DNA of 64,000 nt. Origin: Lytechinus pictus. Lineage: Eukaryota. The position numbers and the translations under genes were made by a program. Numbering within the stretch: the first letter of the stretch is position 1; each line of letters starts with the position of its first letter. The notes beneath the pieces are model-generated. The model was not told the origin of the DNA. It saw only the letters and a list, made by a program, of their open reading frames with translations, and made no database searches. This document shows, piece after piece, positions 1 to 64,000 of this stretch. The stretch lies in contig NC_087251.1 in NCBI RefSeq assembly GCF_037042905.1, positions 8,804,001-8,868,000 of the forward strand, read 5' to 3'.

Positions 1-380
1 AGGTGGCCTTTTTGCTCTTCTCAGTACATCACTAGTATATGTTTTGGTGGCAGACTTTGTTGCAGGTTTCCATTGCAAGTCAATGTACCATTAGAGAGCT
101 TAATGTTTTAGGGCCAAGGCTTGCTCTCTGCTTGGTTTTATTCTTTGTGACAATGGAAAAAACTCTCTCACAATCACTATTGCTCTGTTGTTACTCACTC
201 AACAGGTAGCACATGAGGTCTCCCTGAACATGAACTGCTCCTGGCATCAGATCTTCATATACATTTTGTCGCTGATTCAATCCACACATCCCATGTCCCC
301 TGATGCAAGGTCTTCTCTGATGATGTAAAGCCTTGGTCCCAGCATTGACATAAAGAGAGTCTTATTCAAATGAACATTAT
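1..380 (-). mobile_element. Degenerate hAT transposase C-terminal (dimerisation) fragment
   Basis: Minus-strand translation SNSDCERVFSIVTKNKTKQRASLGPKTLSSLMVH*..RRAKKAT, matching the hAT 'S..ER.FS.......R..L' motif; contains stops. Boundaries approximate. Confidence 0.7.
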
Positions 381-1149
381 TCCTCATCAAATCATTTGAT
401 TGATTCCTTGAATATCATTCCATTTTCTCAATTATGATAATAATATGAAAACAAAGTAATTGGTAAACTGGCCGTCCAATCCTTTCACATAATTTTTCAC
501 TGTATCAGTTATTAAACAAGTAAATTATTCAAGTGGAAAGAACAATTTGTATACACGCTTCCTGTAAATCTAATTTACACCTAAATTATGCATTTACACG
601 TATTTCATTCGAGACAAAATAATGAGATAATTTTGTGACGTATACATGTAATATAAAATAATTGACACATTATCTTGAATCTTTAAATGTCAAAAAGAAA
701 ATGCAGGGCAGCTAAAACAACCATGCAATTTTAGACGAAACCTGTAAAAGCAGCATTACATATGGTTCCACTTCTCGTTCTCGCCTTTCCATATTCTTTC
801 CTCACTCAAAAACAAACGGTTGCAAATAAAACGCCTGCCATTACGAGTTCACTGCAGAACTAAAATCAAGCACGTCTATCGTGCAGCAAAATCAATGGTG
901 CAGTGTCAGTATAGCTAAGCCAGGGCGCAGTTCTCGGCATTATGCAAATTTGGAATGGTAATTGCCGAAAGCAATAGCCAATGCGAAGCTTAGAGAAGCA
1001 AAATCATGTGATAGAAACAAAACATCATGCTTAGGTCAAAGGGTTATAGAAAACTGCGCAAACTCTCAGGTTTGAAGGGGACAAATCTTAATTTGTTTTA
1101 TCTACGAATATAAAATTAAAATCATCCAACTATCAATATTTAACAAATT

Positions 1150-3795
1150 TTGCACTTTCTTGTGACAACAGGAAATGCGTTTTTCAATTGTAACCACCTT
1201 ACCATAGGAAGATCCAATCTGCAAATGGGACAAAATATTCACGAGATCCTTGCTTCTAGTTTTTTTGTGAACAGTCCAACCGACAGAGGGGTTTCAATAT
1301 GACTCCTGAAACCAGTATTTGACACAGGTTTATAGATTCTCTGACGGTCAGTTTTGAAGCCGTGAATTAGCTTTTGGGCGGCGAGACTCATCACGTTTCC
1401 CCTTCACATCTCTATCTTTTGTTCCAAATAGTAGCCATCTTAGAAAGCAGGTTAGCATTGGTGGAGGTGCAAATTCCAAGAGAGATTGAGAGCCAGTAAA
1501 TTGCCACTGTTTTTGGTAATTTCTTTTCTCAATGAGGCAGCTGCTTTTGCTAGACATTTGACTTCATCTTCTTCAATTTGATCTTGAATGTCACTTACAT
1601 CCTTACCTAAAACCTTGTTACTAGCCACAGACTCACTTTCATAAGCTCGATGTGATTTCACGAATTTAGCTTCTGAAAATATTGTTCTTCCGAAAGCCTT
1701 GCAATCTTACACATATGGGTGAGAAAGTCACACCTGCCAACCAGTACGTTTTTGGCGTATTTAGTACGTTTTTGCAACCAAAATACGGCAGTATGTTTTT
1801 TCTTTAAAATATACGTTTTTGTAAAAATAGAAATAAAATCATAATTTATTGAGAAAAATCATCTCTATTTCATAAAACTTACACAAATATGGTTATTAGA
1901 TCAATATAATTTCAGGTAACTTGTTTTTTTATCAATCATTTTGTTTAAAAACAAGGGTGAGATATACACATGTTTCAATGTTTGTTTTTTTCATCTGCAA
2001 GAGCAGTGCGCATTTTAGCTTGCATGCAGCTTGAGCGCCAGGATGAGCAAGTGCGCCACGCATTTTATTATGAAATACACTTTTTTGGGGAAAAATACAG
2101 TTTTTTTATCAAAGAATACAATTTTTCATTCCCAGAGGTTGGCAGGTCTGGAAAGTTGTTTCCCCATAGGATGCTTGCTTGTTTGCATAGTCTTTGATTT
2201 TTTTTTCAGACTCTCTAAGGATGATTTTGATGTCAGCGGTGTTGTCTCTCTGACTTTGAAGCATATGATGCATTTCGCCTTTTCAATTGTATCCATCTTG
2301 CCTTTTTCCTGAAAGAAAAATAAATGCATGTTTTTTTGAGAGAGAGATATTCAATAAACAATTTATTAAAAACTTATGACTATAAAGCGACAAAGGTGGC
2401 TACAAAGTATTGTATATTTATTTCTATCCCGAATATGTCTCAAATAGAGATTTACAGACACTTTAAAGTCAGGCATCTTAAATCCCATGCTTGGTATTCT
2501 TAAAGTAAAATGTGGCTGGAGCACTTATAGCTTCATTCTTATATTAATATGTGCAACAAGAGTAAAAGATTACAGATGATAAAGATTAAATCTTAAATAT
2601 CCCTCCCCATAATTTGTAATTTCTATATTTCTTATTTAAGTGTTACAAAATTCGTCGTGAGGACTTCGCATTGAAGTCATATCTTACCTTTACAGTAGAC
2701 ATCAGATGATTGTCATTGGAGGTCAATCACTTTTATCATTGCTGCTATCCATCTCTCACATGATTATGTCATTTCAAATCCTGCTCTAAACTGATACATG
2801 ATGTTAATGAACATTAGATGTCATACTCAATGGTTATAATTATTTTTCACAATAAATTTGTGGCAATAAGTAAAAACAGAATATTGCTTCATATACCCAC
2901 AGCACAGTAACAATTGAGCACTATTCCGGCAACATTATGTCTACTAACAACTACAGGATTTCTTAGAAGTTCCCCCATGCCACACCTCATTTCACATTCC
3001 ACCTGTCTAAGCCTCAATGTAATCATCATCAATTCTCTATGTGTGGTCATCTCTTGCTTGTACTGGTTACCACATTGTCATTTCTCATTTTTTTAATGCC
3101 ATAACCATTCAAGCAAATAGAAAATATCAGTCAAACGTTTTTCAATCGTTTATGTGTTTATTAACATTTATAAACTAACATTAACTAACATTGTAATTCA
3201 TTGATATTCTACATAAACTCATCTCTTCATTTCTATCATGTCGGCCCTACCCATCATTTCACTGCAATCCAACTTTCTCACAAGTAGAGATTATAAATGT
3301 TCCATACCTATAGATGTCAGCCATATGGAAATTCAAGCTGGCCTCTAAATCTGATGACAAGGAACAAAAATTGATGATATTAATGAAATCTTTGGTATAA
3401 CAAACATAATAATTTCCATCAATTCCAATGAATTTTCATGGCCAAGAAACCGACATATAGAACATATTTGTTTAAAAGTGGCGGCCATGTTGAAATTCAA
3501 GATGGCGGCCTAATTTGATGAGTTGTAATAAAATTAATGGTATGAGTGAAATCTGTGCTATCATAAACATGGGTATTGCCACCAATTTTAATGGTTATTA
3601 TAGCTCACAAGTCGAGATATAGGACAAAATGCATTTTAAAAATGGCGGCCATTTTGGATTTTTCAAAATGGTGGCTGAAGACGTGCTCGGAAAAAATGGT
3701 ACCCTAAATTTTTTAAATCAGCACCCCAAATTGACATTGTTAGCCAATAAAATTCAATTTGGCACAAAAATCTAGCTGGAGCCAGATATCTGATA
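1150..3795 (-). mobile_element. Academ-like DNA transposon remnant (transposase pseudo-ORF plus putative terminal region)
   Basis: Frameshifted minus-strand peptides KCIICFK.., WQFTGS..PPPMLTCFLRWLLFG, IETPLSVGL/HKKTRSKDLVNILSHLQIGSSYGKVVTIEK, a motif I associate with Academ transposases. 3320-3790 has repeated (C)AAGATGGCGGCC-like motifs ending TTTGGCACAAAAAT, as in termini of such elements. Family assignment and boundaries are inference. Confidence 0.5.
1729..2150. mobile_element. MITE family A, copy 1 (6-bp TSD GAAAGT)
   Basis: TIR CACACCTGCCAACC / GGTTGGCAGGTCTG; GAAAGT at 1723-1728 and 2151-2156; interrupts the Academ-like pseudo-ORF. Confidence 0.88.
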
Positions 3796-3967
3796 TAAGG
3801 GTCTGTACTAATTGGTTCAGGGACACTGATTCCAAAGTCTACCTGGTACAGACCAAATTCTATCTCTGTTTGATCAATGCTCTCTTCCACGTAGTGAAAC
3901 CTCTTAACGAAGAAAGCAACAGAAGAGAATTGTATGTCCAGTCTCTTTGTAACATCTGATACACAGG

Positions 3968-4080
3968 CAGTGGCGGACCGTGACCCAAGGAGACAAAGCA
4001 TTGGAGGCGCACAGCATTGTTCACAAACAATACAGTGCCCCTCCAATCATTTGTCTCCTTCGGATCACGGTCCGCCACTG
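3968..4080. mobile_element. 113-bp hAT-type MITE, 8-bp TSD TACACAGG
   Basis: TIR CAGTGGCGGACCGTGA..AAGGAGACAA / TTGTCTCCTT..TCACGGTCCGCCACTG; perfect TSD at 3960-3967 and 4081-4088. Confidence 0.88.
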
Positions 4081-4129
4081 TACACAGGCATTCAGGAGAA
4101 CGTCATCCTTCAGGGGAAATGACTTGATA

Positions 4130-4537
4130 TTGAACTACGTGGGCTGAAATACGTCATCGAAAGGATTATTCAATTGGATGAAATCATTCGGACAAATGTC
4201 CCTTATGAACTGAGTCATCTGGGAGGGGGTCTTTGGTGGAGGCCCACCCCCAGTTTTTCTTGTCTCCCTGGTGTATGCACCATACTCTTTTTTTTTGCCG
4301 AGACCCTACATCTCTTCCATTGCTCTTTCATTTGATTAAAGTCCACTTTTGTCCATACTTATTAACAAATTGTTGATGAATTTCTTTCCAAGCATTGATT
4401 TTTCTTGGGTTTGAAGTGTGATTGGTAAACTTGTTATTAATTATGTGGATCCTGTCTGCTATTAATTCAATTGAATAATTCTTCTCGTAATTCTGCCTAG
4501 TTGGTTTTCTGTTCCTCTTAATTCCTGTATCCTCCAT
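4130..4537 (-). pseudogene. Myb/SANT-like DNA-binding protein fragment (PIF/Harbinger accessory ORF type)
   Basis: MEDTGIKRNRKPTRQNY..INNKFTNHTSNPRKINAWKEIHQQF.. followed, after stops, by RETRKTGGGPPP, typical of Harbinger-associated Myb/SANT proteins. Confidence 0.7.
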
Positions 4538-4899
4538 GATTATTAATTAATGAATATGCAACAAAGGTTTGCACTGAGCATGCTCAGAAAAATTTCTGCT
4601 GCAATTCCACATTCGCAGTAATCCACTACCACCACGATTCAACTTTTTTAGATGTGGATTTATTTCCTGAATATAAATTCAGTATTTTTTTCCCTTACGT
4701 TGCAAGGACATATATACTAGTCTTTTCCAAATTTTTGGCTTGATTTTGTGCATTACTTCCGGTAGACCCAATGTGTGCATTCCTTGTTGTCATAAGCCAC
4801 CCAGGAAAAGTGGGTTTGACCTATATGTGGGTGTGCTTCTCTTGCACACACAACACTGACAGGGTTTTCATTCTTTTCATCATCTGTCTCGATGTCTTC

Positions 4900-6060
4900 T
4901 CGCTTATCTTCAATGAGGATGGTGGCCCTACCTGACTGTTAGTTTTCTTCCCCTTTCCTTACGACAACCTTGCTGTGCTTCTTTCCTCCTTTGCCCTGAT
5001 CAGCTTGAGAAACACATGGTTTTCTGTGCGAACTCCAGAAGCCCTGTAGTAGTTAATGGAGACTCTCTTCTTCTGTGTTGCTTCAGGAGACGGCGTTCTT
5101 GCTGACAGGAGCAGATCCCCTCACTAGGTGCCTGTGATTGGTTCCTCCTTCCTTGAGCTCCTGTCTCCATTATCGTCATTTTGGATCCAGTAAGTGTATC
5201 ATTCATCAGTTCCTGCATCATCTTTTTGCCCTTAAATACATAGTCCTGAGGAAGAGCCATACCAGATGCGTTCCCACAAGCCAGGACTGTGGTGGTGGCA
5301 ATCCCTTGTGATGTTACCACATCCGTCGTGGATCGTTGATATGTACAAGCTACCCTTCGGAGATTTGTGTTCAACATTCATGTCGGTTTCGTCAACATTG
5401 TAGATTTAATAGGACTTATCACAGAGACCATACTTGTCCATGACATGACGGAGTTCCTCAAAATAAGTTGAAAGAACTTCTTCCGTTGTTAACTTCGCCC
5501 GGTTCACCTGCAGCTTGCTTGGTGTGACAAGGCCACATATCTGGCCACCTTTGCCTAAAGAGATGGAACCAAGAATCCGACAGGAGACTTCCCTTTGCCT
5601 GTCCCTTCTCTTCTACCAAGTTTATCTGCCACATTTGTCGCTATATGAATAACCTGAAGACAAAATATGCAAAAAAGGCAAAGTATTAGAATAATGCATT
5701 CTTTCTTATTTCAATTTATTCATACATCTCACTTTTTCAAAAATTCATGGTTTAAAATATGATTAAAATAACTAAAAACTATTTGGGTTTTTGTTTGTCC
5801 ATGGCTATACTATGAAAGCTTGTGAAGATACTTTTCTGTAGCTCTCTTGCCATCCTGGGTCAGTATAGAACCTCTACCAGGATCCATGCATGATGTAATA
5901 TTTCCTCTTTGATAGTCTATCTAATACAGCTGTTTTGGGGATTTATTCCCTACTTTAATGTTGCCCTTCTTACTGAGGCACCGTTTTTTACAAAGGCGAG
6001 AGCTCGCTCAAAGTTTTCTCAAGGATAATTCCTTTGTCGGATTCGCCTACTCAGAAAGAT
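4900..6060 (-). mobile_element. Degenerate pogo/Tigger-type DDE transposase
   Basis: Minus-strand IYNVDET (about 5385-5405) and TTTVLACGNASGMALPQDYVFKGK (ORF 5000-5377); frameshifts and deletion of the downstream DDE part. Confidence 0.78.
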
Positions 6061-6587
6061 AAATATTCTGAGATAAGTTTTTCAAAAACAGATATCATGT
6101 GATTAAAATATTTCATTCTATGAACCACTGTTTTAGTTTTCATAAACTATTTCTGTGCTTGCAATGCATTCATCAGCATTTTGTCTACCTGTTCTCGGGT
6201 GCTTGCCACCCTGTTCTTGGCACGCTTGCACCCTACCTATTTTTGACACATTCGTCATCAGCTAGCATTCCTTTCTCTATTACAATCATACTTTTCTCCT
6301 TTCTCTTATTTGTTTGTAAAACTTCAGTAATTATCATATATTTATCTTTGGTGTTATCTCTCTTTCCAGAGCTACCTCATAACATGTATAAAACATAAGC
6401 ATATGAGCGTAGCTGGCAAAATACAGACAACCATATGACGTCATCATTGTGTTTGGAGATTCTGTCAACATTAGCAGCAAAATATTGATGGAAATGTTAA
6501 TTTAAATATAAGTTTTTTTTAAATAACACAACCATATATTTTATGAATTCCACCAACTTCCTACCTGTTTTGTCATTTTGCTTGATG

Positions 6588-6791
6588 CAGAGCTGCCAAT
6601 CAGATATACATGTTTCAATGTTGCTTTTTTTCATCTGCAAGAGCAGTGCGCATTTTAGCTTGCATGCAGCTTGAGCGCCGTGATGAACGTGCACGCCACC
6701 CATTTTAATATGAAATACAGTTTCTTGGGGAAAAATACATTTTTTTAAATCACAGAATACAATTTTTCATTCCCAGAGGTTGGCAGGTCTG
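6588..6791. mobile_element. MITE family A, copy 2, internally deleted (6-bp TSD TTGATG)
   Basis: CAGAGCTGCCAA..TTGGCAGGTCTG; TTGATG at 6582-6587 and 6792-6797; body closely matches 1961-2150. Confidence 0.88.
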
Positions 6792-7048
6792 TTGATGAAG
6801 GGAATCTGGATCAATTGGGTTGCTTATTGTGCCTTTAAAAGTCCTTTGTGTATCTAGATTGTATGCTAGAAAACCATGGTAAGATAGCAGTCGGTTTAAA
6901 AACAGGTGGTCGATAGGTAGTGGAGTCACTATACATTATGTTCTTACAATACATGCTTATAATTTCATAAATGTGGAAGAATATATTATTTTTTACTACA
7001 CCAATAAACATCAGGAGGCTTTAACAAAATATTTCTTTTATCTGTGCA

Positions 7049-7466
7049 TTTATTGAGTAAGATCACTATGTCAAATGATGATTGAGTTATTAAATATTGC
7101 ACTAAATTTTGTATCCATTACTTAGTATTGCATTTACGAGTTGACATTTATATCCGCCCTCCCGAATAATATTATACAAGGGCATCTCAGGAAACAGATT
7201 TATTCATATTTTACCCGGTAATACAATTTAACAATAGGCATCGTTAGAATCAAATTTTCTATCAAATGTAGCTCAGTAAAAAACAGTTTGAAGATGCAGA
7301 AAACTCATTTGGCAAACAGTATCTGAATTCAACAGAAAATCATGTCTCAAAGTTCTGTACTTGTTTCTTTGAAATCTTGGTGTTATTTTCAATGATTGCA
7401 TTTTGTAGCAAAATCATGGCTAACCAAACACTTTGAAATATGTGAAGCCTGTGAACATTTTTTATT
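7049..7466 (-). terminator. Candidate polyadenylation signals of TXNDC16
   Basis: The first minus-strand AATAAA hexamers I found downstream of the stop are at 7461-7466 and 7049-7054, implying a 3' UTR of about 1.8-2.2 kb; unverified. Confidence 0.3.
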
Positions 7467-9223
7467 TAAATAAAATTATGTAAATATGAGCAAAATTAAA
7501 AAGAAACAGAACTTTGTTATTCCTAAGTTATTTTCTTAAAGAGCTTCTTCAAACTTCTTCAAATGGTGTTAACTCACAAATGAAGAGGAAAGTTGCACTG
7601 GGTAAAAACATATAATCTAAACAAAATCAATATTACTTTTCTGGGATGCACTGTACATTAATACATACTTCATTTCACTTTTTTATCAAGTGCATGGTGT
7701 TACAGCTATTACATTGAGAGTTTGAGACCATACAATCTACCAATGTAAAAGTAATTGAACTGTGCAAATAAACATTATTGCAACTAAGTTTTTAGATAAA
7801 GGTAAAACAGAATAAATTGGAATTCCTTAAAACTTTAAGACCTCTCAAGTTATCCATTTAACTTTAAAATGTGTCACAAAATTTTGATCATCTAAGTTGC
7901 AACACAAATCTATTTTCACAACATTACAGAAAAAATACATTGTTCATAAACCATAAATATACAAACAAGTGCAAGTTTCTACAATTGACCAACATAACAT
8001 AAAGGCAAGGTTACATATACACTCACTCCCATTGTCACTTGTAAATAGAAATGCATGGGTGATGAGAAATACTACTAGATTGACATGGAGTATTGGCTTT
8101 GTTTAATAAGGTTTTCTTGAATTTATCTGTAAGCAGCTGACAATGTTCTCTTTTTGGGATGGAAAGATATTATTAATAATGTTTTTTCATTCACTATGCA
8201 TAGGGATATCAGGAAGAATAGATTTTGTGATCTTAAATTTGAATAATTTTCAGAATTATTGTTCCTATACAGTATATCCCTCAAAAGCAGACTCAATATT
8301 ACCTTGAAGAATTTGTGCATCAATTATACACAAATATCAAGAAATTTAATAAATTTCTTATTCATGATTTCAGTAATACTATGATAATGTTGATGTATTA
8401 AAGGAATAAATACAATACAAAAATAGCACACATGTAACTACATACTTAGGCCTAATAGTAAAAGAAAAATCTTTCTTAACCAAATTCAAAATGAATGACT
8501 TAAAAATGGTAGCAAAATTTCAACCTCTGAAAATAACGTAACACATTCCACCAGAACTTTCGAAAAGGAGAAATTAAATAGACGTAATTAAAAAAAAAAA
8601 AGCTTACTACAAAATACTTGCCTATCAAAATGGTATTAAAAATAGTACCATAATGTGACCACGATGGGCATACATATTTCATAAACTGGAATAAACATCA
8701 AACACCAAATTGCAATTCATAATAGATACTATTGAAAATGACACACCAGAGATACATCTAAATGGCATACACATAAATGACTACCATAACATAAATACAC
8801 CAATGCCTCTAAGTTTTACAAGGACAGACTCTATTAATAATAGTATGAATAATTGACGTGTTTAAACAGGAATGTTTAGAGGGTAACTGGTTCAAACAGC
8901 TAGTTGATAAAGATTTTCATTTCAAGGATGAGCAAATATCTCCCCCCCCCCCCCCAACATTACAAACATCTGAAAGAAACAAAAAAAATTAATGGCGAAT
9001 GATTCAGACAAGTTAATATGACAGCTACAAAGATAATCAACTTTAGAATGAAGAACCACAAAAGGTTTCTCAATTATTTCAATCTTATTACATGTGCAAA
9101 CTTAAAAATATCTTCTATTGAAATCAATGTTATTTAAACATTGGAACTCCATACAAGTCATTAATAACTTTAATATCCACCCCATTCTGAATAAATATGT
9201 TGTTTCTTTGAGAGAAATAAACA

Positions 9224-12200
9224 TTAAAGCTCAACATGACTATGAGAATGTTTATTTTCATTCATTGCTACATTAACTTTCATACTATCTTCTGCATCTC
9301 GTGCTGGTTTCTCTTCTTCTTTTTCATCTGTTCCTTCATTCGTATCATCTTGGTAACTCCCAAGACCTCTACGGCCACCTGCTATATGTTGTTCATCTTC
9401 CATAAACTTGAGGAAATCATATGGAGGAACTAAAGGCTTCCACTCACGATTCATCAAGGCTACAAGACAAAAAGAAAGAGGTATTATCCAGTTATGTTTA
9501 GGACACTCTTCAGGAACTACTGCTGTGGGAATACCTAAAATATTTCCTTAAGAGCACACTCTTCGGATGGAACTATCAGCAGAAAAACCCAAGATATCTG
9601 TGAGAAGCTCTCATAAGTGTTCCTCTTCATTGAATTTTAAAGAAGGAACTATAATTGAATGGTTTTGAAAAATAACATTAAAATGGAATCCTTGAAATAA
9701 ACTAAAAAATAATAAACTGCTTCACTTGATTAATCCAACACTTCAAGTTTGATTAATATTTGTATTCATTACAAATCACGAATAACAGAGACAATGGCAT
9801 GGCAATAGGTCATCTGAGGCCGAATGAGCCACAAATATTGAAATACTTCACATAAAAAAGCTCCTACAAATGTAGGTATATGGCACTACAGGCATCCATG
9901 GAATCTTAGAAAGCAGATAATATGGCACTCAGGATTGGAGCTTGGACTATGGACCTCAGAAAACAATGAAAACTTGTTCCAGAATAGATCCATCATCACT
10001 GAATAACCAAACACTGCAGAAATATTACCTCCTCATAAAGTACACTCGGGTAGAGCACACCTTGTCCAATATACAGATGCTATTTTGTTGAATAATGTCA
10101 TGATAAACATCAACATGGTCTTGTAGATGTGCATCCTACGAGTTACTACGATTCATGCTCCTTATCAATCATTAAAGATGGCTTAATGAAATACTTCTCA
10201 CCTCTAGCCTCAGAACATTGCTTAGGGCTTTCCAGAGATACCTCTAACCAGGCAGTGAGAGCGGTCTCAGAAGGAGCGTTTCCATGGGGACAGCGACACA
10301 CTTCACCCAATGCATGGTCTAAGATGGCTATGGTTGCTTGTTCAGGGGATGGTAAGAAACCATACGTGGTCAGAGTTTGAGATCCTATAGATTCCTCATC
10401 AGTACTGTCAAGGGTAAACATATTAATTTGAGTTAAACACCAATTATACAGACAAATCAAACTCGCTCATACCATTTATGAATATATGTGTCAGTGAATT
10501 GGAAAATGCAAAAACAACTACAGCTGAAAAAAAAAAAAATATGTTGAAATTTAGCATTTTCTTCACAAGGAAATTGCCATATAAATATTATAAAATTCCA
10601 CAAACGAATTAATGATAACCCATGGGTTTATCTAAAGGTCAAGTCCACCCCAGAAAATTGCTGATTTGAATCAATAGAGAAAAATCTAACAAGCAAAACG
10701 CTGAAAATTGCATCAAAATCGGATGTAAAATAAGATAAGTTAGGACATTTTAAAGTTTAACTTATACCCCTTTCATAGTGCCCTCTTCATTTTTCACCGG
10801 CGAACTTCGCCGGCGAACTTCTCCGCCTCGCATTCCTCACTTCCCCAGCGAAGAAAAAAATGTACCCTTTCGCACTGACATTTCTTCCCCGGCGAAAGTC
10901 AACGGGCGATTGCAGAACAAACGAAAGAAAATTGTAAACATTACTTCTTACCTATTACAAAAAGGTATCAAAAAAATTAATTACAACATATTTTGGAAGT
11001 ATTACGATAAAACCAAACAATATCACCTTGTTTTTATATCTTAGCGCATTTTATACATGTAAAAAGTGCTTTTTAATAAATATTGTTAGTAAAAAAAAAA
11101 AAAATGTTCGAGGGTATCTACTTGGCCATAGCATTCAGCTAAGCTTGCAACTATCGCGCGCGGAATCTCGGTGCAGGGGACTTTGGGATAGAAAAAAATT
11201 GACCTCTGACGTCATTAAAGAGGAGAAGTTCTCCGGTTTGCTTTCATACTGGCCTTTTCACCGGTGAAACAGTTTCGCCGGCAAAGTTCTCCACCTCTAG
11301 AGGTGGAGAAGTTCACCGGCGAACTTCACCGGTGAAGTTCTCCTGTGTACCTTTCATACTGGACACTTTCCCCTTCGCTGGCGAACTTCGCCGGTGAAGT
11401 TCGCCGGTGAAAGGCGCAATATGAAAGGGGTATTAGTTTTCTCAAAACAGTTATATGCACAACTCAGTGATATGCAAATGAGTGAGTTGATGTCCATCAC
11501 TCACTATTTCTTTTGTTTTTTATTGTTTGAATTATACAATATTTCAATTTTTCAATAATGTAAATTCGACACGTTCAGGCAGGAATAAAACTCAATTTAG
11601 CATGACCAAGGAGGTTTAAAATGAGATGGAGTAACAGCATGTAAAATCTCTTTGAACAAGGTTATAAGCTGCCAGCAGAAAGTATGTCAGGCATGCACTT
11701 TGCTCAACATCTCTTGCAATTGTGTAGACAAATGATTCCCGCATGACTCGCAGCTATAGGTCATACATAAAGGGAAATATGCTTTTGTGATGATAATTAC
11801 TTTTTCGCGGCATCTTCATGATCTTGGTCTGGTTATGTGTAGTACATAATTCGGAGGCATGCGAAAATAAACTATGCAATATGTCCTGAAATATGACTCA
11901 AATTTGCTCGACTGGGCATGTGCGGGCACTCATCTGGCATATACAGTAATGAACAATATTCCACTGACCACATTTGAAATTTTTATTCGCCGCAAACGAT
12001 TGGAAAAGTGTTAAAATTTGGTTTCAGTAAAGAAAGATCAAATTCTTTCTTTTTTTCACCAATTAAAGGTTAATTGATATAGTCTGTGCAAATATCTCGT
12101 CGTAATAGTGCTTGGTTATTGATGTTTTGTCAGGCATTCAAATTTCAGTTTGTTTATTAATATGAAAGATGGAAAATTGATACAAATGGATATTCGTAAC

Positions 12201-15200
12201 TGGCGGCTTCGAAGGCGGACATCAAAAGGTCCTTATTGCCGTTCTTTCTTTTGTGCTTCTTTAGAAATGAACATCTGCTTGAATAAATTTGTTGCCTGTT
12301 GGAACTCCAGTCATAGAATCTTCTTGACATGACAAGGGTAGGAAAATCAGAATATTTTATATTTCATATAATAGAATACAAAAGAAATAGTAAGTGGGTG
12401 ATGTCATCAGTCCCCTCATTTGCATACCGACCAAGATGTACATATAACTGTTGTGTGAAATTAAGCGAAATTTCAAAATGTCAGAACTTTCTTATTTTAC
12501 ATCCGATTTTGATGAAATTTTCGGTGTTGTGCTTGCTTGATTTTTCTCTTTTTATTGTTGGGGTGGACTTGTCCTTTAATATGTGGATTGTGGATCACAT
12601 CATGAAAGCCCCATTCTGAACTGTGGTAATAAAGCTCAGTAACAGAGCTGCCAAGTTGTATTTTGCATCTTCAGTATTCTTATCCCCCAAAATCAGTATT
12701 TTGACAAAAAAAATCAGTATTTTTACCGTGTGAGATAAATATTTTGTATTTTTCCCCAAAAAAGTGTATTTCCTAATAAAATGCTTGGCGCACTCGCCCA
12801 TCACGGCGCTCAAGCTGCATGCAAGCTAAAATGTGCACTGTTCTTGCAGATGAAAAAAAAAAAACATTGAAACTTGTGTATATCTCACCCTGGTTTTTAC
12901 AAAATGATTGAATAAAAAAAAGTTACCTGAAATTACATTGATCTGATAACCATATTTGTGTACGTTTTATGAAATAGAGACATATAGAGATGATTTTTCT
13001 CAATAAATTTCGATTTTGTATAAAAAAAAAAAAAAAAAAAAATCGTTTTTTTTTTTTTTTTTTTTAAATACAAAAAACGTATTCTTTAAAGAAAAAACGT
13101 ACTGCCGTATTTTGGTTGCAAAAACGTACTAAATACGGAAAAATCGTACTACTTGGCAGCTCTGCAGTAACATTGTCTAGTGTATGATGAGACATTACAC
13201 TGCACTTGTGCAAATAAATACACATTATACGTTTCAAGTTTTTTTTAAAATCTCCTATACATGGACATCATTGGATGGTATACTAAAAAGCAATGGATAA
13301 ATTGGACCACCTTTTATTGAATGCTAATTGCCAACTTTGCACATCAACACATTTTGCTACTATGCAATGATACAATTCAAGAGCATAACAAATGCATCAC
13401 CTCCTCCCCCTTGTCTATCCAAAAAAAAAAAAAAAATGACCACTTGACTACTCATTCTAAAACTCTTGATAACCAGGAGATATGTTCTGATGTAGTACAG
13501 AACCCAGTACTACCATCTTTAGAAACAACTGCAACATACTTACATATCCATCTGACACAAGGTGTACTGGTGACCATATTTTGTGTTTGCTATCTGCTTC
13601 ATTGACTGTGCAGCAACCTCTGAGATTTCATCACCAGCATGGAAGAGGATGACAAAAGGCTTGTGTCTGGCTAGATAGATGGGCATGCTCGATGCTGTCA
13701 GTTCAGGCTAAAACCAAATACATAGAAAATTATGTATATTTTTCATTTATCTATGAAAGTAATTTAAAAAGAAACATTACAGTACAGTACTAAAGTATAA
13801 TGTGTCTGAATGCTCAAGATTCTAAAGATTCTAAACTAATTTGACAATATATATCCTGTAAAAAACACAATGGTCCTAATCACTTGATTACATATGATTT
13901 AAATGATTTAATTGTAATTTAAATTGTATATCAAACCTTCAAATAATTATTCATCATCTCTTAAATCTTATCCAACTTGGAATATTACACTTTTATAAAA
14001 AAAAAAAAAAGCTTGTCACTGATGCTGAATGAATATTTGGTAGAGGACCTGCCATTTTACATTTTCTTATTAAAATAAATGTTTGGTACTGAAAAATTGT
14101 AAACTAGCCTTAAAAACAGATATACTTAAGCTCTGATGAGTGCATGTTGAAAAGCCTGAGGATGTCTGTTTTTAAGGCTATTTTACAACATTTTTTTTTA
14201 TTGATAACTTAAATATATCACATAGAAATGTGAACTAAATATGCTCACTTTGAAAATGATAAATGCAGAAGTGAATCCTAATCGGTAGACTCAATAAATC
14301 TGATAAAAAATTCTTTCTTCTTACAATAAAGCATTTTAGGAAAGGGGTGGAGGCTGGTCAAGAATTTACTCTTATGGGTCTGTCTTTTTATATTGAATAC
14401 TCACCAGTAAAGGAAGACTAGCTTGTTTTACAAAAGCCACAAGATCTTGAAATGTAGACCCCTCTATGAACTTCTGCTGGGGTTCCTCAGGGTCATTCCA
14501 TTTCATGACAGTGATTGAAGGATTTGCCTGGTCTGGGAAAGAGCTTTGCCTAAAAAAAATGAACCAGTGCATCCTTCATAAAATGAAAGTATCTTGGTTA
14601 AATGTCATCAGGTCAAAGAATTACATTTGATATGCACTAGCGACATTGAATAAATCAGCTTGAGCTCTGAACTACTGAAATAGTTCATGGTTGCTTACCA
14701 AAAATGCAACATTTTTATCACGTAGTCTTATATTATATATCCAATAGAATCATAAAATATTTGTCAACTCCATTCTTCACAACTTCCAAACCAAATATGT
14801 TGCTATTAATGACTGCAGAATCCTAAAAGAGAGATTGCAACTTCTGGAATTTAGAATCAGGGAGGATTTGTGACATCAAATCATTTACACGTATCATTCG
14901 ACTTTTGTGGTCAGGGTCCTTGAAGCTTTTGGTTGCTAGATGCTTTCTGGAGCAATATGAGCCTTATTTTGCAGCAGTTGACATGTTAATAATAACGTAA
15001 TAACTAGCACATCAATGATGTGGAGCTCATCCGGCATCTCGCGACAAAATTTAGTACAATTTTAATTTCAGCCCAGTTGACACTGTAGCGAATTATATTG
15101 GTGCCATAAATTGAGGATATAAAATTGAAATTGATGAAGAAATGACATAGAAGCATTTTCTGTGATCTATGAATAAATTTCATATAAATTAAGCATAAAT

Positions 15201-18200
15201 AATTTTCTGTAGAACCTTGGTGAACCTCATGTAGCTCTCAGATAGAACAAAAATAATCAAAATCAATCAACAAATAAATATTTTTTGTGAGTTTTGAAAA
15301 TATATGAATAAATTAGCATATTTAATGACTTTCAAAATTATGTGTGGAATTTTGTATCACCACCTTGAGCTATCATATAAAGCAAACAAAATTGAAATTG
15401 ATCAACAAAATGAAGAAATTTTTTTTTTGTTAGATATGAATAAATTTTGCATAAATTAGCATAAATAATTTTCTAGACAATATTTCACAATTTTGTGTAC
15501 AAATTTGGTGAACCTCATGCAGCTCTACCAGATGGAAGAAAAAAAATCAAAATCGGTCAACAAATAAAGAAAAAGAGGCATTTTCTGTGATTTATGAATA
15601 AATTTTGCATAAATTAGCATAAATCATTTTCTACTGAAATTGTCAAAATTCTGTGTAGAAGTTTGGTGAACCTCTTGAAGTCCTACCAGATAAAAGAAAA
15701 AAAATCAAAATCGGTCAACAATTAAAGAAGAAGCATTTTATGTGAATTTTTAAAAATATGCATAAATTAGCATAAAAATTGTTCTAGTCAAAATTTTAAA
15801 ATTCTGTGTAGAAGTTTGGTGAACCTCATGAAGCTCTACCAGATGGAAGCAAAAATTCAAAATCGGTCAACAAAGAAGAAGCATTTTTTGTGAATTTTGA
15901 AAAATGCGCATAAATTAGCATATTTAATGAGTTTCAAAATTCTGTGTAGAAGTTTTGAATCCCCCACCTAGTGCTATCATATAAAGCAAACGGAATTGAA
16001 ATCTGACTTGAAATGGCGAAGAAGAAGCATTTTGAAATTGTAGACGGACAACAGACGACGGACGCCACGCCACGGCATAAGCTCATCTGGCCCTTCGGGT
16101 TTGATGAGCTAATTACATTATTTGCAGGGCGCTTAATACAGGTGTTTCTAAGCGCTCAGTTTTCTGCCTATCAACTATACCAAAGAAAATGACAATTTAA
16201 TCTTCATGAATTAAAAACAAAATTCAAAGCAACAAACGAGATGCAATTAAGTTGTGCACCTCCATATAGACCTACCCACAACTGATATCTGGACATTAAA
16301 ACGGTGGGTCTTTAGCAAGGTCTTAAATTGATCAAGGGAGTTGGCCTTGAGGAAATAAAGAATGTTAACACAAATATTACAGAAATTTGTGAAGCACGTT
16401 TACATGATAAAAAAAATGTTACAATGGAATCGGGGGGTTGGCATCTCTGCTCTAGCTAAACATTCTCATTTCCTGATACAGATAAAATAGCCACCAAAAT
16501 TTATATGAACCGTCACAACGTATTTTATTAAACTTGTTTAATCATCATCCTCATCAGTATATTGAAGAAGAATGCAGAGCCTGTCCAGATTCCCAATCAT
16601 TTCTTATGGAAGATCATGAGCCTACTTGGAGTACACATATCAGAGCTTGTATACAGCACAGAAGTCTATAAAAGGAACCCCACTGTGCGATGTATCTCCT
16701 TAGAGGACAGTCCAACATTAACTTGATTTTCATCCATGAAAAATCACATATATAACCAAATTAAGGGTAAAACAGACATATGAGACATAATTATAATGTA
16801 TTCAAAACACATTAAAATTAATTCAGTAAACAAAAGTGGTTGATCTAAAAAGGTAATGAAGAATTCACTTTTTAATTTGTCCTATATTTCTCAATTTCCT
16901 CTTTATTTTTCAGGAAATTGAAATACAACTTACACTTCTTGAGCACAATGAGAAGTGCACAATCCAAACAAATATTCTCCCCTAAGCTCTTCTGCTACTT
17001 GCTGAAAGACTGCCTTCTCTGTATGATATAAGGGAGAGAGAGAGAGAGAGAGTGAGGTGTGTCAGAAATACAATGACAGCAGACAACATAAAAATAGATC
17101 GACTGGAATGCTGGATTAATCAGTTTTAAAATCAAGCACCATTTTGTATATATTAGGCTTGAAAATAGTCCAGCGCTGAGTTCATCTTTTGTGAATTCCA
17201 ATCATATCTGAATTTAAGCATGTAACAGCTGCCCTGCTAGAGCCAGGGTATTTATACTGCATTACTGTAGAGCACTTATAGACATAGATAAATTAAGTGA
17301 TAGGTGCTATACAAGCAAGTTTAATTATAATCACTTTTACGATACACTTCAAGAGAATGTGAACTAGAGTAACTGAAAACTTAATGTAACAAGGGTATAT
17401 AAATTTGTTACACTTCAATCAAATGCTTACACTGTGAGCAAATGTCCAACAAAGAAGAAACTTTAAGGACGTTCCACAGTTAAAGTGAAATCCATGTCAT
17501 TTTCACCAAACTTTGCACATAGATACTTTAGAACCTTAATATTCGAAATATGCAAAAATTAACATAGGTCCATGTGCTTGATTATTTGCTATAGAGCTTC
17601 AAAGTTCACCCAAATTGATGTTCTTAAGAATTGCGCATTTAAAAGAATTTAGCATTTTTAGACCGACCAAGATTACTACAATGAGTTTAAACCTCTATTA
17701 CTCAGTCAAAATACATGCAAAAGTCATCAAATTTTGCAAGAGAGTTAATAATTGTATCGTTAGAATGGAGAATCTATTTATAGTGCTATTTGTTTGCAAT
17801 TGTAAGTTTAACAGCACTGTCAGTTCTTAAAAATGGCGTAAAAGATAACAAAATCCCAATCTAAAAAATGTAAACTTTCAGTAACAAACTACAAACGTAC
17901 AATAAATGCTGCACTTTATTCAAAATCCATGTCATTTTCACAAAAATTTGCAGAGTTGTAGAGGAAGGTATACCTAAGAGGTACAAACATTAAAACATGG
18001 GGGTTCATGTGCTTGTTTTTAAATTATCAGCATTTTTATTAGAGCAAATATGCTTTTTAAAACACCAAAAATGCGCCGAATGCTTTGTATCTATGTGAAG
18101 AATAAATCAAAACCACTCTACCATTTTATTTAAACTCGGGGTAATATTCGTGATTCTTGGTAGCACTGCAGAGTAAAGTATTTTGAAATTGTAGAGAATT

Positions 18201-21200
18201 TTTTTTTAATGGTCCATGAAATAATTCCCTTATTTAGCTTCATGAAATAACGCATCGGATCTGCAGTTAAAGTGCAGAAGATGAGAAAAATCAGCTCATA
18301 CCCGCAGCTAATTAATCACCTGTTCATCCATTGTGACGTCAGCGCGCAGAGTGTAAACTATGCGCAGATCATAATGCGCACAAACATAACTGTGGAACGT
18401 CCTTAAATAAAGATGGAGACATAGAGCAGATAATTACCCTGTTTGAATCCATCTGGTATGACAGCCAAGGTAAGGCTGGTCATGTGATCTTTGACCCATG
18501 GAGCTGGAAAGATGCCTTTTGTAGCTTTTCCGACCTCATCCAGATCTTTTAGATCCATTGGATTAGACAGCTTGTACCTGATATATAATTATTCAAATAT
18601 ATTGTAATGGACTGTACCTGATTTCACAATTTTTAAATCAATTTATGTAAGGTCTAAAACAAAATGTCACAGAAGCTGTACCCGAAAGTGTAGCTGCATG
18701 CCTAATTATGGTTCAGACATTTTTTTTTATTTGAATGACCCAGTTAGGTGGAGGCAAGTCCAAATAATAAGCAGACTGTATGATCTGCCCATTTCTACCA
18801 GAACTACATACCCCAGAACACTGGCAGCACTGATGTGATGTAATCATGCAATGTCCCATAGTACAAATACACCCAGTACAAATTGGGACTATTTATTGTG
18901 TAGGGTATCACTAAGCATAATGAAGAGAAAGCAATTTTTTATGGTCTTCAAATGCTATAATACTTGTACTTCCACTGGGGTATTATGTATGATATGTGCT
19001 TTTTATCCCTAAGAGTGAAAATCTTTGCACATTTTAGGTTTGGCTACCACATGTATACAAATACCTGAAACATTATGTTAAGAATTATTATGGCTCTGAA
19101 CTCAAGTAAATGAATCATGTTGTAAGTGAAATAATGGAAATGCCTTGTATGTTGCAAGAATTGTGATAAATTTCAACAACCATGGTACTCACAATAGGTA
19201 ACTTTTCAAAACATTGCTCTTATCCAGTATCCCTCCATATGTAGCTATATCAGATTGCTCCCTATACATCTTGACAGTGGGATAGACCGTCACATTGTTC
19301 TTATCACACACATCAGGCCAGTTGGAGCATTCCACTCTTCCAAGAGGGGGTTCTTGACTTTCAGTTGAGGAGAATGACATGATGCTCTCTGCTGCTGAAT
19401 CAAATGAATCCAAGAATGCAAGAGATCTTGGATTCCCTGAATGAAGAATAAATAAAAACATTTTGAATCATTTACTATATGAACATGAACAGTCTCTACA
19501 TCATTCATCCAATAATAACTGATTGAAACATAATATGACAATTCGAAGAAGTCAAAATAATAAAAAAATACATACTAATAAACCTTTTCTTTCATTCATA
19601 TTACTAGAAAATAAACTTCACTGGGTTTAAAAAAAAAATCATATTTCCTAATGTTTTTGTTGTTGTAATGATTAGATAATGCATCAAATAGCACTGAGTC
19701 AAAACCTCAATTATCTATTTAAAAGAAAAAAATCTATTCCATCAAATAGTCTTATGGCAGCCATGTATTTTTTTTCAATTTTGAACATTTTACCATTTTG
19801 AGATATGAGATTTTGTCACCCCTACAGTATAATGATTTCACATTGCAGCCTTCAATGCAGCAAAGACAGTGATCATCTCTATGGTCAATGAGGATTTCAA
19901 AAAAAGTGCTCAAAACCTGTGTTTGTATCCACTAGAAAGTAGCACTACCCACAACAATGAACTTCATATGAACCTGATGATAGTGTCACAATCAAAATGT
20001 ATTTAACTTTTAACATTGTGTTTAGAATTTAACATTGCATTTGGAATTTTAAACTGTTTAGCTTTCAACATTGTGTTTGGAATTCTAATTCATTTCATCA
20101 TTTCCATCAACTTTGCTTAAAAAGCGAACAGTACAATCAGAAAATTGGTGTTGTTGAAGCTAGAATCAGCAACCTGATTCATATTCTCAACACCACCACT
20201 GAACTTATAATCCCTCAATGACATAAATAAGATGGGATACTTACATTCCATTGTGAAGAGAACACTGGTTAGATGAGATTGACCAGTAAACTTGGGAAAC
20301 GTCTTATCAGTCAGAGCAGGGGTGATGTATTTCTTACGTTCAAATGCAAGACGCGAATGACTAGTAGCTTCTTGGACAAGATCATCCTGACGCTCCTGAA
20401 CTGCAAACATTCATAATAGCATATTCCATTTTTAAACTGCACTTGATACATCAGAACAACAGTGTTTTTTCAGATATTTCATTACACCGGTCATCTGATA
20501 AAATATATCATTTTACTGTACATGCATATTTACAACAACAAAAAACTTTTGACACAGTTGTTCATTTCAATAAAGAAATACTTATATACCATCTGTAGCT
20601 AGATATCCTTGGTAACTGTACTTTGTCTTCAAAATAGCACTTTACAAAGGTTCAAGTTTCTCTTGTCATTTGTAATAATAATTTGTCATTTAGAAGCAAG
20701 GACTAGTAGACGCATATTCTTTTCCTTTGTAAACTGATCATAATCAGTGTGGGTGAATGAACTGGCAAACATAGTCTTTTAATTTGCTGAACACAAAATG
20801 ATTTCGGTACAATAGACATATATTCACCTATACCCTAGCCCTAGTTATCTCAGGTACAGGCTTAAATGTATGCTCAGATTAATTCTCAAATTATGTTCCC
20901 AATTTTCCTTGATTGAGAATGACTTAAATGATTTGTGTCCTATACAAGACTAATGTATATCAAATAAGTCAGAACAAAACTCACAACAGAAGTAAAAACA
21001 ATATTTAGAATACCATCTGCATTACCCTTGTGTCAACTCGTTCTATTCAGGTGATTCTTACCAGGAATATAATCTTCAGTATAGTGTGTTTCAATGTCTT
21101 TCTCATCATCACTCTCATCTTGATTTGGGTAGAGATAACTGAAGACATGCTGGATGTTTGCCTTGATGAATGCTTTTAGTCCAGATGCATCATTCACACC

Positions 21201-24200
21201 TCCACCATTTATGACCTAAAATATATTAATATTAATCAAAATTGTATATTATTGTGCATATTTTCTTCTAATTAACAACTCATAATATTACTGTAAATCA
21301 CTTTGATCCTGAGGATGTGACTGTCCCTGCAAGTTCCCTCATTCTCTTGATTGTTAAGTTCATTATATTGTGTCAATATCAATGACTTCAATCAGCTATT
21401 ATATTTGTTTTTTCTAAATTCTGTTTGTATTTTATGTTATTTTATTGAGACACTGAAAGTACATTAAAACTGTACAATTAGGCCTACTGCTCCTTCAATA
21501 TGCTCCCTTTTATTTTTCTCTTCCTCTTTGTTTTTATCACTACCATTATCACCATTGCACGTTCGTGTAAAATTTGTGTACAATTATATAATAATTTATG
21601 TTATTGCAAATATATATAATCATATATATAATACTAACACATCTACGCTATTGCAATATTGTATAAGGGGACTGTGCAAAATATTTAATGTTACAATTAT
21701 TTCACTTGCAAAAATGGGCAATACAAGTAATATCAAATTCCCCATATTTAGGTCACTCTCATCCCTTATTCTGTAAATAAGAGATTTTGAATCTTTATGG
21801 TACACACCATAAAATACACCATGAAACCATGTTTTATGTTTTCTTACTACATGTGTTATTTTATAACAAATTGCAGCATAAAAAATATTATACAAGAAAC
21901 TCTGACAAACTATATGTTCCTTTTTACGATTTTAATTTCTCGAGAACAATCATAAGTCACAATGGACCACTTGTGTGGAACAATTTTCCCCCTAAATTAA
22001 ACAATGTCCTTCTCTTAATTCAATAGAAATGAAAATCACACCTTTTACATAAACATACTTCTTCTTGTTCTCAATGAATAAGCTTTTCTGTTACATTTAC
22101 ATATTCTATGTTTTTGTTTTGTATTTATTATTGTTATTTAATCTGATTTTTAATTATTTTGCTGATTTTGTTGATTTTGAAACCTTTGTTTCTTTCAACA
22201 GAAAGTTGATTGGAAAATCTTTGGTAATGAATTTTAATCAGGGAATAACCATGATAGGCCAATGGCTTTTTGCTATTCCCTCACATCCTATTCCTCACCG
22301 TATGCAAATTTTGAAGAAATTTGACAATTGTCATTGCTGTTTTACTTTATTATTATTTCATTGGTTCCATCTCTATGTACTGTATCTTATTTGTTTTTTA
22401 CAGATGAGGATATAAATGAATTTGAGACATCATAACCACATTGTTATATCATCACCATTATCACTGTGATAATCACAGTACTTACCATTGCTAATATGAA
22501 CAGAGTTCTAAAAATATGCCATCTAGGAATCGTTGACAAAATCAGAATTATACCAAATTACGATACTTTTAATCAAAACAAATCCACACACCTTATCATG
22601 ACTTTGAAGCACAAAGCATGCTGGGATACATTCTCCTTCCAAATCAGCAAGCAAATTACTGTCTGTTACATCAGCCCTTTTGAAATGAAATTATAAATGA
22701 GTACTTTCTGTCATGTCAGGAGCGAAAAATGTATATTTCTTAATAATATGAAATCCTCACTTGTATTTCACATAGATACTGAAATAAATTATGGTTTATA
22801 GTAAATTATGAGAGTATTCCATGGTACAATCATGTGATTATAGTGTGCACAACAATGAACATGTTCAATCAATTAAACACATTCCATAAGCTTTCTTTAA
22901 GTTATTCCCAAATATTCATATCACATCAAATATAGGGGAGCTACTGACAGACATGTAACAATTGTATGAAATTATGCAATTGCTGTGCAAGCACCCTATG
23001 CCACTTTCAATGTTGAATCTTTTGGTACCAAGTTTAATAATAAAATACAATAAAATAGTTATAAAAATAGAAATCTATCTCATTAAATTCAATACTGAAA
23101 CGTAGCAAAAACCTTAACATGTGGTCTGTCTGTGTAAAATGTATCATCGGACTGTTCGTGGCTAATATCTATAAAAAAAAAGGGGGGGGGGGTTCCATAG
23201 AAAATTGATCTGAAAAAGCCAAGTTAGAATAGAGAGAGTGAAAACTTAAATGCTATGATGGACTTTCACCAAACCTACTTTAATTTGATTCTCACATTTT
23301 TCTTCTTTATCAAACAAACTTTAAATTCATGAACCAACAAGAACTCACCTATTAACGACAGTAAATCCTAAGTTTCCCTGGTACTCATCTTTCACATCTA
23401 ATATGAGAGATAAAGCTCGTTCATGATTGGTTGGATCAGTTATAGCATAGAGAGAAGGTACACCATGTTCCTTGTACATATTTGATTGCCCTCCCTCAGG
23501 AACGTCATCCTGAAAAGAATACACAGAACAGTTGGTTAATATAAAGACTTGTGTAACAAATTACTGCAGAATGCATCAAAAATGATTAATTCAAGTAATT
23601 TCATTTCATATTAGAAGTGTCTGTGAAATGGTGACAAGACATTTGCTCCTGCGACAATTGCTCCAGGCTTAATTTTGTAAAGGGTTAGGGTTGCAATAGG
23701 GTTTTATGTTAGGTTTAGGGTAGGGTAGAGTGTTAAACCCAGGGTTGAAGTTGGCCATTCGAGTAGTGTGTGGAATTTAGAGTGGAGCAATTGTTGCTGG
23801 AGCAAATGTAATGGAATCATGTGAAATACCTCAAAGAACTAGAATTACTATGATAATAGCTGATAAAGAATAACTGAAAACAATAGACATATTATCAACC
23901 CAGTATGATATAGAAATAAGAAATCAATGTAAAACTGATGTTATATCTGCAGAGGAAGAACAAAGTGAAGACGTACAGTAAAAAGAATTTCTGTTAAAAA
24001 GCTTGGGGTCCAATTTAAAAACAAATATTCAAACCAATGCCATTCACCAAAGTAATTTATCTACTTTACTGCTCACGAACCAGAGCAAGAAAGAGCTAAC
24101 AAGTATAAAGGCACCTTATTAAAAGTATATGCTGCATCTCATCACAGATAATGTCGGAAAGACAGTAAATAAAAGTAAAAAGTCAGTTACCCAAATTAAA

Positions 24201-27200
24201 AGAAATATGAAACTTTAAATCAATGCTTGCTTGCTTTAAGTATTGTGTTCTACAGTGTACCTAAAAATGAGCTTCATATTGAAAAACATACCAAGTCAGG
24301 TAGTACTAGATTTAGCATAAGGATAGAGAGACTCTCTAGTGTGACTGGTCCATGATACTTGACCCACATACAATCCTGATGTGACTGTGCCTTGCTGCAT
24401 TGGCTTATGCCAACAACTGGGTCTGGTAACTGATCCAAGTTAGGTTTACTGCAAACAGGTCCAAATAACAATGATTAGACAAGTGATAAGTATGATCATG
24501 AAGCTACTCAAATGAGACTGGTATAATAAAATTCCAGGTCAAATTTGTTATCATGTCCAGCTGCTATTAAATCCACCATACCAAGTGAGTATTGTAGAAA
24601 TTCACAATTTTCATGTCCAATTTCAACGGAATAAATGCTATTGCTATCGATTCATATGAAAAACTTTATAAGCCAACAAGAGTTTGACCTGTGCCATTGC
24701 ATCAGTGCAGTGAAATTGATCAGATGCTTTTACTCTAACATGATAAATCAACAGAAAAACTGAGTGTTCTAAAGGTTTCATAATTCTGTGTTAAAGAAAT
24801 TCTGAACCTTTGCTTCACTTTTTAATTTTTGATATCCAAGGTACAGTAGTATTTTTGCAAATGAAAAGCCTTTTCGTACAAGAGCAGATGAAGATCATTG
24901 GCTGTAATCCTGAATATTTCTTTTATATCACTAAGATGAACACGATTATTCATGTTATTTCAAAATATGCCTGTTATCTTACATAAAGTATACCAAATTA
25001 CCAATTAATCAAGTACCTATTCAATTGAAAAAAGAAAGGTCATATGCAAACAGTTGCTTTAAAATAATTAAAAAATGGCTTATTTGAGGGCTAATTGGCA
25101 TATTAAGAAATATAGCCCAATTCCATATATCAATGACAATAAAACATTTTACACCCTAAAAAAAACATATTTGCTCCTCATATTCCAAATTAAAGATAGA
25201 GATGGAAATGATCAAATTATGACTCGGGGAAAACAACCAAATATTTTTCAAGTTATTAAAAGATTATCAGATTTTAAGGAAGTCTTTCAATACTGGAAAC
25301 TCTTGATGTTATGCCCAGTTGCAGGACTTTTTTCCCCAATGCACCCAAATATTGGTAAAATAAAAAAAAAAAAGCCTAAAAAATGTTGTGTACATTTAGG
25401 TTTTAATCTCTTACACCAGTGAATGAAATTCTTCACAAAAACACACACAAAAAAAACATGAAATTCTTTCTTACTTTTCTTGTTCTTCTTCCAAAAGATA
25501 TCTATTAGTTGTTAGAATGAAATCATACTTGTGTCTGTAAGCAAAGGCCACCTCCATGAATGCTCGATCAGCTGAAATATTAAAATAAAAAAATAACAAC
25601 AGCTAAACATCAAACAGGTAATACAGGCTCATACTACCTGTTTGATGTTTTTTAACCAAGTAAATTTTTGACAAAGTGACATAAGAGAAGCTCTCCATCA
25701 CTAACTATCTTCAAATCTAAATAAAAAGCCTGTCTCTATAGTTAGAAAGTGCATCTGAATATAATCATATTAGAGCTGCACTTTACAAATTTATGTTTAG
25801 TAAATACGGAACTGTCTCTCAGAATAATTAATTAATCAGATTACAGAAATCATAAATACTAGGACTCACAAAGTATATATTATGCATAGCTCCAAAATGA
25901 TATTTTTAATTTCCTTTATGATCATTACTCATTAGCCATCCTTGACCACTGACTTATCATATGATGTATTGTAGTTTTTCTACATTGATACTCTAAAAGC
26001 AGTATTATATCTTTTGAGGTACAGGTACACTTCAAGAGTGACAACATAAAGCTAAATATAAAGTACAAGTTTTGATTTATTATTATGATTTAAATACCTG
26101 CAGTTCCAACAGCTGGGACATAACCCATGATAATGTCCCTCTTTCCCTTCCACTTATCTTGCTTCTCAAGAAGATTGGATGGTTCTCCAATGATGGGCAC
26201 ATCAATCAGGAGAACAAGGCTGTGTTAAAAGAATTATCAAAGCATTTCAGAGATATCAACTTTTTTTGTAAATTTCAAATGAAATTTTATCATCTTATAC
26301 AATAAATGTATATCTCATCACTTGCAGAGTTTGTAGGGTACAATACATAGGGGAAACCAAGACCACACTCAAGAAACGATTCTACGGGCACAGATCCACC
26401 GTCAACACAGCAAAGCTGGACACTCCAGTTGGCCGCCATTTTAACCTCCCCAACCACTCCATCACTGACATGATGCTACAGGGCATCGAATCTTTAGGTA
26501 CCCGTCCTGACTCAGTCCGTACTAGCAGGGAGAAGCTCTGGATGAGACGACTTCGCACCACCCAACCTCATGGCCTGAACATCCAAGAGGGGAACGACTG
26601 ATTTTCTTTCCTATCCACTTTCAATTTATATATACATATAATTTTTCCCCTCAGCTCTTTTGAATAGTTACATTATAGTTTCTTACTCTACTTTCCTCCC
26701 ATATCTCATACAAGCTCAGCTCCAATTTTTCCTTCCTTATTCAGGCGATATAATAATTATTATATATATATATATATTTGTTTTTTCTCCACTCACCTCT
26801 TTTAGATTTACCACATTTGCTTATTTACATGTATACTATGGTTTCTTCATAATACACCCCCTCTCTTCTATATTTGCTTTTACCTTTTTAGGCAATTTGC
26901 TTCCTCTTTTTCACATATACATGTTTTTTTTTTCTTTCCTGCTATATAGTCTTATGTTTTTTCCCGTCACACCTAGCGGATTACCATATCAGTTACACCA
27001 TATGTGTATATATTTATATATTTTTTCATATACATTTCTTTTTTGGATATATTTATATACATATCACTTGTAGATACATATTTACACTTACCTTCTTCTC
27101 TTAGTTTGTTTAATGCTTTATCATATATACTTATATGTCTTTTGCACATTATCAGTTGTTCCCCATTCTTTTTCTTCCCTTTTTTCCCCCCACTCTTATG

Positions 27201-30200
27201 CACCAGTTTATTAAGCCTTTCTTTGTAACCTGTTTGACCCACCTCTCACTAATTCTCTAGTTATTCATCCCTCTATCACTGTTTTGTTCCAGATCCTGTT
27301 TGATGTTGCCTGCCTCATTATCTTAATCCCTCTTGGCCTTACTTACACTAACTTTCCTTTGTGTCTGCCTACTCCTTTTCTTTCATCCCCTTCACTAACC
27401 TGATTGGTCTTCTCTACTCACTAATGCCCCTTTTGTCTCCTTGTTTCTAGTGTTGCTGTAGCTTGTTTGTGGTCTATATTATGGTTGTTCCACTTTATAT
27501 GTTTGTCATTTTGCCTCCGACGAAGATTCTGCTAGGATCGAAAGCTTAGGCCCCTTTTTGACTTTACAATAAACAAACATAAACTTTAATAAAAATAAAG
27601 AAATTTAGCTTTGTCTTCAACTGTAAATTGAATAGAAAATACAAAGATAAGATATTCCAGCCATTTGTAAATTCATGTGTAACTTCAAACACACAATTAC
27701 ACCTGCCTGTTTAACATATCCAAATGCTTCTAATTAAATAATTACTTTCAGTACTTACTGGAGAATATTAGAAACAATAGAATCCACACTGAAGAGAGTA
27801 TCATAGGCCAAGGTGATGAGGAAACTGCCATGTCTGAAAACACAAACATATGATTGAATATATTCATTGTGACTTGCATTATGAGAATGAGACAGCTGTA
27901 TTTTCAGTAAAAGTACAAGTCACTCAAACTTGCATTACCTGTTTCCTAAGATGGTCATGATACAACAGATCTTATATCACCCAAAGTACATGTACTTAGC
28001 AGACGTACCCAAAAGTCAAATTCATGCATTTGTGTACTGTATCTATTCATGTCACAAAGCACTGACAAGTGTGACAACAAATGTAGGTATTTAACTATAA
28101 ACCTGTAGAATATATGACAAATCCTATAAGATCTAAAGATCCTATATGTATCAAACAAAGTGATATATTCGTGACTAGAATAATTCATCATTATTCATTT
28201 GTTAAATGCCAACATGATATTTAATTAAAAGAATATACAGTCAGATCAATCATTCCACTTTCTGCATTCTGGTGTTTATTTTATCAACTTCTTTTACATT
28301 TTTAGAGCTTTTCAAAGCATCTCCTAATATCGATTCGAATCTATTAAAGTTGCTTCATGTTTATAGCCCATTTGGAAATGAATGGCATGACACAGAAGAG
28401 ATGAAATATCTTTTAATATCAAAAATTTAAAAAATATGTTAGCATGCATTTTCAACATCTGCACTTTTTTCTTGATGGAATTCAAATGTAGGATATTTTT
28501 TGTCCATATTTCACAATACTCTGTAATTATATCTGCAGGTAGTCCCATATGTTTTCACTCAATCATCACAGAGAATCACAATGAAATTCCATACAGATCT
28601 AATGGTACAAGATACCAGCATAAAAGAAGTCTGCTGCAGAGATATATTAATCTTACATCTTATTCCTGACAACCAATTCATCATTGCAGTCCAGGGGGAA
28701 GTTTCACAAAGGTTAAGTGAACTTAAAATCAATATTAAATTCAAGTTTTGATTATTATTTTTCAGATAATTTTAAGGGTACATATCCAATATCATACGCA
28801 CACTTAAACATGACTGTAAGTCCTACTTAACTATTTGTGAAACGGCTCCCAGATTTCCTTTTTGTTGATATTCTTATCCAGTCTCAAAGTGATTGGAACA
28901 TGTACAATAGAAACTTCAGAAAAGATAGTTGATATTCTTATACAGCATAAAAATGATCGGAACACATACAATAGAAATTTCAGAAAAGATAGTTGATATT
29001 CTTATCCAATCTCAAAACAATTGGAACACGTACAATAGAAATTTCAGAAAAGATAGTTGATGGAAAGCAGCATTGAAAGGGGAATAGTCTAGTTTCTTGA
29101 CACGATTTTAATTTCCTTTATAAATTAACGTTTTCTTTCTAAATTTGATGTTTTATGTTGAGAAGAGAAACAATGAATCACTAGTCAATTTTAATTGTAA
29201 AGTGCATCATGAAATTTAATATGTAAAGATAATTTCAATGCAAACCTTGATTTCAATATCGTGGTTGAGCAAAGTCAACATATGGTAGTTACCATTAACA
29301 GCAATGGTTTGTTTTTTATACAGTATGACCATTTCCATTGATAAAGTAATTCCTTATTCAAAGTTCTCAAATCTAATATTCTATTTAGAAATGAACAATG
29401 AATATGTAAAAAGATCATGACTGAGACATGATAGTTTCAAATAATTGAAGTTTTAAATGAATGGGATTGTGTACCTGAAAATGTACAGGTTCTCTGAAGC
29501 ATCTGATCGAAGACAATAATCAGGTACAGGATCTGACAAACAGTTCACCTGATGAATTGGAGATAAACAAAGAGGATTAACCTTGTTGGATAAAGTAAAA
29601 CCCAATGTATAAAACTTTATATATGTTTATACATATGGAGAAAAAAAATGGTATGCAGCAGAAAAAAACATCAACCCATTCATGCTCTTAACATAGTACA
29701 AATTATATTTTATCAATACAATGCCCTCTTACAACTTTCACTTCCTGTTTGGCCAATGCCTTTCTCACTTTTTGATTAATTTGCTTTCCTGTTTAGATGT
29801 AGTTTTTTTTCAATTTGTTGATCTTTTGTAGGGAACAAATATTATTTGAAGGGAAAAAAATTTGTTTGTTGTATGTGGGCTATGCTTTCCACTCTTTTCA
29901 TTCTGAAATACACTTTATATTGAATCCCATTTACCTGAATTTTACATAAGTTCTATATATATTATATATATGTATGAACAAAGTTCAATTTGGCTTCAAA
30001 TATGTTTGTAACATAACAAATATGACACTGGCTTTAAAAAGGGGATTTCCTGGTTTAATGAAGTAATTCACTTATTAGTGGAAAAGGAAGTTCAATCCCC
30101 ATTTTTATCTTATTTACAGACGAACGATCTCATTAATATTGACTAATATGCCTTCTTGCCAATCACTCAACTAATACTTGCTTACATAGAATAATTGATG

Positions 30201-33200
30201 ATTGGTACGAATCTTTTAATGAAAAAGAGAAAGTTGGTGCATGTTTCCTTGATATTTCTAAATATTTTGATTGTATTGACCATTAATTATTACTTTTTAA
30301 ACTGAATAATTATGGCATTTCCGACACTGAACTCCTCTGGTTTCAAAGTTTTCTTTCAGACAGAAAACAAGCAGTTTTTTCTCAAGGTTAACAATCCAAA
30401 ACAAAAATATAAAAATAGGAATTCCTCAAGGTAGTATTTTAGGTCCTTCCCTTTTTCTAATTTATATAAATGATATTACAGATTGTTTAAAGAATTGTAC
30501 ATGTAATATTTACGCTGATGATGTTGTAATATATGTGTCTGATAAAGATATTAATGTTATATCATCCAAGCTTCAAGAAGATTTGAATTCTATTAATGAA
30601 TGGTATAACTGTAACAGATAAAGGATTAATGCAAAAAAAAGTAATGTTATGATTTTGGCCCAATAACTTAAGGAATAATAATGATCTTAGATTGAAGGTG
30701 TATATTAATAATGATATCATTGAACAAGTACAAAGCATAAGATATCTAGGCATCATGTTAGATTGTAAACTATGCTGGGATGCTCATATAAAATATTTAA
30801 TTAAATCTTTAAGTTACAAGATATTTACACTAATGAAAATTAGTAATTTTTTAAGCAAGGATGTTTTGAATAAAATATATACATGCACCATACAACCAAC
30901 CTTTGATTATTCTTGTTCCGTATGGGGAAACTGTTCTTTACATCATAGGAATACACTTTTACGATTACAGAAAAGGGCTGCATGCATAGTAACAGGCAAT
31001 TTTGATTATAATGTAAATGGCCTTAGTATAATTAATTCTCTTAAATGGCAAACTCTTGATATCAGACGTGATTACTTTTTAGTTTTTACCTTGTAAAATG
31101 TATAACTGTATTCATGGAAAGGCCCCAGTCCGAATGTGCAATGAAGTGGAAATGGTTTTTGAAAGACACTCTGTTAATACTAGACTTGCCAATACGTTGA
31201 ACGTCGTTTTACCAAAGCCTACTCTCAAATGTTTTAAGAGTTGTTTTAAATATGCTGGCGGCTTGGTTTGGAATAGCCTTCCATCTGATATTCAAAATGC
31301 AAATTCTCTTGAAGTTTTTAAACGTACGTATAAATGCCATTATTTTAAAGCCGTCGTTTAATGAAATGATATGTATTGTTCTCTAATTGACCGACCTTCT
31401 TTTATTTTTTTCTCCCTCCTCTCTCTCTCCCCCTCTTTCTCTTACTTTCCTCTCTCGTCCTTCTCCTTTCATTTATCCTGTTCTCCTTCTAGGTCAGACA
31501 GTTTATGAACTTTAATATTGTGAGCCATTGTAGTCGTTACTCCTTTTTTAAATAATTTTGTGCATTGTATATATTTTGTGTGTGTGTGTGTCAGGACCAT
31601 GATGTAAAACAGCCTCGGCTGATCATGTTTTATCTTTATCCTGAATAAATATGTTACAATAAATAAAATAAATTATTCATTTTCTTAATGAACATCCAAT
31701 AATATATACATAAACCCAATCAGCTGAATGTTATACTATTTTGCACTAACCGTTCCAAAGAAGACTCCATAGTCCTCTAGGTAATCACCAGCCTCACTAA
31801 AATGACTTTGAAAGCTTTCAGAGTATGGTGGCGTAGCTAAAATAAATGGAAATTAAGAAGAACAGGAAATACATATCTGTTTGAAGGTGGTCACTGACTG
31901 AATCAACATAAATGTGTAAAATCAAAGAAACAGATACCGTGTTTACACTTAATCGGCTTTTGAATCGGCTCGCGGTTCAGAATCGCGAGCCGATGCAGCA
32001 TCGGGTTTTTCATAGCGTGTAAACGCAAGTAACTTGCATCGGCTCGCGGTTCAGAACCGGCAATTTGCACCACCAAAGTAGTAGGTTCAGAACCGCGAGC
32101 CGATGCAGAATCGGCTTTTTTACTATGTGTAAACAGAAAGCCGATTCTGCATCGGCAATTTGTGCGCATTTCATTTACTTTACCATTGTGACGTAATTGT
32201 AAGTGCACGGATCCAGCGTTGTCTTTATTATGACGTATATTGTTGGTGTGCATATCATTTCAGGTTTTGCATCGGCTCGTGGTTCTGAACCGTGAGCTGT
32301 AACGTGTAAATGCAAACCAAAAGCCGATTCTGCATCGGCTTTTGGTTCTGAACCAAAAGCCGATCAAGTGTAAACACGGTATTAGACATCAAATTTTACC
32401 CTTTCTTTTGAATTAAGAACATACATGTAGATTACACTCTGATATCTGCACAATCTTACAACATGGATTATTTGTACCCAGTGAGGTCTAATATTCCCAA
32501 CACTTTGGTGGAAGAGTGCTCTGTAGACAGAAACAACCATCAATTCTGGGGAATCTTTTATGTAACTACAGCCAGAAACAGTCTCAGGGGGAAAGCTTTT
32601 GTCTAGTATTAAATGGGATGTACATTAGTTTGCCCAGTGTTTTGTAAACATTGACTTAGCAAAGTATTTTAAACAGCAATTTAGGCTCCACTGGGTACAT
32701 GTGACACCTCACTTTTGATAAATGAAAATATTATGTTGATCATCTTGAATCACTTTACGTACTATGCTGGGGAGTCTACTCTTCCATTTGGAGTGAACAA
32801 AATCGATGCATCGAATAGCAAATTTGATGTGGATTTTAATCTTAGTAATATTACCCGACATACCTGCTAACTAGTGCTAAACAATTCATAAAAATATTGC
32901 TAGCAAAATTCTTAAGAATTTCCCTATAGAACCTGTATGGACGTTTCAACTGCATGTTATGTGTAAGCTCTTATTAACCTTTCATTTCCAAATAAAACTA
33001 AACCAATATTTTCACAAAGTTCATTAAAAAGTTAGTAAACATAATGTCATCTGATGTACATTGATGTAGATTAGAGTATTTGTAGCCAATGGGATTGTGT
33101 CTGTATCATGGTGTACTGACAGAGGTAATCATTTTATCAATGAATTAATACACACAAATAATCATTAAATAAAACATTTAAAACAATAACTTTCATGCAT

Positions 33201-34300
33201 CTAAACACTAGGTAACGTGTACCAATTATTTATTTTGATCCATTTACATGTACTCAACAGTTTATACAGAGGGGATGTTTATTTCAAACAAAATATCATG
33301 CCAATGTCATAATGTCATGAGAGCTAACAAAATTTGGATTGCCATTCTTTTTCCAAGAAAGCAGATCTTTTCTAGATCTATTTGAAGCATTCGTGGAAAA
33401 ATGATGAAAATGCTAGAATAGAATTAGATTGATATGAAGGTTTGATTTTCATTCAAATGCTGCAAGACTAGATCTAGTCTACTTTGAATAAACATCCTTC
33501 AAGAGATGTAAGGTAGGGGCCCTAAAGCTACGCACCACTCATCGCACATACAGTTTTTAGTGGCAAATGCACACTCTGTGTGTGGAACTGTGACTGCAGA
33601 GTGACGAACGATTCCTATTCATTTTTTTCTTCAGAGGCTGCAGTAAATCTCTAAATGCAGAGAAAATTAACAAATAACTGTTTGGAATTTTTGGAGTGCG
33701 TATTTTATCGCTTAAATTCAATAGGCCTATTATCCTATAATAATATGAACATATTGCCCCCTTCTACATCGGGCGGCAAAATCAAGAGGTGTTTGGAAAA
33801 CATGGCAGGATTTTCGTATAAGTATAAGTGAGTTTTGCGATATTTTCTTCCTGGTTATGTTCTTTAGACTTTAATTAGAATGTTTGCCACAAATTAGTGA
33901 GGCAAAAAGATAATTTGTTCAAAAATTAAAATTGGCATAGTTTTTATCATTTGTAAACAAAGTGCATAGCTTTAGGTCCCCCCATCATACGACATATTCT
34001 TACTGATTACACATAATACATATGGTTGAATTTGCCACAATTGCACAACACCTACGGCCACAGCCGTGGCGCAGCTCGCGGCAGAGCTCGGGTAGTTACC
34101 GGTATGCGTGTACAGCGGCCTGGAGATTCCATTCTCTCCACCGGTTACTTACTTCTTATGAATGAAATAGCGACAATCTCTTTCGATTTCTTGACATCGT
34201 TGAACGCCTGAGAAGTAACAGTATTGTAGAACTCACTAGAAGTGGAAATAGCAAATATGGATAAAAATGAGAAAAACAGGAAAGCTGAGCTGCCAGCCAT
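9224..34300 (-). CDS. TXNDC16: Thioredoxin domain-containing protein 16 (ERp90)-like, complete 18-exon CDS, 843 aa
   Basis: Exons (minus strand, all GT-AG, phases consistent, 2532 nt): 34153-34300, 31751-31836, 29475-29548, 27759-27833, 26098-26219, 25475-25571, 24292-24448, 23349-23509, 22592-22676, 21062-21215, 20245-20400, 19193-19436, 18438-18577, 16934-17018, 14405-14549, 13544-13707, 10202-10404, 9224-9459. N-terminal signal peptide MAGSSAFLFFSFLSIFAISTSS. Motifs matching TXNDC16 as I recall it: EDYGVFFGTVNC, DTLFSVDSIVSNIL, RAFMEVAFAY, RVECSNWPDVCDKNNVTVYPTVKMY, PELT..PFVILF, EWKPLVPPYDFL. Ends HVEL-stop. Confidence 0.93.
10636..12575. mobile_element. Kolobok-type (TTAA) MITE family B, copy 1, with nested insertions
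   Basis: AGGTCAAGTCCACCCC..GGGGTGGACTTGTCCT flanked by CTAA/TTAA; same family as 38500-39102. Confidence 0.82.
10765..11432. mobile_element. PIF/Harbinger-type MITE nested in family B copy 1 (TSD TTA)
   Basis: TIR TACCCCTTTCATA / TATGAAAGGGGTA; TTA at 10762-10764 and 11433-11435; subterminal TTCRCCGGYGAA palindromic repeats. Confidence 0.87.
12643..13164. mobile_element. MITE family A, copy 3, inverted (6-bp TSD CAGTAA)
   Basis: CAGAGCTGCCAAGT..ACTTGGCAGCTCTG; CAGTAA at 12637-12642 and 13165-13170; body is largely the reverse complement of copy 1. Confidence 0.88.
15002..16112. mobile_element. Helentron-associated (HINE/pearl/Tsp-like) element with about 150-bp tandem core repeats
   Basis: GGTGAACCTC anchors at 15219, 15507, 15665 and 15818; short GACG/ACGG microsatellite at about 16043-16065; terminal hairpin AGCTCATC..GATGAGCT at 16080-16110. 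Confidence 0.7.
17467..18402. mobile_element. Kolobok-type non-autonomous DNA transposon (TTAA TSD)
   Basis: Perfect 16-bp TIR GGACGTTCCACAGTTA / TAACTGTGGAACGTCC; TTAA at 17463-17466 and 18403-18406. Confidence 0.87.
21860..22060 (+). mobile_element. Old LINE (CR1/L2-group) 3' fragment
   Basis: HKKYYTRNSDKLYVP..RTIISHNGPLVWNNFP, resembling the C-terminus of a CR1/L2-group ORF2. Confidence 0.55.
23630..23819. mobile_element. Short MITE with TTAGGG-like interior, 8-bp TSD TGTGAAAT
   Basis: Inverted repeat ACATTTGCTCCTGCGACAATTGCTCC / GGAGCAATTGTTGCTGGAGCAAATGT; TGTGAAAT at 23622-23629 and 23820-23827. Confidence 0.75.
26307..27564 (+). mobile_element. 5'-truncated Penelope-like retroelement (GIY-YIG endonuclease end plus 3' region)
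   Basis: Open frame 26308-26601 VYLITCRVCRVQYIGETKTTLKKRFYGHRS..PVGRHFNLPNHS..REKLWMRRLRTTQPHGLNIQEGND*; flanked by direct repeat TACAATAAA (26298-26306, 27565-27573); antisense to TXNDC16 intron 4. Confidence 0.88.
27513..27551 (+). ncRNA. Minimal hammerhead ribozyme motif (Penelope-associated)
   Basis: GCCT-CCGACGA-A-GATTCT(GCT)AGGATC-GAAA-GC-TT-AGGC: stem I GCCT/AGGC, core CUGANGA variant (U4C), stem II, GAAA, palindromic AGCU in place of stem III. Confidence 0.68.
28695..28849. mobile_element. Small degenerate Harbinger-type MITE
   Basis: GGGGAAGTTTCACAAA / TTTGTGAAACGGCTCC flanked by CAG. Confidence 0.5.
28864..29061. repeat. 64-bp tandem repeat, three copies
   Basis: GTTGAT anchors at 28864, 28928, 28992 and 29056. 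Confidence 0.9.
30100..31673 (+). mobile_element. 5'-truncated, degenerate CR1/L2-group LINE (RT C-terminal half plus 3' UTR)
   Basis: FLDISKYFDCIDH, GIPQGSILGPSLFLIYINDI, YADD (30511), RYLGIMLD, IQPTFDYSCSVWG, LQKRAACIV, VWNSLPSDIQNANSLEVFKR; stops and frameshifts; ends in AATAA-type repeats; antisense in TXNDC16 intron 2. Confidence 0.92.
31935..32381. mobile_element. Harbinger-type MITE with internal AGCCGAT/ATCGGCT repeats
   Basis: TIR TACCGTGTTTACACTT(A/G)ATCGGCTTTTG; right flank TTA, left flank AGA (TSD imperfect). Confidence 0.8.
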
Positions 34301-34704
34301 CGTTAATCTATCACGACATTCGACAAGAACAGAGAGATGAAGATGGAGGAGGAAGAGGCCGGCCGAGCGAGCGAGCGGAAGGCCGAGGCGAGGGAGGGAC
34401 GCGATGAAGCAGCTAGACAAAAGGGGGAAGTACCATATGGTGGGAAATGTGGGCGTGGCTATTATTATTGTTTACGATAAAATAACATGTACATCTTCAC
34501 AATTCCCTGGTACACCAATCTAATATCCTGTTGATTCAGGATAACACTGTCTAGAATGATGAAGGCATACAAATAGGCCTGCACTGTCTAAAATCACAAG
34601 ACAACGGTCATTGAGGGGACAATCCAGCTGTTGCCTGTAAGAGGGAGGGGGGTCATTAAAAAAAATCCACATCTCCACCCGATCGGCCGGTCAAAGAGCT
34701 GGAG

Positions 34705-35520
34705 ATCCATTTTATCTCAGATAAAATAAAATATTTTATCTCCGTTAAAATCAGTGAGATAAAATACCCTTAAAATCTCTCCGAATTGGTATTCTGAGAA
34801 CAATTTTATCTTCATTTTATCTCTGTAAGACACACCTATTTTTTAATCAATATCCAATTAAAAATGCGCTTTTATAGCTCTCTCATATCACTCAACCAAT
34901 GAAAATCCATTCCGCCAGGAGGTGTGGCAAAGGAGTGAGATTGCGTCAATCTATTGACTTCAAATACGCTTGCAATATACGCTTGCGCGTCTTTACAGAG
35001 ATTTCTTTTTAAAAAAATGACAATACTCTCATCTTTTTTCGAAGTCTATATTTCCTCTTTTCAAGCATCATTTCAAAGACAATATTAGTCAAGAAAAGTC
35101 TCATGAAATACTTCCTGATTGTACAGGAATAACGTTAAGGTATTATTCTCAATAAATATATAATTTTTCTTCATTTTCATGTCAACATTTGTAGTTAATT
35201 CACCAAGAAATAATGATGAAATCAACGTCGCGGAGATAAAATAGCCCCTACCCTCTTTTAAGTTTATTTTATTTTTCTTCAAAGTAACATGAGCGCAAGC
35301 ACATCATCCGCGTTGCAATGGCCAGATACGCGAAGGGTATATGTCTACGCAGGCACTCCCCTGTTGCGTATTATCTGTAGATACGCAAGATAAAATTTCT
35401 ACGCAAGATAAAATTTAAAATTTTATCTGAAAGATAAAATGTCATCTCAGAATACCAATTTCATTTTAAGAGATAAAATAAAATATTTTAAAGATAAAAT
35501 GACCTCAGAATACCGCCCCT
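34705..35520. mobile_element. MITE with long GATAAAAT-rich inverted arms (left end truncated), upstream of TXNDC16
   Basis: Inverted AATTGGTATTCTGAGA / TCTCAGAATACCAATT and many GATAAAAT/ATTTTATC units; right end CAGAATACCGCCCCTG. Confidence 0.65.
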
Positions 35521-35703
35521 GAATGTTTTTTTTTTTTTTTTTTTTTTTTTTGGGGGGGGGTAGTTCTTTAGACCATAGTTTTAAAATAAAATAGATACAT
35601 CTTACAAGTTTAAATACAAATATAGGCCTGTTCTTGCAAGAGTAAAGCACTAGCGAGTGAAATTTTTAAATATTTCATGCATCGGCATGGACCTACCTGT
35701 ATC

Positions 35704-38390
35704 CATGGGCGGAAATCCCAGGGGGTACAGGGGGGACGCGTCCCCCCTACCATTTTGGAAAGGGGGGACATAATATCAAATGTCCCCCCTACTATTTGTG
35801 GTCTTTTATTATGAAAAAAGATATATAATTCAAAATCGAAATTATACACATGTATCCTCGAATTTCGAAATATATGTAAACAGATAGTTTTTATTAAGAA
35901 CTTGGATAGGAAAACAAAAGGCATACCGGCCCGACTATTCTCGTACTCGCATCTAGCCCTATATGCCAGCCAAAGAGTGATGACATTGATGACATCGATG
36001 GCCATTGTCAATTTCATAACTAATAAAAATGACGAAAAAAGAAAATCGCCTCTGGACGCTTATAAGTAAATTTAGAGCATAGATGGTAGACGAGAATGTT
36101 CCATAACCCGTAAAAAACATATCTTTGTTTAACCAATTCATTTTCCCTTTATTCCAAATTTTTTGGAATATAAGGATATTTTCTTTGTTCGCGTACTCAG
36201 TAAAAAGAATAGTTTTCATCAGTTATGATTAATCCTTCGCAGTGAATTTTAACTATGTTTAATCCCCCAAAATTTGTTTTTAAATACTCTATTAACGAGA
36301 CTTTTATATTCCATTTTTACACAAAATTCCTGCCGCGGGAGGGTCATCATAGGTAGATCAAGGGGGCGAAGCGGCGGTCCGCCCCCTATTGGCGGCGCAA
36401 AATAGGAAGGTGAGGAGAAAAATAAGAAGATAGGACGAGGAAGAAAATTAAATGATGGAAGGGGAGGGGAATAAGTGGAAAAAAAGAAAACTTTCAGGTC
36501 ATAGTATAAAAATAAAAATTCGCTCGCGCTTTGCATAATACACAGCAATCTCTTTATTTCAAAACGTGCTTATTTTTTTTCTTCACATTTTAGATCGAAA
36601 TATATAAAATCAAATCATTTATTTAGGAAGATATCCATCTTTTTCATAATTTGTAGGTTAAAATCTTTATTAAAAAAAATAGCTCGCGCTTTGCGCTCGC
36701 ATTGCTTATTGAGATAAACTGCTTGTTCTTTATTTCAAAGTGCTTGAAAGATCCAGTTTTCAGATCTGAATATAAAAAAAATAATTTTGCGCTTCACGCT
36801 CGCATCAGTAATATGGTTAAGTCAGATACTATCCCGTTTATTGCTATAAGGTGAAAAGAAGATGACTTTTTTTGGTCGGAAAATAAAAAAATCAGGATAC
36901 GCTTCGCGCTCACATTAATTAAAATTTTGTTAGATAGCTACCCTGTCATTGATTTTAAAATATTCTAATAATACAAATTTTTAGGCCGGAAATGACATAT
37001 CTTCAGCACACACTTCGGGCTCGAATCTAATATTGTTTAGTAAAATTCCTATCATGTTCATGATATGAACAAGCGTGACGATTGTCCAGTTTTTAGGTTG
37101 GAGAATACAAACTTTCACCTCTTACTTCGCGCTCGCATTAATTGTTTAGATTCCTATCCTGTTCATAATTTTTTTTTAAGTACTAAGAATGTCTAGTATT
37201 AAGGTTGGAAAATCCAAAAACTTTCAGCTCGCGCTTCGCGCTCGCATTAATTGATTAGATTCCTATCCTGTTCATATTCTTTTTAAGGTGCTATGAATGT
37301 CCAGTATTTAGGTTGGAAAATAAAAAACTTTCACCTCGCGCTCGCATTCATTGTTTAGATTCCTATTCCGTTCATTATTATGTGCTAAGAATGTCCAGTT
37401 TTTAGGCTTCGCGCTCGCATTAATTGATTAGATTCCTATCCTGTTCATATTCTTTTTAAGGTGCTATGAATGTCCAGTATTTAGGTTGGAAAATAAAAAA
37501 CTTTCACCTCGCGCTCGCATTCATTGTTTAGATTCATATCCTGTTCATATTCTTTTTAAAGTGCTAAGAATGTCCAGTTTTTAGGTTGGAAAATAAAAAA
37601 CTTTCAGCTCGCGCTTCACGCTCGAATTAATTGTTTAGATTCATATCCTGTTCATATTCTTTTTAAAGTGCTATGAATCTCCAGTTTTTAGGTTGGAAAA
37701 TCAAAAACTGTCAGCTCGCGCTTCACGCTCGCATTAATTGTTTAGATTCCTATCCTGTACATATTATTTTTAAAGTGCTATGAATGTTCAGTATATTTAG
37801 GTTGGAAAATCTAATGATTTCAGCTCGCGTTGAATTCCTATTCTGTTTATGATTTGAAAAAGTGTTACGAATGTCCAGTTTTTAGGTAATTCCATCCTGT
37901 GCATGATTTGAAAAAGTTTTACGAATGTCTAGTTTTTAGGTTGGAAAACCAACAACCTTCAGCTCGTGCTTTGCGCTCGCATTAATGGTTTAGGTAGGTT
38001 CGAATTTAGTTCATGATAACAACAAATGTTCAGAATGTTCAATTTTCAGGTCACAATTTATGAAATATCAACATATTTGGGCTCGCGCTTCGCGCTCGCA
38101 TTATTTATTGAGGCCTTTCATCTTTAGTTAGGAATACCTTCCCTCTTCGAAAAATGACTATAAATATATACATATATATATATAATAAACACAAGTTCAC
38201 AAGGTTGACTGGAGGTTCATCAAATTTATTTGCAACTCTGAGTTTCACGCAACCTACGTGAGGTGCGATCTTCAGGCATATATATATATACATATGTATG
38301 TGTGTGTGTTTGAGTTAGTAATTATGTAGAACATAAACACGGAAAACTCAATTGTGTCCCCCTACCTTCAAGGAGAGATTTCCGCCCATG
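35704..38390. mobile_element. 2.7-kb TIR element carrying a minisatellite array
   Basis: TIR CATGGGCGGAAATC / GATTTCCGCCCATG; flanks ACCTACCTGTATC and ACCTGCCTGTATC. Confidence 0.78.
36500..38105. repeat. About 105-110-bp tandem minisatellite with GCTCGCGCTTCGCGCTCGCA core
   Basis: GTTGGA anchors near 37097, 37203, 37312, 37484, 37585, 37692 and 37801; most homogeneous at 37090-37820. Confidence 0.88.
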
Positions 38391-38499
38391 ACCTGCCTGT
38401 ATCTAACCTGATTAAGGATCTCATAAGCCTAATCAGCTTTAAATATAATTATTTAGACCTGAAAAGAGACATTTATATTATTTTTTGTAATATATTTAA

Positions 38500-39102
38500 A
38501 GGACAAGTCCACCCCAACCATAAGCTGATTTGAATAAAAAGAGAAAAATCCAACAAGCATAACATTGAAAATTTCATCAAAATCGCATGTAAAATAAGAA
38601 AATTATGACATTTTAAAGTTTCGCTTAATAAAACACTTAAATGCAAATCCTGGTCAGTATGTAAATGATGAGACTGATGACGTCATCCACTCACTATTTT
38701 TTTTTTGGTATTTCATTACATGAAATTTGAAATATTCTAATTTTCTCCTCATTGTCAAGTGAAACAAAAACTAATCCCACCCGGAACATGTGGAATTAGC
38801 GTTGTTTTAATACTATATGGTTCAGTCAAGTTGGTCCTTATTGTCAAATATGTAAAAAATTAAATATTGTATAATTCAAACAATAAAAAAACAAAAGAAA
38901 TAGTGAGTTATGGACATCATCAACTGTCTCATTTGCATTTCACTGAGATTTGCACATAACTGTTTTGTGAAAAATAAGCGAAACTTTAAAATGTCATAAC
39001 TTTCTTATTTTACATCCGATTTTGATGAAATTTTTACCGTTTTCCTAGTTTGATTTTTCTCTATTTATTCAGATCATCATTTTTCTGGGGTGGACTTGAC
39101 CT
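38500..39102. mobile_element. Kolobok-type (TTAA) MITE family B, copy 2 (603 bp, uninterrupted)
   Basis: AGGACAAGTCCACCCC..GGGGTGGACTTGACCT with TTAA at 38496-38499 and 39103-39106; long imperfect TIRs. Confidence 0.88.
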
Positions 39103-39995
39103 TTAAACAACTAGCCCGATTAAAAATTTTGTTTATTTATATCGATCTGGAAATCCTGGAAATTTAAGGACTCTTTGTAAGAATTCATTAAGAGGAAACC
39201 ATTTCATTTGTAATCAAATAAGCCTAATGTGAGCGCAAACCGCGTGCTTATAACATGCTTAATATTCAGACCTATAAACGAAACATTTCAAGGCCTTTTT
39301 GCAATGATGAACAGGATGCGTATTTTACTAAACATAACAGTGAACATGGTGAATGGTGGTTGAAGCGAAGAGCCAGCAGAAATATCTCCGTTAGTAAATA
39401 TGCATGATAATCAAGCAATGCGAGCGAGAAGAACGTGAATTTTTATCATTCTTTTTTTCTCTCCACTCTTGCTGTATACAGGGATTTTTGATTATGTTAC
39501 TTAATTTGTAGTTTATATGTTTATCCTCCTGATGGCTATCTAATTCAAGATTTTAAAAATATTGTAGATCTGCTCTAAATGCTAAGTTTCGCTCTATAAT
39601 TTTCTTCGTGACGGTATTACAATTCCCTCGTACCCGAACATAATGATATATATTTTTAGGGGGTGGCATTGATGTTGAAATCGAAATCACTGTAATAGTC
39701 CACACACATTAAACATTATTTTGTCTTCCCTAAACGTATAAGATTGTATATTAAGTAACCCGATTGAGTATACTTTTCATCAAAAGTACTTCATAAAAAA
39801 GAGAAACTATCTTTAGTTCCCAATTTTTTTTTCATTCAAGAGCTAATACGTTTGTGCTTGCGTCTCAGCGTCTATGTTTGTACGTAACATCTCTTTACAA
39901 TGCTCTTTTATCTCTTTTATTTTCACCAAAATGATAGAAATAGATGAAAATACATATTGACACTAACGTGTGCAGTCATTTATTGTTAGAAAAAC

Positions 39996-40459
39996 AATTA
40001 ATCAATCAGTCAATCAATCCATCAATCAATCAATCAATTAGTCAATCAATTAATATATACATTAAATTTTATTGATTAATCAGTTATGCAGTCAATCAAT
40101 ATTAATTAATCAATTAATTTATCATTCAATAAAACAGGCAACCAAACAATCAGCCAGTCATTCAATAACTCAAACAATTAACCAGCAATCACTCAAACAA
40201 TCAATCATCCAGTTTATCTTTTTCATTCAGAGTTTCCATAAACATAAATAAAGTAAGCTAGCAAGTAAGTAATCAGTGGATCAACCAATCANNNNNNNNN
40301 NNNNNNNNNNNNNNNNNNNNNNNNNNNNNNNNNNNNNNNNNNNNNNNNNNNNNNNNNNNNNNNNNNNNNNNNNNNNNNNNNNNNNNNNNNNNNNNNNNNN
40401 NNNNNNNNNNNNNNNNNNNNNNNNNNNNNNNNNNNNNNNNNNNNNNNNTCAATCAATCA
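39996..40459. repeat. Degenerate (AATC)n microsatellite spanning an assembly gap
   Basis: AATC units on both sides of the N run at 40292-40448 (157 N). Confidence 0.85.
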
Positions 40460-40842
40460 TTACTCTGACTTATCAATCTATACAAACCTCAATCGTTCGA
40501 TTTAACCAAATGGCATTCAAATCAAGTGGAAGCTTCCAAAATTCATAGACCTGGATAATAATTTTTCCTTTAATATAATCTGTAATAATGTAGTTTTATT
40601 TTGGTAGCTTAACTAAATGATGATAAAAGACCCGGCAATACAATTCATGCGTGTGAGTTTTATGACCATGTGAGAGGATAATATTTTTCAAAATAAGGGC
40701 CAAAGTGACCTGAAAGAGTTTTGTTTTACTGTCTTCAAAATTTCAAATGAAACTGCAATGTGATCGTTATATAAGGACCCCAAGCATGATAGAAACTGAC
40801 AAAGTGCCACCAAATACAATGTGATTGGCTATCATGATGTTA

Positions 40843-41261
40843 AGGCCACCGCACACCTTACGACTGTTCGCGATCCGATTTTGGAACAAATCGCATTTTG
40901 CTTATTTTCTGAAAATGTGAATGGGACATATCATTTTATTTGAGGTTGAAATCAATTGAAAGAATACTAATATAACCATTTTGAAAGATTGCAAGCTTTT
41001 ATTTTTGAGTAAAGGCCAAATTAGTTTCAAATCGTAGTCAATCATACGACTGCTATGACGTCATTACGACTAGATATTGAATTCGCTTTTATTCTAAGGA
41101 GCCGGATGATAGCATAGTCACAGATTTGAACATAGGTATTCGTACGATGATTTAGAACATTACACAGTAAGATATTCCAAGTCTCAATATATAGCATCAA
41201 ATTCTACTACATTTTATTCTGAAATCGAGTCGCCGACCAGTCGTACGGTGTGCGGTTGCCT
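40843..41261. mobile_element. PIF/Harbinger-type MITE (TSD TTA)
   Basis: TIR AGGCCACCGCACACCTTACGACTG / CAGTCGTACGGTGTGCGGTTGCCT; TTA at 40840-40842 and 41262-41264. Confidence 0.88.
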
Positions 41262-42235
41262 TTAGACATACAGTGTGAATTTTAACAATTTTTGTGTTAT
41301 AAAGGTAAATATCTTCAGACAATACTGTTGGATATAGGGTTATCTAATCACTTTTGACATATAAAACAAAATAATTAATAATCCACTTCTGGTTACACTC
41401 GTGTTACAGAGAACATGATGGAAATATGTATATATATTTTTGTTGCATAATTTAAAGCACTACATACACTTACAAGGTAATAGTTTAAGTCCACGAAAGA
41501 CCGAAACAAATTGATCGTAAATAGACAATAATTGATTTTAATGAATATATACACTTGCATATCTTTAGAATCTTCTTTATTTTTCCGAATAGCTAGCCTC
41601 ATATAGCACAAGAATTTAGCCAAATTTAACAAAGTGTTACTTTTGGAATAAGCTACCTTACACTTTTCAATTCGATTCAACCGATCGGGAGAGGTATAGG
41701 TTTAATCTCCTCCACTTGGGCTCCCTGGAAGAAAAAGAGTGAGTGATGGATCTATGGGGGTACTGGTGGTTTAGGACGCAGTCGCATCCCAGGTAAAAGA
41801 GATGAACCCGAAATGGCATTTGGGAGTGATGTTTTTTTTTTTTTTTTTGGGGGGGGGGGGTTGTCTTTTTTTCTGGAGACCAAACGCCCTTCATTTTAGG
41901 TGATGACTGTTGGGTGTGGGGAGGGGGGGGGGGGCTTGTCAAATATTCAGAAAATTCCTGACTCTGCGCATGTCAAACCAAATGGTGTCAAACCCCCTCT
42001 TATAGCAGAAAGGTAAATCTGCTACTAGTAGTGTATACTGATATCGAAAATAGTATCGTTCGTACTGAGGTAAGAGAACAACAACTTGCTGTAAATACAT
42101 GTACTTCGTTAGATTACAATGGGAAGGTAAAACCTAGGAGTTGCCAATAAAAAACAGACGTGTGATATACAGCTCCTAAGATTCGACTATAATAATGCGA
42201 ATGATGTATAATGATGTAGGCAATCAAATGTTATC

Positions 42236-45200
42236 TTATGGAGTAAAGCCGCCGATGACTCGATAGTGTGGATCACGCATCATGCCAATTAAAGCTTGCA
42301 GAACCTGGGCGACATTCTCGGCTGATGAGATACAAGAAATGGAAACAAACGGAGATGAAAAAGTTAGTTAAGAGAAAGGACATATTGAAAATTTGTATTA
42401 AAAACAGTGCTATTATGCTTGTCTGCAGGGGCGGATCAAGGATTTTCCAGGGGGGTGCATTTTTGTCCAGAAATATTTGACAAAAAAAACCCAACAAAAC
42501 AAAACAACAACAAAACGGCATTCACTTGCATATGAACGACATTCTCCGCTAAAACAATATTTTCCCGGGGAATATTTTACGGCTCGATTATAATGACAGT
42601 TCTGTTATAATTTTATGCCTGTTTGATTTTTCTTCGAATCAACATTTCGTTGGGGTGACTTGCCCTTAAAAAACACATCTATTTTGATGAAATTCAATGA
42701 TATAAAACACCTGATCTGTTATTACCTCTGTATTGGCACGCAACTCCTATGAATCCAATGTTACACTGACAGAAAGCTCCAATGCCATCCACAGAACAAT
42801 GACCTTGTCTGTTACTACATGTATTGGTTCCAGCATAGAGCTCATCACATAGGAATGCTACACGATCTCCTTCATCTCCACCAATAGCACCTCCATCTGG
42901 GAGAAAACAAATGTTAAAAATATTGCAAACAAAATATACGCAAAAACCACATAAAATGACCGGGGTACAGGGATGGGGGGGGGGGGGTGGTCAATGGAGG
43001 TAAACAATATCCAGTATCAGGGGCGGATCCAGCATTTTTCAAAGGGGGCCGGGGGCACATTTTCCCGAGGAAAATTGGACATGCAAAAAAAATGGTCCTC
43101 ATTTATGTACGAACGACATATTCCGATTAAAAATACATGCTGTGACTTTCAAATGCGGGACCTATTGTGTAAGTACGCCATATTTACATTAAAAAAATGA
43201 TAAAGGCTCTCAAAAGGGGGGCACGGGCCGAATTTGCCTCCCCCTCAATCCGCCACTGTCCAGTGTGGTCTAAACATATGCGAGAAGGTAAAAAATAATA
43301 TAAACTAAAATCATACAGGCCAATAGGATTAAAAAAAAAAAAAAATAACTCACCACAAAACAAATAAACCTTGCAGTCCTCGTTTCATAAAATCTCAGTG
43401 CAAATGTGTGAAATGTTGGTACATACATTTTTTAGTTGAAAAGGGCACGATCATAACCATTTCAAATTTTTACTAGTTTGTTAAATGCATCAAATCCAAA
43501 TCCACCCGGCTCAATAACTTATGAACAGTACTAAAAACGGATGAGAGAAAAAGATATCGTGGGAAAAGTTGTAATTTATTTTCTCGATCTATATGTATGA
43601 TCAATAAATAAAAAATAATAGCTAAATGGCAAAATGATTAAATGAATAGATATCATATATTAACGATTGGATAAATAAATAAAAAACATAAATAACAAAT
43701 GCTGAATACATTAATAAAGAAAAATTCAATGTATTCACAAACAAGTAAATACAAACAGAATAATAAGAATATTTGCTCGCAAGACTGGGAGAAAATACAT
43801 TTGCTGAATTTTAAGAGTACTATTGATAGCCGCCTCAGATAATTTATTTCAAGATCTTCCATAAGACAATAGCCCTTAATGCATTTTTATTTAAAATCAA
43901 GAGAAAATATTCCCCAAACTGTTCATTCTGTAAAAGAGACCCTGAAACAATTGTACATATTTTTTTGATTGTCCGGTTGTTAACATTGTGTGGGACGATC
44001 TTTTATCTATAATAAACCAAAAACAACGAATATAATCATTTCCTCTTTTGTAAAGATATTTGGTATTCAAGGTGATAATTTTTTAACATTCATTTTCCTT
44101 GCTTTCAAATACTATGTTCACTTTTGAAAATTTAATTAAAAAACCCCCGATATTGTGAAATTCAAAGCTCGTATCAAAGGCATTAAGGATATTGAATATT
44201 TTTGGGCGTTTACCTGTACATAAAAAAAACACGGAGATTTTGATATTTAATTTGTCTTATGTATCTGTCTCTACAAACTTATACATACTTAAGTGCTGCT
44301 CTGTTTAATCATGTAAATAGCTTGTTGATTTGTTTGATTTATATTGTAATTTATACTTTGATCAATAAAGATTGAAAGAACTCTCTATTCATAAAACTCC
44401 TACCTTGTGTAGAGTTAGGACGTTCTGTTCTCATCACCTCGTCATCGTCACCATCATCGTCGCCGTCGTTGTCTTGGTCTACAGTCGTTTCTTCGTTCAT
44501 TGCTTGGGTTGTGACCTCTGGTCGTCTGGTTTCTTCTGTCACTTGTGCAACATCGTCATCATCTTCACTATCACCGTCGTCGTTATTGCCGTCGTCATCG
44601 ACCAGGGGGCTCCTCTCTCCTATGAAATACACGGGTGTATATAGTACAGTCAAACTTATTTTTTACAAGCCCCAATGGTGTCGGGAAAAAAATATTGACA
44701 TAAGTGATTTGGCAGGACTTCGCGGTTATTTATTTTTCTTTGTTCCCTTTTTATTCATTTATTTTACAGTTCGATATAAGGGCTGAAAAAAACATTTACC
44801 AGAAATGTTTGATATTTTTGAAATTCGCATTTTGAAGAAATTCCTGAGCGACTTCTGTAATAAAATAGTCTGGAATTGTACAATCAGAAGAATTAAGAAA
44901 GAGATTAACTGTCCTTGAGAAATGACATGCTGTCTCAGTAATTAATCTTTTCATTTCATCATGAAGTTTACACACGGAGAGTAATCAGATCAAGGTATAC
45001 AAAATGATGATAAAGAACAAGATTGACCATGAAATGAAGAAAGAGAGAGAGAAAATAAAAAAAAATACAGGAGTGAGGATGAGAGGAGGGAGGGTGGAGT
45101 GTTTGGCATGGGTGACAAAGGGATGGAGCAGGCCTGGCATGGAGTCAGGTGGGGGTGGTGGTGGTGGGAGGGGGATGGAAGAATGGGGGTGCATGGGAGG

Positions 45201-48200
45201 GTGTAGATTTACCTTGTGGTGTATTGATGGCATCCTGACAGAGATAACCACCCCATCCTTCGTAACACATACAATGAGGTCCGATGTTGTCTACGCGACA
45301 GTAACCATGGTTACTGCAATTATTCGTGCGAATCATCATGACTCCACATGTTTCACGCTTCGTACGTTTACCTGTTGAAATAATGATTACATGGATATAA
45401 ACAGTAATTATTTTTTACTATAATCTCGTATGTCACAAAAAGTAAGAAAATAAGACCCTTTTTACGAGCATAATAGTCGAAACGTGTTACAGCATGCGGT
45501 GGATAATAATTTGAAGAATGTAAGCATATTATAATAATAATATGCATTTATATAGCGCAAAACTATTTCTATATATTCTATTGCGCTGCAAGAGCTTCCT
45601 AGGTGCTGTACGTACTATTGGAATAGATAGGTTTTTAATTTTAACTTGAAATTATGTAAACTTGTTGAATTCCTTATGTCGAGTGGAAGTTTGTTCTACA
45701 GTCGTGGGGCTGACATCAGAAATGACATATCTCCTAGTGTTGCTTTAGTCTTGTGTGGGGGTACTTGCAATGTGAGTGTATGTGAGCTACGAAGGTAATG
45801 GTCATGAGATCGGGATTTCAATTTCAAGAGATCCGAGATATAACTTGGGGCCTAATCTTAAATGTGATTCTTTGCCGGCAGCGGTGTAACAGGGGTCGGT
45901 GGCCAGGGGGGGGGGGGGGACAAGAGCCAAACATTTCCCGGTGATATCATGGTATGAACAGGCGTAGTGGTGTAATGAGGCGACTATTTTAAGGCCAGAT
46001 ATTGCGTATCGGGCAGAATTTATCTTTAAAAAAAGTTGCGAGCGAGTGAGCAAAAATGTTGACCTTTTTTATACAAAAATCCAATTTTGTGATAGATATT
46101 GACATGATATCCAGAGAATAATATATTTCACTCTTCTCTCTATAGATTACTTTTTTTGTGGTCTGTACGCCACTGTGAACAGGATTCTTTGCGGCATTAG
46201 CGTGAAGAGTAAAAAAAAAAAAAGAGGGGCGCAGTATAGCACATGTGCTAAAAAGCGAGCGAAGCGAGCGAGAAAAAAATCACCTTTTCATGAGAATCTA
46301 ACTTTGAGCTATTTTTTGACATTATATTCAGTAAATAAAATCATATCCTACACTTTTCCTTTGCTTTTCTTTTTTGTTCTTGTCTGTAAAAGTTTTGGGG
46401 TCATGGCCCAACCCTTCCATACGCAGTGCTGTACGGTTGGGGTCCGGGGCGGAGCCCCCGGAACTTCTTGATATCAAAGCCATTTAAACCTCTCAGACTG
46501 CCGCTATTTTAATCAAATCGCGGGCATATATAGAATATAGCTTTTACACAACACATTTATTCAACCCAGTTGCGTAATGAACCAAATATTTTGAGGGGGC
46601 AAAACATAGCAATGATGGAAAAATTTGTAAATAGTCGCCAGCGTGCAAAGCGAGCTGGAAAAAAAATAGCCTAATGAAATCAAATTCTAATTATGTGATA
46701 GATTTTCCCATTATATTCAGCAAATAACACATTTCATTGTTTCCATTCATTTCATTATACGTTGTCTCCTATAATTTCTTTTATTTATTCTTGGATGTGG
46801 AACCAAGATCCCCCCGCCCCTGTATGCCAATGATTGAACGTGATTGAGCGGGGGGGGGGGGGGGCGTTATAGAGCCATTTGAAGGTTATAAATGAAGAGC
46901 CCCTACTGCGTGGGGTCTGGGACAAAGGTAGCTTATTTCATAAAATTTAGCAAGCTTATAGCAGAATGTTGTATGCAGTCCATCTTTCTTCCCGCTCTTT
47001 AATTTCAATCATCGGCAGCCCGGTTGTGTTATTTTTTTTTTCTTGTCCCTTTTCTTTGTTTTCCACTTAAGCTTTTGACTAATTCCATTCTACCTTCGAT
47101 TCCCGCTATTGTTTGTCAATTTGTCATCTTTTGATTTATTTCCCATTATGCTATGGCATACATATAGGCCTATTTCAGAATTTGTTCTTTCTCAAATGTT
47201 CTTCTTTCTTACATTTTCCCGCTTTCTTTCCTTTTCCATTAAAAAAAGTTTTCTTCGTTTTCTTTTCGCTTTTCCCTTTCCTCGTCCTCCTTTCCTTTTC
47301 CCATTTTCTTCCCCTTTCCCTTTTCTTCCCCTTTCCCTTTCCCTTTTCTTCTCCCTCCTTTTTTTTTTCTTTTTCCCGTTTTTCTTTTATTTTCCCGGTG
47401 AAATCCGCCAGGGGGGGGGCAGCTTGCCCCCCCCTGCCCCCGCCTGTTACGCCACTGTTTGCCAGACAGGTTACCAGTGTAATTCTCTCAATAGTGGGGT
47501 GACAGGAGAGAATTTGGGAAGACGACATATTAAACGTGCACATGCATGTGTTTTGCACTCTCTGCAGTTTGCTTATCATTCGAATAATCTACATACTAAA
47601 ATCATTTTCAAAAGGTAAAATATGACATGCGGCATCATCGGAAATCAGTTTGACCCTATCTAGCCCCCCCCCCCTTGAGATTTTGGCTGTCGACTGCACG
47701 ATCGCGCCTAAAATTGGCACGCAAGATGTCTGGGACAAAATTTACAGAAATTTATTTCATGAAATCTAAGCATTTTTGTAACCATGAACAGGATGAGAAC
47801 AATAATTGATGCGAGCGCGAAATAAGCGCGAGCCAAATTTTTTGTGATTTTCTTACTTAAAACATGTATCATGCTTTACTTCAAATAGGGTATGGTATTT
47901 CATTTTGAAAAAGGCATTTTTTCCTACGGGAATTTAATACTTATGTTTTTTTTTTTGTTTTTTTTTGGGGGGGGGGGGGGGGGGTAGTGTCCCTGCTCAC
48001 CCCGGTTCCGCCGCCCCTGTTGTGGTATTCTTAGCAAATGTACGTGAAAAAAATGCGATATCAGATATCATTCTCCTATGTATTAATTCTTTTTTTGGCA
48101 ATTTCTTATGTGCAATTTTGGGTCTGAAAAGCACTTACAAAATGTTGCGTAATTTCGGAACCGTGTACCCGGGCGTCGAAAATGTGGCCTCAAATTTGCC

Positions 48201-48865
48201 CCCCCCCCCCAAAAAAAAAAAAAAAAAAAAAAAAAATCGCGTGGCAAAGATATTGCCCGAAATGTTTTTATACCTTCGAGACCCCCTGCCTAGATAGGGG
48301 GATAATGAAGAGATAATCGGTACATTTTCACTCCTGTGAAATAAATAAAATGATGCGAGAGAAAGTGCGAGGGGTGGAACATAAATCGCAATAATGGAAT
48401 CGATGTGCGTGCATGGGGGAGGGGGGTGGGGGTAAAATAAGTTAGTGTTATTTCGCAATATAACGAATCTGATTATTTATATTCCACCCCTTGCAATTTC
48501 TCTTGCATTTTTTTAACAAGTAATATTGTACCGATTATCACAGTTATAAAGTGCAGCATTCCCAGCAATACGAATTTATTTCGATTCTGTTCGAGGGTTA
48601 AAAATAATGATAATAATAATAATAATAATGATAATAATAATGATGATGATGATAATAATGGTAGTAATATGGTAATAATAATAGGTGATATTTATAATGC
48701 TCCATATCCACTCTGCGGAATGCAAATAAAAGAAAGTATATATAATATTATAAATCAAAGTAGGACTTCTTGACAATAAAAATGAAACTTACCTATTGAT
48801 GCTCCATGCACAGAAAACGAAGCAATCGTATAAAACGCCAAAAGGACACAACCAAATCGCACCAT
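42236..48865 (-). CDS. Secreted protein with two EGF-like domains and an acidic/Thr-rich linker, 5 exons, 234 aa
   Basis: Exons 48793-48865 (MVRFGCVLLAFYTIASFSVHGASI, signal peptide), 45213-45371 (GKRTKRETCGVMMIRTNNCSNHGYCRVDNIGPHCMCYEGWGGYLCQDAINTPQ), 44404-44619 (Asp/Glu/Thr-rich), 42726-42896 (..CDELYAGTNTCSNRQGHCSVDGIGAFCQCNIGFIGVACQYR), 42236-42321 (AENVAQVLQALIGMMRDPHYRVIGGFTP-stop). All introns GT-AG and phase 1; 705 nt in frame. The last exon is the least certain. Confidence 0.82.
43018..43258. mobile_element. hAT-type MITE (8-bp TSD TCCAGTRT)
   Basis: CAGGGGCGGAT..ATCCGCCACTG; TCCAGTAT / TCCAGTGT flanks; a related partial copy begins at about 42426. Confidence 0.78.
45525..45800 (-). 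mobile_element. L2-type LINE 3' end
   Basis: Minus strand YLRSSHTLTLQVPPHKTKATLGDMSFLMSAPRL*NKLPLDIRNSTSLHNFKLKLKTYLF, then a GCGCTATATAAATGCATATTATTATT tail. Confidence 0.78.
45879..47457. mobile_element. Composite hAT-type non-autonomous element (8-bp TSD TTTGCCRG)
   Basis: CAGCGGTGTAACAGG / CCTGTTACGCCACTG; flanks TTTGCCGG and TTTGCCAG; contains further TIR-like ends and a pyrimidine tract (source of spurious ORFs 47109-47618). Confidence 0.7.
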
Positions 48866-49086
48866 CTTTGTTTCTATCTTAACTTCAAGGAGGATTTAAA
48901 CAGTAAGTGTTTTCAGGAGGAGAGTTTGGAGAGAGACTGGCTCGATGATCTGATATGGCTTCTCCAGATTTCTTATTAGGATTCAGATGTAAACAAAAGA
49001 GGTTGGGGAGTCGGGTGCGGGGGCGGGGGGGGGGGGGATGGAGAGATCTTACGGGATGAGTTGGCTTCTTTTACCAACACAAGCAG

Positions 49087-49214
49087 GGCCCCGTTTCATA
49101 AAACTCGTTATAATAACAATTGACAATAATAGTTTAAAGCTACTAAAATCATTAATTTTGTTTGGCTGATAGAAGATTTGTCATAGAAATTGATATTATT
49201 TGTTATTATAACAA
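49087..49214. mobile_element. Small degenerate MITE upstream of the EGF gene
   Basis: CCGTTTCATAAAACTCGTTATAATAACAA / TTGTTATTATAACAAGTCTGTATAAAACGG inverted pair. Confidence 0.6.
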
Positions 49215-52200
49215 GTCTGTATAAAACGGAACCCATGCAGGGTGAATGTCCAATTGATATATATTTTATGTTGTTTTTTATTATTGGTTATCATTACTAT
49301 CCAAACCAGCAACCCCTAGAAATCGTTCCCAGGTCCCTGCATGTAGTAGTAGTAGTAGTTGCTGTTGTTGTACAGAGATTTCCTTGCTCATTAATCATGT
49401 GTTTTTACAAGTAATTAATTTCTTTCCGAAAAAAGCCATACAAAATGATATATTTCAATTTTATTCCTGTCACACAAAAGAATATTTATACTGGAAACAA
49501 AAGGAATTGAACCCGAATTCATCATCAAATTATGACCTTAAATTCACCACAAAGTGTTCACTCAGGAAATATCAAAAGAAAAAAAAAACATAAGAAAATA
49601 AAATATTATCACCCTCCAAAAAGGTCTGAATATGATCCCCCCCTCTCTCTCTTTCGTGTTCTAGAATTATCTTTAGCACTGAAATAGTTTAGGCAACTGG
49701 GTGCGGGTTACCGTTATGTAACATTTGTAGACGCCAAACTCGAAACAAATCGTGCAAGAGACGTCAAACATTGATTCAGCAAATAATGCCAGCTTTTCCA
49801 CTTGAGATAAGAAACGTTTTAGGAGAAATTACAAACAAGAAAGTTAAATATCACTACCTAACAAACACAGACGATCCTTTTTAACACAAGACAAATGGGA
49901 GTTATCGCAATAATATTTCATTTTCAGTGATTAATTGCTTTATTCTCGCTCAGATAAATTATCAACAATGTTCTTTGTTTTGGTACACCGAACACCATAA
50001 CACTCCTTGCGTGATAATAGACTTTTGTTTATTGTTGGGCCAATAAGGGGAATGATTGTTTTCTTGGTAGGTTATGCTGTGTGATGTTCCATTGTAAACA
50101 ATATTTAAAGACTATTCCACTGTTCTCCAGTCAAAATATTACCTGTACCCAAGACCTGGTCCTGAAGAAATTATCATAAAAATTATTTATGGACATAGCA
50201 AAGACAATGAATTCTTGTTCACTCATGATATAAATGATTCATGGGGCTCCAAAAATCACGGAAGTCCCAAATGTGAACTCTGATTGGTTGAAAAACAAGT
50301 TGCATTAGATTGTTTGTCTTGTGTTTAATTGCAATTTCTTCTTCAACTTGCCCTTTAATTTAATTTAAAGGGTAAAAGTCTAGACACTAAGATAAAAGAC
50401 TGAAAACAAAGACATCTTGCATGTTTCATATTTTCATGTTGCTGCATGGCTACTTTTCATTACCTATCACTTCCAAATTGCTTCACTAAACTGAAAAGTT
50501 TGAATGTTTTATTGCAATTAATTAAAGTCAATTCAATTCAAAGTTATTCAACATACGTCATAAAAACACATTACAAAATTTATATAAGTATTACAAAAAG
50601 TGAGATAAATATGATAACTATAATAACAAAACAAAATGTATAAACATAATGAGAGTGTAAGGGGTAGCAGAAAGGAAGAGATTCCTTTTATAATCGTTAC
50701 CCCAACAAAATCCAAAAATTACAAGTGATATAATTATACACATAAAAAGCAAAGAGAATATTATACATATATGACAACAACAAAAAGTTATTATAAACAT
50801 AAGCAGAAGATCACAATGCCTAGATTATTTAAAATTTCAATTATTACTCAGTAATACATGATAGAAGGATCAAACAGAACATGGAAATGATCCAGAGCTT
50901 ATTTTTTAATATACTTTTAGACTTTTAAAAATAACAATTTAAAATATGACTACATTATTAGTAATAATTCTAACTGGATGGGAGGGTGTCATAATGAGGA
51001 AGATGGAGAATGTGGCATATAATTAGTGCTCAAAAGTTAGTTAACGCCACCAGAAAATGAACATATTTGTTCAAGTTCTGGCCTCTGTCATGTTTTAGAT
51101 ATTTAATTGTGAAGTCAGGTGATAAAATATTACATTCAATAAGGTTTCTATAGGCTCGCCGAACATTTTAGTTTTGTTGACTATACATTCAACACTCAGC
51201 ACGAAGGTGTGTATTTTGTGGTAAGGTTCACTAACTTTTGACAACAGCGGTACATATAAGTTGTGCGGGCTTATTATCAAAATGTGCCAGAAAACTACAT
51301 CAATTCAAAAATCTGTTTTTCGCCATGGACATCAGCCCTGCTGAAGATGCATTCGTCATATCGTTTACAAATTTGTCTTAAAAATTATTGTTGAACGAAT
51401 TTGGAAGAATTCTTCGGGAGTTCACTTGGATAAATTCACTTTCCAAGTAGCAGAATTATAACAAAGAGACTTATGAAGGATTGGAATTCACTGATACTAA
51501 ACGCAAATCAACTGAGTTGGTTTCTTAGCATACATCTTTGAATAACATTGTGATCTGTGACGCCCATCAATGCACACGTCACAAAACTTTTGTTACAAGT
51601 ATCGAGGGTCAGTTATATTCACGACTGCAAACTAGGGTGCCGAGTATTTTTACAGATTGAACTCTCCTTCAAGCTTTAAGAAGTAAAAATAGGGAGATAG
51701 CAACATCCCGTACCATGACGTGCAAGGTGAAACTGTCCGCTGACAGAAGAGATCTGATTCGAAAATAATGCGCCGATACTCACAAAAAAATAAGTTGTTT
51801 TTGCTTAATATAATTACATCTCACCACATTTTCCTCATTAAATGCCGACATATATTCCAAAATCTAATCAGATGAAATCATTTAGATTAACCTCGAACAC
51901 AACAGGAGATTAAGAAAAAAAAATGGGGAGAACGGGGAGGAGGAAAGATATAAACATTTGATATTAATGATAATCGTTATTCTGTAGTAAAAATATCACA
52001 TACATTCCTAAATGTTATGTTCACATTTTGTTTTTAAGTTTAAGTAGCGGCCATTATCAATATGATATGTATCATGATCAGATCACTTCTAGTTTTACCA
52101 TTGGACATTAACGATGAAGAAATTAAAGACCGGGTCTGGATATCAAGGGTCCCTACTCTCAAGTGACCTTGAGTCGGGCTTCCGTTGCTAAAGGACTCTT

Positions 52201-54605
52201 TTTGTATCGGGCCTTTTCTATTCAATCAAGCCAGCTTACAACCAGTTAATCTACTCCACCCGTCCAGTACACGTGCGCAAACAATCACTTATAAGGTTTC
52301 TTTTTTAATCGTGTCTGTTTTCCAGGACAGAGGATACATGTTCTTATTCATATCTTTCTATTCGGCATTAGATCTACATTTTCTGCGTCATCACTTCACA
52401 GGCAATCTCTGTCACCACCACCACCTGCCCCCACTCCGTACTTCGCTCGCTTCGTCCGGCTCTCACATATTTTTGTTTTCAACCACCCCCTCCCCCTCTC
52501 TCTTGCTACCTCCGCTTCCTGACACATACGCAACACATACATTCATACGTACATGCATAATTCCATTTTCTATATCTCTTCAAGTGTATCCGATTTCTAG
52601 CGTTATATAATCCATGAGCAATTTTCCCCTGAATCAGGTTCACTTCAGGGCATAACAATTACTATTATGATAACTTTACCTTCAAATGGTAACTACCATG
52701 TTGACATAACACAACAGTCAATCAAAATCAAGTATTCCATGACAGTTACAATTGGATGGCAAATTTACCATAATAAGTAACTTTTATGCAACGGGACCAG
52801 GTCAGTTAATTCAGAAAAACAACAAAAAATAACACACCAGGGAGACACTGATATCTAAAGTACTGATCCTCACATGATTTATCTTTAAAATGGTAATCTT
52901 TTGTAGTATCTTACATGATGCATGTCATAAACATTAGCAAACTTATTATTTCAATATATTGATGTACATTCAACATCAATAACAGATTCAGAATCGTAAC
53001 AAATCATATAGGAATGCAATCTACTATAAAATGGAACAAAGAACAGGTAGTTTACAAAAATATATAGCAAGAGACAGACATTAACAATTGTCTTACCTGC
53101 CTATATGTATGTCACCATAAGAATACCTCAATACCACAAGAAGGACAATGATTACAGTATTTCCACAGAAAGTACATCAACCTTGGGCCTGGGTTAAATC
53201 TAACCCATCAAACTTTAGAACCCCAACTTGAAAAGATTTACAAGTTAAACAGTCCTTTTTGCAGAAAGTTTGAATTTTGGAGTCTGGACTGGATCAGATC
53301 TTATTCAATTTCTAACTTGACTTGTGGCTTTAAGAGATGCATCTGAGGGATGCAGTAGCATCAGCCCCCCCCCCCCCTACGAAAGGCATTTATCTTGACC
53401 TCTTAACTGGGTCAGATCCAGCTGATTTCATAACTTGACTATTACAATTCAAGAGACTGGGTATGAATTTGATGAAGCTATATATCTAGTATAAAAAAAT
53501 TATAGTTATTGTCATATTATTGACACAAAAGCTTGACAATTGCATAAAATCTGCACCATCAATGTCAATACAGACAAATAAAGTCTACTTTGTCTATGCA
53601 AGCAAGACAAAAATGTCTGAATTCATGTATTTTAGCATACTATTTAATATCGTTGCTGTTACAAAATTTAAAGAAAAAAAAATCAACCCGTCACCTACAT
53701 TAAGGAATGTGTACATAAATAAACTATAATTTTTTACATAATAGGCCTAAAATTAGGCAAACATCTTACAGCTAATAAGTAAATTCCAAACTTCTAAAGT
53801 CCAGAGTTAACAATTACATTTTTATGGATTGTTTCATATTCCATGCTTGCCTAAGAGATGTAGCATAACTACTCATTTTCTCTTTACTTTCTTGTACATG
53901 TATGTTGTATACAATCACAGTTATGAGAGAGAATCTCATAACACATTTTCCCACATATATTTAGTAGGTTATTGCATTGATCACATATACAATATTATAT
54001 AAGTTCTTCACTATAAAAAACAAATTGCACATAAGCATAAATATGAATTTATTACTACTGTATAAGATACATTTATTTCCTGTTTAACTTATGGAATTAA
54101 TTCTGAAATTAGGGAGCTTTTAAAAACATGATAGAAGGAAAAGAGAATGGAAGATTCAAAGAAAATTGAACTGTACATGCTAAGTTCTAAATTTTTATTT
54201 AGATTATGAAAATCTGATTAGGATTGAACGTTTGCAGATCTATCATCATCTAAATATTGTCATATTTTCAAAAGCTCCATAACAGCATACATACAGTATA
54301 TAATGGCCTATCTCATTTTTTATCTGCAATGATTGTAACAGCTGTAAACAAATATTTTAAAATATTGTTACCTTTATCTGTATAATGTCAATTTTGACAT
54401 AAACTGGTAATTTAGTAACTTTAACGTTTTCAATAAGACATACACAGATTTCTGTACTAATATCAAAAGCAAAAGTCAATTGAAATCAAAATTCAAATTT
54501 GACCCATCATTCATCTCATACTGGGACAATTACACCCTGAATAATGAATATCTTTGGCAATAAATGCATAAACACAAAATTTAACAAACATGTTTAAACT
54601 TATAT

Positions 54606-56476
54606 CGTCACTTGCCCGCACAAAGGCCGCTATCTGCAAATTTTGTCAAAATTTTCGAAAAATACTTTTTGTCTGTATCAGGTAGGAAATAAAAAATGCT
54701 ACCATTTGATACGTCACTTTTTTTCCAGATGCGTCTTTTTTATTGAATTATTCTTAAAGGCCGTTATCTCCCTTTGGTACAAAATTTCCCTGCACAAAGG
54801 CCGCTATTTGCATTATGGCATTTGTGCAGTGACAAAATTATGCAGTCAAATGCACAAAAGCCGCAATTGCGATAAGGACATCGCTGGCAGGGCAGTCAAT
54901 TGGCTGTCTATCTGCCAGAAAATGGTGCAGAAAAGAGACCCTGGGTCTGTGAAGGTTTGGACAAACTTCACAGAGGATTTCCAGGAGATTTGTGTCCATG
55001 GCATTGGAGATGCCAAAGGGATGCGCTGCAGACCCTGTATGAGCATCCTATTGGAATTGCTCCTGAGAAGAAACATGATCTACTTGATTTGTGTAAGGCA
55101 GGTATTATCCCAAGCCAGTACAAGGGATTCTATCATATTCATGCTGGCTTATTAATAAGAACTCTGTGTTCATCCATTATCAGTGTTGTAGTCAAGGCAT
55201 GAACTCTATAGGCTAAGGCCAACGCTAAGGCATCAAACTTCAAGGCCAAGGCATTACGACGTACATGAAACAAGAAATGCAGCTCAACAGATACACGTAC
55301 ATAAAACAAAGCAGTTAGTATTCAATGCGATGTTTATCGTATTCTGAAGTCAAAGAAGAGTAACATCTTTATCATGTTTATGTGTTTATATGCTACAGTA
55401 ATATAGTGTGAAATAGGGTACTGAAGTGATGGGCAGTTTGCATGTTTTCATCTGTGAAAATAAAACATGGTCTATAGCTTAATAGTATGTAATAAGACAT
55501 TGCAATGAAGGGGCGTTCTAAGCGAAACAACCTACCCTTTCATAATTAAAACATTATATAATAGGCAAGTGCATAGGAGGTGTATTTGTTGACGACGGCT
55601 GGAGTGATCAAGCAGGAACATTCGCCATTATAACCACAGAGAAAGTCAGTATTTTGAACCAAGTAAAAAAAAACCTACACATAATGGCATGGCAGTGAAG
55701 GGGCTCTTTTATGCAAGGGAGCGAGAAAATATGGCTATTTTCAGAAGTGAAATTATGGAGCATTTACGCTAGAATACCCTAATTGAATTTTTCAATATGT
55801 TAAAAGTTACTTTCTGTGGAAAGGTCCTAATTAAAAAGAGTGAATTTTATATCAAACAGAAAAAGAACAGTGAGTAGTAAAAACAAGAATATTCACTTTT
55901 ACTTTTCAGGAATAAAAAGGAAGCTTTTGTTTGGGTTTAAAGGACCACTAATATGGCAAAAAAAGAGCTTATATTATAATGTATAAAATAGAACAAGTGC
56001 AAAGTGTGCATCGTACAAAGAACACAACATAATGCATTTAAAAAAAAGGAGAAAATAGTGCAATTTCAGTTAGGAAAGGGGCATTTTTAATGCACTGTTT
56101 ATTACGAAAGGGGCATTTTTAACGCAGTTTACCCTGGGGGTGCTTTAAACCTCTATATCTAAATCTTTAAATAGTGGTGGGCTATAGAATGTTGATGTTT
56201 CAGATCACAGAGAGGACCAGCTCTATAGATGCAGCTTGTGCTCCTGAGCATTTTGACACCTTTTTCAGAAAAATCAGTCAAAAATTGAGGGGGTGCCACC
56301 AAAAAAACGATTTGGGGCAAAAAGGTTGTTGACCCCAACCCATTTTTGTCAAAAGTGTATATCTCGGCTTCTTCATAAGCTATTTCAACGATTTTTGTGT
56401 CAAATTCTATGTTATTTTGGACAACTAACCTTTCCATCGCCACGCGCGATAGTGGCCTTTGTGCAGGCACGCGACG
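54606..56476 (+). mobile_element. Sola1-like non-autonomous DNA transposon (TSD ATAT) downstream of the CCS stop
   Basis: TIR CGTC(A/G)C(T/G)TGCC(C/T)GCACAAAGGCC(G/A)CTATC; ATAT at 54602-54605 and 56477-56480; residual transposase-like C-terminus DIAGRAVNWLSI../LYEHPIGIAPEKKHDLLDLCKAGIIPSQYKGFY. The Sola1 assignment rests on the AWWT target and a recalled motif. Confidence 0.72.
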
Positions 56477-56611
56477 ATATGCATACTTTCAGACAAAGGG
56501 TATTCTTGTAAAAAAAATCTCAGATTTGCCTGGCATAGCAAAACTTAACATATGCAGACTAAGTATTACAGTTCATTGATAACCGATAAATGAATATCGA
56601 TTGCTTTTGAG

Positions 56612-59600
56612 CTAGAGTTTTCCAGCCTTTTTCTTTGCGAACTCACTTCTTTCCTTACCAGCAACAGGCACTTCTCTCTCATCCCAAAGTGTGATACCAT
56701 CACAGGCACAGATCTTCTTTGTATTCTCAAATAATCCTGCTGATCTAGCTATCACACCACATGAAATTCTATGGAGAGACAAGAAGATGGATTGATACAG
56801 ATTATATGATGTTAAGAGTACAATGAAGAGAAGATAGGTGAAAGAGGAAATGACATTCAGGAAAGAAATTATATGGAAGGTTCTGAGACAGAAATTTTTT
56901 TTTTATAAAGAAAGGTGAGGAAGGAAGAATGGAGAGAGATGAGATAGTGCAGGGAGATAGGATCAACAATGATAACAAACTGAAGTTAACAATAATTACA
57001 ACATCAAATAATGATAATTTTCCAACCTTCACTTTACTAACCAGCTATCTTTAACATTTATCTATCAAGATCACATTTCCTGTGCTTGGTAAGTTTGGTT
57101 TCTCATTAAATCATACACATGTCAATCAATATCACATGGTGACACAGACCACTTCTCTGTCTTCTTCTGGAAGTCCATTATAGGTTTCACTGGATTTTTT
57201 TTATTGTTAATAGATTCATTGCTTGCATTAGCTAGTCAGTCCATCTTTCCACTTGAAATATCTATATAAAGTGCCTTAAATGTCTACTACTGCTACTGCT
57301 GTTGCTACTACTACTACAACTACTACTACAACTACCACCACTACCACCACCACTACCGCAACAACTACTACTTCTACCACTACCACTACTACTACTACCA
57401 CTACCACCACCACTACCACTACTACCATACTACTACTACTACTACCACTACCACTACTACCACTACTACCACGTCCACTACTACTACTACCAATACTACT
57501 ACTACTACCACTACCACTACTACTACCACTACCACCACTACCACTACTACTACTACCACTACCAGTACCACCACCACCACCACTAGCACCACCAACACCA
57601 CCACTATCATTATTATTATTACTAAATTAAGTGAAATCTCTATCAACAGTAGGTAAAACTATAACATGATTCATGATCTCCCCATGATTCTTCAAATTAT
57701 TAAAAACTGGTGTCAATGACTGTTTTTGGTTGATTATATGTCTATCTTTTTAAACAAATATAATATTAGTATTGTAAGAAATATTGGTAGAAACAATGCA
57801 TTGTAAGATGCTATCAAATTGAGGGGGTGGTGATGGTTGTGAGGTGGAGAACCTTTATTCATAATAATAATAATAATGCACAGGCTTTTTCCATGATAAA
57901 GAACGTACCCAATACCAAATTTAGCTCCAATATCTGTGGTGACACCAGACTTTTCTCCAACGACCATGGATCGACCAATAACATCCCAAACCTGAAAAAT
58001 ATCAATACATGAATAAGGACACAATTGAGAATTAGACAGGGGATATTAAACAGGATGAATCGAAATGAATGACAAGAGAGATATAAAGATGAAAGGAAGG
58101 TTAATACCAAGGAAGGAAAAAAGATGATCAAGAATACCACAGTAACATATTTTATTTTGATGTTAACAAATATTTCCATCCCCAAAATGCCATGACATTC
58201 AGAATTTACTTAAGCCAGGCACATATCACATGATCCATTGCAATCTAATATTTAAATGAATTATGATAGCATTTAACATCCCAGTATATAAAGTCTTAAA
58301 GATCAAACTTCATAATAGTGGCATGAATATTGAAATACAAATTCCAGTCTCTTTTGAGCCTCCCTGTAGGAATAAAAGCAAATAAATTTCCAGTTTGCAA
58401 AGACGTTTACATCAGCTGCGACTTGAAGTTAATTTGGATTTGATTCCAACCACAAGGCTTGCTGCAAAGCAGACGTCTGATTATAGTATTCCATGAATTA
58501 TGACAAACTGCCAATAAAATAATTTTACTTCTTGTGAATTTCATGTTTAATGCAAATTGTAATTTATTTTATTGTGCGAGATTCCATAAAGACTAATTTG
58601 AAAGGGTAAAATGAAGGTAATTGAGACCTAGTTGTTTCCTGTCACTTTTTCTTATGATTTCAAGTTTGGATACCATTCGTGCTATAAAATTCTCCTCTTT
58701 TCAAATACTGGATTGTGTTAAAAGTAGAAGGCATCATCCCATGCTTGTTGCATTCATGAAATAATTGGAGATATTTACGTCATGTTTCTTTGAGTAGAAT
58801 AATCTAAATTTCTAACATTGACATTAGTAAGTCCATGTACTAAGTATCATATTCCTTTGATTATACCTCATGGATTTCTAAACTACAATTAGTCAAACTG
58901 TTAGACTACATCTATTGTACATTGTATAGAGGGACTGAAAGGTTTGATTACACAAACATCCTTTTAGGCATTGCTGCCCTCTTTGGTCAAATATGGTAAA
59001 ACTTGATAGTGAGAATTCAATAGGCTATAATAAACAGTGGGCATGCCACACACTAAGACTAAATCAAAGCTTTAATTGATATATTATATTGTGTGAGTCA
59101 TCATGGAAGTGGAATAAAACAGAAATCTTCCTGATGACCAATAAAAATATTGATATGTTTCCCAACATGCTCAAATAGATTACCGTTCGGGACAATTTGC
59201 AAGGGCCACAATCACTTATTAATTGCCACTAATTTGCTATTATCCAAGCCACAATATCACTAACAGATTTTTGAGATATTATATTTTTGTTTAAATATCA
59301 TAATTAAAATGGAAATTTTCCATTTTGAATGTCCATTGCATGTACTTTGTGTGTTCATTGTTCAATACTATATCATTTCATCTTCAATTCCCCTTTTTTG
59401 TACCTTGAGTTGATCATTTTCCATTCTGAATGTGGATCTGCCATTGTCTTCTGCAACAATCTCACCAAGATATCCTGTTGCCTAAACAAGAGTAAAATAC
59501 AGAGAATAATGAAAATATTGCCAACTTGCACCCCATACACTGTGTTCATAGTGAAGTTAATCAAGTCTTGACAGAATAATACTCTGAAAAAAAAAGGACA

Positions 59601-62600
59601 GATATGATGTTTATACCTCGGTCACATTTGCTCTATGGCGAGTCTAAAACAGCAGTTTAAACATTTTTGTACCAGTTAAATATAGGTGGTTTGAATAAAA
59701 ATATAAAAATAAATTTTTATATTTTTATATTTATATGGTTTGAATAAAAATATAAAAATAAAACGGCTGTTTTCGGCTCGCCGTAGAGCAAATGTGACCA
59801 AGGTATTAATGACAAACTTGTTCGTTTTTTTTTATCAATGTGAGATCTGCCTCTCAAACTATGCAAGCCCGGGGGGGGGGGGGGGGGGTACTCACGAAAT
59901 AAGGCATACAGAGATGTGCCGCTGGAATGGGTCGCTTTTTGGGAAGAAATCCCTAAACATGGGGTATGGTTTTATGCTGGAAAATCCATAAACATGCCCC
60001 CAATTTTTAGATAATGGCCTTAAACATGGTCCATATTCTCCTCTAACTTTGGGTGATAACCTTTTTTTTGCTTGTCAAATTTTAATAGATCCCTAATAAT
60101 GGGTACCGTTTTAGCCAAAATGATCCGTAAATATGGGTATGGGTTTTGAACCATCAGCTGCACACCCCGTCCAAACTAAATCTAAGTACCCCCCCCCCCC
60201 CAGGCAAGCTCCACAAAATGCAGATAGACAATTAAAATGTATGATTAATAAGAGAAGTACTTCATATATTTCTTTGCTAAACCTTAAAGCCTCTTTGCTC
60301 AAGAATACAGGGTATAGATATACAATTTGTAATTAACACATCATATAACTATTCTCACCTTTTGTTCTGCAGCCTTCTCTCCATGAAGTATACCTCTTGC
60401 ATCAAATATGTTGCCACAACTGAAAGAATAACAATACAAAAATAAAGGACTCAGAATGCATGAGAACTTTAAATCAAATCAGGTAAGATTGACTAATTTT
60501 AGTAAATATACTAAAAAATATATTAGACAATTACACAGTGATAGAAGGATAAGGTTTTTTTGTTTGAGGGCAATCTCATTGATCTGGTGGTAAGTAAATA
60601 ATGATTCAATTTGCATGAGAAAGTGGACACTTAAATTCATTTATAATTGCTTGAACAACTTTAATACATCTTTAGGGTAATATCTTTTTTACTGATCTAT
60701 CTTTATTTATTCATTTAAATAAGGCATTCATGAATTTCTTGCTGATCATTATATCATCAACAAAAAAGGGTTCACTCACCAGACATATTCTCTCTCCTGA
60801 GCTTCCATTATCTATCAAAATTACAAAATTTTGGTATTTCCAACAAAGCAGTTATTTCAAGGTAGCTCAAAAATGATTACTTTCCTTTCTCATATACCTG
60901 TTTCTTGCTTTTCAATTCTAACTTAACCTCTTTCATTTTGATTCATCTTCAACTTCTCTTCATTCCACCCTCCAAATGGTCCTTTACAGGACTAAACACA
61001 TGTTGTAAGTCTCCTCTCCGTAATCTGTATAACCATGTAAACTTGCAAAGATCTAAAATTAATATGAATTGTAGAGTGTAATCTTTCATTTTGGTTGCTG
61101 ACCTTGCACACCCCTCAGAGATGTCTCCATATTGATGGATGCGGAGAGGATGTTTGCCTGGTGATAGACCATCAATAGTCCCATCAATGATACAAGTCTC
61201 CTGAGCTACCTGAAGTAATCTAACCACTCCTCGGGCAGACTCTCCTGTCTCTAGCAAAGCTACAGCTGCTCCAAGGTGTTTACCTGAAGGAAGAGGTGTA
61301 GAGGTGTTGTGGCTCAGTGGATAAGTCTCCTGACTTTGAACCACAGGGGCTGGGGTTCGAATCACACTGCAGCACTCGCATCTTTTGGCAAGGCATTTAT
61401 CTGCATTTGCCGCTCTCCATCCAGGTGTAGTAAATGGGTACCTGGTAGGAAGAAATTCCTTGAATGCCATCCGATCAGAGTAGCCATGCTAAAGCCGAGG
61501 TAATAGCATGCAGTGCTTAAAAACATGTTATTAAGCGCTATATATTTGTTTGATATTATTATCATTATAATTAAATTTATCTATTATAGACAGAGGTACC
61601 TTGAAACCAGGCTATAGTGATTTTGAAGCACTCTATAACAGCACCCCCCCAAAAAAAAATAATACACACAAATTGATCTCATACACCCGCCAATTCACAC
61701 ACTTAATGCATTTATAAAATTGAGATGCCTCGTGCCTGACTGTAACTGATTTCTTTCAAACTGTATATTATCCTATTTTAATAGTCAGAATGCGAGAGGA
61801 CATTTAATGAGATTAAGCTGGGCAAGCTATAATGTTCATCTGACAAGCAATATCAATGAAAGTCACTTCTTCAAACACATTTAGTGAAACAGCACAGAAG
61901 AATGACGGTGCTTAGCAAACTTTGCTAATAAATATCTAAGCACATTTTCAATGACTGATGTCAGAATCACCAAAATTGACTGGATTGACCAAAATACATT
62001 GTGCATTAAGTTTTTTTTACCAAGATATTGTTTTCCTTCAGCAGTGGATTATAAAACCTGTCACTTGCGAAAAACAATTCTTTAAATCAAGCAGTAAAAC
62101 TTGAATCAAGGCACTGTTACACTAAAGTTGTCAGCACTGATAAATTGTTGTTCTCTGACTATTGCCAATCCAAACCAAGGATTTTACTGGCATTTAGTCA
62201 GAGATGACAACTTTCATGAGTATACACTTTCATGAATAACCAATCTGCTCTTTAACTTACCTGTGACATTTGACCCTTGACCCTTCAAGACAGCTCTACG
62301 TCCTGTTGACTCCAAGAGTGCAGTCACTCTGCTGGAAGGAAGCAGAGTAGTAACAATCACCTGCTCCTTAGAGAGATTGATATCAACCCCCTGGATACCT
62401 GTTACAAAGAATTATTTCAATTAAAGTTAAAGCAATTCACCAAAGAACACAGTTATAAAAAAAAACGTGTTCTCTCTTTGACAATAAAAACAGTTCAGTT
62501 GCACTACTGGCAAACTTTTCTTAAGAATTACTTCCAAATGAGAGAGGCAATAAAAGGGTTCATGAATCAATCAAAAGCATTCATGATATCCAGCAAGATA

Positions 62601-63189
62601 CTCTTTTCTTCAGACTAATTAATCAAGAATGGTACATGTATACAATACTCCCTAAGTACCTTTAAGTACCTGGGAGCCTGGGAGGACAAGCCCAATGCCT
62701 CTGGACCTATAATTTGACTTTAACTTTAACAAGAAGCTTAAGAAATAACAATCCTTATTTTTTTGTGAGCAATACAAGTACATGTAATTTTCATCAAAAT
62801 CAGTGCAAACTATTACATATATGAAAGATGTGATAGTCGTGCCCCTTTGGGATTGACAAAGAAATAGTCGCCTTGTCTGCACTATTTTGGGTTTTTTTTC
62901 TATGACAGAGACAACATGGTTGACATTTTACCCCTTTTCACTACAAGTATTTGAATTAGAATAAGGAATACCTGTCTTAGTACAGTACTAAGGATGTCAT
63001 GTATGTGTTTATTTGTTGCTTGATTAAAATTCTGAAGAAAAAAAATATATGCATAGACAAGACATCACACTGACCTTACATATTATCAGATTAAACAAAA
63101 GTAGGCCTAAACATACCTTCTATCCCTTCAAGAGATTTTTTGACAGCTTCCACACAACTATTGCATGTCATCTGCACAGCAAACTCCAT
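56612..63189 (-). CDS. CCS: Copper chaperone for superoxide dismutase (7 exons seen; 5' exon not found, probably outside the window)
   Basis: Exons 63117-63189 ([23 protein letters not shown] domain MxCxxC), 62261-62398, 61103-61283 ([28 protein letters not shown]), 60359-60419, 59404-59481, 57909-57991 (VWDVIGRS), 56612-56768 ([29 protein letters not shown], domain-3 CxC; TAG stop). Phases consistent, 771 nt. The first exon seen is preceded by a TGCAG acceptor. Confidence 0.95.
57282..57605. repeat. (ACT/ACC)n trinucleotide microsatellite in the last CCS intron
   Basis: Directly visible; explains the poly-T/L/Y/H/V ORFs at 57280-57646. Confidence 0.95.
59614..59805. mobile_element. PIF/Harbinger-type MITE (TSD TTA)
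   Basis: TIR TACCT(C/T)GGTCACATTTGCTCTA(T/C)GGCGA; TTA at 59611-59613 and 59806-59808. Confidence 0.88.
59869..60204. mobile_element. MITE with poly-G/poly-C TIRs, 5-bp TSD CAAGC
   Basis: CCGGGG(n)TACT / AGTACCCC(n)AGG; CAAGC at 59864-59868 and 60205-60209. Confidence 0.75.
61300..61568 (+). mobile_element. tRNA-derived SINE (Meta/SURF1-like core, L2-type tail)
   Basis: Pol III A box TGGCTCAGTGG (61310-61320), B box GGTTCGAATC (61354-61363), core GGCAAGGCATTTA..CCAGGTGTAGTAAATGGGTACC, tail GCGCTATATA..TATTATT like the L2 end at 45525. Confidence 0.85.
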
Positions 63190-63364
63190 CTGCATTCAGA
63201 AAATAATATATTGTTTTGCAGAGCTAATATTCATTTAAAATCAACAATCAGCTTTAAGTTTAACCACGATAACAAGAGAACTGTTAGACCGATAAATAGG
63301 TCTATTTCTGTCAGGGATATGCTCAGCTGAGACTTTGTCTGGCTCCACGGTATCCCCTCCATCA

Positions 63365-63969
63365 ATAGACAGATGATGGCCATTGGACTCGTAATGGTGG
63401 AGGTTCAACCGACGCTTAACTACAGCTTCTATGGAGAAAGGGGATGCTTTTGCATCCTCCTCGATTACTCCTAAACTTTGCTTTTCAACGGGGTAAAAGG
63501 GAAGAAATAATAAAGATAAATTTATATTAAACACATTCAGCTTACCACCCTCCCGAAAAAATTTGATGACTAACAGATCAGGATCAGCCAGGTTCTTCTT
63601 TGATCGCCCGATCGCCATCAGCGCAGCTACAGCTGATGAGCGTACGAACATGCCAACCGTCAATCCGCTGGCGCGTCTGTTCATTCAGCTGTAGCAATGG
63701 AAGAAGAACCACCTGGCTGGTCCCGATCTGTTTGTCATCAAAATTTGCTATTTTCCAGCATATTTTTCAGAAAGGTTGTAAGCTGATTGTATTTGATGTA
63801 AATTTATCTTTAATATTTCTTCCTTTTTCCCCCCATCAAAAAACAAAATTTAGGAGTAATCTAATTGAGGGTGCAAAAGTGCACCCTTTCTCCATACCAT
63901 AGTCACTGTAGTTAAGCGGTGGTTGTTTGCTCTACACCATTACAAGCCCAATGGCCATCATCCGTCTAT
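63365..63969. mobile_element. Foldback MITE with long imperfect TIRs in the CCS 5' intron
   Basis: ATAGACAGATGATGGCCATTGG / CCAATGGCCATCATCCGTCTAT; inverted similarity continues for about 200 bp (63431-63523 versus 63799-63896). Confidence 0.8.
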
Positions 63970-64000
63970 GTGTGAGGATAAAAAAAGTCACAAAATGTTG

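Follow-up and report, generated by a model that had tools for sequence, protein, structure and literature searches.

LOC129266045, a minus-strand gene in the 64,000-nucleotide stretch of Lytechinus pictus DNA analysed here (the window; NC_087251.1, positions 8,804,001 to 8,868,000), is best explained, with a probability of roughly 0.6, as encoding a soluble extracellular two-EGF protein that is matured by a proprotein convertase and is the echinoid member of an echinoderm-restricted family. The five-exon gene is real and codes for a secreted, membrane-free two-EGF protein, and sequence comparison places it in a small undescribed EGF family confined to echinoderms. The gene model itself is nothing new, because RefSeq already has it. 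What is added here is the recognition that three “uncharacterized” urchin genes and several sea-star and brittle-star genes with wrong names (“fibropellin-like”, “eyes shut homolog”, “notch-like”) belong to one family restricted to echinoderms. Its marks are a diagnostic EGF subtype, a helix tail and a conserved convertase site, and its copy number shifts through exon duplication. If the family consists of signalling peptides, developmental biology would gain a lineage-specific ligand class in one of its major model systems; if it is a matrix component, the gene would encode an ordinary tissue-specific secretory protein.

The gene was rebuilt as five minus-strand exons in 48865..42236, with GT at every donor, AG at every acceptor and phase 1 at all junctions. 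The resulting CDS of 705 nt gives 234 residues followed by TAA, and an in-frame stop (TAA) lies 33 nt 5' of the ATG. Exon 1 (48793..48865) begins with the ATG at 48865, encodes a predicted signal peptide (residues 1 to ~21) and ends in phase 1; the h-region reads FGCVLLAFYTIASF and sequence rules place the likely cleavage after VHG. Exon 2 (45213..45371) carries K-R-T-K-R (45355-45369) and EGF1 (C33-C69, 45238-45348), and then AINTPQ. Exon 3 (44404..44619) encodes an acidic, Thr-containing linker, with 28 Asp and Glu in 72 residues and a conserved block DEVMRTERPxST, for which there was no Pfam match. EGF2 (C166-C203, 42736-42849) is encoded by exon 4 (42726..42896), and exon 5 (42236..42321) supplies a 28-residue tail, AENVAQVLQALIGMMRDPHYRVIGGFTP, and the TAA stop at 42236-42238. 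RNA coverage crosses this stop, and the 3'UTR runs on collinearly below 42236. An Rfam search of 41500-49500 gave no match. The spliced product is, letter for letter, RefSeq XP_054759901.2 (“uncharacterized protein LOC129266045”, Lytechinus pictus). The initial annotation had proposed a hidden gene with a five-exon, phase-1, 234-residue two-EGF reading frame; the reading frame is borne out by the rebuilt model, the RefSeq identity and the RNA junctions, but the gene was not hidden, as its product and the orthologues in L. variegatus and S. purpuratus were already annotated.

RNA reads from one L. variegatus run (X15) and three L. pictus runs (X12-X14) were compared with a 6-kb stretch of the L. 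pictus window that takes in exons 2 to 5. Coverage by X15 was confined to exons 2 to 5 at a depth of ~90-113x (~113x on exon 2, ~105x on exon 3), and the base was that of L. variegatus at 11 of the 11 fixed differences checked. Three minus-strand GT..AG joints were found in this run: 42321>42726 between exons 4 and 5 (147 reads), 42896>44404 between exons 3 and 4 (38 reads, plus 24 with species-specific letters) and 44618/9>45212/3 between exons 2 and 3 (54 reads, plus 37 with species-specific letters). In this one L. variegatus sample, then, transcripts of the orthologue are plentiful and properly spliced. For the remaining junction, between exons 1 and 2, the support comes from RefSeq models that agree across three species; exon 1 has a counterpart in L. 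variegatus and S. purpuratus, and its N-terminus is that of XP_054759901.2. No competing joint or alternative 3' exon was found at the exon 4 donor in X15 reads. Its sole partner in these reads is exon 5, which carries the stop, and this speaks against a membrane-anchored precursor. The three L. pictus runs had zero exon coverage. The RNA-seq check proposed initially thus confirmed three of the four junctions by L. variegatus reads and drew a blank in L. pictus itself.

Two apparent isoforms were rejected. X15 coverage just beyond the exon 3 donor (44290-44403, ~66x) results from the 3' end of a dispersed repeat (44284..44380, plus strand), which lies inside intron 3, outside the gene proper, and has at least 40 genome copies at 92-99% identity. 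Because of this repeat, and because reads with a loose end at 44290 continue into sequence that differs from the L. variegatus intron, a transcript reading through the exon 3 donor was discarded. Coverage within intron 1 (45400-47500 and 48000-48199), which might have indicated an alternative 5' exon, occurs in all runs, even those silent on the exons, and was attributed to repeat transcription; 48100-48200 has ~2,400 candidate copies in the genome.

The orthologues in L. variegatus (90% identical) and S. purpuratus (61-67%, depending on method) have identical exon structure and phases and adjoin TXNDC16, and in each of these urchins the RefSeq name is “uncharacterized”. When the S. purpuratus orthologue was used as query, the matches were Lytechinus proteins only, and the gene appears to be single-copy. 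Candidate same-genome paralogues, or a tandem gene resembling the exogastrula-inducing peptides (EGIP), were sought and set aside, the best non-self matches being generic EGFs; tandem EGF exons on C16 are part of a cbEGF and C-type lectin gene matching P0021. Substitution rates show that the gene is under purifying selection, with a dN/dS between L. pictus and S. purpuratus of 0.21 overall, 0.07 in EGF1 and 0.25 in the tail, and between the two Lytechinus species of 0.08 in EGF1 and 0.10 in the tail. Constraint is greatest in EGF1 and in the tail, which is conserved in S. purpuratus, and not in the acidic region, whose Asp-rich run has been partly lost in that species. These data also bear on the reading that the frame is a chance ORF or a pseudogene. 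The three L. pictus runs without exon reads would fit it, but the ORF, every splice site and the synteny are intact in three species, the dN/dS is 0.21 and the L. variegatus orthologue is abundantly spliced. We regard this reading as effectively refuted, its probability being close to negligible.

The two EGF modules have cysteine spacings of 9/5/8/1/8 (EGF1) and 9/6/8/1/8 (EGF2) and align to one another with a local score of 91. Against Pfam PF00008, EGF1 reaches 23.5-24 bits, above the cut-off of 21.5, which supports its assignment as EGF-like; EGF2 falls below the cut-off at 12.6-15.2 bits. Calcium-binding EGF (cbEGF) domains have D/N-x-D/N-E/Q ahead of C1 and a beta-hydroxylation consensus; the sequences ahead of the first cysteine here (KRET in EGF1, VAFL in EGF2) do not conform to this, and there was no PF07645 match. 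In a Kyte-Doolittle scan of the 234-residue product, only one 19-mer stands out as strongly hydrophobic, at the N-terminal signal peptide (1.72), and the next-ranked window outside the N-terminus (1.39) lies inside EGF2; the scan thus agrees with the earlier proposal of a signal peptide and no further transmembrane segment. An AF2 model of the EGF domain (pLDDT 81.5) places a helix in the long loop between C1 and C2, ahead of an EGF hairpin. For the full-length protein the AF2 model is of poor quality (mean pLDDT 49), with a disordered linker and a low-confidence tail helix at 211-221. The hydrophobic moment of the tail is 0.53 in L. pictus and 0.53-0.80 across family tails. The motif RVIGG in the tail was considered as a trypsin-like protease activation site (R/IVGG) and dismissed as a coincidence, as it is absent from sea-star tails; no protease exons follow the tail because the next gene is TXNDC16.

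The putative furin-type site R-T-K-R (residues 27-30) stands directly before EGF1. An R-x-K-R two residues ahead of the first cysteine of EGF1 is found as RTKR in L. pictus and L. variegatus and as RMKR in S. purpuratus, and R-x-K-R recurs as RQKR in an unlabelled transcript (P0005) and RHKR in Amphiura, so the motif first noted in one gene has proved to be conserved. Single Arg residues also occur near the EGFs in Lytechinus, after EGF1 (GER), before EGF2 (RTER) and after EGF2 (QYR). In S. purpuratus the first becomes GES and the last QYE, and RTER is kept with Pro following. Conserved processing sites around each EGF were not found; the N-terminal R-x-K-R alone is conserved.

Sequence rules and conservation suggest the following course of maturation. 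The signal peptide would be taken off, probably after VHG21, and a furin-type proprotein convertase would cut after R-T-K-R30, with loss of a nine-residue propeptide, leaving Glu31 two residues ahead of the first cysteine of EGF1. The mature protein, of ~22 kDa and pI ~4 by computation, would present two EGF binding modules, knotted by disulfides, along a flexible poly-Asp/Glu/Thr tether, and the C-terminal amphipathic helix may be a docking or sorting element. Its role would be that of a soluble or matrix-associated extracellular binding factor, tissue- or stage-restricted, and not that of an EGFR-type growth factor.

We defined the family by the pattern C-x9-C-x5/6-C-x8-C-x-C-x8-C together with [LM][MY]xxx[ST]N.C and by a whole-unit profile score, from an alignment of 20 EGF units. 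EGF1 and EGF2 score 68.9 and 62.1 bits, both covering profile positions 2-41. Other scored loci in the L. pictus genome reach at most 36 bits, nearly all starting at profile position 7 or later, and the long-first-loop subtype is confined in this genome to the EGFs of LOC129266045. All carriers found are either echinoderms (urchins, a brittle star, and sea stars with 1 to 5 copies) or unlabelled sequences. The exon maps of L. pictus, L. variegatus, S. purpuratus, Patiria and Asterias all have a signal exon, EGFs that each occupy a single exon, and a helix tail on an exon of its own, and the amphipathic-helix tail exon usually accompanies the EGF subtype. The family plan would then be a signal exon, one to five or more single-EGF exons and a helix-tail exon. 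The relatives' database names reflect generic EGF similarity and not characterisation. Protein atlas searches returned generic EGF, Delta or tenascin clusters, all below 0.92. The literature searched makes no mention of the gene or protein accessions, and no functional description of the family was found. The suggestion of a lineage-specific secreted EGF family is upheld by this distribution.

What the protein does admits several readings, which differ in the weight placed on the linker, the processing sites and the EGF type. It could be an acidic matrix or biomineral protein, with a poly-Asp/Glu linker that serves to bind Ca2+ or calcite and EGFs that anchor it in skeleton, tooth, spine or another adult-tissue matrix. 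The acidity of the linker and the low pI of the mature protein fit such a role, as does expression that is all-or-none between samples, which is expected of a tissue-specific secretory product; sea-star relatives, too, have long Gly/Ser/Asp-rich spacers amid the same EGF modules. However, it is the Asp-rich run that has suffered the S. purpuratus deletion, constraint peaks elsewhere, and one Patiria member is entirely without an acidic spacer, and we consider the matrix reading unlikely. EGFR/ErbB ligands follow the consensus C-x7-C-x4-5-C-x10-13-C-x-C-x8-C. A soluble ligand of this type would likewise be secreted with EGF-fold modules, and HB-EGF, TGF-alpha and epiregulin are among the weak Foldseek rows. 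The spacing of 9/5-6/8/1/8 departs from the ligand spacing of 7/4-5/10-13/1/8, though, and Arg is missing before Cys6 (GYLC and GVAC; GHLC and GTAC in S. purpuratus). Growth factors are absent from the best 60 of 86 PDB profile matches, which consist of Notch, factor X, teneurin and comparable modules. The Foldseek search of the EGF1 model against PDB gave non-significant EGF rows only, every one with E above 0.6, and does not discriminate EGF classes. Nor does the precursor resemble a type-I membrane-anchored one, with no hydrophobic segment past the signal peptide. The absence of the EGFR-ligand hallmarks noted at the outset thus extends to loop lengths, Arg and membrane anchor alike, and such a ligand is very improbable.

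Precursors of EGIP lack a membrane anchor and have basic processing sites, and the gene could encode a polyprotein of this type, from which cuts flanking each EGF free two diffusible morphogenetic EGF peptides of ~50-60 residues. The soluble precursor, the conserved R-x-K-R ahead of EGF1 and the single Lytechinus Arg residues flanking the EGFs are in keeping with this, and the five near-identical EGF exons of the Asterias relative resemble a peptide polyprotein. EGIPs themselves are presented in PMC9231221 as small secreted peptides related to EGF, and in PMC3009687 likewise as secreted and EGF-related. Against such cuts, S. purpuratus replaces both post-EGF Arg residues and the conserved RTER precedes Pro, which is unfavourable at P1'; the linker, constrained and with a conserved block, is a poor fit to a discarded spacer. 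No EGIP name occurred among the retrieved proteins with checkable names (24 looked up individually), and RefSeq itself leaves the urchin genes uncharacterized. An EGIP-type polyprotein is accordingly rather doubtful, and membership of LOC129266045 in the EGIP family is not demonstrable: the likeness is one of layout. A broader version, in which the family comprises echinoderm-specific secreted signalling peptides, convertase-matured and helix-sorted, that form exon-duplicated polyproteins in sea stars and one or two diffusible peptides with EGIP-like activity in urchins, seems to us similarly doubtful. The convertase-matured, soluble two-EGF protein is the reading that we prefer.

This protein shares with the EGFR/ErbB ligands (EGF, TGF-alpha, neuregulin, Spitz) an extracellular EGF fold, and the biology of those ligands includes proteolytic maturation; the loop lengths, the residue before Cys6 and the lack of a transmembrane anchor set it apart. 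With the hEGF modules of Notch and factor X type and the EGFs of tenascin and teneurin type (PF00008, PF07974, PF23106), which supply the best PDB profile matches, it shares the C2-C6 core of 5-6/8/1/8, the EGF beta-hairpin fold and the G-aromatic-x-G ahead of C6. It differs from them in a first loop of 9 residues, predicted to be helical, versus about 4-5, and in having no calcium-binding consensus, O-fucose site (no S/T before C3) or O-glucose site. It is also a two-module soluble protein and not a long repeat array or receptor. With the EGIP precursor (Anthocidaris crassispina and Paracentrotus lividus egip) it has in common a layout resemblance only, as a sea-urchin secreted EGF-module precursor; its EGFs number just two, and S. 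purpuratus has not kept the basic residues that flank them internally. The EGF subtype itself (C-x9-C..., [LM][MY]xxx[ST]N.C and NHG.C, with one EGF per exon) is shared with Asterias rubens XP_033646832.1 (“fibropellin-1-like”; 5 near-identical EGF exons), Patiria miniata XP_038069772.1 (1 EGF exon) and Amphiura filiformis XP_072020329.1 (“eyes shut homolog”; 3 units and a classical EGF). No synteny with these relatives was found within 10 kb. The Amphiura protein has R-x-K-R before its first EGF, as in urchins, in a model without signal peptide and with a short tail without the helix motif, whereas the Asterias and Patiria members have no R-x-K-R site but, like the urchin gene, combine a signal-peptide exon with a separate amphipathic-helix tail exon.

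The exons were assembled by script from the minus-strand reading of 42000-49200, and this independent reassembly matched the five-exon model of the initial annotation exactly: E1 (48793-48865), E2 (45213-45371), E3 (44404-44619), E4 (42726-42896), and E5 (42236-42321), all on the minus strand. Every intron is GT..AG and all junctions are in phase 1. The coding sequence of 705 nt encodes 234 residues followed by TAA, and an in-frame stop codon lies 33 nt 5' of the ATG, which together with the rebuilt model confirms the original observation. The gene is not hidden, however. When the EGF1 exon was searched exhaustively with phmmer, a 234-residue protein (P0002) identical to the spliced model at every letter was returned; RefSeq lists it as XP_054759901.2, 'uncharacterized protein LOC129266045 [Lytechinus pictus]'. 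The gene was therefore already annotated, and its product is an uncharacterised EGF-module protein.

The L. variegatus orthologue LOC121418016 (237 aa) is 90% identical to the L. pictus protein, and the S. purpuratus orthologue LOC100888692 (XP_003723325.2, 233 aa) shows 61% identity by BLASTP and 67% in a MAFFT alignment. Both loci retain five exons with unchanged phases and a TXNDC16-like gene downstream on the same strand. The corresponding L. pictus neighbour lies at ~10000-25000 (minus strand), and a thioredoxin ORF at 19192-19461 is consistent with this arrangement. A copper-chaperone/SOD-like exon at 60952-61470 (minus strand, within 57900-61500) scored 28.5 bits for Sod_Cu, just below the cut-off, and positions 40292-40448 are 157 consecutive N, an assembly gap or masked sequence. 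No mention of LOC129266045 or the accessions of these two orthologues was found in the searchable literature.

The hydrophobic N-terminus is the sole strongly hydrophobic 19-residue window in the protein; the second-ranked window beyond it (1.39) falls within EGF2. R-T-K-R occupies residues 27-30, two residues ahead of Cys33, and is followed by EGF1 (Cys spacing 9/5/8/1/8), a 72-residue linker with 28 Asp and Glu, EGF2 (9/6/8/1/8), and a 28-residue C-terminal tail. These features support a secreted, non-anchored two-EGF protein, and the earlier reading of a real gene with such a product proved correct. Nei-Gojobori dN/dS was calculated per region. Between L. pictus and S. purpuratus it was 0.21 overall, 0.07 for EGF1, 0.16 for the linker, 0.32 for EGF2, and 0.25 for the tail; between L. 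pictus and L. variegatus the values were 0.42, 0.08, 0.89, 0.42, and 0.10, respectively. R-x-K-R, all twelve EGF cysteines, the linker block DEVMRTERPxST, and the tail AENVAxVLxA...RDPHYRVIGG are unchanged in the three urchins. Within tail residues 226-234 (42239-42265, minus strand), the shared Y-R-V-I-G-G resembles the R/IVGG activation site with which trypsin-like protease domains start. This role was rejected, as no protease exons lie downstream and sea-star tails lack the motif, and the likeness is probably coincidence.

RNA reads were mapped on 42200-48199, a 6-kb range that spans E2 to E5 and that was chosen because the 3' end decides whether a transmembrane exon is hidden there. Over this range exon depth was zero in three ribo-depleted L. 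pictus runs, whereas the L. variegatus run X15 gave ~90-113x depth restricted, as regards the gene, to E2, E3, E4, and E5. X15 joins 42321 to 42726 in 147 reads, 42896 to 44404 in 38 reads plus 24 with inserted letters, and 44618/9 to 45212/3 in 54 reads plus a further 37, each with CT..AC on the plus strand and thus GT..AG on the minus strand. The L. variegatus base was present at 11 of 11 fixed differences checked, so this run documents the orthologue. Of the four proposed junctions, E2-E3, E3-E4, and E4-E5 are thus confirmed by reads, those of L. variegatus. No alternative joint from the E4 donor occurs in the X15 reads on this range, and coverage passes the stop codon into a collinear 3'UTR; with E4 joined to E5 only, these reads support the proposed lack of a downstream transmembrane exon. 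Four small L. pictus runs from 2023 (X1-X4) contain 14-16% of the stretch's sampled words, approximately as expected from exons and some repeats, and may be samples expressing LOC129266045.

Intron 3 carries a dispersed retroelement-like repeat fragment (43800-44380, plus strand) with AATAAA near 44366 and an ORF fragment whose C-terminus is Cys/His-rich. Its last ~97 nt recurs in the genome in at least 40 copies (92-99% identity) and is transcribed in L. variegatus RNA. The insertion is also present in the L. variegatus intron and is therefore older than the split of the two species. A transcript running past the E3 donor (44290-44403) was rejected as an isoform, as it is repeat-derived, with at least 40 near-identical genomic copies, and its reads extend into sequence missing from the L. 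variegatus intron. Heavy coverage at 48000-48199 reflects a very high-copy repeat, with ~2,400 first-look candidate copies of 48100-48200 in the genome. Both strands of the intron-1 repeats (48000-48199 and 45400-47500) are transcribed in each of the four RNA runs, gene-silent runs included, and the repeats gave no match in Rfam.

Both EGFs combine an unusual nine-residue first loop, with the motif [LM][MY]xxx[ST]N.C, and a Notch-like core, and the exhaustive search found this unit in a small set of proteins, whose labelled members are echinoderms without exception. Amphiura filiformis XP_072020329.1 has R-H-K-R ahead of the first unit and one classical EGF interleaved, while P0005, an unlabelled 353-residue transcript, has R-Q-K-R in that place and the tail VSTMIGVLRNLQTFLEE. 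Asterias rubens XP_033646832.1 contains five near-identical units, the Asterias amurensis and Acanthaster proteins have classical EGFs followed by three units, and Patiria miniata XP_038069772.1 has a single unit between its signal peptide and a helix tail. Exon mapping gave a common layout in which a signal exon is followed by EGF units that each have an exon of their own, with the tail on a further exon, and the tails are amphipathic helices (hydrophobic moment 0.53-0.80). At the A. rubens locus, five unit exons ~600 bp apart (12950-15540) share 94-100% protein identity, a sign that exons were recently duplicated in tandem or have evolved in concert; in A. amurensis, four-unit and five-unit isoforms occur. 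A profile built from 20 units matched both L. pictus EGFs over the whole unit (68.9 and 62.1 bits). Elsewhere in the 812-Mb genome, scored loci reached at most 36 bits, nearly all from profile position 7 or later, so LOC129266045 appears to be without a paralogue among the 150 candidates scored. Collectively, these proteins are a small echinoderm-restricted family, so far undescribed as such, in line with what the initial annotation had raised as a possibility.

Pfam placed EGF1 just over threshold and EGF2 under it. The best 60 of 86 PDB profile matches align on the C2-C6 core and come from Notch, factor X, teneurin, and modules of that kind, with no growth factors among them. The full-length AF2 model was poor (mean pLDDT 49); it has a pair of hairpin cores, leaves the linker disordered, and places a helix at 211-221 in the tail. 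EGF1 alone reached pLDDT 81.5, its long first loop folding into a short helix that precedes the hairpin. Foldseek with the EGF1 model returned only EGF rows, all non-significant. Read directly against the consensus motifs, the protein has no calcium-binding, O-fucose, or O-glucose site.

A convertase would trim the precursor after R-T-K-R30, as we infer from the R-x-K-R that three urchins, Amphiura, and P0005 all have two residues ahead of Cys1 in their first unit. If the protein were an EGIP-type precursor, separate EGF peptides would be set free as well, and the residues at the candidate sites do not support this: in S. purpuratus, Ser and Glu replace the single Arg residues that follow EGF1 and EGF2, respectively, in Lytechinus, and Pro comes directly after the conserved RTER. 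These differences favour an intact, acidic mature product of ~22 kDa, in which a flexible spacer may carry the two EGF modules as binding units and the tail helix may serve in docking or sorting. Besides the EGIP-type precursor, a rival reading is a protein associated with matrix or biomineral, which is suggested by the acidity of the linker and by expression that is all-or-none from one sample to another. LOC129266045 would be of more than modest interest only if it proved to have a signalling role.

The egip product consists of small secreted EGF-related peptides, and in P. lividus egip is a marker of the ciliary band (PMC9231221; PMC3009687). No EGIP-named protein was among the retrieved proteins with checkable names, and a search with the S. 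purpuratus orthologue matched Lytechinus proteins alone, so orthology to EGIP is unlikely. Prohormone convertases and carboxypeptidase E are sorted to granules by amphipathic C-terminal helices, and the tail helix of LOC129266045 may be likened to these by analogy only.
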